From positions 4,754 through 68,753 of the forward strand of contig CAVXVV010000040.1 in NCBI GenBank assembly GCA_963765195.1: a DNA stretch of 64,000 nucleotides, in the 5' to 3' direction. This document shows positions 1 to 64,000 of the stretch, piece after piece. This DNA comes from an uncultured Candidatus Rokubacteria bacterium. GTDB lineage: Bacteria > Methylomirabilota > Methylomirabilia > Rokubacteriales > DASRDR01. Numbering within the stretch: position 1 is the stretch's first letter; each line of letters opens with the position of its first letter. Made by a program: the position numbers and the translations under genes. The notes under the pieces are model-generated. The model was not told the DNA's origin, did no database searches, and worked only from the letters and a program-made list of their open reading frames with translations.

Positions 1-101
1 TGGAAGCCGCCCTGGGGATCACTCGCGAGGACACCCGGACCGCGGAGTACTACCGGACGGCGGCGCCGAGCACCCGGCATGTTCGTCTGGATTCGGCCTG
101 A
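1..101 (+). CDS. 3' end of a DUF2997-like small protein (partial)
   Basis: Frame from base 3 reads EAALGITREDTRTAEYYRTAAPSTRHVRLDSA*, resembling the 'LEEALG...RTAEYY' C-terminus of DUF2997; not in the ORF track. Confidence 0.6.
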   Translation, partial: EAALGITREDTRTAEYYRTAAPSTRHVRLDSA

Positions 102-330
102 CGGTACCGTCCATCTCGTCTACGACGACGCGTTGCGGGGTCTGCTCGCGCTCGGGCCGGCCGCGATTCGCCGCGCGTCCCACGTCGAGCCCACGCCCGA
201 CGGGCGGTGGACGGCCGACCTCGGACCGATGGAGGGACCCGTGCTCGGGCCGTTCACGACCCGGGCGGCCGCGCTCGAAGCCGAGCAGGTGTGGCTGGTG
301 CACCACTTCGCGTCCGGACACCCCCAGTGA
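79..330 (+). CDS. Conserved hypothetical 83-aa protein of Ycf46/DUF2997-type element clusters
   Basis: IRRASHVEP...GRWTADLGP..GPVLGPF.TR.AAL.AE.VWL motif recalled from similar clusters in Planctomycetota; high GC3 codon usage. Confidence 0.75.
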   Translation: MFVWIRPDGTVHLVYDDALRGLLALGPAAIRRASHVEPTPDGRWTADLGPMEGPVLGPFTTRAAALEAEQVWLVHHFASGHPQ

Positions 331-341
331 GGAGAGTGATT

Positions 342-728
342 GTGCGATCCGAGTCGCTGGCTTCCGCCACCGCCATCCCCCCGGACCCGCCCGAGGCCCG
401 CGCGCCCGCGCGGGTGCATGCGTCCCTCACGGCCCTGCCCGGACTCCTGGCGGAGGCGGATCTCGCCGAAGCGCACGTCGAGGGCCGCGACCGACGCACC
501 GGGACGCTCGTCGCGTACAGCTTCGTCACGATCCACCGGGCGCTGGCCCTGCACGTCGCGGAAGCCGTCCGCGCGGCGCTCGCACGGCTCGAGATCGAGG
601 TCAGACCCGACGGATCCCGCCAGGAAGCGCGCGAGGCGTCCGACCGCGAGGGTTCGCACGCCGACGGCGCCGCCGCGGGCCATGTGGCCCCACAGGAGCG
701 CGATGATGTCCCGGGCCAGTATCTCTGA
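342..728 (+). CDS. Hypothetical protein
   Basis: GGAG RBS at 331-334, GTG start, packed between neighbouring ORFs. Confidence 0.55.
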   Translation: MRSESLASATAIPPDPPEARAPARVHASLTALPGLLAEADLAEAHVEGRDRRTGTLVAYSFVTIHRALALHVAEAVRAALARLEIEVRPDGSRQEAREASDREGSHADGAAAGHVAPQERDDVPGQYL

Positions 729-729
729 G

Positions 730-1071
730 GTGACCGGCGGCGTGCGGCGACGCCGCATCGCCGGCTCACGACGGCGCGGTCGAAGAGCACGCCACGTCGG
801 CGGCCGGGGGCCGGCGATCCCGTCGCTGGCCATCGTCGTCCAAGGCGGGACCGTCCAGGGCGTCTATGCGGGGCGGCGCGGTCGATTCACGGTGCACCTC
901 CTCGACGACGACGACCTCCGCGCCGACGACGACCTCGCCGAGGGCGTCGCGACGACCGGCATGCTGCCCGAGCTGGCCGTCGAACCCGGGCTCGCGACCG
1001 CCGTGGCCGAGTACCGCGCGGTGGCCGCCCATCAGGCGCGACATCGGCCGGCCGTGGAGATCGGGTCGTGA
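730..1071 (+). CDS. Hypothetical protein
   Basis: GTG immediately after the upstream stop; IVVQGGTVQGVY...VHLLDDDD pattern typical of small phage/ICE proteins; stop overlaps next start (GTGA). Confidence 0.55.
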   Translation: MTGGVRRRRIAGSRRRGRRARHVGGRGPAIPSLAIVVQGGTVQGVYAGRRGRFTVHLLDDDDLRADDDLAEGVATTGMLPELAVEPGLATAVAEYRAVAAHQARHRPAVEIGS

Positions 1072-1421
1072 CGACGGTGCGTGCGTCCGTCTCCCGCTGC
1101 GTCGTGTGTCAGCCTCCGGGGCGGCCGGCGTCCCGGCGCTGTGCGGACTGCCGGGAGCCGGTGCACCAGCGTGGCCAGGCCGCGCACGCCTGCGCCCCGA
1201 AGCGGGCACGCATGGCGGCCCTGGAGGCGGCGGCCCGCGCACGGCTCCTGACCTATCGCGTGATCCTCACCCTCCACGTGGACCAGGCCCTCGACTCGCC
1301 GGCCTCATGGGACTGGCCGAGCCGTCTCGGGCTGCGTCCGCCCGAGCGCGTGGTCGCCCACGTGGAGCGGCTCCGCGAGGAGACCGGTGAGACTGGCGCA
1401 CCCGTGAGGCCGCCATCGTGA
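1068..1421 (+). CDS. Hypothetical protein with putative Zn-binding CxxC...CxxC...H...HxC motif
   Basis: CVVC, CADC, H and HAC residues; GTGA overlaps at both ends. Confidence 0.6.
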   Translation: MTTVRASVSRCVVCQPPGRPASRRCADCREPVHQRGQAAHACAPKRARMAALEAAARARLLTYRVILTLHVDQALDSPASWDWPSRLGLRPPERVVAHVERLREETGETGAPVRPPS

Positions 1422-1684
1422 CCCGCCTCAGCGGCGACGAGCTGCGCGACGGCGACGTCTGGAACGGCTTCGACGACGCGCTCCAGGTCTGGGTCATCGA
1501 CGGGGTCGCGCAGTCCTGCGGGCACCCGGTGGCGATGCCGCGCGGGGGCGCCTGCTGCCCGGCACTCCGCCTGGCCGGCCGCCGCATCGAGACGATTCCC
1601 GGTGCGCAGCGCCGCCCTCCCACGGCGGACGGCGGCGCGGGATCGAGCCGAACGGATCACCCCGGGCCTCGCACCGAGGCCTGA
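1418..1684 (+). CDS. Small Cys/His hypothetical protein
   Basis: GFDDALQVWVIDG...CGHP...CCP motif; translationally coupled to upstream ORF. Confidence 0.6.
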   Translation: MTRLSGDELRDGDVWNGFDDALQVWVIDGVAQSCGHPVAMPRGGACCPALRLAGRRIETIPGAQRRPPTADGGAGSSRTDHPGPRTEA

Positions 1685-1757
1685 GCCACCTCGACCCCCC
1701 CGCGTGCGTGGCGCACACCCGCACGCGTCTTCTCTTCCGCTGCCCAGGGAGAACGGC

Positions 1758-3318
1758 ATGCTGAGTCCATTTGCCGAACGGCTTCGCGACTACCTGCGCG
1801 CGGGATACCCCGCGCTCGCCGTCGTCACGCACGAGGAGGAACGCCTGCTCGGCGACCTCCGGACGCTCACAGACCGCCGGGTGGGCGGTGGTGACGTGGA
1901 CCATGGCCCGCGGCTGGGTCGACGCCGACGGCCGGGTCTTGAACCAGGGGCAGGGCGACCCCCTCCGGGCGGTGCAGGCCCTGGCGACGCTCCCCGAGAA
2001 GACGGTGGCGGTCTTCTTCGACCTCCATCCCTACCTCGCCCAGCTCCCGGAACTGGTCCGCGCCGTGCGGGACGCGTTCCCGGCCGCGAAGGCCACGCAG
2101 CGGCCCCTGCTCTTCTGCTCGCCCGAGCCGACGTGGCCCGTGGAGTGGGAGAAGGACGTCGCGCCGCTCGACTATCCCTTGCCGTCGAGGGAGGCCCTCC
2201 GCGGCGTCCTCGACGAGTTGCTGGCCCCCGCGAAGGTCACCCTGTCGCCCGCCGTGCGCGACGCCATGCTCGAAGCCGCCCGCGGCCTCACGTGGAACGA
2301 GGCCGAGAACGCGTTCGCCCTGGCCCTGATGCGCGACCGGACGCGGATCGCGGCGATGCCGGCGACCGTCCAGGCCGAGAAGACCGCGCTGGTCCGGAAA
2401 TCCGGACTCCTGGACCTCCTCACGCCGGCCGAGACGCTCGACGGGGTGGGCGGGCTCGCGCCGCTCAAGGCCTGGATCGCCGGACAGGGCGCGCTCCTCG
2501 CCCGCGCCGCCGAGGCCCTCGCGTGGGGGTTCGCCGCGCGCGATCTGCCGAAGGGCGTGCTGCTCCTCGGGGTCCCGGGCACCGGCAAGAGCCTCCTCGC
2601 GCGCGCGATCGCCGGCAGCTGGGGCCTCCCGCTCCTCCGGCTCGAGATGGCCCGGATCCTCGGGAGCCTCGTCGGCCAGTCCGAGGCGCGGACGCAGAGC
2701 GCCCTCCGCCTCGCGGAGGCGATGGCCCCGTGTGTCCTCCACGTCGACGAGATCGAGAAGACGCTGGCGGGCGCGGGCGCGGGGCACCTCGATTCCGGCG
2801 TCAGCAGCCGGGTCGTTGGGAGTCTGCTCACCTGGCTCCAGGAGCGCGGACTCGGCCGGGACGGGACCCCCGCGCCGGTGTTCGTCGTGGCGACGGCGAA
2901 CCGGGTCGAGGCGCTCCCGCCGGAGCTGTTCCGCCCCGGCCGGTTCGACCAGGTGTTCTTCCTCGACCTCCCCGAGCCGACGGAGCGCGCCGCGGTCCTC
3001 GAGATCCACCTCCGCGCTCGGCGGCAGTCCGTGCCGCGCGACGCGATCGAGGCGCTCGCCGCGCGCACGGAAGGGTACAGCGCGGCCGAGCTCGAGCAGG
3101 TCGTCAAGGCGGCCTGCCTGCGCGCGTTCCAGGACGGCGGCCGCCGCCTGCATCCCGCGGACCTCGAGGCCGCGCGCCCGAGCGTCACGCCGCTGGCGGA
3201 GAGCCGCGCCGAGGAGATCGCCGTGATCCGTGGATGGGCGCGGACGCGCGCCCAGCGCGCCAACGGTCCCGCCGGGCTCGCGGACGGCCACACCGGGCGG
3301 CGCCGGCTCGACGAGTAG
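1758..3318 (+). CDS. Ycf46-type AAA+ ATPase (one frameshift near 1880)
   Basis: N-term LRDYLRAGYPALAVVTHEEER; Walker A GVPGTGKS, Walker B LHVDEIEK, ATAN sensor, RPGRFD Arg finger, C-term VTPLAESRAEEIAVIRGWA; GGGAG RBS. Confidence 0.85.
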
Positions 3319-3355
3319 CGAGTCACCCTCACTGCACCCAGGAGGGACCCCACCC

Positions 3356-4401
3356 ATGTCTGACCCCCTGGCCACCGGCATCCTCCTGAAGCTCGACGTG
3401 ACGACCTGGACCGGGTCCGCCGCCCTGAGCGCCCCCGACCTCGGACTCGACCCGGGCACCGTGGCCGCGCACTACACCCTCGGCCGCAAGCGGCTGGTGC
3501 CGAAGGCCGCCCTGGACCCGATCGCCACGATCGTCCGCCAGGCTCGCTACGCGCTCGATGGGTTGAGCCACGCGTTGCCCGACGGAAGCCGCTTCGTCCT
3601 CGCCGCGGCCACCCCCGAGGTCGAGGCGCAGCTCACCCGCACGCGGGCGCGGTTCGGCCACGCCGTCGAGACGTTCCTCGCAGGGTACCCACGGTGGCGC
3701 GCGGAGATGGCGCCCCAGTGGGACGCGGCGGCCCGCGCGGCCTGGCACACCGCGGGACGCCCAGGGGACGCCACCACCTTCGTCACGGCGTTCCTCGCCC
3801 GAGTCGCGGCCGCGTACCCCATGGCCGACGCGCTCCGGCGGCGCTTCGACTTCTTCTGGTGGACCTACTCGCTCCGGGTCGCGGGCACGGAGCGGGTGGA
3901 ACTCATCGGCCTCGCCGACGCCGAGCGGGCCCGCCGCACGGCGGACGCCACCTACCGCGCGGAGGTCGAGGCGCGCGTCGCGGCGGCGCTGGAGCAGAGC
4001 CTCGCGGGCTTCCGGGCCCAGCTCGCCGAGGCTGCCAGGCCGTCCTCGCACACCTCCGGTCCGGGCGGCCCCTCCGCGAGGGCGCGGTCGCCCGCTTGCG
4101 GCGAACCATCCAGCGCTTCCGCGCCCTCAACCTCGTCGAGGACGACGCGGTCGAGTCCCAGCTCGCCACGTTCGAGCAGACGTGCCTGGACGGCCTCGAT
4201 CCGGCCGCGGTGCACCACGCCCCCGACCTGCGCGCGACGCTCACGGCGGGGCTCCAGGCGGTCGTCGAGGCCGCCACGGCGGAGTGGCCGCAGAGTGCGC
4301 TGACCGGCCGCGCGCTGCGTCGCTTCGATGTCGAGATCGAGGGCGAACCCGGCGTCCCGGCGACCGCCGGGGCGACCCCCGAATCTCCCGTCGCCGCGTG
4401 A
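3356..4401 (+). CDS. DUF3150-like protein (frameshift near 4035)
   Basis: LKLDVTTWTGSAALSAPDLG...LGRKRLVPKAALDP N-terminus and LRRTIQRFRALNL C-terminal part in a second frame; GGAGG RBS. Confidence 0.7.
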
Positions 4402-6381
4402 CCGGCGCACGGGTCAGCCGGTGGTCCGCGATCGCCGCCTCTCACCACGAGAGCCGCACGGGGGTCAGGCCCCTCGACGAGACGCTGGCGGCCCTGCACC
4501 CGGGCCAGCGCGCGGCCGTCACCCACCCGGCCCGGCCCCTGCTGCTCGCCTGCGGGCCCGGCAGCGGCAAGACCCGGATCCTGACCCACCGGATCGAGTG
4601 GTTGATCGAGCACGAGCAGGTCGAGCCGGCCGCGATCCTCGCCCTCACCTTCTCCCGGGCGGCCGCGGACGAGCTGCGCGGGCGGGTCGCCCACGCGCTC
4701 GGCCGGCGCGCGCGGACCCTCTGGGCCGGCACCTTCCACGGGTTCGGGGCCTGGCTCCTGCGGCGCCACGCGACGGCGGTGGGTCGGACGCCCGCCTTCA
4801 CCATCCTGGATCGCGACGATACCCGTCGCCTCGTCGCCCGCCTCGCGAAGGACCTGCGCCTCGAGGGCGACCTGCCCACGCTCGTCGAGGCCCTGGAGCG
4901 GGCGAGGACCCCCGGGGTCCCTGGCACCCCAGGCCCGGTGGACCCGGCGCGGTCCCCGATCGCGGCGCTCCGGGTCGCCTATGAGGCCCGGTGCCGCCAG
5001 GCGAACGCGTTCGACTTCCTGGATCTGCTGGCGGAGCCGCTCGCGTTGCTCGCCCGTGAGCCGACCGTGCGGGCGGCGCTGCGGGCCCGCTTCCGGGCGG
5101 TGCTGGTCGACGAGGCGCAGGACCTGTGCGCCCTGCAGCACGCGCTCATCGAGGCGCTCGCCGCCCCGGACGGGGCGCTGACCCTCGCCGGCGACGATGA
5201 TCAGGCCATCTACGGCTGGCGGGGGGCGGACCTGACGCGCCTCCACGCCTTCGAGCGCACGTACCCCGGCGGCACGGTGCTGGCCGTCGGCCGGAACTAC
5301 CGGTCGACCCCGCAGATCGTGACGACGGCCGCGCGGCTCATCGCCCACAACCGGGCCCGGCGGCCCAAGCCCCTCACCGCGGTGCGGCGCACGGGGCCCG
5401 ATCCCACCGTCCTGACCTGGCCGGACGACCGGGCGGAGGCCCAGGGGCTGGCCGCCGCCTGTGCGGACTGGCTCCGCGCGAGTGCCCTCGCCGATCGCGG
5501 TCCTCGCGCGGGTGACGGCCTGCCTGACGCCGATCGCCCGCGCGTGCGCCGCGGGCGGGCTCAGCGTGCGGGTCCTGGCGGAGCGGCCCCTCGCCGAGCG
5601 CGCGGCCGTGCGCGACGTCCTCGCCGTGTGCCGCGTCCTCGTGAATCCGGCCGACTGGCCCGCGTGGGAGCGCGTGCTGCGCTGCGCAGCGCTGCGGGAT
5701 CGGCGCGAAGACCGTGGCCACCCTGCGCGGTCGCGTCGCCGTCGTCGGGGTGACCGACATCGCTGGCGGAGGTCGCGCGGACCCGCCCCCGGCTGGCGGC
5801 GCTCCTCCAGCAGCTCGCGGACTGGCGGGCCGCGCGGCTCCCGGTGAGCCAGCTCCTCGAGACACTGGCGCGGGACGTCAGCGGCCAGCCGTCGAACACG
5901 GGCCGATCGACCACCGCGGATGGCCGAGGCACGCCGAACCGAGGACCTCGCCGCGCTGGTGGCCGTCGCGCGGCGATGGGACGCGGACGGCGGCGGCAGC
6001 CTGGGCGAGTTCCTCGACACCCTCGTGCTGAGCGACGAGGACCCGGGCGCCCCCGCGGCGACCCAGGTGCTCGGTCTCACGCTCCACGCGGCGAAGGGGC
6101 TCGAGTTCGACACCGTGGTCATCGTGGGCGCCGAGGAAGGGCTCCTGCCCCACTATCGACACACCGTCCCCGAGGCGCTCGCCGAGGAGCGACGCCTCTG
6201 CTACGTGGGGATGACCCGGGCCCGGGAGCGGCTCGTGCTCTCCGTGGCCCGCATGCGACGCCTCTGGGGCGAGGTCGTCTTCCGACCGCCCTCGCGCTTC
6301 CTCCGCGAGGCGGGGCTGCACGTCCAGCCGGCCTCCCCGAGCGCCATCACCCCCACACCCCAGGAGGTCAGTCCGTCATGA
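4398..6381 (+). CDS. UvrD/PcrA-family SF1 helicase (several frameshifts at about 5490-5920)
   Basis: Motifs ACGPGSGKT, LTFSRAAA, GTFHGFG, LVDEAQD, GDDDQAIYGWRGAD, NYRSTPQI, TLHAAKGLEFD, EERRLCYVGMTRARERL. Confidence 0.85.
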
Positions 6382-7641
6382 GCCTGACCGCCGCCGAGAC
6401 CACGGCCGAGCGGCTGCCGCGGGTGAGCCCGTCCCGCCTCGAGGCCTGGGACCGGTGCCCGGCCGCGTACCGGTTTGCGTATGTCCTGGGGCTGCCGCAG
6501 CCGGTGGCCGACCAGTCGCCACGGCTGCTCGGGTCCGTGGCCCACGCGCTCGTCGAGACGTACGTCCGCGAGGCGCAGACGACGGGGACTCCACCGCCAC
6601 TCGATCGGCTCCCGGCCCTGGCGCGGGCACTCCTGAGTGGAAAGGCACTGCCGGAGGCGACGACGGCGGGGCTCGCGCGTGAGGCCACCGAGCTCGTCCG
6701 TGCGTGGCTGAGCCGTTGGACCGTGCCCCTGGCCCAGACCGTGGGCATCGAGCACGCCCTCGCGATCGATGCCAGGGGTGCGCGTGTCGCGTGGGAGGCT
6801 CCGGACGCCTTCCTCCGCGGCCGGCTCGACCTCGTGGCCGTGGAGGGTCGGCAGGCCACCGTCTACGACTGGAAGAGCGGCTGGCTGACCGAGGACGACG
6901 AGGGCCTGCGGCGCGCGTGGGCGCCGGGCTGCTACGCCGCCCTCCTGTGGGCGTGGGCGCCGCGGCTCGAGACCGTCGCCGTCGAGTACCACTACCTCCG
7001 CACCGGCCGAGTCACCCAGGCCACGTTCGCCCCGAGCGGACGCTGCCGAAACACTCGCGTGGGTGCGCACGATCGGAGCGCGCATCGCCGAGGCCCTGGC
7101 CCGCCCCGACGATCCGGCCGCCTTCCCGCCCCGGCCCTCGACCGCATGCGCCACGTGTCCCTGGGTGAACCGGTGCCCGGCTGGTCACGCCGCCCTCGAA
7201 GCCATGGCGGAGGCGCCGATCGCCGACGACGCTGAGGCTCGCCGGCTCGGCGCACTCCTGCTGGCCGGCGAGGCACGCGTGGGACGCCTCCGTGAGCGAC
7301 TTCGGCAGTACCTCCAGGACCGCGAGCCCATCGCGCTCGACGGGGTGGAGCTCGGCTTCTTCCCCACGAAGGGCCGCTACGACGCCGCGGCCGTCTTCCG
7401 CGCGGCCACCGAAGCGGGAATCGATCCCTGGCCCCTCCTCGCCGCCGACGGCCGCGCCCTTGCGACCTTTCTCAAGCGCCGGCCCGACACGGAGCGGACC
7501 CTCGCTCCGGCTTGGACCGCGACGGCGCCGTGGTTCGGCCACAGGAAGGCGGCGGCTCTATCGGCAGCGCGCCAAGCGCGGACGTCCGCGGGCACAGGAA
7601 CAGCTGCCGGGATGGTGGATCGACAGCCACAGGCCCACTGA
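6378..7641 (+). CDS. PD-(D/E)XK nuclease, AddB/Cas4-like with 4-Cys Fe-S motif (frameshift near 7035)
   Basis: SPSRLEAWDRCP, GSVAH, LRGRLDLV...DWKSG, C-terminal CATCPWVNRCP; ATGA overlap with helicase. Confidence 0.8.
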
Positions 7642-7769
7642 TCGGGTCCGCCCGGTCAGGTGCAACCGAACCGCGCTGCGCTCGTGACGCAGTGGCTCCC
7701 ATCCTCCAGGTGTCGCGGTTCCTGGCGCGGCATTTCGAAAAGGCAAGCCGGAGACCGGAGGGAAAGCGC

Positions 7770-7985
7770 ATGGCCATCATAGGCATCCGGGAGGAGCCCA
7801 CCGCACGGGGGACGGGGACCCGAGAGATTCGGAAGGGCCTCGACCGACCGGCGGTGATCATAAGCGGATCGTGCTCGGACTCCGCCTTCGTCCCGGCGGA
7901 GATCCTCCTCTGTGCGGACACGCTCGCTGCCGAGGTGGCGATGCGGGCGTGGCTCGAAGGACATGGCATCCGTCTGGCCGGCTGA
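7770..7985 (+). CDS. Small hypothetical protein
   Basis: GGAGGG RBS before ATG; no recognisable motif. Confidence 0.35.
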   Translation: MAIIGIREEPTARGTGTREIRKGLDRPAVIISGSCSDSAFVPAEILLCADTLAAEVAMRAWLEGHGIRLAG

Positions 7986-8380
7986 CAGGCTCAAGGAACG
8001 GCGGAAGGTCTCGGTGAGCCACGCCACAACCGACCGAGCCGAGAAAGGGCTCACCGGTGTTCGCCTCCGAGCGCGACCGGCGCCCCGACGTGCCATCACG
8101 TCGGCTCGCCGCACCTCAGTTCCCCTACCAGCAAAAGTCCACTCCCACCCTGGCCGACGGGGATGGAACGATGTCGCCGCCGTTCATGCGACGCTTGCCG
8201 ATCCCCCGCCATCGTCAACCTGGCGCCCCGAGCTCGAGCGCGAGGTGGTCCACTTGCTGGCCGACATCCTAGTCCGCGATTTTCAAGCACTTCCGCCGAG
8301 CCACGGTCGAATCTCGGGGGAGAAACGCCCGTAGAAATCCTCTGGACACCGGCGCGCTCGGCCTGCAGCATAGGGCCGCT

Positions 8381-9040
8381 TTGAGTCTGGATATGGAGAT
8401 AAGGGTCCTTCGGTCCAACGGTCAGCGTGCCACTATCGGGGGACCGTTCGCCGCAGTCTTCCCCGTGAACATGGGGAACAGAGGGCAAAACGTGCTCAAT
8501 GTTCCGGACACGTATCGGGCACTGCAGGTGCACTCCGGAGCTGTACGCTTCGTCGCGTACCACCCAAGGATCTCGGGGAACTTCATATTTGTGGTCGAAA
8601 CCGCCGACGCGCTCGCCGAGGCTTCCAAGATCGGTCAGGCGGTAACGGGGTTGCCCTGCCTCGCGCGACGGTTCGAAGAGTTGCAGGACCTCGACATTTC
8701 GGTCCCAAAGCATGCCTTCACCGTGAGACGCTCCGTCCTCGTGGATACTCCACGAGGGAGGCAAAGAGTAATCGCTGTATTCCTCTCGCATCCCGTCCCT
8801 CCATCGCTACGAATCACGGGACTGATCGGGCCTCGGGTGGAGAGCATCTCGTGGCCGTCTGAGCGCGATGTTCTCTGCCTCTATGACCGACCCGGTGAAG
8901 CAGGTGACGTCGGCCAAGTGACACGGAAGATGGTGGGCGTGCTGAAGCAGCGCGGAGCATCGAAGGACCTGATTGGGACGGGGCGCGCTCTTAGTGTCGT
9001 GCGCGACCTCGTGACAGGAGAGGGGTTATGGTGCGATTGA
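8381..9040 (+). CDS. Divergent DUF1697-like protein, lower GC than flanks
   Basis: PVNMG...SGNFIF...GTGRALSVVRDL resembles the DUF1697 GINVGG/SGNVVF/TARNWNTV motifs; visibly more A/T-rich. Confidence 0.45.
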   Translation: MSLDMEIRVLRSNGQRATIGGPFAAVFPVNMGNRGQNVLNVPDTYRALQVHSGAVRFVAYHPRISGNFIFVVETADALAEASKIGQAVTGLPCLARRFEELQDLDISVPKHAFTVRRSVLVDTPRGRQRVIAVFLSHPVPPSLRITGLIGPRVESISWPSERDVLCLYDRPGEAGDVGQVTRKMVGVLKQRGASKDLIGTGRALSVVRDLVTGEGLWCD

Positions 9041-9080
9041 CGATCGGCGCGGGTCGGTCAAACGATCGAGACTGCTCGGT

Positions 9081-10811
9081 ATGATCGCCGCGATCTACGC
9101 CAGGAAGTCGACCGAGCAGCGGGGCGTGGCTGACGAGGAACGATCGGTCACGCGCCAGATCGAGCACGCCAAGGCTTACGCGGCACGGAAGGGCTGGACC
9201 GTCGCCGAGGACCACGTTTACGTCGACGACGGCATCTCGGGTGCCGAGTTCGTGAAGCGGCCGGGGCTGGCGAGGCTCATGAACGTGCTCAGGCCTCGCC
9301 CCTCCTTCCAGGTGCTCGTGATGAGCGAAGAATCGCGCTTCGGGCGCGAGCAGATCGAGACCGCGTATCTCTTCAAGCAAATCACGGACGCCGGCGTCCG
9401 CGTCTTCTTCTATCTCGAGGATCGCGAGCGCACCCTGGACAACGCGCTCGACAAGGTGATGCTCTCGCTGACGAACTTCGCGGCCGAGATGGAGCGCGAG
9501 AAGGCTCGGCAGCGGACATACGACGCCATGCTGCGCAAGGCCAAGGCGGGCCACGTGGCCAGTGGCAAGGTGTACGGCTACGACAACGTCGAAGTCGTGT
9601 CCACCCCACCCGACATGGACGGCAACGGCAAACGGCTGCACGTCCTGCGGCGAATCAATGAGGAACAGGCTGCCGTGGTGCGGCGGATCTTCGACCTGTG
9701 CGCGGGCGGGATGGGCTTTACGCGGATCGCGAAGGCGCTGAACCGGGACGGGGTGATGCCGCCGCGCGGTGACGGGCGAGGTTGGGCGCCCACCGCCGTG
9801 CGCGAGATGCTCTACCGACCGCTCTATCGAGGCCAGATCGTCTGGAACAAGAGCCAGAAGATCGACCGGGGCGGCACAAAGAAGCAGCGCCGCCGCCCGC
9901 CCGAGGAGTGGATCCAGCTGGACGCGCCGGAGCTACGTATCGTGCCGGAGGAGATGTGGGAGGCGGCTCACACGCGCCTGGAGCAGGCTCGTGAGGCGTT
10001 CGCGCGCGCCAGGGGCAGCGGCCAGCTCCTCGGGAGACCCTCGAGGCTCGACATGGACTCGCCCTACCTGCTGACCGGGATGGCCCGGTGCGCACGCTGC
10101 GGGGGCGCGATGATCGCCATGACCCGAAGCCACGGCAAGAAGCGGGGGCACTTCTACGGCTGCGCATACAACCACAAGCGGGGAGCAGCTGTCTGCTCGA
10201 ACGACGTGCAGATCCGGCAGGACGTCCTCGATCTGGCGCTGCTCGACGCGATCAGCCGCGCGCTCGACGAACGGATCGTGGAGGCCGCGATCGACGAGGC
10301 CCTCGAGCGGCTGCGGAGTGGTCGAGAGCAGCAGCTGGACCGCCGGACGCAGATCGAGCGCGAGCTTTCGCTGATCGAGGGTAAGCAGCGATACCTGGTG
10401 CAGGGCATCACGCGCGGCGAGTCCATGGACCCGCTGCTGGCCGCCATGCGAGAGGAGGAACACCGCAAGAAGTTTCTGGTCGCGGAGCTCGCGACCCTCG
10501 CGGAGCTGGAAAAGGTGGCCTCCCTGGATGCCGAGCGGATCAAGCGAGAGTTGCGGTCACGGGCGGCGGATATCCGAGGGCTCCTCGGGCGCCATCTCCC
10601 CCAGACGCGCCAGATCCTGCGCAAGCTGGTCGTGGGCCGCGTGGAGTGCGAGCCGTTCGAGGACGGCGACAGGCGGGGCTATCGAGTGTCCGGTCAGGGT
10701 ACATACGCCCGGCTATTACCGGGCGGAGAATGTGCCACTAGCATTGGTGGCTCCAACGGGATTCGAACCCGTGTTTCAGCCTTGAGAGGGCCGTGTCCTA
10801 GGCCAGGCTAG
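9081..10811 (+). CDS. Large serine recombinase (integrase) with recombinase and Zn-ribbon domains
   Basis: AAIYARKST catalytic Ser, YVDDGISG, RPGL, SRFGR, YGY, LLTGMARCARCG...YGC...C zinc ribbon, coiled coil. Confidence 0.95.
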   Translation: MIAAIYARKSTEQRGVADEERSVTRQIEHAKAYAARKGWTVAEDHVYVDDGISGAEFVKRPGLARLMNVLRPRPSFQVLVMSEESRFGREQIETAYLFKQITDAGVRVFFYLEDRERTLDNALDKVMLSLTNFAAEMEREKARQRTYDAMLRKAKAGHVASGKVYGYDNVEVVSTPPDMDGNGKRLHVLRRINEEQAAVVRRIFDLCAGGMGFTRIAKALNRDGVMPPRGDGRGWAPTAVREMLYRPLYRGQIVWNKSQKIDRGGTKKQRRRPPEEWIQLDAPELRIVPEEMWEAAHTRLEQAREAFARARGSGQLLGRPSRLDMDSPYLLTGMARCARCGGAMIAMTRSHGKKRGHFYGCAYNHKRGAAVCSNDVQIRQDVLDLALLDAISRALDERIVEAAIDEALERLRSGREQQLDRRTQIERELSLIEGKQRYLVQGITRGESMDPLLAAMREEEHRKKFLVAELATLAELEKVASLDAERIKRELRSRAADIRGLLGRHLPQTRQILRKLVVGRVECEPFEDGDRRGYRVSGQGTYARLLPGGECATSIGGSNGIRTRVSALRGPCPRPG

Positions 10812-10822
10812 ACGATGGAGCC
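10745..10822 (-). tRNA. tRNA-Glu (anticodon CTC)
   Basis: Reverse complement GGCTCCATCGTCTAGCCTGGCCTAGGACACGGCCCT-CTC-AAGGCTGAAACACGGGTTCGAATCCCGTTGGAGCCACCA; cloverleaf with encoded CCA. Confidence 0.95.
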
Positions 10823-10853
10823 GGCTCCCACCACCCGCAACAGACAATGAAAA

Positions 10854-10927
10854 TGGCTGGGAGAGGAGGAGTCGAACCTCCGCTACGTGGTCCAGAGCCA
10901 CGCGTCCTACCACTAGACGATCTCCCA
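10854..10927 (-). tRNA. tRNA-Gln (anticodon CTG)
   Basis: Reverse complement TGGGAGATCGTCTAGTGGTAGGACGCGTGGCT-CTG-GACCACGTAGCGGAGGTTCGACTCCTCCTCTCCCAGCCA. Confidence 0.95.
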
Positions 10928-10938
10928 GCGCAGCGGTC

Positions 10939-10967
10939 ATTGTAGCGGCCAGCGCCCGGCAAGGCAA
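10939..10967 (-). promoter_or_regulatory. sigma70-type promoter of the tRNA-Gln/tRNA-Glu operon
   Basis: TTGCCT-N17-TACAAT on the minus strand just upstream of tRNA-Gln. Confidence 0.65.
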
Positions 10968-11316
10968 GGTCCCGCCAGAACGGGCCAATCGAGGCCGGAC
11001 ATCCGGGGTCGACGGCCACCGAGCGTGCAAGCCGAAGGGTGCGCCGCCTCCACGCCGGCCAGGTTCGAGACGAGCCCTGCGAGAGCCCGACGCGGCCGGC
11101 CCGTCGGGCACGCCGCCGAGGCCGCGAAGGAAGCATCACCGACCGGTTCGGCCCCACGCGGGGCGTCGGTTCGGCGCGTCGCCAAGGCGGCCACGTAGGC
11201 CATCCACGGCTGGGTCTCGGGGCGACAGCAACCCCGACGCGACCCCACCTGCCCGCCCTACGCCTTATCCCCTGCCGCGCCTCCCGCCCCTCCGGCCCCT
11301 GGGGTAACATCCCGCC

Positions 11317-12507
11317 ATGGACGACCCCGACACCGGACGCGGTGGGCACGCTGCCCCCCTGACCCGCGCCCGCGAGCTCGCCACGCTGATCTCCGCCTCC
11401 GCCGCCGAGGGCGAGCGACTACGGCGGCTGCCAGATGCGCTCGTGGCGGCGCTCCTCGACGCGGGGCTCTACCGCCTCCTCCTCCCCCGCGCCCTCGACG
11501 GCGCGGAGCTCGATCCCGCGACCTTCGTGCGTGTCCTCGAGCGGGTGAGCCAGGCGGACGCGAGCGCCGCGTGGTGCCTCTGCCAGGCGGCGGGCTGCTC
11601 CATGGTCACGGGCTACGTGACGCCCGAGGTCGCGCGGGAGATCTTCGGCGACCGGCGAGCGGTCCTCGCCTGGGGGCCGAGCCCCGACGCGCGCGCGGTC
11701 CCCGTCGACGGCGGCTACCGCGTCACGGGCACCTTCCACTTCGGGAGCGGCTGCCGCCAGGCGACGTGGCTCGGCGGCCAGTGCACGATCCACGAACCCG
11801 ACGGCGCGCCGCGACGACGCCCGGACGGCGTGCCCGAGACGCGCTGGATGCTGTTCCCGGCCGGCCGCGCGACGATCCTCGACACCTGGCAGGTGATCGG
11901 CCTCCGGGCGACCGGGAGCGACTCGTTCACCGTCACTGACCTCTTCGTGCCCCGCGAGCACTCGGCGGCGCGGGACGACCCGGCGGAGCGGCGCCACGGC
12001 GGGCCCCTCTACTGCTTCCCGACGACGAGCCTCTACGCCTCGGGCTTCGCCGGAGTCGCCCTCGGGAACGCCCGGAGTGCGCTCGACGCCTTCATCGCCC
12101 TCGCCCGGGCGAAGACGCCGCGCGGCCTCCGCCAGGCGCTCCGGGAGAGCGCGGTGGTCCAGTCGAAGCTCGCGCGGACGGAGGCGCGGGTCGGCGCCGC
12201 CCGAGCGCTCCTCCTCACGTCGCTCGAGGAGGTCTGGCGGAGCGTCGTGGAGACCGGGACGCTCGGGCTCGATCGGCGCGTCCGGATCCGGATGGCGGCG
12301 ACCCACGCGATCACCGAGGCGACGGCCGCCGTCGACTTCGCGTACCACACGGCGGGGGCGACGGCGATCTTCGAGGCGAACCTGTTCGAGCGGCGCTTCC
12401 GGGACGCGCACACGGTCGCCCAGCAGTTGCAGGGGCGGCAGACGCACTTCGAGACGGTGGGGCGCGTCCTCCTCGGGCTCGAGCCCGACACGACGGCGTT
12501 TCTTTGA
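11317..12507 (+). CDS. Acyl-CoA dehydrogenase-fold flavin-dependent hydroxylase (HsaA-like)
   Basis: GGYRVTGTFHFGSGC, TWQVIGLRATGS, ERRFRDAH motifs. Confidence 0.85.
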   Translation: MDDPDTGRGGHAAPLTRARELATLISASAAEGERLRRLPDALVAALLDAGLYRLLLPRALDGAELDPATFVRVLERVSQADASAAWCLCQAAGCSMVTGYVTPEVAREIFGDRRAVLAWGPSPDARAVPVDGGYRVTGTFHFGSGCRQATWLGGQCTIHEPDGAPRRRPDGVPETRWMLFPAGRATILDTWQVIGLRATGSDSFTVTDLFVPREHSAARDDPAERRHGGPLYCFPTTSLYASGFAGVALGNARSALDAFIALARAKTPRGLRQALRESAVVQSKLARTEARVGAARALLLTSLEEVWRSVVETGTLGLDRRVRIRMAATHAITEATAAVDFAYHTAGATAIFEANLFERRFRDAHTVAQQLQGRQTHFETVGRVLLGLEPDTTAFL

Positions 12508-12594
12508 GCCGCGCCGAGCGCGCGCGACAGGTCCCCGGGTCGCGCCCGGCGCGGGCGTCCGAACTCCAACACGCATCCGGCTGAGGATCGACCC

Positions 12595-13524
12595 ATGGCG
12601 CTCGCGCTGGTCAGCAAGGTGGAGAACCCCGATCTGTGGCGTCGCACGCTGGCCGCCGAGGTCCCCGGGCTCGACTTCCGGGTCTGGCCGGAGCTCGGCG
12701 ATCCGGCGCCGATCCGCATGGCCGCCTTCGACTACAACGTGCCGTCCGGCATCTTCGCGGCGATGCCCAACCTCGGCTGCATCGTCTACCTCGGCCACGG
12801 CGCCAACGACTTCCTGCAGCGGCCCGATCTGCCGGCGGGCGTGCCGGTGATGCGGCTGACGGACCCGGGGATCATCGGCTGCATGACCGAGCACGTCCTG
12901 CTCTACCTGCTGAGCCACCGCCGCCTCCAGGAGACGTATCGCCGGTACCAGGCCGAGCGACGCTGGCAGGAGGACATCCCGCCCTTTCCCGGCGACGTGC
13001 GGATCGCGGTGCTCGGCCTCGGCTCGATCGGCCAGCGGTTCACCGAGGTCTTCGTCGACCTCGGCTACCGGGTCAACGGCTGGGCCCGCAGCGCGCACCA
13101 GCTGCCGGGGGTCGACTGCTATCACGGGCGCGACCAGCTCGCGGCGTGTCTCGCGCCCTGCGACTACGTCGTCTGCATCCTGCCCGAGACGAGAGAGACG
13201 CGCGACATCATCGATGCCAGGACGCTGGCGATGATGAAGCGCGGCGCCTACTTCATCAACGTCGGCCGGGGCGGGCTCGTCGTCGAGGAGGACCTGCTGG
13301 CGGCGCTCGAATCCGGGCAGCTCTCGGGCGCCGCGCTCGACGTCTTCCGGACGGAGCCGCTGCCGGCCGGGAGTCCCCTGTGGTCGCATCCGAGGGTCGT
13401 GGTGACGCCGCACGCGGCCGGCGTCGCCCAGCAGGGCTCGCTTCCCCACATCGCCGAGAACTACCGGCGGCTCCGGGACGGCCGGCCGCTCATCAACATC
13501 GTCGATCCCTCGCGGGGCTACTGA
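12595..13524 (+). CDS. ghrA: D-2-hydroxyacid dehydrogenase (glyoxylate/hydroxypyruvate reductase A-like)
   Basis: GLGSIG, LPETRET, INVGRG, LDVFRTEPLP, TPHAA. Confidence 0.85.
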   Translation: MALALVSKVENPDLWRRTLAAEVPGLDFRVWPELGDPAPIRMAAFDYNVPSGIFAAMPNLGCIVYLGHGANDFLQRPDLPAGVPVMRLTDPGIIGCMTEHVLLYLLSHRRLQETYRRYQAERRWQEDIPPFPGDVRIAVLGLGSIGQRFTEVFVDLGYRVNGWARSAHQLPGVDCYHGRDQLAACLAPCDYVVCILPETRETRDIIDARTLAMMKRGAYFINVGRGGLVVEEDLLAALESGQLSGAALDVFRTEPLPAGSPLWSHPRVVVTPHAAGVAQQGSLPHIAENYRRLRDGRPLINIVDPSRGY

Positions 13525-13724
13525 CGCGGGAGGGCCCCCCTGCGCCGTCTCCTGCCGGGCCGGCGGCACCACGGGCGTCCGAGTCGCGCCGAGCCGCACG
13601 GCGTGCCGGATCCGCCGCCCGAGGGCGCGCGGCCCTTTGCTATACTGGCCGCGCTTTGGCGCGCGCCATCCTCGCCCGCACCGCGAGCTCCGCGGATCCC
13701 CCTGCCCAGAGGAGCTGGCTCCGC

Positions 13725-14216
13725 ATGCACAAGTTCGACCTCATCATCTACGGCCTCGCGATCGCCGTGACGATCGCCGCGTATTTCCGCGATCCCGGCC
13801 TGCCGGCGGTCGGGCTCCGCGCCGGCGGCCAGCTGCTGCTGGACGTCCTGCCGCGCCTGGTCGCCGCGCTCGTCCTGACCGGCATGATCCAGGTCATGAT
13901 CTCGCCCGAGTTGATCCAGCACTGGCTCGGCCGGGGCTCCACGCACCGGGCGATCTTCGCCGGGTTCGTGGCGGGCATCCTGACCCCGGGCGGACCGCTC
14001 GTGAGCTTCCCGATCATGGCGGTCTTCTACAAGGGCGGCGCGTCCCTGTCGGCCCTGGTCGCGTACATGACGAGCTGGTCGCTCTTCGGGTTCCAGCGGG
14101 TGATCGCGTGGGAGCTGCCGTTCATGGGGACGCGCTTCCTGCTCGCGCGCGTGCTGCCGACGCTGGTCTTTCCGATTGTGGCGGGATATCTCGTACGCTT
14201 CATCTACCACGACTAG
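13725..14216 (+). CDS. Predicted membrane permease (DUF318-like)
   Basis: Hydrophobic; GILTPGGPLVSFP motif; GAGGAG RBS; TGCTATACT -10 upstream. Confidence 0.75.
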   Translation: MHKFDLIIYGLAIAVTIAAYFRDPGLPAVGLRAGGQLLLDVLPRLVAALVLTGMIQVMISPELIQHWLGRGSTHRAIFAGFVAGILTPGGPLVSFPIMAVFYKGGASLSALVAYMTSWSLFGFQRVIAWELPFMGTRFLLARVLPTLVFPIVAGYLVRFIYHD

Positions 14217-14336
14217 CGTGTCGCCAGCCCGTCTCCGACCTGCGAAGGAACCAGTTTGTGACCCGTTCGCCACGGCCGCGCGCGTCTCGGTCCGATGTCG
14301 AAGGCCACTGCGTCCGGCCCGCGGCGACGCCGACGC

Positions 14337-15815
14337 ATGGTCGATGGTCAGCGGTTGAGCTTCCAGGATCTGCGGGAGTTCATTCAACTCCTCGAGGACC
14401 GGGGGCAGCTCCGGCGTGTCGACGCGCCCGTCAAGCGCGAGCTCGAGATCACGGAGATCGCGGATCGGATGGTCAAGGGCCCGAAGGCGGAGAACCGCGC
14501 CCTCCTCTTCGAGCACGTGGAGGGCGCGGCGATGCCGGTCCTCATCAACGCGTTCGGGACCGAGGAGCGGATGGCGTGGGCCCTCGGCGTCGAGCGGCTC
14601 GACGAGCTCGGCGAGAAGATCAAGGGGCTCCTCGAGCTCAAGATGCCGGGCTCGCTCATCGACAAGATGAAGAAGGGGCTCGAGCTCCTGGACGTCGCGC
14701 GCGCGGGGCCGCGGACCGTCAAGAGCGGGCCCTGCCAGGAGGTCGTCGAGACCGACCGCCCGTCGGTCGCGGCGCTGCCGATCCTCTGGTGCTGGCCGAA
14801 GGACGCGGGGTACTACATCACCTTCCCGCTCGTCATCACGCGGGACCCCGTCACCGGGCTCCGGAACGTCGGCACCTACCGCATCCAGGTCTACGACGAG
14901 CGGACGCTCGGCCTCCACTGGCAGACCCACAAGGGCGGGGCCGAGCACGAGCGCGAGGCGCGCCGGACCGGGAAGGAGCGCATCCCGGTGGCGATCGCCC
15001 TCGGCGCCGACCCGGCGACCATGTACAGCGGCACGGCGCCGCTCCCGCCCGGGCTCGACGAGATGCTGCTGGCCGGGTGGCTCCGCGGCAAGGGCGTCGA
15101 GATGGTGAAGTGCCGGACGATCGACCTCGAGGTGCCGGCGCAAGCGGAGATCGTGCTCGAGGGCTACTGCGATCCGGCGGAGTCGCGCGTCGAGGGGCCG
15201 TTCGGCGACCACACCGGCTACTACTCCCTCGCGAACCCCTACCCCGTCTTCCACCTGACCGCGGTGACGCGCCGCCGCGACGCCATCTACCCGACGATCG
15301 TCGTCGGGCGGCCGCCGATGGAGGACTACTGGCTCGGCAAGGCGACGGAGCGCATGTTCCTGCCGCTCATCCGGATGATGGTGCCGGAGATCGTCGACAT
15401 GAACATGCCGGCCGAGGGCGTCTTCCACAACCTCGTGATCGTGTCGGTCAAGAAGCGCTACCCGGGCCAGGTGCGGAAGGTGATGTACGGGCTCTGGGGC
15501 CTCGGCCTCCTCATGCTGGCGAAGAACGTGATCGTGGTCGACGAGTGGGTCAACGTCCACGACCTCTCCGAGGTCGCCTGGCGCGTCACCAACAACATCG
15601 ATCCCGCGCGCGACCTCGTGATCGTGGAGGGGCCGACAGACGACCTCGACCACGCGGCCCTCCGCCACCGCTACGGCGGCAAGCTCGGCATCGACGCGAC
15701 CGAGAAGCGGGCGCCGCTCGACCGCGTGGAGCAGCCGTGGCCGGACGAGATCCTGATGTCGGACGAGATCCGGCAGCGCGTCACCATGCGGTGGCGCGAG
15801 TACGGCCTCGGGTGA
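14337..15815 (+). CDS. ubiD: UbiD-family menaquinone biosynthesis decarboxylase (MqnL-type)
   Basis: DLREFI..LE, RNVGTYRIQV, EGPFGDHTGYY, GRPPMED, GGKLGIDAT. Confidence 0.92.
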   Translation: MVDGQRLSFQDLREFIQLLEDRGQLRRVDAPVKRELEITEIADRMVKGPKAENRALLFEHVEGAAMPVLINAFGTEERMAWALGVERLDELGEKIKGLLELKMPGSLIDKMKKGLELLDVARAGPRTVKSGPCQEVVETDRPSVAALPILWCWPKDAGYYITFPLVITRDPVTGLRNVGTYRIQVYDERTLGLHWQTHKGGAEHEREARRTGKERIPVAIALGADPATMYSGTAPLPPGLDEMLLAGWLRGKGVEMVKCRTIDLEVPAQAEIVLEGYCDPAESRVEGPFGDHTGYYSLANPYPVFHLTAVTRRRDAIYPTIVVGRPPMEDYWLGKATERMFLPLIRMMVPEIVDMNMPAEGVFHNLVIVSVKKRYPGQVRKVMYGLWGLGLLMLAKNVIVVDEWVNVHDLSEVAWRVTNNIDPARDLVIVEGPTDDLDHAALRHRYGGKLGIDATEKRAPLDRVEQPWPDEILMSDEIRQRVTMRWREYGLG

Positions 15816-16218
15816 TCGCTCCGTTCGCCCTACTTCAGGCGGTAGAGGGGCCGGAAGCGGGTCTTGCGCAGGCGGCGCCGGCGGCAGGCCTGCCTCCGCG
15901 GGACCTTTATGCTGCGGCCGACCTGCCACCGACGCCGCCCGATCGGAGTCCCCCGGGTCGGGCTCGCGCCGAACGGCGAAGTGGGACGACTCCGCCAATG
16001 GGCCGCGACGCTGCGCGTCGCGGGTTGCGGCGAATGAGTGACGGAGCGCAGCCGTGTTGGGGACCATGCCGGCCACTGAGAGAGCCGGCGCGCTCCGTTG
16101 CGTGCAATGGACACGCGGGGCGCTTGCCCGAGCCGCCGCGGGTGCCAGACCGGCCTCAGCATCAAGGTCCCGCAGATGTCCGCTTGGCGTTCGTGGTGCC
16201 TCGGTTTGGAGAGATGCC

Positions 16219-17067
16219 GTGAGTGCCCTCCGGCACTTCCTCGACGCGATCAAGGTGGAGCACACCGTGTTCGCGCTGCCGTTCGCCTACCTGGGCATGG
16301 TGCTGGCGGCGCGCGGGTGGCCGGGGTGGCACGCCGTCATCTGGATCACGGTGGCGATGGTCGCGGCGCGGACGACGGCGATGGCCGCGAACCGGCTGAT
16401 CGACCGCCAGATCGACGCGCGGAACCCGCGGACGGCGGGGCGCCACCTCCCGCGGGGACTTCTGAAGCCCCGCGACCTTACCCTCGCGGCAGTCCTGTCG
16501 GCCGTGGTCTTCTTCGTGGCGGCGTGGCAGCTCGGGCCGCTCTGCCTCGCGCTGGCGCCGATCGCGCTGGTCTTCCTGGTGGGCTACTCCTACACGAAGC
16601 GCTTCACGTGGCTCTCGCATTGGATCCTCGGGTTCACCGACGGCGCGGCGGCGGCCGGCGCGTGGATCGCGGTGCGCGGGACGATGGAGGGGCCGGCGTG
16701 GCTCCTCTGGCTCGCCGTCACCGTGTGGATCGCGGGCTTCGATCTCCTCTACGCCTGCCAGGACGTCGCGTTCGATCGGCGGGAAGGCCTCCACTCGGTG
16801 CCGGCCCGCTTCGGGATCGCCGCCGCGCTCCGGGCCGCGCGCGTCTCCCACGTCCTCACCGCGCTCGCCCTCGCCGCCGCGGGCTGGGCACTCGGGCTCG
16901 GCGTCCTCTACTGGGTCGGCTGGGGCGTGGTGGTGGGGCTCCTCGTCTACGAGCACTCGCTCGTGTCCGCGACCGACCTCTCGCGGCTCGACATGGCCTT
17001 CTTCAACGTGAACGGGTACATCAGCGTCATCACCTTCGTCGCCGCGGTCGCCGGGCTCTGGTACTAG
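16219..17067 (+). CDS. ubiA: UbiA-family prenyltransferase (MqnP-type)
   Basis: EHTVFALPFAY, NRLIDRQIDARNPRTAGR, YSYTKRFT, AFFNVNGYIS. Confidence 0.92.
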   Translation: MSALRHFLDAIKVEHTVFALPFAYLGMVLAARGWPGWHAVIWITVAMVAARTTAMAANRLIDRQIDARNPRTAGRHLPRGLLKPRDLTLAAVLSAVVFFVAAWQLGPLCLALAPIALVFLVGYSYTKRFTWLSHWILGFTDGAAAAGAWIAVRGTMEGPAWLLWLAVTVWIAGFDLLYACQDVAFDRREGLHSVPARFGIAAALRAARVSHVLTALALAAAGWALGLGVLYWVGWGVVVGLLVYEHSLVSATDLSRLDMAFFNVNGYISVITFVAAVAGLWY

Positions 17068-17139
17068 CCCGGGGCCCGAGCCGGCGCCACCCGCGGGCAC
17101 CCGGCCACGGCGCCCACGCGCGACGCGAGAGCCGGCGGG

Positions 17140-17976
17140 TCAGGTCTTGAGGCGGGGGTCGAACGCGTCGCGGAGCCCGTCCCCGACGATGTTGATGGCC
17201 AGCACCGTGACCGTGATCGCGAGCCCCGGGAACGTCGTGACCCACCAGGCCTGGCGGAGGAAGCTCCGGCCGTCGCTCAGCATGGCGCCCCACTCGGACG
17301 ACGGCGGCTGGGCGCCCACGCCGAGGAAGGAAAGCGCCGCCCCGGTGAGGATGGCTCCCGCGACGCCGAGGGTGGCGACGACGATGACGGGCGACACGAC
17401 GTTCGGGAGGATGTGCCGGCCGACGATGCGCGCGTCCCGGCACCCGGTGGTCCGGGCCGCCTCGACGTAGGTCAGCGCCTTCGTCGCGAGAACCTGCCCC
17501 CGCACGAGGCGCGTGTACACCGGCACGCCGGCGATCCCCACCGCCAGCATCACGTTGTTGAGGCCCGGGCCGAGCACGGCCACGATGGCGAGCGCCAGGA
17601 GAATGCTCGGGAACGCCAGCATCACGTCGATCACGCGCATCACGACGAGGTCGATCCACCGCCCGTAGTAGCCCGAGAGGAGCCCGAGCAGCATCCCGCC
17701 CGACGCGGCGATGCCGACCGCGATGATGCCGACCTGGAGCGAGGCGGACGCGCCGTGGAGGATCCGGCTCAGGACGTCCCGCCCGAACTGGTCGGTCCCG
17801 AGGAGGTGCACGCGCCCGGGCGCGCGGAGCAGCCGGTCCGCGTCGGTGAGGGTGGGGTCGTACGGGGCGAGGACGGGCGCCAGCGCGGCGGCCGCCACCA
17901 GCACGCCGACGACCAGGAGGCCCAGCACGGCCCCGCGGTTCCGGCGGAACTCGCGCGACCCCTCCCACCGCGTCAT
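17140..17976 (-). CDS. Peptide/nickel ABC transporter permease (DppC-like)
   Basis: LLGTDQFGRD, EAART.G, LSFLGVGAQPP..EWG, GDGLRDAFDPR. Confidence 0.92.
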   Translation of the reverse strand: MTRWEGSREFRRNRGAVLGLLVVGVLVAAAALAPVLAPYDPTLTDADRLLRAPGRVHLLGTDQFGRDVLSRILHGASASLQVGIIAVGIAASGGMLLGLLSGYYGRWIDLVVMRVIDVMLAFPSILLALAIVAVLGPGLNNVMLAVGIAGVPVYTRLVRGQVLATKALTYVEAARTTGCRDARIVGRHILPNVVSPVIVVATLGVAGAILTGAALSFLGVGAQPPSSEWGAMLSDGRSFLRQAWWVTTFPGLAITVTVLAINIVGDGLRDAFDPRLKT

Positions 17977-17997
17977 GCCGGCGCGCGCCGCCCGGAT

Positions 17998-18921
17998 CTA
18001 CTCATACCGGATCCGCGGATCGGCCAGGGCGTACCCGAGATCGACGAGGAGGTTGACGAGCACGTAGGCGCTGGCCGTGAAGAGGACGATCCCCTGGACC
18101 AGGGGGAAGTCCTTGTAGAGGATCGCGCCGACCAGGAGCCGGCCGATGCCCTGCCGCGCGAATACAGTCTCGATGACCACCGTCCCGCCGAGGAGCGCCC
18201 CGAACTGGAGCCCCACGATAGTGATGACCGGGATCAGCGCGTTCCGGAGGGCGTGGCGGTAGACGACCCGGCGCTCCGCGAGCCCCTTCGATCGGGCCGT
18301 CGTCACGTACTCGATGCGCAGCACCTCCAGCATGCTGGACCGGACGAGGCGCGCGATCACGCCGGCCGCGCCGTAGCCGAGCGTCAGGGCCGGGAGGACG
18401 AGGCGGGCGAGGCCGCCCTGGCCCGTCGCCGGGAGCCAGCCGAGCTGGAGCGCGAAGAAGAAGATGAGCATGAGCCCCAGCCAGAACGCGGGCAGGGACA
18501 GGCCGCCGAGCGCGAGCAGCATGCACAGGGTGTCGGCCCAGGAGCCCCGATGCGTCGCCGCGGCAACGCCGAGCACGACCCCGACGACCACGGCCAGCGC
18601 CAGGCCGGCCAGCGTGAGCTGCACCGTGCTGGGGAGCTGGGCGAGGATCTCGTCCAGGACGGGGCGGCGCGACTGGAGCGAGCGCCCGAGGTCGCCCGAG
18701 AGCGCCCGCCCGAGGAACCGCGCGTACTGGACGTGGAGCGGCGCGTCGAAGCCGAGCTCCCGCCGGAGCCGGGCGAGGTCCTGGGCGGAGGTGACCGCCT
18801 CGCCGAGGATGATCTGGGCAGGGTCCCCCGGCAGGAGGTGGAGCATCGAGAAGACGAGGATCGAGACGCCGAGGAGGACGGGAAGGGCGGCGAGGAGCCG
18901 GGTCCGGACGTAACGCAGCAC
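17998..18921 (-). CDS. Peptide/nickel ABC transporter permease (DppB-like)
   Basis: LPGDPA, TARSKGL, HALRNALIP, DPRIRY. Confidence 0.92.
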   Translation of the reverse strand: MLRYVRTRLLAALPVLLGVSILVFSMLHLLPGDPAQIILGEAVTSAQDLARLRRELGFDAPLHVQYARFLGRALSGDLGRSLQSRRPVLDEILAQLPSTVQLTLAGLALAVVVGVVLGVAAATHRGSWADTLCMLLALGGLSLPAFWLGLMLIFFFALQLGWLPATGQGGLARLVLPALTLGYGAAGVIARLVRSSMLEVLRIEYVTTARSKGLAERRVVYRHALRNALIPVITIVGLQFGALLGGTVVIETVFARQGIGRLLVGAILYKDFPLVQGIVLFTASAYVLVNLLVDLGYALADPRIRYE

Positions 18922-18960
18922 CCCTCGCCGCCGTCCCGGGCCTCCCCGCCGCCCGCCCGC

Positions 18961-20604
18961 CTACTTCGTCACGAAGGTGTCGTAGAGCCAGAGGTACGAG
19001 CCGCGGGCGTCGGGGCGGATGTCGTGGACCTCGGCGCGCGCGGCGCAGAAGTTCAGCTGGTCGTAGACGGGAAAGAACAGCGCCTGCTGCATGGCGAACT
19101 CCTGGACCTCCCCGTAGAGCTGCTTGCGCCGCTCGACGTCGACCGAAGCCTCCGCGCGATCGAGCATCTCGTCCACGCGCGCGTCCTTGACCCGCGGCCA
19201 GTTGTAGGCCCCGATGTTCTTCGAGTGGAAGAAGTGACCCAGGACGGCGGGGTTCGACGCCACCCAGCCCAGGTTGGCGAGGTTCATCTCGCCCTTGCTG
19301 GCAGTGGCCAGACGCGTCGGGTTGGCCAGGAGCTTCGGCTCCACCTGCACGCCGATCTCGCGGAGCTGCGCCTGGACCACCGTCACCAGCCCCTTGAAGA
19401 ACTCGCTGCTGACGAACTCGAGCTTGAGGGGCTTCCCGTCCTTCTGCCGGATCCCGCCGGCGCCGACCTTCCAGCCGGCGCGCTCGAGGATGTCCCGCGC
19501 CCGGGCCCGATCGAACGGGTGGAGCGCCTCGACCTTCTTGTTGTACGCGAGGGTGTTCCCGGCGAGCGGGCCGTGGGCCGGCTGGTAGGCGCCGAAGTAC
19601 ACCGTCTTGATGATGTCCGCGCGGCTCAGCCCCTGGAGGATCGCCTGCCGGACCTCGAGCGAGTCGGTCGGCTCCTTCTGCGTGTTGAGGAAGACCCCGA
19701 TCGGGAGGCCTGGAATGCTCCCGATGATGAGCTTGAACCGGCTGTCGGCGCGGAGCCGCGCCAGGTCCTGCTCCGGCACGGTCTCGATGAAGTTGGTCTC
19801 GTTGTTCTCGAGCGTCGCGAGGCGCGTGGCGTCCTCCGGGATGATCTTGAAGACCACGCGGTCGAGGTAGGCCGGGCCCTGGTGCTTGAACACGGGCGAG
19901 GCCCACTGGTAGTCGGGGTTCCGCTCGAGCGTGATGTGGTCCTGGCGCACCCATTCCTTGAAGACGAACGGGCCCGTCCCGACCGGGCGCAGGCCGAAGT
20001 CCTTCCCCTGCTGCTTGACCGCCGCCGGCGAGACGATGCCGAGGAACGCCTGGCTCGCCCCGTCGAGGAACCCCGCCGAGGCGACCTTGAAGCGCACGCG
20101 CACGGTCTGCTCGTCCACGACGTCGGCGCCGGCGTACGGCCCAAGGAGCGCGGCCGCGAAACCCGACTTGGTCTCGGGATCGGCGATCCGGTCGAACGAG
20201 AACTTCACCGCGGCGGCGTTGAACGCGGTGCCGTCGTGGAACTTGACGCCGCGCCGGAGCTTGAAGGTGTAGGTGAGCCCGTCCGGCGCGACCTGCCAGG
20301 ACTCGGCGAGGCCCGGCTTGAAGCCGAGGTCCGTCGGGTCCTGCCAGACGAGCGTGTCGTAGACGTGCATCATCACCCGGTGCGACACGGCCCAGGGCGT
20401 GACGGCGGGATCCAGGTTGTCGGGCTCGGTCCGGAGCCCGAACCGGAGCTCGCCGCCCCGGACCGGCTGCTGCGCGCCGGCCAGGCGCCCGGGCGCCAGC
20501 GCCCCGGCGGCGACGGCAGCCCCCAGCGCCGTGGCCACGAATGTCCGTCGCGAGAGCGTGTCAGGGTACGCCGCGGCCACTCGGGCGCGATCCGCCTTGT
20601 CCAT
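18961..20604 (-). CDS. Family-5 ABC substrate-binding protein with Tat signal
   Basis: SRRTFV Tat motif; LAESW..DGLTYTFKLR.GVKFHDG; GTGPF; AAGGAGG RBS. Confidence 0.9.
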   Translation of the reverse strand: MDKADRARVAAAYPDTLSRRTFVATALGAAVAAGALAPGRLAGAQQPVRGGELRFGLRTEPDNLDPAVTPWAVSHRVMMHVYDTLVWQDPTDLGFKPGLAESWQVAPDGLTYTFKLRRGVKFHDGTAFNAAAVKFSFDRIADPETKSGFAAALLGPYAGADVVDEQTVRVRFKVASAGFLDGASQAFLGIVSPAAVKQQGKDFGLRPVGTGPFVFKEWVRQDHITLERNPDYQWASPVFKHQGPAYLDRVVFKIIPEDATRLATLENNETNFIETVPEQDLARLRADSRFKLIIGSIPGLPIGVFLNTQKEPTDSLEVRQAILQGLSRADIIKTVYFGAYQPAHGPLAGNTLAYNKKVEALHPFDRARARDILERAGWKVGAGGIRQKDGKPLKLEFVSSEFFKGLVTVVQAQLREIGVQVEPKLLANPTRLATASKGEMNLANLGWVASNPAVLGHFFHSKNIGAYNWPRVKDARVDEMLDRAEASVDVERRKQLYGEVQEFAMQQALFFPVYDQLNFCAARAEVHDIRPDARGSYLWLYDTFVTK

Positions 20605-20658
20605 CGCGAGACCCTCCTTGTGCTGTGGCTCCCTCGGCTCGGTCGATCCGGCCACGCG

Positions 20659-21522
20659 TCACACCGCGGCGTAGGTCAGGAAGCCCCGCACCGCGGCCAG
20701 GTAGGCGTCGGGCTCGTCGCTCGCCACCGCGTGGGCGCTGTCCTCGAAGATCTTGAGCTGCGCCCGCGGGATCCGCTCGGCGATGAGCCGGGAGTGCTGG
20801 GGCGGGCAGATCCAGTCGTGCGCGCCCCCGATGACCAGGGTGGGGCAGCGGATCTCGTGGAGGCGCTCGGTGTAGTCGAACGTCCGCAGGAAGTCGCCGA
20901 AGCCCCGGTTGAGCGCGACGAAGGACGGCTTGCCCCGCGCCCAGCCGTCGTCGAACTCCTCGACCCGGAACCGGCGCGAGTAGAGCGGCCCCATGACGTA
21001 GTAGTACTCGCGCAGCTGGGCGAAATTCTCGAAGGTGCCTTCCCAGAGCCGCTGGCAGACGCGGATCTGGTCGGGCGTGCCCCGCTCCTTCACGATGGCG
21101 CGGGCGTCCCCGATGAACCGGTAGCTCGGCGCCGTGCAGACGAGGATCAGGTTCGCGACCCGCTCGGGGTACCGCAGGGCGTAGCCCTGGGCGACCATCC
21201 CGCCGTACGAGGAGCCCAGCATCGAGATCCGCGGGAGCCCGAGGTGCTCGCGCAGCGCGTCCAGGTCGTCGATGTTGCTGTCGAGGGTGTACGTCGCGGG
21301 GTCGCCCTCGGCGCTCCGTCCCGAGCCGCGGTGGTCCACGTACACGAGCTGCGCCACGCCCCGCAGCGCGCCGGAGTTGGTCTTGAAGCGCGAGTGCTCG
21401 CCCCCCGGCCCCCCGTGGACGAGGAAGAGCGTCGGGCGCTCGGCCATCCGGGCGCCATCCGGGACGAGCCCCATCCCGTCGACGTCGAAGTAGAGCTCCG
21501 TGTCGCGAACCCTGGCGCGCAT
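20659..21522 (-). CDS. Proline iminopeptidase-like alpha/beta hydrolase
   Basis: HGGPG, DHRGSGRS, GSSYGG nucleophile motif. Confidence 0.85.
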   Translation of the reverse strand: MRARVRDTELYFDVDGMGLVPDGARMAERPTLFLVHGGPGGEHSRFKTNSGALRGVAQLVYVDHRGSGRSAEGDPATYTLDSNIDDLDALREHLGLPRISMLGSSYGGMVAQGYALRYPERVANLILVCTAPSYRFIGDARAIVKERGTPDQIRVCQRLWEGTFENFAQLREYYYVMGPLYSRRFRVEEFDDGWARGKPSFVALNRGFGDFLRTFDYTERLHEIRCPTLVIGGAHDWICPPQHSRLIAERIPRAQLKIFEDSAHAVASDEPDAYLAAVRGFLTYAAV

Positions 21523-21727
21523 GACCCCCTCCTGGCGGCGACGCCTCGGATCGTCCCGGCGGGCGACGCCAACCGTCGCGGCCTTGGTCATACTATGGGC
21601 GCTCCCGGCGCGCAACGGGCCGCCCGCGGACCAGAGGCGGACGGATTGCGCCGGAACAGGGCTGGCGTTAGCCTTCCCGAGCGGTGCCGACCCGGCCGGG
21701 CGGTCCGGCGCGGCAGGAAGGAGCGAC

Positions 21728-22486
21728 GTGATCGACGGTCCAGTGAGCGACAAGGCCTCGCGGGTCCAGGCGATGTTCGCGCGCATCGCGCCGCGCTACG
21801 ACCTCATGAACGCGCTGATGACGGGCGGCCGGGACCGCGCGTGGCGGCGGACCGCGGCGCGCGTCGCCGCGCCGCCGGCGGGGAGCCTCGCCCTCGACCT
21901 CGCCACGGGCACGGGCGACCTCGCCCTGGCGCTCCTCGGGGAGACCCGGGTGCGCGGCGTGGTAGGTGTCGACTTCGTCGAGGGAATGCTGCGCCTCGGC
22001 CAGGTGAAGCTCGGAGCGCTCGGGGAGCGGCGCGTCCGGCTCCTCGCGGGCGACGCGCTGGCGCTCCCGTTCGCGGACGCGAGCTTCGGCTGCGTCGGGT
22101 CGGCCTTCCTCCTCCGCAACCTGGCCGACCTGCGCGCGGGCCTCGCCGAGATGCGGCGCGTGACCGCGCCCGGGGGGAGCGTCGTCGCCCTCGAGATCAC
22201 GCAGCCGACGCTCCCCGGCTGGCGCCAGGCCTTCCGCCTCTACTTCCACCACGTCGTGCCAGCGATCGGCGCGCTGATCGCGCGGAACCGCGACGCGTAC
22301 ACGTACCTCCCCCAGTCCGTCGACCGCTTCGTGACGCCGGGCGAGCTCGCGCGCCTCATGGAGGCGGTCGGGCTCCGCGACGTCCGTGTCCGGCGCGTCG
22401 GTCTCGGCACCGTGACGATCCACGTCGGCCGCGTCGGCTCCGCCACCTCGATCACCCACGCCGGGCGCGCGAGCGCCGCGGCCTGA
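21728..22486 (+). CDS. menG: Demethylmenaquinone methyltransferase (MenG/UbiE)
   Basis: MFARIAPRYDLMN, LDLATGTGD, YTYLPQSV. Confidence 0.88.
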   Translation: MIDGPVSDKASRVQAMFARIAPRYDLMNALMTGGRDRAWRRTAARVAAPPAGSLALDLATGTGDLALALLGETRVRGVVGVDFVEGMLRLGQVKLGALGERRVRLLAGDALALPFADASFGCVGSAFLLRNLADLRAGLAEMRRVTAPGGSVVALEITQPTLPGWRQAFRLYFHHVVPAIGALIARNRDAYTYLPQSVDRFVTPGELARLMEAVGLRDVRVRRVGLGTVTIHVGRVGSATSITHAGRASAAA

Positions 22487-22500
22487 CCGGAGGACCTTCC

Positions 22501-23289
22501 ATGCCCTTCCTCGAGCGCGATGGCGCGCGGCTCTACTACGAGACCCACGGCGCGGGCCCCGCGCTCGTCTTCGTCCACGGCCTGGGCGGCGGCCACCTCT
22601 CCTGGTGGCAGCAGGTGCCGCACTTCCGCGACCGCTACGCCTGCGTGGTCCTCGACCATCGCGGGTTCGGGCTCTCGACGGAATCGCCCGAGAGGCCCGG
22701 ACCGGACGCGTACGTCGACGACCTCGCCGCGCTCGTCGACCACCTCGGGCTGGCCGACGTGCGGCTGGTGGCCCAGTCGATGGGCGGCTGGACGTGCCTC
22801 GGCTACGCGCTCCGGCATCCCGAGCGCGTGAAGGCGCTCGTCATGGCGGCCACCACCGGCACGCTCGGCGACCCCGAGACGCACGCGCTCTTCAAGGCTC
22901 ACGGAGCCGCGCAGCCGGAGAAGGGGCTCTTCGAGCGCGGCATCCACCCCGCGGCCGGGGAGCGCATGGCGCAGGAGCAGCCGGCGCTCCACTTCCTCTA
23001 CCGGGAGCTCGACGCGCTCTCCCAGGACCTCGACAAGACCGGGATCCGGAAGAAGCTGATCGCGATGCGGACGACGCCGCGGGCAACCGTCGCCGCGCTC
23101 CGGGCGCCGCTCCTCTGCGTCGTCGGCGAGGAGGATGTCGTGATCCCGCCCGACGCCGTCGGAGTGCTCGCGTCGATCGTGCCGGGCGCGCGCCTGGCGC
23201 GCGTGCCGGCGGCGGGTCACTCGGTCTACTTCGAGCGCCCCGTCGCCTTCAACCGCCTGGTCGACGAGTTCCTGGCCGCGGCGCGCTGA
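22501..23289 (+). CDS. Alpha/beta hydrolase
   Basis: HGLGG, DHRGFG, QSMGG, AGHSVYFE; GGAGG RBS (real gene is the tail of the long 17413 ORF). Confidence 0.88.
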   Translation: MPFLERDGARLYYETHGAGPALVFVHGLGGGHLSWWQQVPHFRDRYACVVLDHRGFGLSTESPERPGPDAYVDDLAALVDHLGLADVRLVAQSMGGWTCLGYALRHPERVKALVMAATTGTLGDPETHALFKAHGAAQPEKGLFERGIHPAAGERMAQEQPALHFLYRELDALSQDLDKTGIRKKLIAMRTTPRATVAALRAPLLCVVGEEDVVIPPDAVGVLASIVPGARLARVPAAGHSVYFERPVAFNRLVDEFLAAAR

Positions 23290-23297
23290 GCGCGGCC

Positions 23298-23702
23298 GTG
23301 CCGGACTTCGAGACGCGGCCGCTCCCGGCCGAGCCCGACGCCCGGGCGCCGGACGGCGCCGACGTGCGGATCCTCCTCCGGCTCGCCGGCGGGAGCATGG
23401 CGCACTTCGCCCTCGGGCCGGGCCGCGTCTCGCGCGCGGTGACCCACCGGACCGTCGAGGAGATCTGGTACGTGCTGGGCGGGCGCGGCGAGATGTGGCG
23501 GCGCCAGGGGGACCGGGAGAGCGTCAGCGCGCTCGAGCCCGGCGTGTGCCTCACGATCCCGCTCGGCACGCACTTCCAGTTCAGGTCGATCGGCCCGGAG
23601 CCGCTCGCCGCCGTCGCCGTCACGATGCCGCCCTGGCCCGGGCCCGACGAGGCCCTGCCCGTCGCGGGCCACTGGCCGCCGACTCAGCTGCCGCCCGTCT
23701 GA
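23298..23702 (+). CDS. Cupin domain protein
   Basis: HRTVEEIWYVLGGRGEMWR...IPLGTHFQFR. Confidence 0.85.
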   Translation: MPDFETRPLPAEPDARAPDGADVRILLRLAGGSMAHFALGPGRVSRAVTHRTVEEIWYVLGGRGEMWRRQGDRESVSALEPGVCLTIPLGTHFQFRSIGPEPLAAVAVTMPPWPGPDEALPVAGHWPPTQLPPV

Positions 23703-24218
23703 TTTGCCCGTCGGCGCCCAACCTGGCGCCGTGCTCGTAGCCCCGTGCCGTGCGTGACGAGGTGCGGTCCTCTCGTCGCTCACGACTCATCGATGTTTGC
23801 GAGGCGCAAACCCTTTCGTCCTCGGCGCTGCGCACCCGCGTGTGGCGTGGTCCAGGCGCGGATGGCGTCAGCTCGGCCCGGGCGCGGCCCGGCCCAGCAG
23901 GCCGCCACGGATCGAGCGCCGCAGGCGCGAGACGTGCCGGCCGCGCCGGATGATCGGACCCCTTCGCCGTCGGCCCGCGACGCGCAGCGTCGTGGGCTGT
24001 GGCGAACGGGTGGCGGAGCGACGCCGCGACCGGGGCGGGCCGACGACAGGACCCGCGCCCGGGAGCGCGCTGAAGCGCCGGGTAGCGCGAGCGCCAAGCC
24101 GCGCCTATACTCCTGTGGTGCCGCGGGGACGGCTCCGCGGCCTGTACCAGCGGCGATGTCCCGTGGTGGTGATCTTCACGACGAATCGATCCGGACCGAA
24201 TCCAGGAAGGAGCCTGAC

Positions 24219-25007
24219 GTGCGCGAGAACACGGTGAAGTCGATCTGGGCCAAGGGCGGGGTCGTGGTCAACGGGTGGCTGTCGATCCCGTCGAGCTTCT
24301 CGGCGGAGGTGATGGCGCACCAGGGCTTCGACTCCCTGGTGGTGGACATGCAGCACGGCGTGGTCGACTACCAGACCGCCGTGACGATGCTCCAGGCGAT
24401 CTCGACGACGGGCGTGATCCCCTTCGCGCGCGTGCCGTGGAACGACCCGGCCCACATCATGAAGATCCTCGACGCCGGCGCCTACGGGATCATCTGCCCG
24501 ATGATCAACTCCCGGAAGGAGGCCGAGCAGCTGGTCCGGACCTGCAAGTACGCGCCCAAGGGCTACCGGAGCTTCGGCCCGGTGCGGGCGTCGATCTACG
24601 GCGGCACGGACTACGCGACGGCGGCGAACGACACGCTGGTCGTGATGCCGATGATCGAGACGAAGGAAGCCGTCCAGAACATCGACGAGATCCTGAGCAC
24701 ACCCGGGATCGACGCGGTGTACGTCGGCCCCGCCGACCTCTCGCTCACCCTCGGCTGCACGCCGAAGCTCGACCAGACCGAGCCGCCGGTCGTCGAGGCC
24801 CTCGGGAAGATCCTCACGGCCTGCAAGCGCCACAAGGTCATCGCGGGCCTGCACAACGCCACCAGCGGCTACGCGCTCAAGATGGCCGCCCAGGGCTGGC
24901 AGTTCGTCACTCTCGCAAGCGACAGCCGGTTCCTCGCGGCGAAGGCCGCCGAGGAGGCGGCCGCCGTGAAGCAGACCGTCGCCAGCGGGAAGCTCCCCGC
25001 CTACTAG
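24219..25007 (+). CDS. HpcH/HpaI aldolase family protein
   Basis: VDMQHG, LDAGAYGIICPM, MIET, YVGPADL; AAGGAG RBS. Confidence 0.9.
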   Translation: MRENTVKSIWAKGGVVVNGWLSIPSSFSAEVMAHQGFDSLVVDMQHGVVDYQTAVTMLQAISTTGVIPFARVPWNDPAHIMKILDAGAYGIICPMINSRKEAEQLVRTCKYAPKGYRSFGPVRASIYGGTDYATAANDTLVVMPMIETKEAVQNIDEILSTPGIDAVYVGPADLSLTLGCTPKLDQTEPPVVEALGKILTACKRHKVIAGLHNATSGYALKMAAQGWQFVTLASDSRFLAAKAAEEAAAVKQTVASGKLPAY

Positions 25008-25174
25008 GGCGGACGCAGTCGTCCCGCCGCGCTCGGGCGGGACAGCGCTCCGGGCTCGCCCGGAACCGAGTGTGAGCGGCATGGCGGATCAGGCGTCGAC
25101 ACGATCGTCCTGATTCGCCACGCCGCCCGGCGCGGTGACGCGCCCCATCCTCGCTCCTTCCTTCCGGTTCGGAG

Positions 25175-26374
25175 CTACGGCGTCGCCGCGGACCGCGGCC
25201 GCACCAGCTCCGCCAGGAGCCGCTCGTACGCCTCCACAGCGCAGTCGAGCGCGTGGGGGCGAATCCGCGCGCGCGCCTGCCGGCCGAGCGCGGCCCGACG
25301 CTCGGGCGCACCGGCCAGCGCGAGGATCTTCTCGGTCAGGTCGGCGACGTCCCCCATGCGGAACAGGACGCCGGTCTCCCCGTCGACGATGACCTCCCGC
25401 GCCGCCTGGATGTCGCTCGCCACGAGCGCCCGACCACAGGCCTGCGTCTCGGCGTACGCGCGCGCGAGCGCCTCCCACTCCGACGGCATGACGACCATGT
25501 CCGCCAGGTTCAGGTAGGCGGGGATCTCGGCGTGGTCGACCCATCCCACGAACCGGAAGCGATGGTGGATCCCGGCGTCGCGACACGCCGATTCCATCGG
25601 TCCCCGGAGCGGGCCGTCCCCGACGATCAGGTAGACGAGCCGTCCGTCGCGCCGGATCGCGGCGGATGCCGATTTGGCCAGATCCATGGGCCGCTTGACC
25701 GGCTTCAGATTGGAGACATGGGCGACGACGACCGCGTCGGGGGAAATCTCGAGCGCCTGGGGCAATGCAGGGTCCTTCGGGCGCGGCGCGAACTGCTCGA
25801 TGTCGACGGCGGTGGGGATGACCGTGACGCGGTCGACGCCGCGCGCGCGGACGAGATCGGCCAGGTGGCGGCCCGGGGAGATCGCTGCGGCCGCCATCCT
25901 GTAGGCCTCGAGCAGCCGGGACGCGAGCGCGGGCGGGTACCACCCCTGCAGGAGCCCCAAGCTCGTGCCGCCAGGCAGCCGCAGCACGAACGGGAGCCGC
26001 CACCGGGCGGCGATCGGCGCCACGCAGGCCGCATAGGTCTCGCGCCCCACGAAGATGAGATCGGGGCGCCGCGCGCGGAGCAGGAGCGGCAGCAGGCGCT
26101 CGGCCTCGCTCTCCTCGCGGCGCCAGTGGTCCTCGGGCGCCGGAGTCTGCGGGCTGACGTAGAAGTAGGGAATCGTGAAGCGCGTGATCTCGACGGCGGG
26201 GTGACGCGCGGCGAACGCGTCGCCGTCCCGCGCCGCGTCCTCGGTGATCGGCGCGACCGCCCGGACGACGTGGCCCCGCCGCGCGAGCCCGGTCATGATC
26301 TGCCCCGCCGAGATCGCCGCGCCGCCCGGGTGCGGCGGCAGGAGACCGACGAACAGCAGGTCCAGGGGTCTCAC
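25175..26374 (-). CDS. GT4 family glycosyltransferase
   Basis: KRP, GDGPLR, MPSEWEAL...ETQACG, VDGETGVL. Confidence 0.85.
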   Translation of the reverse strand: MRPLDLLFVGLLPPHPGGAAISAGQIMTGLARRGHVVRAVAPITEDAARDGDAFAARHPAVEITRFTIPYFYVSPQTPAPEDHWRREESEAERLLPLLLRARRPDLIFVGRETYAACVAPIAARWRLPFVLRLPGGTSLGLLQGWYPPALASRLLEAYRMAAAAISPGRHLADLVRARGVDRVTVIPTAVDIEQFAPRPKDPALPQALEISPDAVVVAHVSNLKPVKRPMDLAKSASAAIRRDGRLVYLIVGDGPLRGPMESACRDAGIHHRFRFVGWVDHAEIPAYLNLADMVVMPSEWEALARAYAETQACGRALVASDIQAAREVIVDGETGVLFRMGDVADLTEKILALAGAPERRAALGRQARARIRPHALDCAVEAYERLLAELVRPRSAATP

Positions 26375-26384
26375 GGGTCGCGGC

Positions 26385-27956
26385 TCACGCGCGCGCGTCG
26401 CGCTCGAGCGTGCGGTAGGGCAGGACCTTCCCGCGGGCCGTGGGACGGGGCCGCTCGCGTCGCACGCGGACCGCATCCGCTCGCGCCCACTGCTCGACCA
26501 TGAACGGGTACGGGCGGCGGAGGCGGCCCAGCTCGTCGAGCAGCGCGGTCACGAGCGCCTGCTCGTCGAGCGGGCCCACCTCGGGGCTGACCAGGAGCGC
26601 GTAGCTCGGCAGCCCTCGTGGCGTCTCGTTCTCGAGGAGCTGGTAGTCCGCCGCGCTCCCGCCGAACCGCCGCGGCAGGGCTTCCTCCATCACCCGGTAG
26701 AGATCGGCCACCCGGATGGTGGCGCCCTCCCCGGTGAGCTTCTCGAAGCTCCGGACCGTGTGGAGCGCCTGGTCGTATCCGAGCCGGCCCAGGCCGCAGC
26801 CGCAGGCGCGCTCGACGAGCGTGCCGGAGTCCCCGATCTCGACGTTCAGCGCCAGCTTGGGACAGCTGGGCAGGAGCGCCGTGAACAGGAGCGCGTCCGC
26901 CGTGTCCCCCGAGGGCAGCTCGCGCGGCCTCGAGACGGCGGCGAGCCCGTCGCGGAAGAGATGCACCGCGTCGGCCTCGCTCGCGTGACCGCACTGGACG
27001 CCGATGGGTCCGAGCTCGGACGTCCCGTACGTCGTGAAGGCCCCCGCCCCGGACGCCACGATCGTCTGCCGCCGCGCCTCGGTCACGGGCTCCCCGCCGA
27101 GGAGGAAGGCGACGCCCTGGAGCGACAGGCCCTCCTCGAGCGCGGCCATCGCGATCCGCGCCGCCGTGCTCGGCGGCGTGCTCACGCAGGCCGGGGCGCC
27201 GCGCGCGGCCATCCCGGCGAGCCGCCGCGCGACCGTGGCCAGCGCGCCGAGACTCACCGGCTCGAGCGGCGGGACGCCGGTCCGGCGCCGGACCTGCCCG
27301 TTGAGGTAGCGGCAGACCAGGCGGTAGCCCGGCGAGGCCGCGTCCCCGGTCGAGAACCAGGCGGCGAACGGCTTGCCGTAGCGGATGCATCGGAGCTGGC
27401 GGCCGACGATCCCCGGGTACGTCGGGGTCACGAAGACGAGCGGGCGATCGAGCCAGCCCTCCGCCGCGAACCACGCGGCCCAGCCGGGCGCCGTCTCCGC
27501 GAGATAGTCGAGGTCGATCAGGGTGCGCCGCGGGCGCCCGTGGGTCCCGCCGCTCGTGCCCCAGAAGTCCGCCCGGGTCAGCGGGCTGTCGAAGTCCTCG
27601 TCGGAGAACGCGGCGCGCTCGCCGCCGCGCTCGATCGCCTGCTGGCCCTTGAACTCCCGGAACGAGACGTACACGCCCGCCCGGGCGATGGTCCGCAGCA
27701 TCCCCTCGACGCCGTCCGTCGCGACCAGGGCCCGGACGTCGCCGAGCTCCAGGCCCGCGGCGCGGAACAGCAGCGGATACGGGCTCCGGGGCTCCCGGAG
27801 GAGCCGTTCGACGAGCCGGAGGACGGCCGTCCCCCGCGCCGCGAGGCGCTCCGCGATGATCCTCCGCGCGGCGGCGGCATCGATCGGCGCCTCGCAGAAG
27901 GCGCGGAGGCGAACGGCGAAGCGCGCGAGACCGAAGGCGAGCGACAGGGGCGACAC
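26385..27956 (-). CDS. PaaK/phenylacetate-CoA ligase-like adenylate-forming superfamily protein
   Basis: TSGGTHG P-loop-like, GGEP, YGTSE, GDSG, RSFEKLTGEG, TARGKVLP. Confidence 0.6.
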   Translation of the reverse strand: MSPLSLAFGLARFAVRLRAFCEAPIDAAAARRIIAERLAARGTAVLRLVERLLREPRSPYPLLFRAAGLELGDVRALVATDGVEGMLRTIARAGVYVSFREFKGQQAIERGGERAAFSDEDFDSPLTRADFWGTSGGTHGRPRRTLIDLDYLAETAPGWAAWFAAEGWLDRPLVFVTPTYPGIVGRQLRCIRYGKPFAAWFSTGDAASPGYRLVCRYLNGQVRRRTGVPPLEPVSLGALATVARRLAGMAARGAPACVSTPPSTAARIAMAALEEGLSLQGVAFLLGGEPVTEARRQTIVASGAGAFTTYGTSELGPIGVQCGHASEADAVHLFRDGLAAVSRPRELPSGDTADALLFTALLPSCPKLALNVEIGDSGTLVERACGCGLGRLGYDQALHTVRSFEKLTGEGATIRVADLYRVMEEALPRRFGGSAADYQLLENETPRGLPSYALLVSPEVGPLDEQALVTALLDELGRLRRPYPFMVEQWARADAVRVRRERPRPTARGKVLPYRTLERDARA

Positions 27957-28399
27957 GCGGCCCCTATCGGACCCGGACGGCGGGCCGGGTGTCAAGGGCC
28001 GCGAACGGCGCCGACGCTACCGGCATCCGCCAGCCGGCTCCGATCTGCGCGCCGCACCCGACGGCGGCGGAGATCACGTGACACTGCCGGCGGCCCCCGC
28101 GGGCCTGGAGGATCGTCGCGGTGACGGCGAGCGGGCTACTCCGTGGCGAGATCCGAGGCTCCGCCGTCGCATGCTTCACCGCCCGGTCCGAGTCGTCCTG
28201 TAGCTGGTCCCGCCAGCTCCTCCACCTCGGCTGGCGGGGGCTGGCGAGCGCCGCTCCTCGTGGTCCATCCGGCGACGCTGTGGCTGGCGCCGGGTTGACG
28301 TGGGCACGGCACAGCACAGCGAGGTGGGACCCTTACGCTCCTCCCGCCTCGCGACGTCGCGCACCGCCGACGTCCTCGCCGCCGCCGCGATCCCGCGCC

Positions 28400-28765
28400 C
28401 TAGCGGAGCGGGCGCGCGAAGGACAGCTCGTGGCCGTCGGGGGCCGTGAGGTGGAAGTAGCGCTCGCCCCACTCGGCGTCCCGGGGCGGCGCTTCGGGGG
28501 CGAGCCCGGCGGCGAGGGCCCGGGCATGGAGCGCGTCCACGTCGTCGACGTGAAGGACGATCCGTCCCCACCACCCCCACCGCGCGTCCGGCGGCGCCAC
28601 GATGAGGTTCAGGTGGCTGTCGCCGACACCGAAGGACGTGAAGCTCGCGGTCTCTCCCCCACTCGTCAGCTCGAAGCCGAGCGCGCGGTAGAAACTGACG
28701 GCGCGCCCCATGTTGTGGGTGGCCAGGGTCACGGCGCTGATCGCTCGGAGGCGCGGGTGGCCCAC
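28400..28765 (-). CDS. VOC/glyoxalase family protein
   Basis: AVSFYRALGF, HVDDVDA, PRDAEWGERYFHL..PDGHELSF. Confidence 0.88.
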   Translation of the reverse strand: MGHPRLRAISAVTLATHNMGRAVSFYRALGFELTSGGETASFTSFGVGDSHLNLIVAPPDARWGWWGRIVLHVDDVDALHARALAAGLAPEAPPRDAEWGERYFHLTAPDGHELSFARPLR

Positions 28766-28787
28766 GCGGCATTCTAGCCCGGAGCCC

Positions 28788-28808
28788 GGTGCTCGTTCCT
28801 TGGGCACC
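28788..28808. promoter_or_regulatory. Putative NtrC-type enhancer site
   Basis: GGTGCTC-N7-GGGCACC near-palindrome about 100 bp upstream of the sigma54 promoter of PII-amtB. Confidence 0.45.
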
Positions 28809-28873
28809 CTGATCGCCCGCTAGGCACCGTTCCGGCGGAGGTCGCGCGCGATCGCTCCACCGCCTCGCAGTGA

Positions 28874-29296
<423 letters not shown>

Positions 29297-29359
29297 CGCC
29301 ATGTCCATGAGCCCACGCGGCCGCTGACCTCCGGGTCGCGCCGCCTAGGAGGAGCAACG

Positions 29360-30806
29360 GTGTCCCGACGATTCCTTCCGCTCGCAGTGCTCGTAGCGCT
29401 GGTGTGGCTCGGCCTCGGCGCGACGGCGGGCCTCGCCCAGCAGGCGGCGCCGGCCCCCGCGGCCCCGGCTCCGGCCGCGGCCGCCCGCGGCGCCGAAAGT
29501 CGACACGGGCGACACCGCCTGGGTGCTGACCTCCTCGGCCCTGGTGCTGATGATGACGGCGCCGGGGCTCGCGCTCTTCTACGGCGGCATGGTGCGCCGG
29601 AAGAACGTGCTCGCGACCCTGATGCAGTCGTTCATCCTGATGGCGGTCATCTCGGTGCAGTGGGTCCTGTACGGCTACAGCCTCGCGTTCGGCCCGGACC
29701 TCGGCGGCATCGTCGGGAGCCTCCGCTGGATCGGGCTCTCGTCGGTCGGCGTGGAGCCGAACGCGGACTACGCGGCCACGATCCCGCACCAGGCCTTCAT
29801 GGTCTTCCAGCTCATGTTCGCGATCATCACGCCCGCACTCATCACCGGGACGTTCGCCGAGCGGATGAAGTTCTCGGCCTTCCTCCTCTTCTCGCTCCTC
29901 TGGGCCACGGTGATCTACGACCCGCTCGCCCACTGGGTGTGGGGCGTGGGGGGCTGGCTCCGGGGGCTCGGCGCCCTCGACTTCGCCGGGGGCACGGTCG
30001 TCCACATCTCCTCGGGCGTCTCGGCCCTCGCCGCGGCCCTCATCATCGGGAAGCGCCGGGGCTACGGCCGGGAGCCGATGCCGCCCCACAACCTGCCGTT
30101 CACGGTGATCGGCTCGGCGATGCTCTGGGTCGGCTGGTTCGGCTTCAACGCGGGAAGCGCGCTCGGCGCGGGCGGCCTCGCGGTCAGCGCCTTCGTCACG
30201 ACGAACACGGCAGCGGCCGCCGCCACGCTCGCGTGGATGTTCGCCGAGTGGGCGAGCCGCGGGAAGCCCACGGTGCTCGGGGCGGCGTCCGGCGCCGTCG
30301 CGGGGCTCGTCGCGATCACGCCGGCCGCGGGCTTCGTCGGGCCGGTCTCCTCGATCCTCATCGGCATCGGGGGCGGCGTGCTCTGCTTCACCGCCTGCAA
30401 CCTGAAGTCGAAGCTCGGGTACGACGACAGCCTCGACGTCGTGGGCGTCCACGGCATCGGCGGTACCTGGGGCGCGATCGCGACCGGCCTCTTCGCCTCG
30501 AAGGCGATCAACGAGGCCGGCGCCGACGGGCTCTTCTTCGGCAACCCCGGGCTCCTCGTCAGCCAGATCCTGGCCGTGGCCGCGACCTGGGTGTTCGCCT
30601 TCGGGGGCTCCGTGGTCCTGCTGAAGATCGTCGACGCGGTGGTCGGCCTCCGGGTCACCGACGAGGACGAGTTCGCGGGCCTGGACCTCTCGCAGCACTC
30701 CGAGAACGCGTACGCCTTCGAGGGCGGCTACGGCGGCGTGGGCACGCACTCCGAGCCGGCGCTCCGGCGGGAGCCCGCGTCGGCCTTCTCGCCCAGCCAG
30801 CCGTAG
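29360..30806 (+). CDS. amtB: Ammonium transporter (frameshift near 29490 between signal region and body)
   Basis: DTGDTAWVL, GLALFYGG, FQLMFA, DFAGGTVVH, WFGFNAGS, DDSLDVVGVHG. Confidence 0.93.
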
Positions 30807-30827
30807 CAGTTCCCGGCAACTCCGCAC

Positions 30828-30867
30828 CTCAGGCCGCCGGAGTCACCTCCGGCGGCCTGAGCCTTTT
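30828..30867 (+). terminator. Intrinsic terminator after amtB
   Basis: CTCAGGCCGCCGGAG/CTCCGGCGGCCTGAG stem followed by CCTTTT. Confidence 0.75.
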
Positions 30868-30885
30868 CCGCCGCCCGCACGAATA

Positions 30886-31003
30886 TCAAAGTCGGGGTCA
30901 GGCCCCGAAGTTGATTCGGAGTGCCGCCCGCGGGCCAATCTCAAACTCTAGGCCTGACCCCGGAGTTTGATGTTTGGCGGGACTCAAAGTCGGGGCCTGA
31001 CCG
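30886..31003. repeat. REP-like palindrome cluster (three GGGGTCAGGCC/GGCCTGACCCC units)
   Basis: TCAAAGTCGGGGTCAGGCCCCGAAGTTGA, TCAAACTCTAGGCCTGACCCCGGAGTTTGA, TCAAAGTCGGGGCCTGACC. Confidence 0.75.
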
Positions 31004-31007
31004 GATG

Positions 31008-31502
31008 TCAGCGGAGGTAGGCGAGGGCGAAGATCCCGACCATGGCGAGAACCAGGGCGAGGCGCGCCGCGGTCCCCAGGAGGAGGCCGAGCCACGCGCC
31101 AGCGCCGGCGCGGCCGGCCTGCCGCACGTCCCGGCGCGCGACCAGCTCCGCGGCGAAGGCGCCGAGGAACGGCCCGAGCACGAGGCCCGGCAGCCCGAAG
31201 AAGAGCCCGACCATCGCGCCCGCGACGGCGCCGAGGACGCCCCACCAGCTGGTCCCGAAGCGCCGCGCTCCCGCCGCGGTCGCCACGAGGTCGAGAGCGT
31301 ACGTGGCGGCGGTGAGCAGGGCCAGGACGGCGAGGGTCCCGAGGCCGACCCGCGCGAACCCGTCGATCCAGGCCGCGAGCGCGAGGCCGGCGAGGACCAG
31401 GATCGCGCCGGGCAGGCCCGGCAGCACCGTGCCGGCGATGCCGGCCAGGACCAGCCCGGCGGCCAGGATCCAGAGGACGAGCGCGCTGGCCGACCCGTCC
31501 AC
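31008..31502 (-). CDS. DUF456-family membrane protein
   Basis: GTVLPGLPG, GARRFGTS, GPFLGAF; hydrophobic. Confidence 0.85.
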   Translation of the reverse strand: MDGSASALVLWILAAGLVLAGIAGTVLPGLPGAILVLAGLALAAWIDGFARVGLGTLAVLALLTAATYALDLVATAAGARRFGTSWWGVLGAVAGAMVGLFFGLPGLVLGPFLGAFAAELVARRDVRQAGRAGAGAWLGLLLGTAARLALVLAMVGIFALAYLR

Positions 31503-31510
31503 GGCGACGG

Positions 31511-32368
31511 TCAGCCGCGGAGGGGCGTGACGACCTCGTTCCAGACGCGGCGGGCGCCGGCCGCGCTGTACGGGAGGGGACACGTGTAGATGAGGTGGGT
31601 CGCGCCCGCCGCCACGAACTCGCGCGAGAGCGCGATCAGCGCGCCCGCGCCGTTCTGGAGGGCATCCGCCCCGAACTGGATGGAGCGCTCGATCTCCGCC
31701 GGATCGCGGCCCGCCTCCCGGCAATAGCCGTCGAGCATCTCCGAGAGGCGGCGGAACTCGGCGGGCGTGCCCTTCGACATGTTCCACTCCTGGGCGTGGC
31801 GCGCGGTGATGCGGAGGCCGACCTTCTCGCCGCTCGTCCCGAGCACGATCGGCGGGTGCGGCCGCTGGACCGGCTTCGGCTCGTGGAAGGCCTCGCGCAC
31901 CTGGTAGTAGGTCCCCTCGACCGTCGCGCGCTTCTCCGTCCAGAGGGCCCGCAGGATCTGGCACGCCTCCTCGAGGCGCCGCATGCGCTCGCCGAGGGGC
32001 GGGAGCGGGAGCCCGTACTGCTGGTGCTCGTCCTCGTGCCAGCCCGCGCCGAGCCCCACCTCGACCCGCCCGTGCGACACCACGTCCACGGTGGTGGCGA
32101 TCTTCGCGAGGACGCCGGGATGCCGGAAGGTGTTGGCCGTCACCATGAGGCCGCCGCGGATCCGCCGCGCCTCCGTGAGGAGCGAGGCGAGGAGGGTCCA
32201 GCCCTCGTCCTCGTTCTTCGAGGGATCGTTCTGGTTGAGGAGGTGGTCGTGCGCCCAGGCGGTGTCGAAGCCGAGGCGGTCGGCCTCGAGCCAGGCGTCG
32301 CGGATCTCCGCGAAGGTCCCGCCCATCTGGGCGACCTTCAGCCCGAACCGGAGTCGTCGTGGGGACAC
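31511..32368 (-). CDS. LLM-class (luciferase-like) flavin/F420-dependent oxidoreductase
   Basis: GFDTAWAHDH, TFRHPGVLAK, GLGAGW, PKPVQRPHPPI. Confidence 0.9.
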   Translation of the reverse strand: MSPRRLRFGLKVAQMGGTFAEIRDAWLEADRLGFDTAWAHDHLLNQNDPSKNEDEGWTLLASLLTEARRIRGGLMVTANTFRHPGVLAKIATTVDVVSHGRVEVGLGAGWHEDEHQQYGLPLPPLGERMRRLEEACQILRALWTEKRATVEGTYYQVREAFHEPKPVQRPHPPIVLGTSGEKVGLRITARHAQEWNMSKGTPAEFRRLSEMLDGYCREAGRDPAEIERSIQFGADALQNGAGALIALSREFVAAGATHLIYTCPLPYSAAGARRVWNEVVTPLRG

Positions 32369-32393
32369 GGTCGGTCTCCTTTGCCGGCGCCCG

Positions 32394-33188
32394 TCAGGTG
32401 CGCGTGATCTGCGAGAGCCCCGGCAGGCGGCCGAGGTGGTTGCCGGTGACGCCGCCGTCGACGATCAGGTCGTGGCCGTTGACGTAGCGCGCGTCGGGCG
32501 AGAGGAGGAACGCGATGGCCGCGGCGATGTCGTCGGGCGTCGCCACGCGCCCGAGCGGCACCAGCGCGTCCCGCGCCGCGGCGACGCCCGGGTCCGCGTA
32601 GACGCGCGCGGTCATGCCGGTGCGCGTCATCCCCGGCGAGACCGTGTTGACACGGATCCCGTCGGGGCCGAGCTCCTGCGCCAGCACGCGGACGAGCATG
32701 ATGACGGCGGCCTTGCTCGGGGCGTAGGCGCCGAGGCCGGCGTGAACGTGGGTGCCCGACATGGAGGCGACGGCCACGATGGCGCCCCGCGAGGCCCGGA
32801 GCGCGGGATGCGCCGCCTTGGCCAGGAGCCAGGTCGCCCGGGTGTTCACCGCGAAGAGCCGGTCCCAGTCCTCCACGGCGTAGTCGACGAGTGGCCCGAT
32901 ACGGTTGATGCCCGCGTTGCTGACGAGCCCGTCGAGGCCGCCGAAGCGCCCGACCGCCGCCGCCACCGCCCGCCCCGGCCCGTCCACCGTCCCCATGTCG
33001 GCGTCGATGTGGAGCGCGTCAGCGCCGAGCCCACGCAGCTCGGCCACGAGGTCATCCAGCGCTGCCGAGGACTCCAGGTCCACCGCCGCGACACGCGCGG
33101 TCCGGCCGGCGGTCTTCGCGTCGTGGGCGAGCCGGACGCACGTCGCGCGCCCGATCCCGCTCGCCGCTCCCGTCACGAGCACCCGCAT
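32394..33188 (-). CDS. SDR family oxidoreductase
   Basis: TGAASGIG, SNAG, YAPSK, VNTVSPG. Confidence 0.9.
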   Translation of the reverse strand: MRVLVTGAASGIGRATCVRLAHDAKTAGRTARVAAVDLESSAALDDLVAELRGLGADALHIDADMGTVDGPGRAVAAAVGRFGGLDGLVSNAGINRIGPLVDYAVEDWDRLFAVNTRATWLLAKAAHPALRASRGAIVAVASMSGTHVHAGLGAYAPSKAAVIMLVRVLAQELGPDGIRVNTVSPGMTRTGMTARVYADPGVAAARDALVPLGRVATPDDIAAAIAFLLSPDARYVNGHDLIVDGGVTGNHLGRLPGLSQITRT

Positions 33189-33339
33189 GGCCCCTCCTCA
33201 CTGGGTTTCCGGCGCCCCAGCATACCAGCCGGGCGCGGCGCGGTGCGGACCGCCCGCGCGCGGCCGCCGGCCTCGGCGCGAACCTCATCCTGAGCCCGGC
33301 GCGTGGGCTCCGCGCGGGCCGTGCCCGGCGGCGCCGGGC

Positions 33340-34164
33340 TCAGCGAGCCCAGGTGCCGATGGTGTCCGCGAGGGCGCGCGGATCGTCGAAGGTCACGTGG
33401 TGGTGGGCGCCGGGGATCTCGGCGAGCGCGGCCGAGGGCAGCGTCTTGACCATGCGCTCGGCCACGTCCCGGTCGAGGATCGTGCTGTGCTCGCCCCGCA
33501 CCACGAGCGTCGGAGCAGTGATACGCGGCAGGAGCGCCCAGCAGTCGACCGGCATCCGCGTCTGCTCGCACGCCGGATCGAAGCGGTAGCGCCAGCGCCC
33601 CGACGGAAGCCGCACGACGCTGGCCCGGCCGATCTCCCGGAGGAGGGCCGGCGAGGCGGTCGTCTCCGGCGGGCGCAGCCGGAAGCGGGCCAGCGCCGCC
33701 GCCAGGCTCGGGAAGTCGGTCGACGGGCGCGGCGCGCGGCGCTGGAGCGCCCGGAGCCGCTCGTAGTTGACGTGGGGGCGCGCGTCGACGACGACCAGGC
33801 GCGCGAGGCAATCCGGGTACCAGGCGGAAAACCCCATGGCGTTGTGCCCGCCCATGGAATGTCCGGCCACGACCACGTCCCGGAGTCCCAGCGCGTCGAT
33901 CACCCCGGCGAGCTCGGCGGCGAAGTCCTCGCTGCGGTAGGCGGCCGGGCGTGGCCACGCGCTCCGGCCGTGCCCCCGCCAGTCGAGCGCCAGGACGCGA
34001 AAGCGGCGCGCCAGATGCGGCGCCACCGGGTCCCACCAGTGGGCGTGGGCGACGGCGCCGTGGAGCGCTAGGAGCGGGTGGCCGTCACCGCCCCAGTCGC
34101 GGTAGCGGAGCCGAAGGCCGTGGACGGTGACGAAGCGGTCGCGAGGGCGCCGAGCGGCGGGCAT
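33340..34164 (-). CDS. Alpha/beta hydrolase
   Basis: LHG, DWRGHGRS, GHSMGG, GAHHHV. Confidence 0.88.
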   Translation of the reverse strand: MPAARRPRDRFVTVHGLRLRYRDWGGDGHPLLALHGAVAHAHWWDPVAPHLARRFRVLALDWRGHGRSAWPRPAAYRSEDFAAELAGVIDALGLRDVVVAGHSMGGHNAMGFSAWYPDCLARLVVVDARPHVNYERLRALQRRAPRPSTDFPSLAAALARFRLRPPETTASPALLREIGRASVVRLPSGRWRYRFDPACEQTRMPVDCWALLPRITAPTLVVRGEHSTILDRDVAERMVKTLPSAALAEIPGAHHHVTFDDPRALADTIGTWAR

Positions 34165-34227
34165 CCCCCCGATTATGCCGTGGGCGGCAAGGGCCGGGGC
34201 CTCCGACGGAGGCCGGGGCTAGCCGCA

Positions 34228-34575
34228 TCAGCCGAATCCGCCGCCGCACGCCGGGCAGGCCGGCGGGACCGGCTCCCGGACGACGAGGCCGCAGAGCTCG
34301 CAGACCGCTACCTCCTCGAGCTCGCCCTCGATGAGCGACGGCGCCGGGACGGCCCCACTGTGCACGGATTCGGGCGCCGCGTGGACAAAATCCGGCACCG
34401 CGCGAGCCGCCGACTCGCCAGCCGGACGATCGTCAGCGACGTGCCCGCCGGAGCGCGAGGCTCCCGTGGAAGGCGGTCTGCCATCCAGGACGCCCGGGCG
34501 CGCCTCGGATGCCGAGGCGTGCCCGACCTCGAGTCTCCGTGAGGCGCCGGGCTGCCCGCCGTCGCGCGACGCCAC
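34228..34575 (-). CDS. Hypothetical protein with C-terminal rubredoxin-like CxxC...CxxC knuckle
   Basis: VCELCGLVVREPVPPACPACG; starts 3 nt after the upstream stop; true start uncertain. Confidence 0.55.
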   Translation of the reverse strand: MASRDGGQPGASRRLEVGHASASEARPGVLDGRPPSTGASRSGGHVADDRPAGESAARAVPDFVHAAPESVHSGAVPAPSLIEGELEEVAVCELCGLVVREPVPPACPACGGGFG

Positions 34576-34578
34576 GCG

Positions 34579-34890
34579 CTACGCGACCTCCTCCAAGACC
34601 GGCATCGCCGACATCTCGTCGTCGTCCACCGGCACCTCCTTGACGCGCGACCAGACGCGGTAGAGTTCACCGACCGCCTCGCGCCAGCGCTCGAGCGTGC
34701 CGTCCGCCTCGCAGAGGCTCGCGTACAGCGCGCCCACCTCGCGCTCGGCGCGCTCCAGCGCCGCGTGCCACTCGGGATCCCGCACATCGAGGCGCTCGAC
34801 GCTGCCCGGCCGATAGCCCCGGCCCACGGCCCGCGTCACGGCCTCGAGATCCCCGCTCGCCATCGTCTCCAGCAGCCCTGCTCGTCGCAT
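34579..34890 (-). CDS. Hypothetical helical protein (103 aa)
   Basis: Strong GGAAGGAGG RBS before ATG at 34890; good codon usage. Confidence 0.75.
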   Translation of the reverse strand: MRRAGLLETMASGDLEAVTRAVGRGYRPGSVERLDVRDPEWHAALERAEREVGALYASLCEADGTLERWREAVGELYRVWSRVKEVPVDDDEMSAMPVLEEVA

Positions 34891-34903
34891 CGCTTGCCTC
34901 CTT

Positions 34904-34987
34904 CCTACCCGCATCCGCTCTGGCCTACCCGCAGCCGCCCTGGCCTGCCGCAGCCGCTCTGGCCTGCCTGCGGCCACTCTGGCCTAC
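34904..34987 (-). repeat. Four tandem 19-20 bp repeats in the 5' leader
   Basis: cctacccgcatccgctctgg / cctacccgcagccgccctgg / cctgccgcagccgctctgg / cctgcctgcggccactctgg. Confidence 0.85.
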
Positions 34988-35037
34988 ACTGCTCTTTTCC
35001 ACTGGATACCGTAACATCTGTTTAGTACACTTTCAAT

Positions 35038-35053
35038 CCGCTACATCTAGTAC
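35038..35053. promoter_or_regulatory. NrdR-box-like operator
   Basis: ccgCTACATCTAGtac matches the CwAyATmTwG core of NrdR boxes; overlaps the predicted start site. Confidence 0.35.
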
Positions 35054-35056
35054 TCA

Positions 35057-35072
35057 AGCAATCACGGTGCCA
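35057..35072 (-). promoter_or_regulatory. sigma54 promoter
   Basis: Minus strand TGGCAC-cgtga-TTGCT, exact consensus, within an AT-rich intergenic stretch. Confidence 0.8.
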
Positions 35073-35140
35073 CGAGGGCCTGTGCCTCGTCCGGTTTCCG
35101 GTGATTTTCGAGCACGGGCGCCTCCGTCGTACTCTTTGAC

Positions 35141-36346
35141 GTGATGACGCCCGCGATCGAATCAACGGTCGGCCTCGTGCTCGCGGCGAAGGCGGTCCGG
35201 ACCTTCTGCTACGGCTATCTCGGCATCCTCATTCCTCTCCACCTCGCGGCTCTCGGTCTCGACGCGCGCGGGATCGGGCTCGCCGTGACGCTGACCCTCG
35301 GCGCGAGCGCGCTGCTCACGCTGCTGGCGCGGCGCCCGGCCGAGCGCCTCGGGAGCCGCGCCGTGCTCGTCGCGCTCTCGGCCCTCGTCCTGGCGGCCGG
35401 CGTCCTCCTCGCGACGGCTCGCGGGCCGGCCCTCGTCGTCCTGGCCGCCATGATCGGCAACGTGGCAGTCAGCACCGGCGAGACGGGGCCGTTCCTGTCG
35501 ATCGAGCAGGTGCTGGTCGCGCGCGCGGCGGCCGGGCGCGACCTGACGCTCCGGATGAGCCTCTACAACCTGGTCGGCTACGTCGCCGCCGGGCTCGGCG
35601 CCCTCACGGTCGCGGCGCTCCCGCACGCGGGCGCGGCGGGTCCGGACGGGTCTGCCCCGCTCTTCTGGCTCTTCGCCCTCTCGGGCGGCGTTCAGGCGCT
35701 GCTCTACGCGCGGCTGCCGGACGTCCCCGTGCGGCCGGCCGCGGCCGGCGCCCGGCGCCGCCCCTCGCGGCGCTTCATCTACCGCATCGCGGCCCTCTTC
35801 GCCCTCGACTCGTTCGCGGGCGGGTTCGTCCTCCAGAGCCTGCTCGTCTACTGGCTCCACAGCCGCTTCGCGCTCGGGCCGGCCGTGATCGGCGCGGTGT
35901 TCTCCGCGGCCCAGCTGCTCACGGCGTGCTCCCTCCTCCTGGCGGCCTGGGCCGCGCCGCGGATCGGGCTCGTGAACACGATGGTGTTCTCCCATCTCGT
36001 CTCGAACGTGCTGCTCGTCGCGATGGGGCTCGCGCCGACGGCGGGGCTCGCGGTGACGCTCCTGCTCCTGCGCGCCCTCCTCTCGCAGATGGACGTCCCG
36101 ACCCGGCAGGCGTTCCTGATGCTGGTCGTGGAGGACGACGAGCGCGAGGCGACGGCGACGGTGACCAACGCCGGCCGGACCGTGGCGCAGGCGGTGAGCC
36201 CGGCGCTCACCGGCTACGTGATGCAGGCCGTCTCCCTCGCCGCGCCGTTCGTGCTGGGCGGCGTGCTGAAGATCGTCTACGACCTCCTGCTCTACCGGAC
36301 GTGCCGGCGCGTGGCGCCGGTCAGCGCGCGCGGGCCCGCGGGCTGA
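35141..36346 (+). CDS. MFS transporter
   Basis: About 12 hydrophobic segments; LFALDSFAGG, SQMDVPTRQ, LKIVYDLLL. Confidence 0.88.
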   Translation: MMTPAIESTVGLVLAAKAVRTFCYGYLGILIPLHLAALGLDARGIGLAVTLTLGASALLTLLARRPAERLGSRAVLVALSALVLAAGVLLATARGPALVVLAAMIGNVAVSTGETGPFLSIEQVLVARAAAGRDLTLRMSLYNLVGYVAAGLGALTVAALPHAGAAGPDGSAPLFWLFALSGGVQALLYARLPDVPVRPAAAGARRRPSRRFIYRIAALFALDSFAGGFVLQSLLVYWLHSRFALGPAVIGAVFSAAQLLTACSLLLAAWAAPRIGLVNTMVFSHLVSNVLLVAMGLAPTAGLAVTLLLLRALLSQMDVPTRQAFLMLVVEDDEREATATVTNAGRTVAQAVSPALTGYVMQAVSLAAPFVLGGVLKIVYDLLLYRTCRRVAPVSARGPAG

Positions 36347-37121
36347 GGCGGAGGAGCAGGCGGTCGACGAGGCCAGGCGCGACGGCGTTCGCGAGGAAGA
36401 GGAGGCGGGCCGGCGGGTACGGATGCACCTCGGGGCGCGGCCGCCGGAGCGCCCGCGCGATCCCCTGCGCGACGTGCTCGGCGCTCTGGATCGGGCCGCC
36501 CCGGCCGGGCACGCCGAGGCGGTTCGGCTCGACCTCGTGGAACTCGGTCGCCGTCCCGATCGGGCAGACGCACGTCACGTGGATCCCGCTCCCGAGGAGC
36601 TCCATCCGGAGCGCCTCCGAGAAGCCGACCAGCGCAAACTTCGAGGCGACGTAGGCGGCGCGAAAGGGGCTCGCGCGCTTCCCGACCACCGAGGCGACGT
36701 TCACGATGTGGCCGGCGCCCTGGCGCCGCATGTGCGGGAGCGCGGCCAGGACGCCGTGCACGGCGCCGAGGTAGTTGACGCGGACGATCCGCTCGAACTC
36801 CGCCGGGGTCGTCTGGTCCACCGTCGCGAGGATCCCGATGCCGGCGTTGTTGACGAGGACGTCGAGCCGCCCCCAGGCGGCGACGGTGCCGTCGATCAGC
36901 GCGCGGACGGCCGCCTCGTCGCCGACGTCGGTGGGCACGACCCGCGCCTCGCCCCCGGCCGCCTTCACATCCACCGCGACCGCGCCGAGGCGCGCGACGC
37001 GGCGCGCCGCGAGGACCACGCGCATCCGGGCCCGCCCGCACTCGATCGCGGTCGCGGCGCCGATCCCGCTCGACGCGCCGGTGATCACGACGACCCGGCC
37101 CGCCAGCTCGCGCCCCTTCAC
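36321..37121 (-). CDS. SDR family oxidoreductase
   Basis: TGASSGIG, NNAG, YVASK. Confidence 0.9.
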   Translation of the reverse strand: MKGRELAGRVVVITGASSGIGAATAIECGRARMRVVLAARRVARLGAVAVDVKAAGGEARVVPTDVGDEAAVRALIDGTVAAWGRLDVLVNNAGIGILATVDQTTPAEFERIVRVNYLGAVHGVLAALPHMRRQGAGHIVNVASVVGKRASPFRAAYVASKFALVGFSEALRMELLGSGIHVTCVCPIGTATEFHEVEPNRLGVPGRGGPIQSAEHVAQGIARALRRPRPEVHPYPPARLLFLANAVAPGLVDRLLLRLSPRARAR

Positions 37122-37136
37122 GCGTGCTACTGTACC

Positions 37137-37258
37137 GGGGTCAGACTTCGACTTCCGGACAATTCGGGTGCGCGCCTGGCGGAAACTCCAAAGCGGGGTC
37201 AGGCCCAGACTTTGATTTCCGTCGGTCGCGCTGCTTGGAAGTGACGGTCAGACCCCCC
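37137..37258. repeat. REP-like palindrome cluster
   Basis: GGGGTCAGACTTCGACTTCCGGACAATTC, CAAAGCGGGGTCAGGCCCAGACTTTG, GGAAGTGACGGTCAGACCCC. Confidence 0.75.
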
Positions 37259-37269
37259 AAGGAGGCCGC

Positions 37270-37887
37270 ATGTCCCTCGCCGCCGAGTTCCTGAAGCTGT
37301 CGCCGACCAGCCTCGCCGACGCGCTGACGCGCGACCGGGTCATGGATATCGGGATCCGGCCGCTCTGGGCCGGCATGCCGCGCGTCGCCGGCCCCGCCTA
37401 CACCGTCCGCTGCGCGCCCGGCGACAACCTCATGGTGCACGCGGCCATCTACCGGGCGGCGCCGGGCGACGTGATCGTCGTCGAGGCGGGCGACGTGGAC
37501 TACGCGGTGGCCGGCGGCAACGTGTGCGCGGTCGCCCAGCGCCACGGCGTGGCGGGATTCGTGGTGGACGGGGTGATCCGCGACGCCGCGGAGGCGCGGG
37601 AGCGCGGCTTCCCGGTCCTGGCCCGCGGCGTCATCCCGATCCCCGGCGCCAAGGACCGGCTTGGCGCGCTGGGCGGCCCGGTCCGGGTCGGCGGCGTGGA
37701 GGTGCAGCCGGGCGACATCGTGGTGGGCGACGAGGAGGGCGTCGTCGTGGTGCCGCTCGCGCGCGCGACCCACGTCCTCCAGGCCGCCCGCGCTCGCGCC
37801 GAGAAGGACGCGGCCACGAGCCTCGACGCGTGGGAGAAGGCCCACCGCGCCCGCATCGACGAGACCCTGAAGAAGCTCGGCTTCTGA
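37270..37887 (+). CDS. RraA/HMG aldolase family protein
   Basis: AGPAYTV...GDNL, DGVIRD, PGDIVVGDEEGVVVVP. Confidence 0.9.
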   Translation: MSLAAEFLKLSPTSLADALTRDRVMDIGIRPLWAGMPRVAGPAYTVRCAPGDNLMVHAAIYRAAPGDVIVVEAGDVDYAVAGGNVCAVAQRHGVAGFVVDGVIRDAAEARERGFPVLARGVIPIPGAKDRLGALGGPVRVGGVEVQPGDIVVGDEEGVVVVPLARATHVLQAARARAEKDAATSLDAWEKAHRARIDETLKKLGF

Positions 37888-37889
37888 GC

Positions 37890-37965
37890 GGGGTCAGGCC
37901 TTGACTTCCATACAGTTCGCCTCACGCCGCCCGACGAGCATGTATGGAAGTCAAGGCCTGACCCC
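37890..37965. repeat. REPIN-like hairpin with perfect 25-bp inverted arms between convergent genes
   Basis: GGGGTCAGGCCTTGACTTCCATACA ... TGTATGGAAGTCAAGGCCTGACCCC. Confidence 0.9.
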
Positions 37966-38732
37966 TACCGCGTCGTGGCCGTGAGGCCGGCGTCGATGAC
38001 GAGGACGTGGCCCGTCACCCAGCGCGACTCGTCGCTCGCCAGGTAGACCGCGCCCCAGCCCACGTCCCAGCCGGTGCCCTCGGTGCCGAGGGGGTTCGCC
38101 TTCCGACGCCGCTCGCGCGCGTCGGCGCCGAGCGCCTCGACCATCGGCGTCCAGACCGTGCCGGGGGCGATCGCGTTGATCCGGATGCCCTGGGGCCCGA
38201 GCTGCACCGCCACCGTGCGGACGAAGCCCTCGATGCCGGCCTTCGCCGCCGCGTAGGCGGTGCGCCCGTGGCCGCGGTGCGCGGCAACCGACGACACGCA
38301 GATCACGGAGCCGCCGCCGCGCGCGACGAGGGCGGGCACGGCCGCGCGGGTCGAGAGGAACACGGACTTCAGGTCGACGGCGAGGACCCGGTCCCACTCC
38401 TCCTCGGTCGTGTCGAGGAGGTCGTTCCGGGACTCGACGCCGACGTTGTTGTGGAGGACGTCGAGGCCGCCCCAGCGGGCGACCGCCGCGTCGACCATGG
38501 CGCGGCAGTCGTCGGGGCGCGTGACGTCCGCCGCGACCGCCGCCGCCTCGCCGCCCTCGGCGCGGATCAGCCCGACCGTCTCCTCCGCCCGCGGGAGGAC
38601 CTGGTCGACGCACAGGACGCGGGCGCCCTCGCGCGCGAACAGGATGGCCGCCGCCTTGCCGTTCCCGACGCCCGGCCCGCGCGAACCGGCGCCCGTGACG
38701 ATCGCGACCTTCCCGTGCAGCCGGCCTGCCAT
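37965..38732 (-). CDS. SDR family oxidoreductase
   Basis: TGAGSRGPGVGNG, HNNVG, YAAAK. Confidence 0.9.
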   Translation of the reverse strand: MAGRLHGKVAIVTGAGSRGPGVGNGKAAAILFAREGARVLCVDQVLPRAEETVGLIRAEGGEAAAVAADVTRPDDCRAMVDAAVARWGGLDVLHNNVGVESRNDLLDTTEEEWDRVLAVDLKSVFLSTRAAVPALVARGGGSVICVSSVAAHRGHGRTAYAAAKAGIEGFVRTVAVQLGPQGIRINAIAPGTVWTPMVEALGADARERRRKANPLGTEGTGWDVGWGAVYLASDESRWVTGHVLVIDAGLTATTR

Positions 38733-38781
38733 GGCCCGCCGAGCCTAGCCGGCCTCGGGTGGGCCCGTCAAGGCGCACACC

Positions 38782-38919
38782 CAAGTGCGGGGTCAGGCCC
38801 CGCCTTTGATCCTGGAGCCGCTTCCGACGGGACCGCAGGAGGCTGCCGGAAAACCCAAGTGGGGGCCTGCCCCGACTTTGACGTCTTGATGGCGCGGCGG
38901 GAATTGTCCGGAAGTCTAA
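38782..38919. repeat. REP-like cluster, last unit interrupted by IS630
   Basis: CGGGGTCAGGCCCCGCCTTTGA, GGGGGCCTGCCCCGACTTTGA, GAATTGTCCGGAAGTCTAA|IS. Confidence 0.7.
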
Positions 38920-40189
38920 GTACACCGAATCATGAATTCGTTCCGGGTTTCCTTGGGGTTCCGGATGCCCTCGCGCTATCGTGGATTCGATGCGGGCGAG
39001 GGGTCGGCGCATGGCGGAACGCCGTGGCCCGAAGCCGCAGCACAAGGTGGCGCTGACGGCACCGGAACATCGGGAGCTCCAACGACTCACCCGGCGTCGC
39101 ACCGCCCCCTATGCGGAAGTGGTGCGGGCGAAGATTCTGCTCCTGGCCTATGAGCACCCGGAGTGGAGCAACGCGGCCATTGCCCGAGCGGTGGGCTGCA
39201 CGGATCGGACGGTGCGCAAATGGCGGGGGCGCAGCCGGGCCGGGCCGGTTCTGCAGGACGCGCCCCGGCCCGGTGGACCACGTTTTTTCCCCCTCAGCGG
39301 TCCGGGCGCAGGTCACCGCGTTGGCCTGCACGCTGCCGCGGGATTCCGGTAAACCGCTCTCTCGCTGGTCGACCGCCGAACTCACCCGCGCGGTCGTCCA
39401 GCGCGGCATCGTCCGGCGCATCTCAGGCGCCACCGTCCAGCGCTGGCTCCAGGCCGACCGCATCAAGCCGTGGCAATACCACAGCTGGCAACGCCCCACC
39501 GACCCGCGCTTCCTCGAACGGGCCATTCCGATTCTGAGCCTGTACGAACGCGCCCAGCGGCTCGCCCGAAGGGGCCACCTCCTCGTCTGCGCGGATGAGA
39601 AGACGTCGATCCAGGCCCGGCGGGCCTGCGGGCCCCTGACACCAGCGCGGCCTGGTCGGCCACTGCACCTGCCGGATCGCTATCAGCGCCGGGGCGCGGT
39701 GCAGCTGTTCGGCGGTCTGGCGGTGCACACCGGCGAGACCCTGGCGCGCTGCTTTGAGCGCAAGCGCTTTGTCGAGTTCCAGAGCTTCCTGCGGATGCTC
39801 TTCGGGAGCGTCTGGTGCCGGCGGATTCGCAGCCTCCACCTGATCCTGGACAACGGCTCCGCGCATGCCCCCAAGCGCCTGCCAGCCTGGCTCACGAGCC
39901 TCGGTCTGCCGTTTCCCGTCCACCTCCATTGGCTGCCGGTGAATGTCTCCTGGCTCGACCAGATCGAGATCGTGTTCAGCGACCTGCAACGCAAGGCACT
40001 CACGCCCAACGACTTTGCGAGCACCGATCACGTGCGTGAGCGCATCCTGGCTTTCTTCGCCGAGCGCAACCGACGGGCTCAACCGATCCGGTGGACCTAC
40101 ACCACCCAGAAGCTTCTGGCCAAAGTCCGCCGTCAGCGGAGGCTGGCGGCGACCGGCTAAACCCGGAACGAATTCATGATTCGGTGTAC
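38920..40189 (+). mobile_element. IS630-family insertion sequence
   Basis: Perfect 31-bp TIRs GTACACCGAATCATGAATTCGTTCCGGGTTT (38920-38950 / 40159-40189), TAA duplicated at 38917-38919 and 40190-40192. Confidence 0.93.
39011..40160 (+). CDS. IS630 transposase in two frames (HTH orfA + DDE orfB) joined at TTTTTTCCCCC near 39283-39293
   Basis: RAKILLLA...TVRKWR HTH; ADEKTSIQA, LILDNGSAH, SWLDQIEIVF DDE motifs. Confidence 0.88.
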
Positions 40190-40194
40190 TAAGT

Positions 40195-40272
40195 CTGACG
40201 CCGACCGCGCTGGGCCTCCAGACGATCCTGGCGAGCTTCCTGATCAGCTTGCTCGGGATGGGCAGACGGTGA
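40195..40272 (+). pseudogene. Orphan 3' gene fragment resembling a GT2 glycosyltransferase C-terminus
   Basis: LTPTALGLQTILASFLISLLGMGRR* with coding-like codon usage and no start. Confidence 0.4.
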
Positions 40273-40524
40273 GCTTCGCGACGGTGCGGCTCTGCCCCCC
40301 GGTGACCCTCACTCGAAGCCGTCGATCTCGGCGACCCACGGCCGCTCCGCGGCCCCGTCCGGCGTGAGCCGCACGTGACGCACCTCGGCCGGCGGAAAAG
40401 GTCACGGCCCACTCGTCCGCGCCGTCGCCGACGAACTTGGCGCCGGACGGTCGGGAAGTCGATCCCGGCCGTCCGGCGCCGACTACGGCTACGCCGGAAC
40501 TACAGCCTGACGCGGATGACGGTC

Positions 40525-41908
40525 CTACGCGGGCAACACCGCCTTGATCGAGGCGCGCACGGTCTCCAGCACGCGGTCGATCTGCTGCTCGGTGATGACG
40601 AGCGGCGGCGAGAAGAAGATCATCTCGGCGACCGAGCCGTCCGGCACGGGATAGCTCCGGATGCGGGTCGCGAAGCCGCGCTTCTCCATGTCGCGGCGCA
40701 TGCGGAGCCCGACCTTCTGGTCGGCCGGGAAGCCCGCCTTGGTCGTCCGGTCCGACGACGAGCTCGATCGCCGCGATCAGGCCCTTGCCGCCGCGCACGT
40801 CGCCGATGGCCGGGAGCTCCTTCTGGAGCTCGAGGAGCCCCTGGTAGAGGCGCGTCCCCAGCTTGGCCGAGCGCTCCCAGAGCCGCTCCCGCTCCATGAT
40901 GGCGATGTTCGCGAGCCCGACCGCGCAGCACATGGGATGCCCCGAGTAGGTGTACGCGTGCATCCACCGGTCCTCGGGCTTGACCGAGTTCATCGTCTCG
41001 AAGATGTCGCGGTTCACGACGATACCTCCGAGCGGCGCATAGCCGGAGGTCACCGCCTTCGCGAAGGACTGGATGTCCGGCTGGACGTTCCAGTGGGTCA
41101 GCGCGAACCACTGGCCGGTCCGGCAGAAGCCGGTGATGACCTCGTCGGCGATGAAGAGGACGTCGTGCTTCGTGCAGATCTCGCGGATCCGCGGGAAGTA
41201 GTCGTCCGGCGGCACGATCACGCCGCCGCCGCCGATGATCGGCTCCGCGATGAAGGCCGCCACCGTGTCGGCGCCCTCCCGCAGGATCGCCTCTTCCAGC
41301 TCCCGGGCCGCCGCCTGGCCCACCGTCTCGCCGGGCTTCGCGCCCTGGAAGCGGTAGGGGTACGGCGCCTGGATGTGGAGGAAGCCGGGCACGCGCGGCT
41401 CGAACATCTTCCAGAAGGGGGCCATGCCGGTGGCGCTCATCGCCTGGAGGGTGACGCCGTGGTACGCGTTCTGCCGGGCGATGACCTTGACCTTGTTCGG
41501 CTTGCCCTTCGCCTTCCAGTAGAAGCGGGCGGTCTTGAAGGCCGACTCGTTCGCCTCGGCGCCCCCGCAGGTGAAGTAGACGGCCGCCATGTTCGTGTAG
41601 GACAGGCTCACGATCTTGGTGGCGAGCTCCACGGCGGGGATGTTGGAGTAGCCCACGTAGTTCGAGTAGTACGCGAGCGTCTTCATCTGGTCGGCCGCAG
41701 CCTTCGCGAGCTCGTCGCGGCCGTGCCCGACGCTCACGTTCCAGAGGCCGGCCAGGCCGTCGATGTACTCCTGGCCGTTGATGTCCTTGATGACCGCGCC
41801 CTTCCCTTCCACGATCACCATGGGCTCGGCAGCCTCGGACGAGTGATGCTGCGGGTGGATGAGGTGGGCCTGGTCGTTCTTGACGAGATCGGACGCCGCC
41901 ATGGTCAT
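40525..41908 (-). CDS. Class III aminotransferase (frameshift near 40755)
   Basis: DGLAGLWN, YHGVT, AEPIIGGGG, ADEVITGF, AKAVTSGY, YTYSGHP; C-terminus ...VRASIKAVLPA* in a second frame. Confidence 0.9.
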
Positions 41909-42375
41909 CGAGAGTCCTCCAGCATTGCCACGGTATTAGTGCCACGCGCGCCCGCGAGGTGGACGCGCCAGTCGCCAGATTCGACCCGGGGCCCGCGGCC
42001 GGCCGCCGCCCCGAATCGCTCGTTGTACGCGTAGACCCAGGCTTCGCGCGCCTCCGCGACCGCCCCGTGCACGGCCACGGTGCGCCGCACGTAGAGGCTC
42101 CCGGCCTCGTCGGCGGGGTCGTACCACTCCTCGCGATCCAGAACGGGCAGCCGCGCGGGCAGGTCCGGCACGCGATAGAGCTCGCCCGCGACCCAGCCGC
42201 CGTCGTCGAGCACGAGGCCGGGATAGTCGCCGAAGTGGTAGAGGGAGCCGCGAATGCGCCCGCGCCCTTCGAGGAGCGCGGCGCCGAGGAGCGGACGTCG
42301 CGAGAAACCCGTCATCAGCGTGCCATAGGTGAAGAGCCGGTCCGGACCCGGAGCGGAATCGGCACCGGCCGCCAT
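41905..42375 (-). CDS. Gamma-glutamylcyclotransferase (AIG2-like)
   Basis: LFTYGTLM, YPGL, VAGELY, LDREE, AWVY, SGDW. Confidence 0.85.
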   Translation of the reverse strand: MAAGADSAPGPDRLFTYGTLMTGFSRRPLLGAALLEGRGRIRGSLYHFGDYPGLVLDDGGWVAGELYRVPDLPARLPVLDREEWYDPADEAGSLYVRRTVAVHGAVAEAREAWVYAYNERFGAAAGRGPRVESGDWRVHLAGARGTNTVAMLEDSR

Positions 42376-42527
42376 CACGGCGGTCATTGTAGCAGCGGGG
42401 TCAGACCGCGTCGAGGCGGGCGCGTCCCCCGCCCCGTGGTTGACGCGGCCGCGGTCCAGCGGTTCCACTACGGTCCGCGGGGCGCCGCGGACGAGAGCCG
42501 CGGGCGAGACGAACCCTTCAAGCCTAG

Positions 42528-44222
42528 CCTGACTTATTCGCGAAGGCACGCACGACATGAGTCGCACGGCTCTGGTAGACGCCACGATCGCATCTGACGG
42601 CCTCCCGAAGGTCGACTCGGCCAAGATGTTGACCGATGCCGACCGGCGCGGCGTGGTGGGCCGTCAACGAGCCGCAGGCTGGAGGGCCGGGCCGTGACAC
42701 CACTCCCGCGGGCGTGCGGACGGGCTGGGGGAGCGGCGCGGCGGTTAGCCGGCCCGGGCGCCGACCGCCCGCGCCACCTGACGCCACGGACCGAGCCAAG
42801 GGAAGGCCCGCGGGAAATGCAGCACGATCCGGCGCGCCGAGCGCGTGATCCAGACCGCGAGCTTGATCAGCCGTTCCCGCAGCGTCGCGACCTGGGCGCC
42901 GGCGCAGGCCGTGCTCTGAGCCTGCTGCTGCAGAGTCTGGAAGAGGATGTACGCGGTTGCCGTCAGCAGGACGCGGACCTGATTGGCCAAGAACCGGGGA
43001 CAACTGGTCCGGCCCAGGCCGAGACTGTCCTTGAGCTCTTTGTGCCGATTCTCCACGTCGCCCCGCTGGCGGTAGACCGCGTAGACCGCCTCGGGCGCGA
43101 GCGGCAGATTGGTCACGACGAAGCGCGGATTGTCGCGCGGGGCGCGGCCGGGATACTGCACCACCTCGGCCTTCATGATCACGCGACGCTTGCGATGCCA
43201 GCTCTTGGCCGCGTAGCGCGTTTCCCCGAACACCGCTATGGAGTGGCCGGTGGTGCGGAACAGCACGCGGGCGCGTCCCCGCAGGCGACGGACGCGCTTG
43301 TCGAGACGCACATTGCCGGGCAGGCCCACGACGTATTCGACCCCCGCCCGATCGAGAAACGCGAGGAGCGTGGGGCCGGCGAAGCCGCCATCCAGCCGGA
43401 CCCGCAGCGAGGCGCGCGGGAAGGCTCGCCGCAGCATCCGGACCAGCCAGCGGAGCCGGCCGATCGCCCCGCGGCCAGCGGGGGCGTTGCCTGGCCGCAG
43501 GACGATCCCTGCCAGGTACTGGATCGGCTCGTCGTCGAAGGTCAGGGTCGCGACCAGCGGCAGATAGCACGCCGTGTCGTAGTGGCCGTTGAAGAAGCTC
43601 AGCTCCTGCTGGCCGTGCGTCGGATCGTCGGTCGGGTCCAGATCGATCGTGATCCGCCGCGCCCGGCCGTGGAGGCGCCGGCGATGGTGGGCGATGACCG
43701 TCCGGGCCAGGCCCCACCCCATGCGGATCAGATCGCGCCGGCCGAGGCCATTCTCGAAGCGCGAGAGCGTCGGCTGCGAGCCGAGCGCCGGCCCGGTCAG
43801 CGGCTCGCGGTCGAGGACCAGCTTGTGCAGCGGGTCGTCGGCGAGCCGGGCGGCGTCGTTGCCATCGAAATAGCCCGCCGCCAGGCCAAAGACTCGCTGC
43901 CGGACCAGGTCCAGGATCGAGTGCGCGACCTTCCCCGGTTGCCGCGGATCCGACAAGCACTGGGCCACGGCCTCCGTCAGGCGCAGCCGCTCGTCCACGG
44001 CCTTGAGCAGCACGAGCCCACCGTCCGAGCTGGCGTGGGGCACGTCGAACCGGGCCACGACCGGCGACCGGACGCCCTGGTATCGGAAGGTCAGCTGCGC
44101 TATACAGTGTGTAGCCATCGAGCCTCCTTGGCCGCGTGCATAGAAACGTCCAATCACCGCTTCTATAGCACTGGTGAGGGGCTCGGTGGCCTTTGTCTTT
44201 CATCGTTCGCGAATAAGTCAGG
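42528..44222 (-). mobile_element. IS1380-family insertion sequence
   Basis: 17-bp TIRs CCTGACTTATTCGCGAA, flanked by CTAG at 42524-42527 and 44223-44226. Confidence 0.92.
42745..44157 (-). CDS. IS1380 transposase (true start probably ATG at 44118)
   Basis: SSDGGLVLL, DLDPTDDPTHGQQE, RLDGGF, YRQRGDVENRHKELK. Confidence 0.93.
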   Translation of the reverse strand: MIGRFYARGQGGSMATHCIAQLTFRYQGVRSPVVARFDVPHASSDGGLVLLKAVDERLRLTEAVAQCLSDPRQPGKVAHSILDLVRQRVFGLAAGYFDGNDAARLADDPLHKLVLDREPLTGPALGSQPTLSRFENGLGRRDLIRMGWGLARTVIAHHRRRLHGRARRITIDLDPTDDPTHGQQELSFFNGHYDTACYLPLVATLTFDDEPIQYLAGIVLRPGNAPAGRGAIGRLRWLVRMLRRAFPRASLRVRLDGGFAGPTLLAFLDRAGVEYVVGLPGNVRLDKRVRRLRGRARVLFRTTGHSIAVFGETRYAAKSWHRKRRVIMKAEVVQYPGRAPRDNPRFVVTNLPLAPEAVYAVYRQRGDVENRHKELKDSLGLGRTSCPRFLANQVRVLLTATAYILFQTLQQQAQSTACAGAQVATLRERLIKLAVWITRSARRIVLHFPRAFPWLGPWRQVARAVGARAG

Positions 44223-44234
44223 CTAGGAGGACTC

Positions 44235-44642
44235 ATGGCGCCTCACGCCCGTATCACGGCGGCGCTTCTGGCCGCGATGTGGCTCGCCGCCGGATCGCTC
44301 GCGGGAGCCCAGCCGACCGGCGAGGGCGCGAAGTTCTACGCGGAGTACCGGGCCGCCTTCGCGAAGGCCAAGGCCGTGGAGGACGTCCTGCCGTACCTCT
44401 CGAAGAGCCGCGTCGCGATGGTGGACAAGACGCCGAAGGAGGACCGCGCCAAGATGTTCGGCCTCATGAAGGCGCTGGATGTGCAGGACGTCAAGGTGCT
44501 GAAGGAATCGAGGACGGAGACGGGCTACGTGCTGGAGGCCGTGGGCAAGGGCGGGATGGGACCCGGGGACGCGAAGGGCACGATCAGCATCGTGCGGGAG
44601 GCCGGCAAGCTGAAGCTCGACAGGGAGAGCTGGAAGCAGTAG
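44235..44642 (+). CDS. Secreted hypothetical protein
   Basis: Signal-peptide-like N-terminus; GGAGG RBS. Confidence 0.8.
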   Translation: MAPHARITAALLAAMWLAAGSLAGAQPTGEGAKFYAEYRAAFAKAKAVEDVLPYLSKSRVAMVDKTPKEDRAKMFGLMKALDVQDVKVLKESRTETGYVLEAVGKGGMGPGDAKGTISIVREAGKLKLDRESWKQ

Positions 44643-44687
44643 CCCGCGCGGGCGGGCGCGGCCCGGCGACGGTCCCGCCGCCCCGGG

Positions 44688-46679
44688 CTATCCCGCGTCC
44701 GGGCCTCGCGGCTCGGCGACGGGCTCCTCGTGCTCGTCGGCGAAGTCGATGGCGATGCGGCGCCAGTCCTCCTGGATCCGGAGGAAGGCGTCGACCATGT
44801 CGGGGTCGAAGTGGACGCCCCGCCCCGCCACGATGGCCTGGACGACCTCGTCGTGGGACAGCGCGCCCTTGTAGACCCGCGCGCTCGACAGCGCGTCGTA
44901 GACGTCGACCAGCGCGACCATCCGCCCGGCGATCGGGATGGCCTCGCCCCGCAGACCCTCGGGGTAGCCGGAGCCGTCCCACCGCTCGTGGTGGGAGTAG
45001 ACGATCTCCTTCGCGAGCTTCAGCAGGACGTCGTCGCGCACGCCGACCCGCTCCTCGGTGCGCGCGATCACGTCGCGCCCGTAGATCGGATGCCGCGACA
45101 TCTCCTCCCGCTCGTCGTCGGAGAGCGGGCCGGACTTCCGGAGCGTCCGGTCCGGGACCCCGACCTTGCCGATATCGTGGATCGGCGCCAGCCGCGCGAT
45201 GAGATCGACGGTCTCCGGCGTGAGGAACTTCCGGAACCTCGGGTGCGACGCGAGCGTCTCGCCGAGCGCCCGGGCGTAGCGGCTGCACCGGACGAGGTGC
45301 GCGCCGGTCTCGAAGTCCCGGGTCTCGGTCAGCGAGGTGAGGGCGTGGAGGATCATCTCGCGCGCCGTGCGGAGCTGGCGGTTGCTCTGGTCGGCGCGCG
45401 CGCGCTCGGCGACCAGCCGGTGGAGCGCGGCGAGCCCCAGGGCGCCGGTGAGCGCGAGCGTCGGGAACAGGGGCGAGATGTACCAGCCGCGGGCGCCCAG
45501 CAGCCAGCCGGCGCCGAGCCACAGCAGGAGCGCTCCGCCGAGCGCCAGCGGCAGCGCCCACCGCCACCCGAGCCCGAGGACCGCGAGGGCCGCCCCGACC
45601 GCGGCGACGAAGACCAGCGCGAACTCGGCGACGGTTCCGCCCGCCGGGCGCCGGACGAAGTCGCCCTGCAGGAGATTGTCCACCACCGTTGCGTGGACCT
45701 CGGCGCCGGGGAGGAACGAGCCGAGCGGCGTCGCCATCATGTCGCCCAGCCCGAGGGCGGACACGCCCACGAACACGATCCGCCCGCGGAGCACCTCCGG
45801 AGCCGCCCGCTCCCGCAGCACGTCGATCGCCGAGACCCGCAGGAACGTGCCCGCGGGGCCGCGGAAGCGCACGAGCACGCTCCCGTCGGCGTCGAGCGGG
45901 ATCTCGCGGTCGCCGAGCCAGAGGGCCGGCCACCCCGCGGTGGGATCGGTGAGGGCGAGCCGATCGGCGGCCAGGCCCGCGCGGGCCGTGGCGAGCGCGA
46001 GGCTCGGGTAGATCTCGCCGCCCAGCTCGACGATCTGCGGCATCCGCCGGAGAATGCCGTCGGCGTCGGCCGACGCGTTCATGAAGCCCGACGAGGCCGC
46101 CGCCGCCTCGAGGGGCCCCAGGCTGCAGAGGACGCCCGACGCCCGCGGCACCCGCGTGAGGGCGCCCCCCGCGCCGCGCGCAAGGCCGATCGAGCGGAGC
46201 CGGCACGGGCGGTCGACGGGACGGTCGAAGGTGAAGGCATAGCCGAGCACGACCTTGCCGCGGCCGAGCGCCGCTTCGAGCGCCGCGTCCCGCGGCGACA
46301 GCGCGGCCCCGCCCGCCGCCGGGCCGCCGGCGCCGCCGTCACCGCTGGCATCGGCCTCCGCGAAGAGGATGTCCAGCCCGATCGCCGTCCCGCCGAGGGC
46401 GCGGATCCGGTCGAGGAGGGCCGCCACGCGGTCGCGGGGCCACGGCCAGCGCCCGGCCTCGGCCAGGCTCCGCTCGTCGACCTCGACGAGGGCCACGCGC
46501 CCGGACGGCGCGCGGAGCGGCGCGGCGACCGCCAGCCGATCGTAGACGGCCAGATCGGCCCGGGAAAGGAGCGCGGGCCGCCAGAGGTGGAGCCCCGCCA
46601 CCAGCGCGGCGAGCCCGAGGCACGCGCCGAGAAGCCGGAGGGGCGACGGCCCCCGGCCGGCGGCGGCACCCAGAATCAT
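44688..46679 (-). CDS. CHASE2 + HD-GYP domain c-di-GMP phosphodiesterase
   Basis: VDERSL..GRWPWPR, DILFAE, DADGILRR, PGAEVHA; HDIGK and HHERWDGSGYPEGL. Confidence 0.9.
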   Translation of the reverse strand: MILGAAAGRGPSPLRLLGACLGLAALVAGLHLWRPALLSRADLAVYDRLAVAAPLRAPSGRVALVEVDERSLAEAGRWPWPRDRVAALLDRIRALGGTAIGLDILFAEADASGDGGAGGPAAGGAALSPRDAALEAALGRGKVVLGYAFTFDRPVDRPCRLRSIGLARGAGGALTRVPRASGVLCSLGPLEAAAASSGFMNASADADGILRRMPQIVELGGEIYPSLALATARAGLAADRLALTDPTAGWPALWLGDREIPLDADGSVLVRFRGPAGTFLRVSAIDVLRERAAPEVLRGRIVFVGVSALGLGDMMATPLGSFLPGAEVHATVVDNLLQGDFVRRPAGGTVAEFALVFVAAVGAALAVLGLGWRWALPLALGGALLLWLGAGWLLGARGWYISPLFPTLALTGALGLAALHRLVAERARADQSNRQLRTAREMILHALTSLTETRDFETGAHLVRCSRYARALGETLASHPRFRKFLTPETVDLIARLAPIHDIGKVGVPDRTLRKSGPLSDDEREEMSRHPIYGRDVIARTEERVGVRDDVLLKLAKEIVYSHHERWDGSGYPEGLRGEAIPIAGRMVALVDVYDALSSARVYKGALSHDEVVQAIVAGRGVHFDPDMVDAFLRIQEDWRRIAIDFADEHEEPVAEPRGPDAG

Positions 46680-46755
46680 GATGGCCCCCATCGTACCCCA
46701 GCGCGGACCAGGTTTGACCCGAAGGCCGGGATCGCGATACCGTTGATGCATCGAC

Positions 46756-48510
46756 ATGGTCGGGAGCGAGACCGTCCGACGCTGGGTGGACGACGCCGCG
46801 CGGCTGTGTCGGCCGGACGATGTCGTCTGGTGCGATGGCTCCGAGGACGAGCGGGAGCGCCTCACCCAGGCCGCGGTCCGGGCCGGCGAGCTCCTCCCCC
46901 TGGACCAGGGGAAGCTCCCGGGCTGCTACCTCCACCGGAGCGCCCCGAACGACGTCGCCCGCACCGAGCACCTCACCTTCATCTGCTCGCGCGAGAAGGA
47001 CGACGCCGGCCCCACCAACAACTGGATGGCGCCCGCCGAGGGCTACGACCGCCTCGGCAAGGTCCTGGACGGCTCGATGGCCGGGCGGACGATGTACGTC
47101 ATCCCGTTCCTCATGGGCCCGCCCGGCTCCCCGTTCAGCCGGGTCGGCGTCCAGGTGACGGACAGCCGCTACGTCGTCCTCAACATGCGGATCATGACGC
47201 GCATGGGGCGGGTCGCCCTCGACCACCTCGGCGAGTCCGACGACTTCACGCGGGGCCTCCACTCGACGGCGGACCTGGACGTGGAGCGGCGCTTCATCTG
47301 CCACTTCCCCGACGACCGCACGATCTGGAGCGTGGGCTCGGGCTACGGCGGGAACGCCCTGCTCTCCAAGAAGTGCATGGCGCTCCGCATCGCGAGCGAC
47401 GTCGGGCGGCGCGAGGGGTGGCTCGCCGAGCACATGCTCATCGTCGGGATCGAGAGCCCGGACGGCGAGATCACCTACGTGTGCGGCGCGTTCCCGAGCG
47501 CGTGCGGCAAGACGAACCTCGCGATGCTCACGCCGCCGCCGTCCATGAAGGGATGGAAGATCCACACGGTCGGCGAGGACATCGCCTGGCTCCGGCCCGG
47601 GCCGGACGGCCGGCTCTGGGCGGTGAACCCGGAGAACGGGTTCTTCGGCGTGGTGCCCGGCACCAACTCCCACACCAACCGGAACGCGACCGACACGATC
47701 CGGCGCGACACGATCTACACGAACGTCGCGCTCCGGCCCGACAACACGGTGTGGTGGGAAGGCCACGACGACCCGCCGCCGGCCTCCGCGATCGACTGGC
47801 GCGGCCGGCCGTGGACGCCCCAGAGCGGCGAGGCGGCTGCGCACCCGAACAGCCGCTTCACGGTCCCCGCGACGCGCTGCCCGACGATCTCCTCCGAGTG
47901 GCAGGCGCCCGAGGGCGTCCCGATCAGCGCGATCCTGTTCGGGGCCCGCCGCCGCGCCCTCATCCCGCTCGTGTTCCAGTCCTTCAACTGGCAGCACGGC
48001 ACGTTCCTGGGGGCGACGCTCGCGTCCGAGACGACGGCCGCGGCCACCGGCGCCGTCGGCGTGGTGCGCCGCGATCCGATGGCGATGCTCCCCTTCTGCG
48101 GCTACAACATGGCCGACTACTGGGGACACTGGCTCGAGGTCGGGAAGCAGCTCGCGCGCCCGCCGAAGATCTTCCGCATCAACTGGTTCCGGCGGGACGC
48201 CGAGGGGCGTTTCATGTGGCCCGGCTTCGGCGAGAACCTCCGCGTCCTCGAGTGGATCGTCGATCGCTGCCGCGACAGCGGCAAGGCCGAGGAGACGCCG
48301 ATCGGCTATCGCCCTGCGCCCGGCGCCATCCCGACCCACGGCCTCGACCTCGCGCCCGGCGCCATGGCGGAGCTCCTCCACGTCGACCGCGAGGGCTGGC
48401 AGGGGAACCACCGGAACCAGGCCGAGTTCTTCCAGAAGTTCGGGGACCGCCTGCCGCGCGGCATCCGCGCGGAGTGGGAGGGTCTCGGCAGCCGCCTCCG
48501 CGCCCGCTGA
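46756..48510 (+). CDS. pckG: Phosphoenolpyruvate carboxykinase (GTP)
   Basis: GSGYGGNALL.KKC, AFPSACGKTNLAM, AHPNSRF, DPMAMLPFCGYNM, WPGFGEN. Confidence 0.97.
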   Translation: MVGSETVRRWVDDAARLCRPDDVVWCDGSEDERERLTQAAVRAGELLPLDQGKLPGCYLHRSAPNDVARTEHLTFICSREKDDAGPTNNWMAPAEGYDRLGKVLDGSMAGRTMYVIPFLMGPPGSPFSRVGVQVTDSRYVVLNMRIMTRMGRVALDHLGESDDFTRGLHSTADLDVERRFICHFPDDRTIWSVGSGYGGNALLSKKCMALRIASDVGRREGWLAEHMLIVGIESPDGEITYVCGAFPSACGKTNLAMLTPPPSMKGWKIHTVGEDIAWLRPGPDGRLWAVNPENGFFGVVPGTNSHTNRNATDTIRRDTIYTNVALRPDNTVWWEGHDDPPPASAIDWRGRPWTPQSGEAAAHPNSRFTVPATRCPTISSEWQAPEGVPISAILFGARRRALIPLVFQSFNWQHGTFLGATLASETTAAATGAVGVVRRDPMAMLPFCGYNMADYWGHWLEVGKQLARPPKIFRINWFRRDAEGRFMWPGFGENLRVLEWIVDRCRDSGKAEETPIGYRPAPGAIPTHGLDLAPGAMAELLHVDREGWQGNHRNQAEFFQKFGDRLPRGIRAEWEGLGSRLRAR

Positions 48511-48523
48511 CGCGAGCGGGCGG

Positions 48524-49369
48524 TCATTCCAGCCGGTAGCGCTTGTCCCGGATGAAGGCCCCGAAGTCCGCGCGCTGCGGCTCGCTGTACTGCCGCGCCT
48601 TGTCCTCGCTCCAGCCGTAGCGCTCGGCCGTGCCGAAGCGCTCAGTCAGGCGCTGCCGGCGGTACGGGCGCTCGCGGATCCGCCGCTCGTCGTAGGCGTC
48701 GAGCTCGCGATCGACCCGCGCCGCGTCGTAGCGTCCGTCGTGCACGGTTGCGCTCAGCGCGAGGCGCGGGCTGAGAGGCTCGAGCGCTTCCGGCCAGCCC
48801 AGCGTCAGGCCGGCGATCGGGAAGACCCAGTCGGGCAGCCCGAGCCGCTCGGCGACCGCGGCCGCGTGGTTGCGGATCTCGCTGATGGGACAGGTCCCGA
48901 GCCCGGCGAGCCCCGCGGCCTGGACGAACGTCGAGAGCACGATGGCGCCGTCGACCGCCGCGTTGAAGAAGGCGTCGAGGTGCTCGTTCGGGAACGCGCG
49001 CCCGCGCCGCGCGAACACGCGCCGCAGGCGGAAGCCGTCGCCGCAGAAGACCAGGAACTCCGGCGCGCCGGGGATCCACGGCGACCCGGGAAAGAGCGCG
49101 TCGATGGCCGCCCGGTCCGCGCCCGGCGCCACCCGCACCACGCTCGCCTGCTGGAGGTCGCTCTTCGTCGGCGACGCGAGCGCGGTCGCGCACAGGAGCC
49201 GCAGCAGCGCCGGCGGGACCGGATCGGCGCGATAGCGGCGGCAGACGGCCCGCTCGTTCATGACCGCGAGCGCGTCGCGCCCAGGGAGGTCGTCGGCGAC
49301 GCCGGCCGCCTCGCCGTACCGGCGCTGGATGGCGGTGGCGATGCGAGTCGAGGCCGGCGTGGTTTTCAT
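48524..49369 (-). CDS. Nitroreductase family protein
   Basis: SPTKSDLQQ, FFNAAVD, GLGTCPIS, PRL; GGAGAG RBS. Confidence 0.88.
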   Translation of the reverse strand: MKTTPASTRIATAIQRRYGEAAGVADDLPGRDALAVMNERAVCRRYRADPVPPALLRLLCATALASPTKSDLQQASVVRVAPGADRAAIDALFPGSPWIPGAPEFLVFCGDGFRLRRVFARRGRAFPNEHLDAFFNAAVDGAIVLSTFVQAAGLAGLGTCPISEIRNHAAAVAERLGLPDWVFPIAGLTLGWPEALEPLSPRLALSATVHDGRYDAARVDRELDAYDERRIRERPYRRQRLTERFGTAERYGWSEDKARQYSEPQRADFGAFIRDKRYRLE

Positions 49370-49403
49370 CGCGGACTCTCCTTGCGGGACTCGGCCCAGA
49401 ATT

Positions 49404-49486
49404 CCAAACTCGGGGTCAGGCCTCGTCTTTGATGTTTGACCTGAAAACCACCTGAAACCAAAGTCAGGGCCTGACCCCGAGTTCGA
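49404..49486. repeat. REP-like inverted pair
   Basis: CAAACTCGGGGTCAGGCCTCGTCTTTGA ... CAAAGTCAGGGCCTGACCCCGAGTTCG. Confidence 0.8.
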
Positions 49487-49669
49487 TTTTGGCGGCACAG
49501 GACCGCGGGCGCGGGCCGGCCGCGATCCGCCGCGGTCTTGCCCGAGACCGTACTCGGGCGTTTCTAGCGAGACGAGCGGGACTGCGGTGTCGCGGGGCGC
49601 TGCGTCAGGCGAAGAGGCCTGGCGTCCGCAGGCGGTGGGCTCCGTCCCGGAGCCCTCGGCGGGCGGCCG

Positions 49670-49747
49670 TCAGCCGAGGCCGCGGCGGGTCACCAGCACC
49701 AGGACGGCGGTCACCGCCACGACGGCGAGGATCTGCTCCCAGCTCAC
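49670..49747 (-). CDS. 25-aa single-TM peptide; terminal TGA may be Sec
   Basis: VSWEQILAVVAVTAVLVLVTRRGLG*; GTGA overlap with upstream stop. Confidence 0.5.
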   Translation of the reverse strand: MSWEQILAVVAVTAVLVLVTRRGLG

Positions 49748-50409
49748 CGGCCGTCTCCGTCGGGCGCGCCGACCGCCCGCAGCACGGCGTCGACGAACTG
49801 GGCTTCCGGCATGGCGCCCTCGAACGACACGCGGTCGTTGACGACGGTCTTCGGGACCGCCATGACCATGTAGCGCTGCGCGAGCTCGGGGAACTCGGTC
49901 GCTTCCACGCAATCGCCGCGGATCCAGTCCGAGGCGACCGCCAGGTGATGCGCCAGGCGCACGGCCCGGGGGCAGTGGGGTCAGGTAGGGGTGGAGAACA
50001 CCTGGATGTGGACGCGCTCCTTCAGCCCGGCCAGGCGCTCGAGCGTCTCGGCGCTGAGCGTCGGCGTGCCCGAGGATGCGGTGATCATCGAGTCGATCAG
50101 GTTCGTGAACTCGTAGCCCATCGGGATCCCGAAGAAGCGGATGCCGTAGTCGCGGGCGCCCTCGACGACGATGGCGGGCACGCGATCGACGCCGTAGGCC
50201 TCCGCCCGCTCGCGGTCGATGTGGAGGTTCAGGATCTCCACCGTGACCTGATCCGAGCACTCCGCGACCTCGCGGACCAGCCGCTCGGTCTCGACGCAGT
50301 ACTCGGACGCGCCGAGCTGGCTCGAGAAGACGATCAGCTTGACCGGCCCAGCCAGCTTCGCGAGCTCACCCTGGACCGCCGTCCGGTCCCGCTCTGTCAG
50401 GATCGCCAT
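49744..50409 (-). CDS. Protein-disulfide oxidoreductase (two thioredoxin folds), selenoprotein with U-P-H-C motif
   Basis: Two track ORFs are in frame across TGA at 49981-49983: ...VFSTPT-U-PHCPRAV...; TGA sits at the first Cys position of CxxC; GIPMGYEF and AVPK motifs. Confidence 0.88.
49941..49969 (-). promoter_or_regulatory. Candidate bacterial SECIS hairpin
   Basis: CCGGG-CC-GUGCGC-CUG-GCGCAU-CA-CCUGG, 12-40 nt 3' of the in-frame UGA. Confidence 0.55.
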
Positions 50410-50845
50410 CTTGCCTCCCGGGGCGGCTTCGGCCGCCCCCGTTCGCGCTCGTCATTATATCCGCCAGCTTGGCCCTCCGCCTCCCCGGGCCGGCGCCGAG
50501 CCCGCCGGGCTTGCCAGGGTGGCGGTCAGGCATTCGCCCGACACGCCTGTCGAGCGCCCACGCGTGCGGCCTCGGTGGCGTCGGCTGCTCGCAGTGGATG
50601 CGGTCAGCTTCAGCGCGGCGCAGGCCGTCCTCGGCCGGCGCCGCGCTGGCGACGCCCCGACCCGGTGCAGGGACCCGACCGGTCCTCGGCGCCGCGGCCG
50701 CCGCACGGCCGCCGACCTGGTCCGGCACCGTCGACCTCGGCGGGGTACCGTCGGCGAAGACCCGGCGCGACCGAAGCCGGCGGCGCGACCGGGGTCGCAG
50801 CCGCGAGAGGACGCCGGCGCCGATGCCCGACCGCGGGCGCGGCGC

Positions 50846-52021
50846 CTAGCTGAGGGAGGCGAGGCCGCTCGCGATGCGGCGGAGCGCCTCCTGGATCGTC
50901 TCGCGCGACGCCGCGTAGGAGAGCCGGAGGTACCCCTCGCCGAACTCGCCGAACGCGGTGCCGCCCAGCACCGCCACGCCCGCCTGCTCCAGGAGATGCG
51001 TGGCGATCTGCTTCGACGGGCGCCCGAACGACTTCACGTTCGGGAACACGTAGAAGGCGCCGCGCGGGCGCTTGCAGCTCACCCCGGGGATCCGGTTGAG
51101 CCCGTCGACGATCAGGTCGCGCCGCTGGCGGAACTCCTCCACCATCGTCTGCACGGGCGTGTCGTCGCCTCTGAGCGCGGCGAGGCCGGCGTGCTGGATG
51201 AAGGTCGCGGTGCAGGACACGGAGTTCGTCATGAGCCGCGCGAGGTGCTCGGCGAGCGGCTTCGGCATCACGCCGAACCCGAGCCGCCAGCCGGTCATCG
51301 CGTAGGACTTCGAGAAGCCGTCCAGGATGACCGTCTGAGGCTTCATGCCCGGCAGGCTCACGATCGAGGCGAACTCGCCGTCGTAGAGGAAGCGCCGGTA
51401 GATCTCGTCCGACAGCACCGGCACCTGGTAGTGCCGCGCGAGGTCGGCGATCCGGCCGACGTCCTCGGGGCTCAGCACGCCGCCCGTCGGGTTCTCCGGC
51501 GAGTTGATGATGATGAGCTTGGTCTTCTTCGAGACGCGCCGCTCGAACTCCTTCAGGTCGAAGCCGAAGCCGGTCTCCTCGAGGAGCGGGATCGGCACCG
51601 GCTTCCCGCCCACGAAGTTGATCACCGACTCGTAGATGGGGAACCCGGGGTTCGGGTAGACCACCTCGTCGCCCGGGTTCGTGAGCGCCATGATGACGAA
51701 GTACATGATGGGCTTGGCCCCGGGCGTCACCACCACCTCGTCCGGCTCGACCGGGACGCCGCGGGTCTTCTCGATATGCTCGGCGATCGCCTCGCGCAGC
51801 TCCGGGAGCCCGGCCGACGGCCCGTAGTGGGTGGCGCCCGCGTCCAGCGCCCGCTTGGCCGCCTCGCGGATGTGCGCGGGCGTGTCGTAGTCCGGCTCGC
51901 CGATCTCGAGGTGGACGACGTTCTTCCCCTGGCGCTCCAGTGCGCGCGCCCGCGCCAGCACCTCGAAGGCGGTCTCGGTGCCCAGCCGTCCCATCGACTC
52001 CGCGATCTTCGATTCCATCAT
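50846..52021 (-). CDS. Class I/II (aspartate-type) aminotransferase
   Basis: EIGEPD, NSPENPTG, SDEIY, GFSKSYAMTGWRLG. Confidence 0.93.
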   Translation of the reverse strand: MMESKIAESMGRLGTETAFEVLARARALERQGKNVVHLEIGEPDYDTPAHIREAAKRALDAGATHYGPSAGLPELREAIAEHIEKTRGVPVEPDEVVVTPGAKPIMYFVIMALTNPGDEVVYPNPGFPIYESVINFVGGKPVPIPLLEETGFGFDLKEFERRVSKKTKLIIINSPENPTGGVLSPEDVGRIADLARHYQVPVLSDEIYRRFLYDGEFASIVSLPGMKPQTVILDGFSKSYAMTGWRLGFGVMPKPLAEHLARLMTNSVSCTATFIQHAGLAALRGDDTPVQTMVEEFRQRRDLIVDGLNRIPGVSCKRPRGAFYVFPNVKSFGRPSKQIATHLLEQAGVAVLGGTAFGEFGEGYLRLSYAASRETIQEALRRIASGLASLS

Positions 52022-52035
52022 CGTCTTGCCCTCCG

Positions 52036-52728
52036 TTAGAACACGCCGAACTTCTCGTACGCCGCGAGCGGCGCCATCCCCTTCCGGACGGCGTCGCGAA
52101 CCCGGTTCTCGGTCGAGAGCAGCCGCTCGCACTCCAGGAGCACCGGGGCCGCCAGGGCCTTCGGCACCACGGCGACCCCGTCGAGGTCGCCCACGATCAC
52201 GTCGCCCGGCGAGACCCGGACCCCGCCGATGGTCACCGGGCGCCCCCACTCGGTCGCGCACCAGCGCGGCAGGGAGTCGAGCGGCGTCCGGTACCGGCAG
52301 AAGACCGGGAACCGCTCGCGCAGGATGTACTCCGCGTCGCGCGTCGCCCCGTCGATCACGACGCCCCGCACGCCGCGCGCCTTCATCGCGACCGCCGACA
52401 GCTCGCCGAAGTGCGCCGACACCTCGTCGTTCGACTTCACGACCAGGACCGCGTCCCGCGGCACCGATCCGAGCAGCGTCAGGAACGCGCGGATCGCGCG
52501 CTCGGGATCGGGCGTCCGCGTGGGGCGGCCGGCGGCCGGAAACGCGAGACCGGCGACCCGGGCGCCGGGCGTGAGCCCTACGATGTCGTGGGGGAGCGTC
52601 TGGGTCTTGCGCCCCAGGTGGTCGAGCACGTCGGTGATCGCGGCGACGTAGAGCTTGCCGTAGCGATCGCAGAGCTGGGCCGGCGGGATCGGCCGGGCCG
52701 GGATCCGGCGGGCGCGGGGCTTGGTCAT
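52036..52728 (-). CDS. RraA family protein
   Basis: GELSA, IDGATRD, PGDVIVGDLDGVAVVP. Confidence 0.88.
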   Translation of the reverse strand: MTKPRARRIPARPIPPAQLCDRYGKLYVAAITDVLDHLGRKTQTLPHDIVGLTPGARVAGLAFPAAGRPTRTPDPERAIRAFLTLLGSVPRDAVLVVKSNDEVSAHFGELSAVAMKARGVRGVVIDGATRDAEYILRERFPVFCRYRTPLDSLPRWCATEWGRPVTIGGVRVSPGDVIVGDLDGVAVVPKALAAPVLLECERLLSTENRVRDAVRKGMAPLAAYEKFGVF

Positions 52729-52833
52729 GACGTGAGCATCTCCTGTCGTGGGCGCGCGCCGCCGCCTGCTGGCGACACCGCGCCATCTTACCCGCGGCCG
52801 TTCAGCCCCTCAAGAGGCCCGGGCGTCGGCCGG

Positions 52834-54267
52834 TCAGAACCGGAGGGTGGCGAGGACGATGGTCGTCGCCTGGATGTTGCTCACGGCATGGGCCAGCATG
52901 CCGGGCAGGAGGCTCCGCGTCCGCTCGTAGGCGAGCGCCCACAGCACCCCGCTCGCGAAGACCGAGACGAACCCCACCACGCCGTAGCCGTGCGCGAGCG
53001 CGAAGAGCGCTGCGCTGACGAGCGTCGCCGGCGCGGGGCCGAGGCGCAGCCGAAGGGTCGCGTAGAGCACGCCGCGGAAGAGCGGCTCCTCCAGGATCGG
53101 GGCGAAGGCGCAGCTGTCGATCGCGTCGGCCACCACCTCCGCGGACGTGCCCCACACGAGCCGCTCCTGGAAGCCGTCGGTCCAGTGCGTCTCCACGCCG
53201 AGGCGCGCCCCGGCGAGGTCGATCAGCACGTCGGCGAGCGTCGACACGCCCACGAGTCCGAGTGTCGCCCGCAGGAGCGTGGGCCACGCCGACCGGGGGA
53301 CGCGGAGCCCGAACGTGTCCGCGAGGGTCCTCCACGATCCGCCGCAGTACCAGAGGAGATAGCCGCCGAGGGGGATCGTCTGGAGGACCGACACGAGCAA
53401 GGTGGACCACGCGCGGTCCGGCAGGAACGGCCACACGACGGCCACGCCGACGAGGCCCACGGCGCCGCGGGCAAAGAGCCCCAGCCCGTCGAGGGCAGTC
53501 CACGGCGGCGGGATCGGCGCCATCGCGACGCGGGCCGCGCGACCGCCGCGGCCGACGAGCCACGCGACGAGCGCGACCAGCCCCACCAGGACCAGGAGCG
53601 TCTCGGCGATCAGGATCGCACGGAGCCGCCACAGGAGCGGCGCGCCCCGCGCCTGGATGTCGCGCTCCCTCTCCGCCACGAGGGCCGCGTCGCCGAGGCG
53701 CGACGCGAGCCGGATCACGAGGCGATCGGCGAACCAGCCCGGCGGCAGCTCGCGGCGGACGGCCTCGATCGCGGCCCGGAGCTCCTCGGGGGCCGGGACC
53801 TCCGCCTCGTAGGCGGCCCGGGCCCAGGCCGCGAGCCGCCGGGCCGCGTCGTCGGTCGGCGCCCAGGCGGTCGCCACCGACTCGGCGGCCTCGGTCTGGC
53901 CGTCCTCGGCGAGCAGGATGATCCGGTAGAGCTCGGCGAGGGGCGAGGCCTCGACTCGCGCGAGCTCCTCGTACCACGCGATGGCGTCGGCCCGCGCGCC
54001 GGCATCCGACGAGAAGGCGAGCGCGAGGAGGCGGCGCTCCCACCGGGGCGCCGTCCGCGCCGCGGCGCGGAAGTCCATGTCGCGCGTGACGACGCGCTCG
54101 AGCGACTCCTCCGGCCGCTCGAGGGTGTCGAGCCCGTGCGCCGGCCAGAAGACGAGGGCGGCCAGGCCCGCCAGGACGCCGAGGGCGGCGCCGGTGACCC
54201 AGCGATTCAGGCGGGACGTCCTGTCGCGCGGCTCGACCGGCGCCTCTCCCGCGAGCTCGGCCGACAT
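52834..54267 (-). CDS. CPBP (Abi/CAAX) intramembrane glutamic protease with long N-terminal extension
   Basis: APILEEPLFRG, FALAH, AHAVSN motifs. Confidence 0.85.
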   Translation of the reverse strand: MSAELAGEAPVEPRDRTSRLNRWVTGAALGVLAGLAALVFWPAHGLDTLERPEESLERVVTRDMDFRAAARTAPRWERRLLALAFSSDAGARADAIAWYEELARVEASPLAELYRIILLAEDGQTEAAESVATAWAPTDDAARRLAAWARAAYEAEVPAPEELRAAIEAVRRELPPGWFADRLVIRLASRLGDAALVAERERDIQARGAPLLWRLRAILIAETLLVLVGLVALVAWLVGRGGRAARVAMAPIPPPWTALDGLGLFARGAVGLVGVAVVWPFLPDRAWSTLLVSVLQTIPLGGYLLWYCGGSWRTLADTFGLRVPRSAWPTLLRATLGLVGVSTLADVLIDLAGARLGVETHWTDGFQERLVWGTSAEVVADAIDSCAFAPILEEPLFRGVLYATLRLRLGPAPATLVSAALFALAHGYGVVGFVSVFASGVLWALAYERTRSLLPGMLAHAVSNIQATTIVLATLRF

Positions 54268-54361
54268 GGGGCGGCAGTATACCGCGGAGGGGTGCGGTAT
54301 AATCCCGCCACCTCCAGTGGGGCCACCTCGATCCGGCGGAGGCGAGCCGCCCATCGGCCAC

Positions 54362-55132
54362 GTGGACGCGATCGCCGTCAGGGATCTCTCGAAGCGCTAC
54401 GCGACCCGCGACGGGAATGTCGCGGCGCTCGAGGGCATCAGCTTCGACATCCGCGAGGGCGACTTCGTCGCCGTCGTCGGCCCCTCGGGCTGCGGGAAGA
54501 CCACGCTCCTCAAGATCCTCGCGGGCCTCATGCCGCCCTCGCGCGGGGACGCGCGGCTCCGGGGCACGCCGATCACGGGGCCGCGCCAGGACATCGGCGT
54601 GGTCTTCCAGTCCCCGGTGCTCTTCCCCTGGCGGACCGTGCTGGACAACGTGCTCCTGCCGATCGACGTCCAGGGGCTCCCGCGCGAGGCCCACCGGCGC
54701 GCCGCGCTCGATCTCCTGGCCCTCGTCGGCCTCGAGGGCTTCGAGCGGCGGTACCCGTGGGAGCTCTCGGGCGGCATGCAGCAGCGGGTCGCCCTCACCC
54801 GGGCGCTCGTCCACGATCCCGCCATGCTCCTCATGGACGAGCCGTTCGGCGCGCTGGACGCGATGACGCGGGAGCAGATGAACGTGGAGCTCCAGCGGAT
54901 CTGGCTCGAGCGGAAGAAGACCGTCGTCTTCATCACCCACTCGATCCCGGAGGCGGTGTTCCTGGGCGACCGCGTCCTCGTGATGAGCCCGCGGCCGGGC
55001 CGCATCCTCGAGGACGTGCGCGTCGAGCTTCCCCATCCGCGGCCGCTCGACGTCATGAACACGCCCGCCTTCGGCGAGCACGTGCGGGCGATCCGGCGGC
55101 GCTTCGCCGTGGCCGGGCGGCTGGACGGGTAG
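54362..55132 (+). CDS. NitT/TauT-family ABC transporter ATPase
   Basis: GPSGCGKT, LSGGMQQR, MDEPFGALD, ITH. Confidence 0.93.
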   Translation: MDAIAVRDLSKRYATRDGNVAALEGISFDIREGDFVAVVGPSGCGKTTLLKILAGLMPPSRGDARLRGTPITGPRQDIGVVFQSPVLFPWRTVLDNVLLPIDVQGLPREAHRRAALDLLALVGLEGFERRYPWELSGGMQQRVALTRALVHDPAMLLMDEPFGALDAMTREQMNVELQRIWLERKKTVVFITHSIPEAVFLGDRVLVMSPRPGRILEDVRVELPHPRPLDVMNTPAFGEHVRAIRRRFAVAGRLDG

Positions 55133-55137
55133 CGCGC

Positions 55138-55974
55138 ATGAAGCTCCGCCCCGGCAGCGTGGCTCTCGTCACCGGCGCGGCGCGGGGTCTCGGCTGGGGC
55201 ATCGCCCGCGCGTTCGGCCTCGCCGGGGCGCGGGTCTGCGTGACGGACCTCGACGACGCCGAGCTCCGGCGCTGCGCCCGGGACCTCGCCGCCGACGGGA
55301 CGGAGCACCTCGGCTGCCGCGCCGACGCGGCCGATCTCGCCGCGTGCGAGGAGGTCGTGGAGCGCGTCATCGAGCGCTGGAGCCGCCTCGACGTCGTGGT
55401 GCACAACGCGATCTACATGCCGCTCGTTGCCTTCGAGGCGACCACGCATGCCGAATGGGCCCGCCAGATCGACGTCGGGCTCGGCGGGATGTTCAACTGC
55501 ACGCGCGCCGCCTGGCCCCGGATGAAGGCGCAGGGCGGCGGCCACGTCATCGGGATCGCCAGCGGATCGAGCGTGCGCGGCTACCGGGAGGAGATCGCGT
55601 ATTGCGCGGTCAAGCACGGCGTCGAGGGCTTCGTGAAGGCGCTCTCCCTCGAGGCCCGGGCCCACAACATCGCGGTCAACACGATCGGGCCCGGCGCCCG
55701 CATCAAGCCCACCCGGGTGACCTGGGCGGAGCACGACCGGGCGCCGGCGGAGCTCCGGGCGAGCTGGACGGACCCGGTCCGGCTCGGCCGGGCCTGGGTG
55801 TGGCTGGCCGCCCAGCCCCCCGCGCGCTTCAGCGGCCACCGGTTCGATGCCGGCCCGCTCGTCGAGACGATCGCGCGCGAGGGCGAGGACTTCGAGTTCG
55901 CCCCGGAGAAGGTGACGGCGTACCCGGACGACTTCCGCGCGCGCCAGCACTGGTACGAGCACTACACGGGATGA
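55138..55974 (+). CDS. SDR family oxidoreductase
   Basis: TGAARGLG, HNA, YCAVK. Confidence 0.88.
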   Translation: MKLRPGSVALVTGAARGLGWGIARAFGLAGARVCVTDLDDAELRRCARDLAADGTEHLGCRADAADLAACEEVVERVIERWSRLDVVVHNAIYMPLVAFEATTHAEWARQIDVGLGGMFNCTRAAWPRMKAQGGGHVIGIASGSSVRGYREEIAYCAVKHGVEGFVKALSLEARAHNIAVNTIGPGARIKPTRVTWAEHDRAPAELRASWTDPVRLGRAWVWLAAQPPARFSGHRFDAGPLVETIAREGEDFEFAPEKVTAYPDDFRARQHWYEHYTG

Positions 55975-56002
55975 GGCGCGCGGCGCCGGGAGGCCCGACC
56001 GG

Positions 56003-56863
56003 ATGACCGGCCTCGGCCGCGGGCGGAGCCTCGCCCTGACCGCCGTCTTCTTCCTCGCCTCGATGGCGCTCTGGGAGGGCGCGGTCCGGGTCCTCGCGAT
56101 CCCGCCGTTCATCCTGCCGGCGCCGTCGGCGGTGGCGGTGGCGCTCTGGCGCGGCCTCGCCAGCGGGCTCTACCTGAAGCACCTCTGGTACACGCTCATC
56201 GAGACGCTGCTGGGGTTCCTGGTCGGCTCGGCGCTCGGGTTCGGGCTCGGCACCGCGGTGGCGATGAGCCGGTGGGTGGAGTACTTCCTCTATCCGTACA
56301 TCGTGATGTTCCAGTCGCTGCCGAAGATCGCGCTCGCGCCGCTCATCGTCATCTGGTTCGGCCTGGGCCTCATGTCGAAGGTCGTCAACGCCGGGCTGGT
56401 GGCGTTCTTCCCGCTCCTCGTCAACACGATGGTCGGGCTCCGGTCGGCCGACGAGGACCGCGTGAGCCTGATGCGCTCCCTCGCGGCCACCGACCGGCAG
56501 ATCTTCTGGATGCTGCGGCTCCCCAACGCCCTGCCGTTCGTGATGGCGGGGCTCGACATCGCGATGATCTTCGCCCTGATCGGCGCCATCGTCGGCGAGT
56601 TCGTCGGCGCCACCGCCGGTCTCGGCATGCTGATCCAGAGCATGAACTTCACGATGGACGTCTCGGGGCAGTTCTCGGTGCTGCTCGTGCTCTCGTTCGT
56701 GGGCCTCGGGCTCAGCCGGGCCATCCAGCTGGTCCGCCGGCGGGTGCTGTTCTGGGACGCGTCGGAGAAGGCCGCCTCCGAGCAGCCCGCCGAGGACGCC
56801 CCGCTCTCCGCCTCGCTCGCGCGCGATCCGCGCGCCCGGAAGAAGGAGGTCACCGCATGGTGA
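56003..56863 (+). CDS. NitT/TauT-family ABC permease
   Basis: PKIALAPL, LPNALP, GAIVGEF. Confidence 0.92.
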   Translation: MTGLGRGRSLALTAVFFLASMALWEGAVRVLAIPPFILPAPSAVAVALWRGLASGLYLKHLWYTLIETLLGFLVGSALGFGLGTAVAMSRWVEYFLYPYIVMFQSLPKIALAPLIVIWFGLGLMSKVVNAGLVAFFPLLVNTMVGLRSADEDRVSLMRSLAATDRQIFWMLRLPNALPFVMAGLDIAMIFALIGAIVGEFVGATAGLGMLIQSMNFTMDVSGQFSVLLVLSFVGLGLSRAIQLVRRRVLFWDASEKAASEQPAEDAPLSASLARDPRARKKEVTAW

Positions 56864-57951
56864 GGTCCCGCTCGCGCCGCGTCGTCGCCCTGGCCCCGGC
56901 CGTCGCGCTCTTGCTCGGCTCGGCCGCGCTCACCGGGCCGGTGAGCGCCCAGGTCACGAAGCTCAAGGTGGGCTGGTGCGCCCGCACCGTCTCGGCGGCC
57001 GCCGCGCCCTTCGCCATCGCGGCCAAGCTCGGGTGGCTCAAGCAGGAGGGCATCGACGTCGAGCTGGTGCCCATGCCCGGGTCGACGGACTGCGTGAAGA
57101 ACGTGGCGGTCAAGGAAGTGGACTTTTCCCTGCCGAGCGTCGAGCCCCTCGCGATCGGCCGCCCGCAGGGCATCAAGGCGCAGGTCTTCTACACCGCGTA
57201 TCAGGGGAACATCTACGGCATCGCCGTTCCCCAGGACAGCCCGGTCAAGGAGTTCACGGACCTTCGGGGAAAGCGCATCGGCGTGATCTCGATGGGGTCG
57301 GGCGGCGTGCTGGTGGCGCGCGAGCTCGCCCGGTTCAACGGGCTCAACCCGGACTCGGACATCGACATCGTCGTCGCCGGCGAGGGCGCCCAGACCGCGG
57401 CCATGGTCCGGGGCGGCCAGGTCGACGCGCTCAGCCAGTTCGACACGCAGTACGCGATGGTCGAGAACGCGGGCGTCAAGCTCCGGCTCCTCGACACGCG
57501 GGCGATCGACCGCTTCCCGTCGAACGGCTTCCTCGCCCTGGAGGACACCCTCCGGACCCGGCGCAAGGAGGCGGTGGCGCTCGCGCGGAGCTACGCGAAG
57601 GGCACGGTGTTCGCCATCGCCAACCCCGAGGCCGCCATCCGGATCCTCTGGGAGGTCTTCCCGGCGACCAAGCCCACCGGGAAGGACGAGGCGACGGCGC
57701 TCCGCGACGACACCAAGGTGCTCCAGGCCCGCGCCCAGAACTGGCGGCTCGAGAAGGCCGGCGTCAAGCGCTGGGGCGAGAACTCCGAGGCGAACTACCA
57801 GGCCTACGCCGACTTCATGCTGAAGACCGGCATCATCAAGCAGGCGGTGACGGCGAAGGAGCTCGTGACCAACGAGCTGATCGACGACATCAACCACTTC
57901 GACGCGGAGAAGATCGCGGCCGAGGCGCGCGCCTACCGGGCCGGCGGATGA
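56857..57951 (+). CDS. NMT1/SsuA-like ABC substrate-binding protein
   Basis: Signal peptide; EGIDVE, DLRGKRIG, ANPEAA. Confidence 0.88.
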   Translation: MVRSRSRRVVALAPAVALLLGSAALTGPVSAQVTKLKVGWCARTVSAAAAPFAIAAKLGWLKQEGIDVELVPMPGSTDCVKNVAVKEVDFSLPSVEPLAIGRPQGIKAQVFYTAYQGNIYGIAVPQDSPVKEFTDLRGKRIGVISMGSGGVLVARELARFNGLNPDSDIDIVVAGEGAQTAAMVRGGQVDALSQFDTQYAMVENAGVKLRLLDTRAIDRFPSNGFLALEDTLRTRRKEAVALARSYAKGTVFAIANPEAAIRILWEVFPATKPTGKDEATALRDDTKVLQARAQNWRLEKAGVKRWGENSEANYQAYADFMLKTGIIKQAVTAKELVTNELIDDINHFDAEKIAAEARAYRAGG

Positions 57952-59042
57952 GCCCGGGCGCGGCGGGCCCGGGGAGTGAGGGCGTGCGCCGCTCGGGGCC
58001 GCCGGTGAGCGCGCGCAAGCTCACCGTCCCCGATGCGGGCCGGCAGCTCCTCGAGGCGACCGAGCTCGTCGACCTCCACATCCACGTGGGCGCGGCGGTG
58101 GCGCCCCACGTCCTCTGGGAGATCGCGCACGACCACGGGTTCAAGCTGCCCGTGCGCACGTACCCCGAGTTCCAGGACCTCGTGTACGCGGATCCGAAGC
58201 GCGTCACGTCGCTGGACAGCTACCTCGAGATCCTCCACCGCTGGACCGAGCGCATCCAGTCGTCGCCGGCGGCCATCGAGCGCTCCATCTACTCCATCAT
58301 CGGGAAGGAGTACCGGTCCTCGCGCGTCTCGACGATCGAGCTCCGCTTCAACCCGATGAAGCGGAACCTGGGCGGCGAGCGGGACCTCGACCACATCATC
58401 ATCGCCGCCATCCACGGGATGGAGCGCGCCTGCCTCGCGTACGGCGTCCGCGCGGGGCTGGTCTTCTGCCTCGCTCGCGAGTTCGACTACGCCCTCAACG
58501 ACATCATCGTGCGGAAGGCCGAGCGCTACCGGGACCGCGGCGTCGTGGGCATCGATCTCGCGGGCCCGGAGAAGCACACGCTCGAGTTCGGCAGCGAGGT
58601 CGACCGCTACCACGACCTCTTCGCCCGCGCGCGGGCGGCCGGGCTGGGCACGACCATCCACACCGGCGAGACCTCGCACACGGGAGCCGACGGCGTGTTC
58701 GCCGTCCTGGAGAAGCTCCAGCCCGACCGCATCGGCCATGGCATCGCCGCGGCCCGCAGCGAGGAGCTCATGAAGCGGCTGAGCGACCGGGGCACGGTGC
58801 TCGAGCTCTGCCCGTCGTCGAACCTCCGGACCCGCGCCCTCTCGGGGTGGGACGAGCTCCGCGAGGTCTACCAGGGGCTCCGCGACGCCGGGGTGCGCAC
58901 GACCATCAACACCGACGGGCCCTATCTCCTGCGCACGACGCTCCGCCACGAGCTCGAGCTGCTCCTCGCGCACCAGGTCTTCGACCAGAGCGACGTGCTC
59001 CGCTCCATCGAGACCGCGCGCCAGGCGACCTTCGTCCGGTAG
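57948..59042 (+). CDS. Adenosine deaminase family protein
   Basis: DLHIH, GIDLAG, HTGE, RIGHG, CPSSN, INTDGP; start uncertain. Confidence 0.88.
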   Translation: MSPGAAGPGSEGVRRSGPPVSARKLTVPDAGRQLLEATELVDLHIHVGAAVAPHVLWEIAHDHGFKLPVRTYPEFQDLVYADPKRVTSLDSYLEILHRWTERIQSSPAAIERSIYSIIGKEYRSSRVSTIELRFNPMKRNLGGERDLDHIIIAAIHGMERACLAYGVRAGLVFCLAREFDYALNDIIVRKAERYRDRGVVGIDLAGPEKHTLEFGSEVDRYHDLFARARAAGLGTTIHTGETSHTGADGVFAVLEKLQPDRIGHGIAAARSEELMKRLSDRGTVLELCPSSNLRTRALSGWDELREVYQGLRDAGVRTTINTDGPYLLRTTLRHELELLLAHQVFDQSDVLRSIETARQATFVR

Positions 59043-59160
59043 CCCGGCGTCCGGGAGCCCGGACCAAGCCAATCCGCGCATTGGCTCTTGGCCGGCGCGG
59101 CCGCTTCGGCTAGAGGTGGGTACCGGTTCTCGATCCGACCACCGGGAAGGAGCCGCCGCC

Positions 59161-60558
59161 ATGGACGACCTCTTGCGCGACACCGCTCACCGCGCCACCC
59201 GCTACCTCGAGGGCCTCGCGAGCCGCGGCGTGGCGCCCGCGCCGGCGGCCGTCGCGCGGCTCGAGGAGCTGGGCGGCCCGCTGCCCGACGGCCCGACCGA
59301 TCCGGCCGCCGTCGTGGCGCTGCTCGACGAGATCGCCGCGCCGGCCACGATCGTGAACGCCGGAGGCCGCTACTTCGGCTTCGTGAACGGGGGCTCCCTC
59401 CCGGCGGCCCTGGCGGCGAACTGGCTCGCGGGCGCCTGGGATCAGAACGCGGGCCCGAGCGTCGCCTCCCCGATGGGCGCGGCGCTGGAGGAGATCAGCG
59501 TCCAGTGGATCCGGGACGTGCTCGGGCTTCCGGCCACCGCGGGCGGAGGCCTCGTGACCGGGGGCACCATGGCCAACTTCGCCGGCCTGGCCGCCGCGCG
59601 CCACGCGCTGCTGCGACGCCAGGGGTGGGACGTCGAGCGGGACGGGATGTTCGGCGCGCCGCCGCTCACGGTGGTCGTCGGGAACGAGGTCCATGTGAGC
59701 GTGCTCAAGGCGCTGAGCCTGCTCGGGCTGGGGCGCGAGCGCGTCGTGCGGGTCCCGACCGACGCCCAGGGGCGGCTCCGCGCCGACCAGCTGCCGCCGC
59801 TCTCGAGCACGACGATCGTCTGCCTCCAGGCGGGCAACGTGAACACGGGCGCGCTCGATCCCGCCCACGCGGTCTGCGCCCGGGCGCGCGAGGCCGGGAG
59901 CTGGGTCCACGTGGACGGGGCGTTCGGCCTCTGGGCGGCGGCGGCGCCGGGGCGCCGTCATCTCGCGGCGGGCCTCGAGCTCGCCGATTCGTGGGCCACG
60001 GACTGCCACAAGTGGCTCAACGTCCCCTACGACTGCGGCGTCGTCCTGGTGCGCGACCCGCGCGACCTCGAGGCCGCGATGTCGGCGAGCGCCGCCACCT
60101 ACCTCGCGCAGGGCGCCGAGCGCCATCCCTTCCGGTACACGCCCGAGATGTCGCGCCGGGCGCGCGGGGTCGAGGTGTGGGCCGCGCTCCGGTCGCTCGG
60201 GCGCGCGGGGCTCGCGGAGCTGATCGAGCGGACGTGCCGGCACGCGACGCGGTTCGCCGAGGGCCTCCGCGCGGCGGGCTACACAGTGCTCAACGACGTG
60301 GTGCTGAACCAGGTCCTGGTGTCGTTCGGCGACGCGGAGACGACCAATCGCGTGATCGCCGCGATCCAGGAGGACGGCACCTGCTGGTGCGGCGGCACGG
60401 TCTGGCAGGGCCGCGCGGCGATGCGGATCAGCGTCTCCTCGTGGGCCACCACCGCGGAGGACGTCGACGCGAGCCTCGCCGCGATGCTCCGCGCCGCGCG
60501 ACGGATCGCGGCGCCGGCGGTCAGCCGCCAGCCGGAGGACGCGCGGGCGACGGGCTGA
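59161..60558 (+). CDS. Group II PLP-dependent amino-acid decarboxylase
   Basis: GGTMAN, HVSV, HVDGAFG, DCHKWLNVPYDCG. Confidence 0.9.
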   Translation: MDDLLRDTAHRATRYLEGLASRGVAPAPAAVARLEELGGPLPDGPTDPAAVVALLDEIAAPATIVNAGGRYFGFVNGGSLPAALAANWLAGAWDQNAGPSVASPMGAALEEISVQWIRDVLGLPATAGGGLVTGGTMANFAGLAAARHALLRRQGWDVERDGMFGAPPLTVVVGNEVHVSVLKALSLLGLGRERVVRVPTDAQGRLRADQLPPLSSTTIVCLQAGNVNTGALDPAHAVCARAREAGSWVHVDGAFGLWAAAAPGRRHLAAGLELADSWATDCHKWLNVPYDCGVVLVRDPRDLEAAMSASAATYLAQGAERHPFRYTPEMSRRARGVEVWAALRSLGRAGLAELIERTCRHATRFAEGLRAAGYTVLNDVVLNQVLVSFGDAETTNRVIAAIQEDGTCWCGGTVWQGRAAMRISVSSWATTAEDVDASLAAMLRAARRIAAPAVSRQPEDARATG

Positions 60559-60701
60559 GCCGCGCGCGGCGGTTGCCGATCCCGCCGAACCGTGCCACCC
60601 TGACGCCCGGCCGATTTCCGGACGCGCACGCAGGAGAAACCGCAGCCCGCACCGGCGGTCGCCGGGCTCGCCCCGGGCGACCCCCCACCGAGGAGGAGCA
60701 C

Positions 60702-61151
60702 GTGAAGCGCCAGGTCATCAGCACCGACAAGGGCCCCCGCACCGGTCTCCCCTACTCCCAGGGCATCCGTCACGGCGATCTCGTCTACGTGGCGGGGCAG
60801 GTCGCGCTCGATCCCGCCACCGGGCAGGTCGTGGCGGGCGGCATCCGCGAGCAGACGCGGCAGGTGCTCCAGAACGTGGAGGCGATCCTCCAGGCGGCGG
60901 GCACCTCGCTCGAGCACTCGGTCGAGTGCCTCTGCCTCCTCTCGGACATCGGCGACTTCGCGGCGTTCAACGAGGTCTACAGGACCTTCTTCCCGACGGA
61001 CCCGCCGGCGCGCACGACGGTCCAGGCGGTGCTCCCGCGGCCGGGGCTCCTGATCGAGATCCGGACCGTCGCCGCGATGCCGCCGGCCCGCGCCGCCGCG
61101 CGCGCCCGGAAGCCGGCCCGCCGCCCGCCCGCGAAGCGCCGCCGCCGGTAG
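60702..61151 (+). CDS. RidA/YjgF family protein with basic C-terminal tail
   Basis: PYSQG, AGQVALDP, FNEVY, PPARTTV, LIEI; GAGGAGGAG RBS. Confidence 0.9.
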   Translation: MKRQVISTDKGPRTGLPYSQGIRHGDLVYVAGQVALDPATGQVVAGGIREQTRQVLQNVEAILQAAGTSLEHSVECLCLLSDIGDFAAFNEVYRTFFPTDPPARTTVQAVLPRPGLLIEIRTVAAMPPARAAARARKPARRPPAKRRRR

Positions 61152-61225
61152 CTCGCGCCACACGCGGAAGCCGCCGCCCGCTCGGCCGAGCGCCGACGCG
61201 CGCGGCGACGTCCGCCAGGCGCGTG

Positions 61226-62944
61226 TCAGCCGGAGGCGCTCCCGCCAGGAGCCGCGACGGCGGCCCGAAGCCGTCCGATGTCCGTCAGGACGCGGACCAC
61301 GAGCGGCTCGCGGCGGTTCCGCAGCGTCAGCTCGTGGCGCTCCCAGTCCGAGACGTCGAGCCCGGCGCGGCGCGCCACGAGCTCCGAGATCACCAGGACG
61401 GCGTTGAAGTCCTTGGTGAGCTGCTCGAGCCGGCTGGCGACGTGGACCGTGTCGCCGACGGCCGTGAGGTAGTCCGCCGTCTTGTAGCCCATGCGGCCGA
61501 CGACCACCGGTCCGACGTGGATGCCGACGCCGATCCGGAGCGGCGCGTCGATCTCGCCGGCCAGGCTCCGGCTCAGCTCGGCCATCCGCTCGTGAAGCAG
61601 CGCCGCGGCGGCCAGCGCTTGCCGGCATCCGTCCTCGGAGGTCCCGTCCACGCCGAAGAGCGCCATCACGCCGTCGCCGGTGAACTGGTTGGCGATGCCG
61701 CCCACCTGCTCGATGGCGACGCCGACCGATTCGAAGTACCGGTTCAGGAAGAACACGACGTCGTAGGGCAGCCGGCGCTCGGCGAAGCGCGTGAAGCCGC
61801 GGATGTCGGCGAACAGGACCGCGACCTCCTGCTCCTGCCCCGAGGCCGACGCCGCGCGCCGCCCGCCCGCGACGGCCGTGGCGGTGGCCGGAAGGAGCGG
61901 AACGACGTCGACGTCGCGCGTCGGGCGCAGCTGACAGGCGAGGCGCACGTTGGGCGGCGCCCCCACGCGCCGGAGCACGCGCCGCTCCGCCTCGGCCGGG
62001 GGCACGAGATCCTCGCCGCCCCGGTCCACGCGCACGCGGCAGGTCGAGCAGCGGCCTCGCCCGCCGCAGACGGAGGCGTGCGGGATCCCGGCGAGGCGGC
62101 TCGCCTCGAGCACCGAGAAGCCTCGCGCGATGTGGACCTCGCGCCCGTCCGGATACCGGAGACGGACCGTGCCGCGCCGGCGCGCCCGCCAGGATCGTCC
62201 GGCCCGCGCGACGACGACGCCCACGAGCAGGGCGCCGTAGGTCCAGAGCAGGCTCTCGCGGATCGTGTCGAGCACGGCCGCCTCGGCGGGCGACGGCGCG
62301 CCCGCCGCCTGCTGCACCACCGCCGGGCCGCCCGCGGCCCTCGCGCGCGCCGCGGCCTCGCGGCCGCCCTCGACGAAGCCGAGGACCGCCAGCACGGGCA
62401 GGAGGAGCGCGACGCCGAACAGCGCGTAGCTCGCGCGGGGATACCAGGGGCGGAGGCGGAGCGAGGCGCGAAGCCCGAGGCACCCGTGGATCCAGGCCAG
62501 CGCGATCACGAGGACCTGACGGGCGCCGATGTCCGGGCGGAGCTCCCACAGCGCGAGGGCCACGAGGCTGTAGGAGTCCCGGTAGCCGTAGAGCTCGTGC
62601 GACACCCGCGTCCCCACGACGTGCGACACCAGCAGGACCGGCAGCACCAGCCCGAGGCCGAGCTGCCAGGCGTCGGCGGCCGGCAGCCGGAGATGCCGGC
62701 GCTGGTAGAGCGCCCAGAACGCGAGCGCGATGTGGGTCAGGGCGGCGCCGTACAGGAGAACCGTGCCGGGAAGGCTTCGCCAGAGGCCCGTGAACCACCA
62801 CCGTCCGGCCTCCATCGCGTCCAGCGAGACGAGGCCGAGGGCGTGGTTCAGGAGGTGGGTCGTGACGAAGGTGAACAGGATGAGGCCGGTGGTCAGCCGG
62901 AGCTGCCGCACCCAGGCCTGGCCGCGCCGGGACGGAGGCGCCAT
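61226..62944 (-). CDS. Class III adenylate cyclase with heme-binding membrane and 2Fe-2S ferredoxin domains (CyaC-like)
   Basis: HLLNHALG and other TM His; CGGRGRCSTC...RLACQ; FADIRGFT, GDGVMALF, GDTVHVASRL. Confidence 0.88.
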   Translation of the reverse strand: MAPPSRRGQAWVRQLRLTTGLILFTFVTTHLLNHALGLVSLDAMEAGRWWFTGLWRSLPGTVLLYGAALTHIALAFWALYQRRHLRLPAADAWQLGLGLVLPVLLVSHVVGTRVSHELYGYRDSYSLVALALWELRPDIGARQVLVIALAWIHGCLGLRASLRLRPWYPRASYALFGVALLLPVLAVLGFVEGGREAAARARAAGGPAVVQQAAGAPSPAEAAVLDTIRESLLWTYGALLVGVVVARAGRSWRARRRGTVRLRYPDGREVHIARGFSVLEASRLAGIPHASVCGGRGRCSTCRVRVDRGGEDLVPPAEAERRVLRRVGAPPNVRLACQLRPTRDVDVVPLLPATATAVAGGRRAASASGQEQEVAVLFADIRGFTRFAERRLPYDVVFFLNRYFESVGVAIEQVGGIANQFTGDGVMALFGVDGTSEDGCRQALAAAALLHERMAELSRSLAGEIDAPLRIGVGIHVGPVVVGRMGYKTADYLTAVGDTVHVASRLEQLTKDFNAVLVISELVARRAGLDVSDWERHELTLRNRREPLVVRVLTDIGRLRAAVAAPGGSASG

Positions 62945-62957
62945 TCACCCCATCATA

Positions 62958-63028
62958 GGGTCAGACTTTGACTTCTAAACAGTTCGGCCCGCGCGGCGGG
63001 AAATTGTTAAGAAGTCAAAGTCTGACCC
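62958..63028. repeat. REPIN-like hairpin with perfect 19-bp inverted arms
   Basis: GGGTCAGACTTTGACTTCT ... AGAAGTCAAAGTCTGACCC. Confidence 0.88.
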
Positions 63029-63030
63029 CG

Positions 63031-63818
63031 TCAGCGGCCGCGGAAGGCGGGGGGCGCTTCTCGGAGAAGGCCCGCACACCCTCGGCGAAGTCCTCGGTGT
63101 GGCCGCTCTGCGCGATGGCCTGGCTCTCGTGCTCCATCTGCGTCTCGAGGCTCTCGGTGGTCGAGAGGTGGAGGAGCCGCTTGCCCCGCCCCAGCGCGAG
63201 CGTCGGGCCCTGGGCGAGCTCCGCGGCGAGCGTGCGCACCGCCCCCGGGAACTCCGCGTCGGCGACGGCGCGGCTCGCGATCCCCCAGTCCACGGCCTCC
63301 TTCGCGGTGAGCACCCGGTTCGTGTAGAAGAGCTCCATCGCGCGCCGGATGCCGCAGAGGCGCGGCAGCCAGTAGGTCGAGGACCCGTCGGGCGTCGCCG
63401 CGATGCGCGAGTAGGCCATCGTGAACCGGGCGGACTCGGCGGCGATCACCAGATCGCCGGCCAGCGCCAGCGCGAGCCCGCCACCGGCGGCCACGCCGTT
63501 GACGGCGGTGATCACGGGCTTCGGCGTCCGCACGAGCCGCGAGACCACGCCGTGGATGTGGGTCGTCAGCTCCTTGAGGAGGATGCCGATCCGCGGCAGG
63601 GTCTGCACGAAGTCCTTGACGTCACCGCCGCCGCAGAAGGCCTTCCCCGCCCCGGTGAGGACGACGCAGCGCACCGCCGGGTCCTCGTCCACCTCGAGCA
63701 CCGCGTTGAAGAGCTCGCGGGCCAGCGCGAGGCTCAGCGCGTTGTAGGCGTCGGGCCGGTTCAGCGTGATGGTCGCGATGCCCTGGGCCACGTCGAGGGT
63801 GATCGTCTCGTAGCGCAT
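63031..63818 (-). CDS. Enoyl-CoA hydratase/isomerase
   Basis: LNRP..YNA, AFCGGGD, NGVAAGGG, PDGSST; natural end KRPPAFRGR* needs one extra C in the C6 run (track ORF runs to 63015). Confidence 0.9.
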
Positions 63819-63831
63819 CAGGCTCTCCTTG

Positions 63832-63916
63832 CGGGGTCAGCGCGCAACATGCCGGGGCCGGACCCCGACGCTCATTTGAACGCAGAGCAAGCAGGCGGCT
63901 CCGGGGTCTGACCCCG
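63832..63916. repeat. Degenerate REP-like cluster
   Basis: CGGGGTCAG...CGGGGCCGGACCCCG...CGGGGTCTGACCCCG. Confidence 0.6.
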
Positions 63917-64000
63917 CCCGCCAGCATTTTCCCACGCGCGCCGCGCTGGCCGCCAGCATGGGCCGTCGCGGCGAAGTCCGGTAGAATGAAGCCCGTGACC

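Follow-up and report, generated by a model that had tools for sequence, protein, structure and literature searches.

What kind of mobile element ends at a tRNA-Glu gene in the genome of this soil bacterium, and what might its AAA+ gene set do in the host? The window, a stretch of 64,000 nucleotides from an uncultured Candidatus Rokubacteria bacterium, begins with a run of co-oriented genes (positions 1-10822), in which a sequence-only reading had seen a distinct class of element that integrates by a large serine recombinase (LSR). The integrative mobile element was recognised correctly, and the genes named in it are present; a class defined by the LSR could not be upheld, five genes turned out to be broken and two small open reading frames (ORFs) had been placed in the wrong frame. 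Taken as a whole, the best explanation, which we consider somewhat probable, is that positions 1-10822 are the right arm of an integrated, plasmid-like element of about 20 kb in a metagenome-assembled genome (MAG) of the Rokubacteria type. What is new here is a 128-aa gene within its AAA+ module that bears the proteasome-docking motif GQYL.

Gene content, borders and integrase exchange

The source MAG contains three copies of the element (C40, which is the window copy, C39 and C34+C91), and three related MAGs contain one each. In this family, the gene order starts with two genes for ParB-like proteins, an actin-like (ParM/ALP) partition ATPase gene, a repeat block and the genes for SSB and RadC. 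It continues with the genes for a PolB-exonuclease-like, a SWIM-like and a probable Sak/Rad52-like annealing protein and with the AAA+ module, and it ends with UvrD, a PD-(D/E)XK nuclease and an integrase; the window copy is the damaged right half of this small element (Table 1). Judged from sequence similarity, the partition genes of the left arm, which also encodes the SSB, point to a plasmid lifestyle. Among the ORFs scanned in a sister copy of about 20 kb, there was no gene for a capsid or other virion component, terminase, lysis, relaxase, coupling protein, type IV secretion system (T4SS) or other conjugation function, in line with what had been noted for the right arm. Moreover, neither a replication initiator nor a transfer gene could be recognised in the element, the scan covering all but 18.5-19.9 kb of the copy G001C2.

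Table 1 Features of the element in the window
Feature	Position	Strand	Evidence
DUF2997 gene, 3' end	1-101	+	Pfam PF11211 E 1.5e-14; phrog_23133 E 8.6e-10
RASHVEP protein, 83 aa, motif RRASHVEP	79-330	+	third-codon-position substitution bias in frame
GQYL protein c173, 128 aa	342-728	+	substitution phase supports frame
Cys-rich protein, 117 aa	1068-1421	+	substitution phase
Cys-containing protein, 88 aa, ...GRRIETIPG near end	1418-1684	+	substitution phase
Ycf46-type classical AAA+ ATPase, 520 aa when intact, end ...GRRRLDE	1758-3318	+	PF00004 E 8e-27
DUF3150 protein, ~348 aa	3356-4401	+	PF11348 E 4.9e-12; frame changes
UvrD-family helicase, broken	about 4464-6381	+	PF00580 E 2e-64
PD-(D/E)XK nuclease, C-terminal Cys cluster	6378-7641	+	PDDEXK_1 E 1.4e-21
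Spacer, lower GC, no recognised gene	7642-9080		similarity to sister copies ends at 7551-7986
LSR, 576 aa	9081-10811	+	Resolvase, Recombinase, Zn_ribbon_recom; phrog_95 E 7e-88
tRNA-Glu(ctc)	10745-10822	-	ARAGORN; 3' end is the element's right border

At the right border, the LSR ORF extends 66 bases into the tRNA gene. In a comparison with a related genome in which this locus is uninterrupted, similarity begins exactly at 10745. Partial copies of the tRNA-Glu 3' half (47-50 nt) are found at other sites of the genome. The attL site was not found because the contig begins within the element.

The cores of the sister copies are 72-97% identical, and past the end of the shared core the window copy has the LSR. 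At the same position, a gene of the Phage_integrase family is present in each of G001C2, C39 and C91, and these genes encode three different tyrosine integrases; thus, the LSR is the integration module of the window copy only. The LSR segment has a lower GC content than the core, and in the summed contig depth of metagenome run X1 it reaches about 1-30, compared with about 90-440 for the core, which makes the LSR far rarer in metagenome contigs. Together with the different integrases joined to the same core, this contrast identifies the LSR as a swappable integration module. The gene run is indeed co-oriented, but it includes the spacer before the LSR (GC 0.63-0.67 vs about 0.75), whose three ORFs belong to no Pfam family.

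Frame breaks and the nature of the element

The window copy is either decaying or mis-assembled. Compared with the sister copies, the genes for SSB, AAA+, DUF3150, UvrD and PD-(D/E)XK are broken by frameshifts or a stop. The SSB gene, located left of the window, is frameshifted. One extra base near 1870 puts the first 37 codons of the AAA+ gene, which is intact in C39, out of frame with its true start at 1758, and the frame of the DUF3150 gene shifts near 4033. The UvrD gene differs from L004 by 1-base indels at 4514, 5488, 5681, 5758 and 5921 and carries an in-frame stop at 5845-5847; it is intact in G002 (629 aa). The nuclease gene is shifted near 7030, so that the PDDEXK_1 match is divided between two frames; in C91rc and G001C2 the gene forms one continuous ORF. 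Every copy, two Illumina-type metagenome contigs included, has frame breaks of its own, and many copies of the element may be dead.

That these breaks are assembly errors and that the window copy is actually intact is a serious possibility, if not quite an even one: two near-identical MAG contigs (99.3%) differ in G-run lengths and by a 4-base indel in chromosomal coding DNA as well, the break positions differ from copy to copy, and consensus building was possibly confused by the three similar copies within one MAG. However, the UvrD indels lie mostly outside homopolymers, and contigs from four other studies have the sister-copy state at 1870, 4032, 5484, 5681, 5758, 5921 and 7034. Moreover, two metagenome contigs of other origin carry a DUF3150 frameshift and an in-frame AAA+ stop, so real decay occurs in the family. 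We regard it as improbable that the LSR and the AAA+/DUF2997/DUF3150 core define a class of LSR-integrating elements serving establishment, anti-defence or recombination, even though an intact LSR directly adjoins the tRNA-Glu 3' end and DNA-processing genes surround the core. LSR-type elements are active in the lineage, as indicated by LSR N-terminal paralogues on eight other contigs of the genome and partial tRNA-Glu 3' halves at four further places (E below 1e-14). Against such a class stand the tyrosine integrases of the sister copies, the GC content and depth of the LSR segment, the plasmid-like left arm and the damage to the window copy; in addition, the matches of PADLOC models are confined to the generic AAA domain. 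Slightly less probable still is the reading of the element as a decayed phage satellite or prophage remnant, with the AAA+ module as phage cargo that would have no role when integrated. It would fit the breaks in all copies, the full-length match of the AAA+ protein to the phage family phrog_8638 (E 4e-106), the 127 phage records with AAA+ relatives, the DUF3150 protein, whose nearest ESM Atlas clusters are 72-89% viral, and the probable annealing protein (SSAP), which resembles phage Sak proteins. However, genes for virion components, terminase or lysis did not turn up among the ORFs scanned in the 20-kb sister copy, and the partition genes suggest a plasmid. Furthermore, the core is present at 90-99% identity in contigs of 4/4 metagenome runs from different studies, which argues for recent spread.

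The AAA+ module and the host proteasome

In this element family, the module comprises the genes for DUF1257, DUF2997, the RASHVEP protein, the GQYL protein, one or two Cys-rich proteins, AAA+ and DUF3150, and it is syntenic in relatives. A DUF1257 gene had been expected to the left, and a DUF1257-like gene was found just left of the window, with a weak Pfam match (E 0.004, below the cut-off). The whole DUF2997 gene (L001 4651-4854) encodes 67 aa ending in ...HVRLDSA, a tail that is conserved in all diverged copies. Coding frames were judged from the substitution pattern between diverged copies, which supports the four small genes between DUF2997 and AAA+ (Table 1); the frames previously listed at 340-1071 and 866-1390 received no support. 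Neither the RASHVEP protein nor the 117-aa Cys-rich protein belongs to a Pfam family. The latter is optional, because it is missing in several relatives and has homologues in only 3/15 metagenome loci, in which the gene for the 88-aa protein precedes AAA+. The AAA+ protein also matches AAA_lid_3, and its nearest solved relatives are the D2 domains of p97/VAT (E 1e-55). Pore loop 1 reads [SG]L[IV]G in the majority of the 120 homologues listed; a leucine at a site that is aromatic in most unfoldases weakens the label unfoldase. The AF2 model of the DUF3150 protein (pLDDT 88.5) has no clear solved relative.

The AAA+ protein has an RR-hydrophobic C-terminal tail in common with the SWIM-like, DUF2997 and DUF3150 proteins. 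The pattern RR[LFIVM][DE] within three residues of the end occurs in 7/6095 predicted genes, three of which are the AAA+ genes of two element copies and the gene for the SWIM-like protein; in the DUF3150 protein, ...ALRRFDVE is placed 24 residues ahead of the end. Moreover, [KR][KR]-hydrophobic-x-hydrophobic is present in the last 12 residues of 57/131 full-length DUF3150 homologues, as compared with 4/382 control genes and 0/131 in an internal DUF3150 window. The closest AAA+ homologues end in RRRLSE, RRRLHG and RRLLDLG. The AAA+ protein could be a Cdc48/p97-like hexameric protein remodeller whose partners would be addressed via this basic-hydrophobic tail, a proposal against which it counts that only 9 of the 111 AAA+ homologues listed have the strict pattern.

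The GQYL protein c173 is modelled by AF2 as a helical hairpin followed by a variable disordered linker (tail of about 40 residues) and a C-terminal PGQYL. Among 115 homologues, 106 end in GQYL, 104 of them with a preceding proline (PGQYL), and the linker ahead of this end varies. On 15 metagenome contigs, the RASHVEP gene lies upstream (12/12) and Cys-rich/AAA+ genes lie downstream (13/13) wherever the contig reaches that far. The gene was found only in this Rokubacteria element family (3/185,579 species genomes). One contig of the host carries a Pup-proteasome locus with ARC/Mpa, Dop, PrcB, PrcA and PafA. The host Mpa ends in GQYL, and a six-frame scan of the 9.1-Mb genome gave only five ORFs (60 aa or longer) with this ending: those of the three copies of the element, that of Mpa and that of a further AAA+ protein. 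In the three other genomes with a c173 gene, Mpa ends in TGQYL (3/3). Published work shows that GQYL allows docking of Mpa and Bpa/PafE to the 20S proteasome and that opening of the proteasome gate requires it (PMC12288473, PMC6017811). Predicted docking of c173 to PrcA gave a median score of 0.47 against 0.00 for the best control, a weak pass with a partner pLDDT of 36-41 and a run-to-run contact agreement of at least 15%; the score may reflect memory of solved Mpa/Bpa-20S complexes. No sequence relation of c173 to Bpa (no Pfam family), Mpa or any solved chain was found.

We regard c173 as a candidate 20S-proteasome docking protein. In the proteasome-bearing host lineage, the module would have gained this protein, whose flexible tail ending in GQYL most probably inserts into pockets of the alpha ring of the host's 20S proteasome, and either module substrates would be coupled to degradation (c173 as adaptor or activator) or c173 would compete with host Mpa; all binding events and the direction of the effect are what we infer here. 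Two actinobacterial plasmids and a mycobacteriophage, whose hosts have proteasomes, have no GQYL-ending ORF near AAA+, so a link to the proteasome cannot be what the module does in general. An unlikely alternative, which shares the motif evidence, is that c173 is an anti-host factor independent of the AAA+ module that occupies the alpha-ring pockets and blocks Mpa, thereby sparing element proteins from Pup-dependent degradation or perturbing host stress responses. The small size of c173, mostly hairpin plus tail, would suit this role; a physical tie to AAA+ is without support, and modules of other hosts do without a GQYL protein. However, the gene lies within the module operon at every locus seen, and inhibition is not the default expectation because the motif is reported to open the gate in Mpa and PafE.

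Relation to known systems

The AAA+ gene set is widespread but unstudied: the DUF1257/DUF2997/AAA+ core is also present on IncC plasmids, actinobacterial plasmids and phages, and no paper on it was found in the literature. AAA+, a 130-141-aa protein and DUF2997 follow each other on two actinobacterial conjugative plasmids, on IncC pRMH760 and in Aeromonas phage HJ05, whose 141-aa protein passes Pfam DUF1257 (E 2.4e-8). DUF2997 often does not accompany AAA+ proteins of this family: it is absent in 33/34 genomes with 30-37%-identical AAA+ relatives. DUF3150 beside AAA+ was undetected on an IncC plasmid and in HJ05 and only weakly detectable in phage Firecracker.

With integrative plasmid-like elements that exchange integrases, the present element shares partition genes and a terminal integrase beside a tRNA gene. 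The recombination modules of SXT/IncC-type elements consist of ssb, an annealing protein and an exonuclease, and the present element likewise has an SSB, a probable annealing protein and an exonuclease-like protein; unlike both types, it has no recognised relaxase, coupling protein, T4SS or replication initiator. c173 resembles Mpa/ARC and Bpa (PafE) in its flexible C-terminal GQYL tail and in a host with PrcAB and a GQYL-ending Mpa. However, it has no sequence similarity to either, comprises only 128 aa, with two helices as its core, and is encoded in the AAA+ operon of a mobile element. The element resembles Cdc48/p97/VAT, whose cofactors bind short terminal peptides, in that its AAA domain is closest to p97/VAT D2 and several operon partners have a short C-terminal peptide in common with the ATPase, whereas the element ATPase has a single AAA domain and, in most of the homologues listed, a non-aromatic pore loop 1. 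Ycf46 (AAA+), Ycf35 (DUF1257) and DUF2997 form a gene set of cyanobacteria and plastids, with ycf46 and ycf35 clustered in cyanobacteria. The likeness to this set lies in the single classical-clade AAA+ domain, which is accompanied by a long N-terminal region, in a DUF2997 that passes Pfam and in the DUF1257-like neighbour, and the AAA+/DUF1257/DUF2997 order recurs on plasmids and in phages. In the present element, by contrast, the small genes stand before AAA+; RASHVEP, Cys-rich, DUF3150 and GQYL-tailed proteins are added, and the module sits in an integrative plasmid-like element.

Gene content and integrity of the element

The host genome G000 is a 9.1-Mb metagenome-assembled genome (MAG) of 106 contigs with a completeness of 92.75% and a contamination of 6.98%, and the public genomes closest to it are MAGs that bear the title 'Candidatus Rokubacteria'. 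The window spans positions 4754-68753 of contig C40, which starts inside the element and has just 4753 bases to the left of the window. The GC content is about 75% over positions 1-7500 and 63-68% over 7500-10500. The DUF2997, AAA+, DUF3150, UvrD, PD-(D/E)XK (PDDEXK_1) and large serine recombinase (LSR) genes that had been called from the sequence alone were all borne out by Pfam. The AAA+ ATPase belongs to the classical clade and has a full-length family architecture; residues 36-505 match the phage protein family phrog_8638 (E 4e-106), which the whole protein fits.

Features of the element, a sister copy and host contigs (window positions unless a contig is named)
Feature	Position	Strand	Basis or remark
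SSB	left of window		Pfam
RadC	left of window		Pfam
PolB-exonuclease-like protein	left of window		Pfam
Protein of ~200-230 residues	left of window		start uncertain; without family match
SWIM-like 126-aa protein	left of window		CxC...CxH pattern by eye; nothing in Pfam
334-aa protein (P334)	left of window		ESM Atlas features only
DUF1257-like gene	left of window		Pfam match below cut-off
DUF2997	end at 101		PF11211, 54 bits (cut-off 24.1)
RASHVEP protein, 83 aa	79-330		third-position bias
GQYL protein, 128 aa	342-728		third-position bias
Possible 80-aa gene between GQYL and Cys-rich genes	830-1071	plus	weak coding signal, no family; stretch missing from several metagenome relatives
Coding frame	1068-1421		third-position bias
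88-aa protein	1418-1684		third-position bias
AAA+ ATPase	true start 1758		PF00004, E 8e-27, plus lid
DUF3150	true end 4401		PF11348, 46-47 bits (cut-off 24.9)
ORF, 231 aa	8096-8791	minus	low-GC spacer before LSR; overlaps next ORF
ORF, 219 aa	8381-9040	plus	low-GC spacer before LSR
LSR	9081-10811		Resolvase, Recombinase and zinc-ribbon domains (Pfam); at element end
tRNA-Glu(ctc)	10745-10822	minus	ARAGORN
Partial tRNA-Glu(ctc), 3' half	C75 38930-38979		47-50 nt, 94-100% identical
Partial tRNA-Glu(ctc), 3' half	C75 25948-25994		47-50 nt, 94-100% identical
Partial tRNA-Glu(ctc), 3' half	C25 32624-32670		47-50 nt, 94-100% identical
Partial tRNA-Glu(ctc), 3' half	C60 32473-32522		47-50 nt, 94-100% identical
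403-aa AAA+ protein	G000:C78:145140-146351 (L093 1140-2351)	minus	single AAA domain, PF00004, E 3e-17; ends ...RYGQYL
Two ParB-like genes	G001:C2 left arm		phrog_4715 and relatives, E 2e-7 to 6e-4
Actin-like partition ATPase	G001:C2 left arm		ALP_N, MreB-like_C; phrog_691, E 6e-26
144-aa gene	G001:C2 left arm
Repeat block, ~75 bp	G001:C2 left arm
SSB	G001:C2 left arm

Because the DNA is GC-rich, many of the listed open reading frames (ORFs) are spurious, and the coding frames were therefore judged by where substitutions fall when copies of 72-83% identity are compared. Four small ORFs had been proposed in this stretch; the frames with a third-position bias in the table are backed as coding, but frames 340-1071 and 866-1390 were dropped, as the substitution phase gives them no support. 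For the two spacer ORFs in front of the LSR, a Pfam search gave no family; a directionality factor would be an example of a candidate gene. Given the position of the tRNA-Glu gene, the LSR ORF shares 66 bases with it. To the left of the window, where a DUF1257 gene had been anticipated, there is indeed a DUF1257-like gene, but its Pfam match (17.8 bits, E 0.004) stays under the cut-off of 22.2; an iterative search ties it to a protein of phage HJ05 (E 2e-13) that itself passes DUF1257. The 334-aa protein, which has no match in Pfam or among the sequences of solved structures, resembles Sak/Rad52-like annealing proteins by its ESM Atlas score of 0.93 alone.

The co-oriented gene run described in the sequence-only reading is real, but the copy in the window is damaged, as defined by comparison with the sister copies. 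A single-base insertion near 1870 shifts the AAA+ gene out of frame over its first 37 codons, the DUF3150 and PD-(D/E)XK genes change frame near 4033 and near 7030, respectively, and the UvrD gene carries five 1-base indels and an in-frame stop at 5845-5847. The SSB gene left of the window has a frame change as well. Contigs of four other studies show the sister-copy state at 1870, 4032, 5484, 5681, 5758, 5921 and 7034; every copy has breaks, and their positions differ from copy to copy. The breaks in the window may be assembly errors, for which it speaks that homopolymer-length differences are also seen in chromosomal coding DNA between contigs that are 99.3% identical. They may also reflect real decay of the genes, as is suggested by the UvrD indels, which lie mostly outside homopolymers, and by two metagenome contigs of other origin that have their own DUF3150 frameshift and AAA+ stop.

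Borders, sister copies and exchange of the integration gene

The right border of the element is the tRNA-Glu 3' end, as similarity to an uninterrupted tRNA locus of the related MAG G001 begins exactly at 10745. The search for a duplicated tRNA-Glu 3' end, which the sequence-only reading had proposed, uncovered partial copies on C75 (two), C25 and C60, but none of them could be tied to the element, whose left end was not found in their surroundings. LSR N-terminal paralogues are present on 8 other contigs of G000. In this genome, tRNA-Glu(ctc) seems to have been targeted by integrating elements repeatedly. In the search for attL and the empty site, the left flank of the uninterrupted G001 locus had no counterpart in G000, C75 diverged from the G001 copy on contig C2 and never rejoined it, and no direct repeats were found at the borders of the latter copy. 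The sides of all joints in metagenome contigs were short (20-30 letters), and the joints were not counted as excision junctions.

The core, i.e. the DNA common to the sister copies, occurs three times in G000, namely on C40 (the window), on C39 (97% identical to C40 over 12.3 kb) and on C34 plus C91 (72-83% identical), and once each in the related MAGs G001, G002 and G003. In the G002 copy, the C-terminal half of the AAA+ ATPase and the start of DUF3150 are deleted; the deletion, on G002:C18 (L067-L069), is clean, is equivalent to C40 7206-8829 and leaves UvrD intact with 629 aa. In the diverged third copy, on the reverse strand of C91 (C91rc ~2250-3880; L063), DUF3150 and UvrD are separated by two additional genes, a DUF1257 paralogue and a RASHVEP-like gene. 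The G001:C2 copy is flanked on both sides, the element extending from ~16.6-16.9 kb to ~37 kb, and its left arm encodes partition-type proteins (see table). To the right of its tyrosine integrase, three large minus-strand genes (698, 1077 and 981 aa) follow at 37348-47221, one of which starts like an SMC/AAA ATPase; this region may be a separate island at tRNA-Asp (47576-47653).

Similarity between the copies stops at window positions 7551-7986, and the integration gene beyond it differs from copy to copy: the LSR in C40, a 351-aa tyrosine integrase in G001:C2, an HTH_17 protein with a 439-aa tyrosine integrase in C39 and a 373-aa tyrosine integrase in C91. The LSR is not conserved across the element family, since tyrosine integrases hold the same position in three sister copies, and the proposal of a distinct class of LSR elements is accordingly not supported. 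The summed contig depth in X1, a public metagenome run, is ~90-440 over 1-7480 vs 1-30 over 7481-10472, which is consistent with a core that is common and ends that are swapped and rare. Twenty public runs, from 17 studies of soil, sediment, bog and cave samples, contained 21-45% of the words sampled from window 1-10000. The core (1-7480) looks geographically widespread, as it was covered by 90-99%-identical contigs in all four runs that were compared in detail. Among the scanned ORFs of the ~20-kb sister copy (G001:C2 without 18.5-19.9 kb), neither a replication initiator gene nor any gene for a capsid, terminase, relaxase or T4SS was found; the sequence-only reading had seen none of the latter four in its stretch either. 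The element is integrative and plasmid-like, its integrases are swappable, and it carries a widespread, undescribed AAA+ module, which here comprises the DUF1257, DUF2997, RASHVEP, GQYL, Cys-rich, AAA+ and DUF3150 genes.

Relatives of the AAA+ module and shared C-terminal tails

Counterparts of the AAA+ and DUF1257 genes, ycf46 and ycf35, occur in cyanobacteria and plastids. Among solved structures, the AAA domain is nearest to p97/VAT D2 (E 1e-55), and the first ~250 residues of the protein have no relative there. Relatives of the AAA+ ATPase were found by tblastn in 127 phage records (4 with at least 80% query cover) and in 1213-1215 plasmid records (60-61 with at least 80% query cover). In most of the 120 listed homologues, the sequence of pore loop 1 is [SG]L[IV]G (SLIGS 32, GLVGS 31, SLVGQ 27, GLIGS 8). 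PADLOC returned just generic partial AAA matches for the AAA+ ATPase (IetA, TRIP13) and nothing for the other nine proteins, and all NCBIfam matches of the AAA+ ATPase were far under the cut-offs.

Five annotated AAA+ loci were inspected, the fifth being that of phage Firecracker. In the other four, namely Arthrobacter pZXY22, a Rhodococcus plasmid, IncC pRMH760 and Aeromonas phage HJ05, the AAA+ gene is followed by a gene for a 130-141-aa protein and then by DUF2997, and the middle protein of HJ05 passes Pfam DUF1257. The proposed co-occurrence of AAA+, DUF2997 and DUF3150 was thereby upheld for the former two in these four plasmid and phage loci, but DUF3150 was not detected beside the AAA+ gene in the IncC and HJ05 loci and Firecracker gp99 gave just a hint of it (hhalign E 0.024). 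Thus, DUF3150 is not a universal partner of the module. The AAA+ family is also wider than the module, because DUF2997 is present anywhere in only 1 of the 34 genomes with 30-37%-identical chromosomal AAA+ relatives. For the same reason, 55 genome loci were set aside as evidence of synteny, as they mostly hold chromosomal AAA+ relatives without the module; by jackhmmer, partners were found among them only in the copies from Rokubacteria and at a few loci of plasmids or phages. A related-locus search of viral contigs with the AAA+ ATPase gave no relative, and searches of the literature on DUF2997, DUF1257 or DUF3150 gave nothing on the AAA+/DUF1257/DUF2997 module or its function.

The DUF3150 protein was modelled confidently (pLDDT 88.5, pTM 0.73): an N-terminal alpha/beta part is accompanied by long helices, which lead into a terminal helical bundle. 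The fold has no convincing solved relative (best Foldseek E 0.72); with VIA-align only the C-terminal helical bundle was matched, with Z values of at most 10, below the meaningful level for bundles. Several proteins of the element end alike: AAA+ in ...GRRRLDE, the SWIM-like protein in ...PRRRFDLS and DUF2997 in ...HVRLDSA, which is kept in all diverged copies, with ...ALRRFDVE 24 residues from the end of DUF3150 and ...GRRIETIPG close to the end of the 88-aa protein. Of the 6095 genes predicted in the genome, 7 show the pattern RR[LFIVM][DE] at most 3 residues from the end, and three of these 7 belong to the element. Among 131 full-length DUF3150 homologues, drawn from the top 150 of the 479 representative clusters (E of at most 0.001), 57 carry [KR][KR]-hydrophobic-x-hydrophobic within their final 12 residues, compared with 4 of 382 control genes and 0 of 131 in an internal window. 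The strict tail pattern is present in just 9 of 111 AAA+ homologues, and the closest of these homologues end in RRRLSE, RRRLHG or RRLLDLG.

A GQYL-tailed protein and the host proteasome

Of the new findings, the most useful is the GQYL-tailed protein encoded in the operon. It consists of a conserved core, a variable linker and a PGQYL end, and the model shows a helical hairpin (residues 17-46 and 54-87) followed by a disordered tail (mean pLDDT 62, tail below 50). The GQYL end is present in 106 of the 115 homologues from a metagenome protein collection (PGQYL 104, QGQYL 1, TGQYL 1); the other nine have a penultimate tyrosine with an altered motif or unrelated endings, some being clearly truncated or frameshifted. 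On 15 metagenome contigs, the gene lies downstream of the RASHVEP gene wherever the contig reaches upstream (12/12) and upstream of the Cys-rich, 88-aa and AAA+ genes wherever it reaches downstream (13/13). A search of 185,579 species genomes yielded it in the three related Rokubacteria MAGs alone. The GQYL gene is a lineage-specific addition, since no GQYL-ending ORF lies near the AAA+ gene in two actinobacterial plasmids, phage Firecracker, IncC and HJ05.

The host encodes a 20S core, as PrcA and PrcB on contig C47 are over the Pfam cut-off and adjoin Mpa (ARC/Mpa, 748 bits, over cut-off), Dop and PafA. The host Mpa ends in TTGQYL and the Mpa genes of G001 to G003 in TGQYL. Six-frame ORFs of at least 60 aa that end in GQYL number five in G000: the three element copies, Mpa and the 403-aa AAA+ protein on C78, which may be a second, non-Mpa proteasomal ATPase. 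Excerpts of two papers describe the GQYL motif of Mpa and PafE/Bpa as required for opening of the 20S gate (PMC12288473, PMC6017811). The presence of the GQYL protein inside the operon suggests a link between the element and the host proteasome, which is directly testable.

A complex prediction with two PrcA chains and the GQYL protein gave a median of 0.47 vs 0.00 for the best of three controls; at scores of up to 0.60, most passes are wrong unless the interaction was probable beforehand. In the calibration, 58 of 80 solved complexes attained the mark, as did 2 of 110 mismatches. The partner had a pLDDT of 36-41, agreement between the runs was at least 15% of the contacts, and the score may reflect memory of solved Mpa/Bpa-20S complexes. 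The prediction faintly hints at a docking of the GQYL protein to PrcA. A tentative and, in our estimation, rather improbable reading is that the element recruits the host 20S core via the GQYL protein as a candidate trans-acting adaptor in a Ycf46-type AAA+ operon, in which case the AAA+ module would be an element-encoded proteasomal regulatory particle. Judged from sequence, the gain of a protein with a proteasome-docking motif by the operon in one lineage would point to protein turnover as the business of the module.

If this reading were true, the GQYL protein would be the first proteasome-docking factor from a bacterial mobile element within the literature searched, and it would offer a first way into the function of the Ycf46/Ycf35/DUF2997 gene set. 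The AAA+/DUF1257/DUF2997 set is carried by many phages and by IncC plasmids, which are clinically important. Moreover, proteasome biology would then reach hosts outside the Actinobacteria and mobile elements that manipulate the proteasome. In main texts on the bacterial proteasome with phages or mobile elements, or on Rokubacteria with the proteasome, there was no element-encoded docking protein. The relevant matches listed for GQYL all concern Mpa, Bpa/PafE or Cpa, the string occurring elsewhere in unrelated contexts. Pfam BPA (PF10759) has no match in G000, which is 92.75% complete, but as it has none in the control genomes either, this negative is uninformative. The GQYL protein itself matches no Pfam family, including BPA, has no solved relative by profile search and no similarity to the host Mpa. 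Thus, it shows no sequence homology to Mpa and Bpa/PafE, but it is like them in presenting a C-terminal GQYL on a flexible tail.
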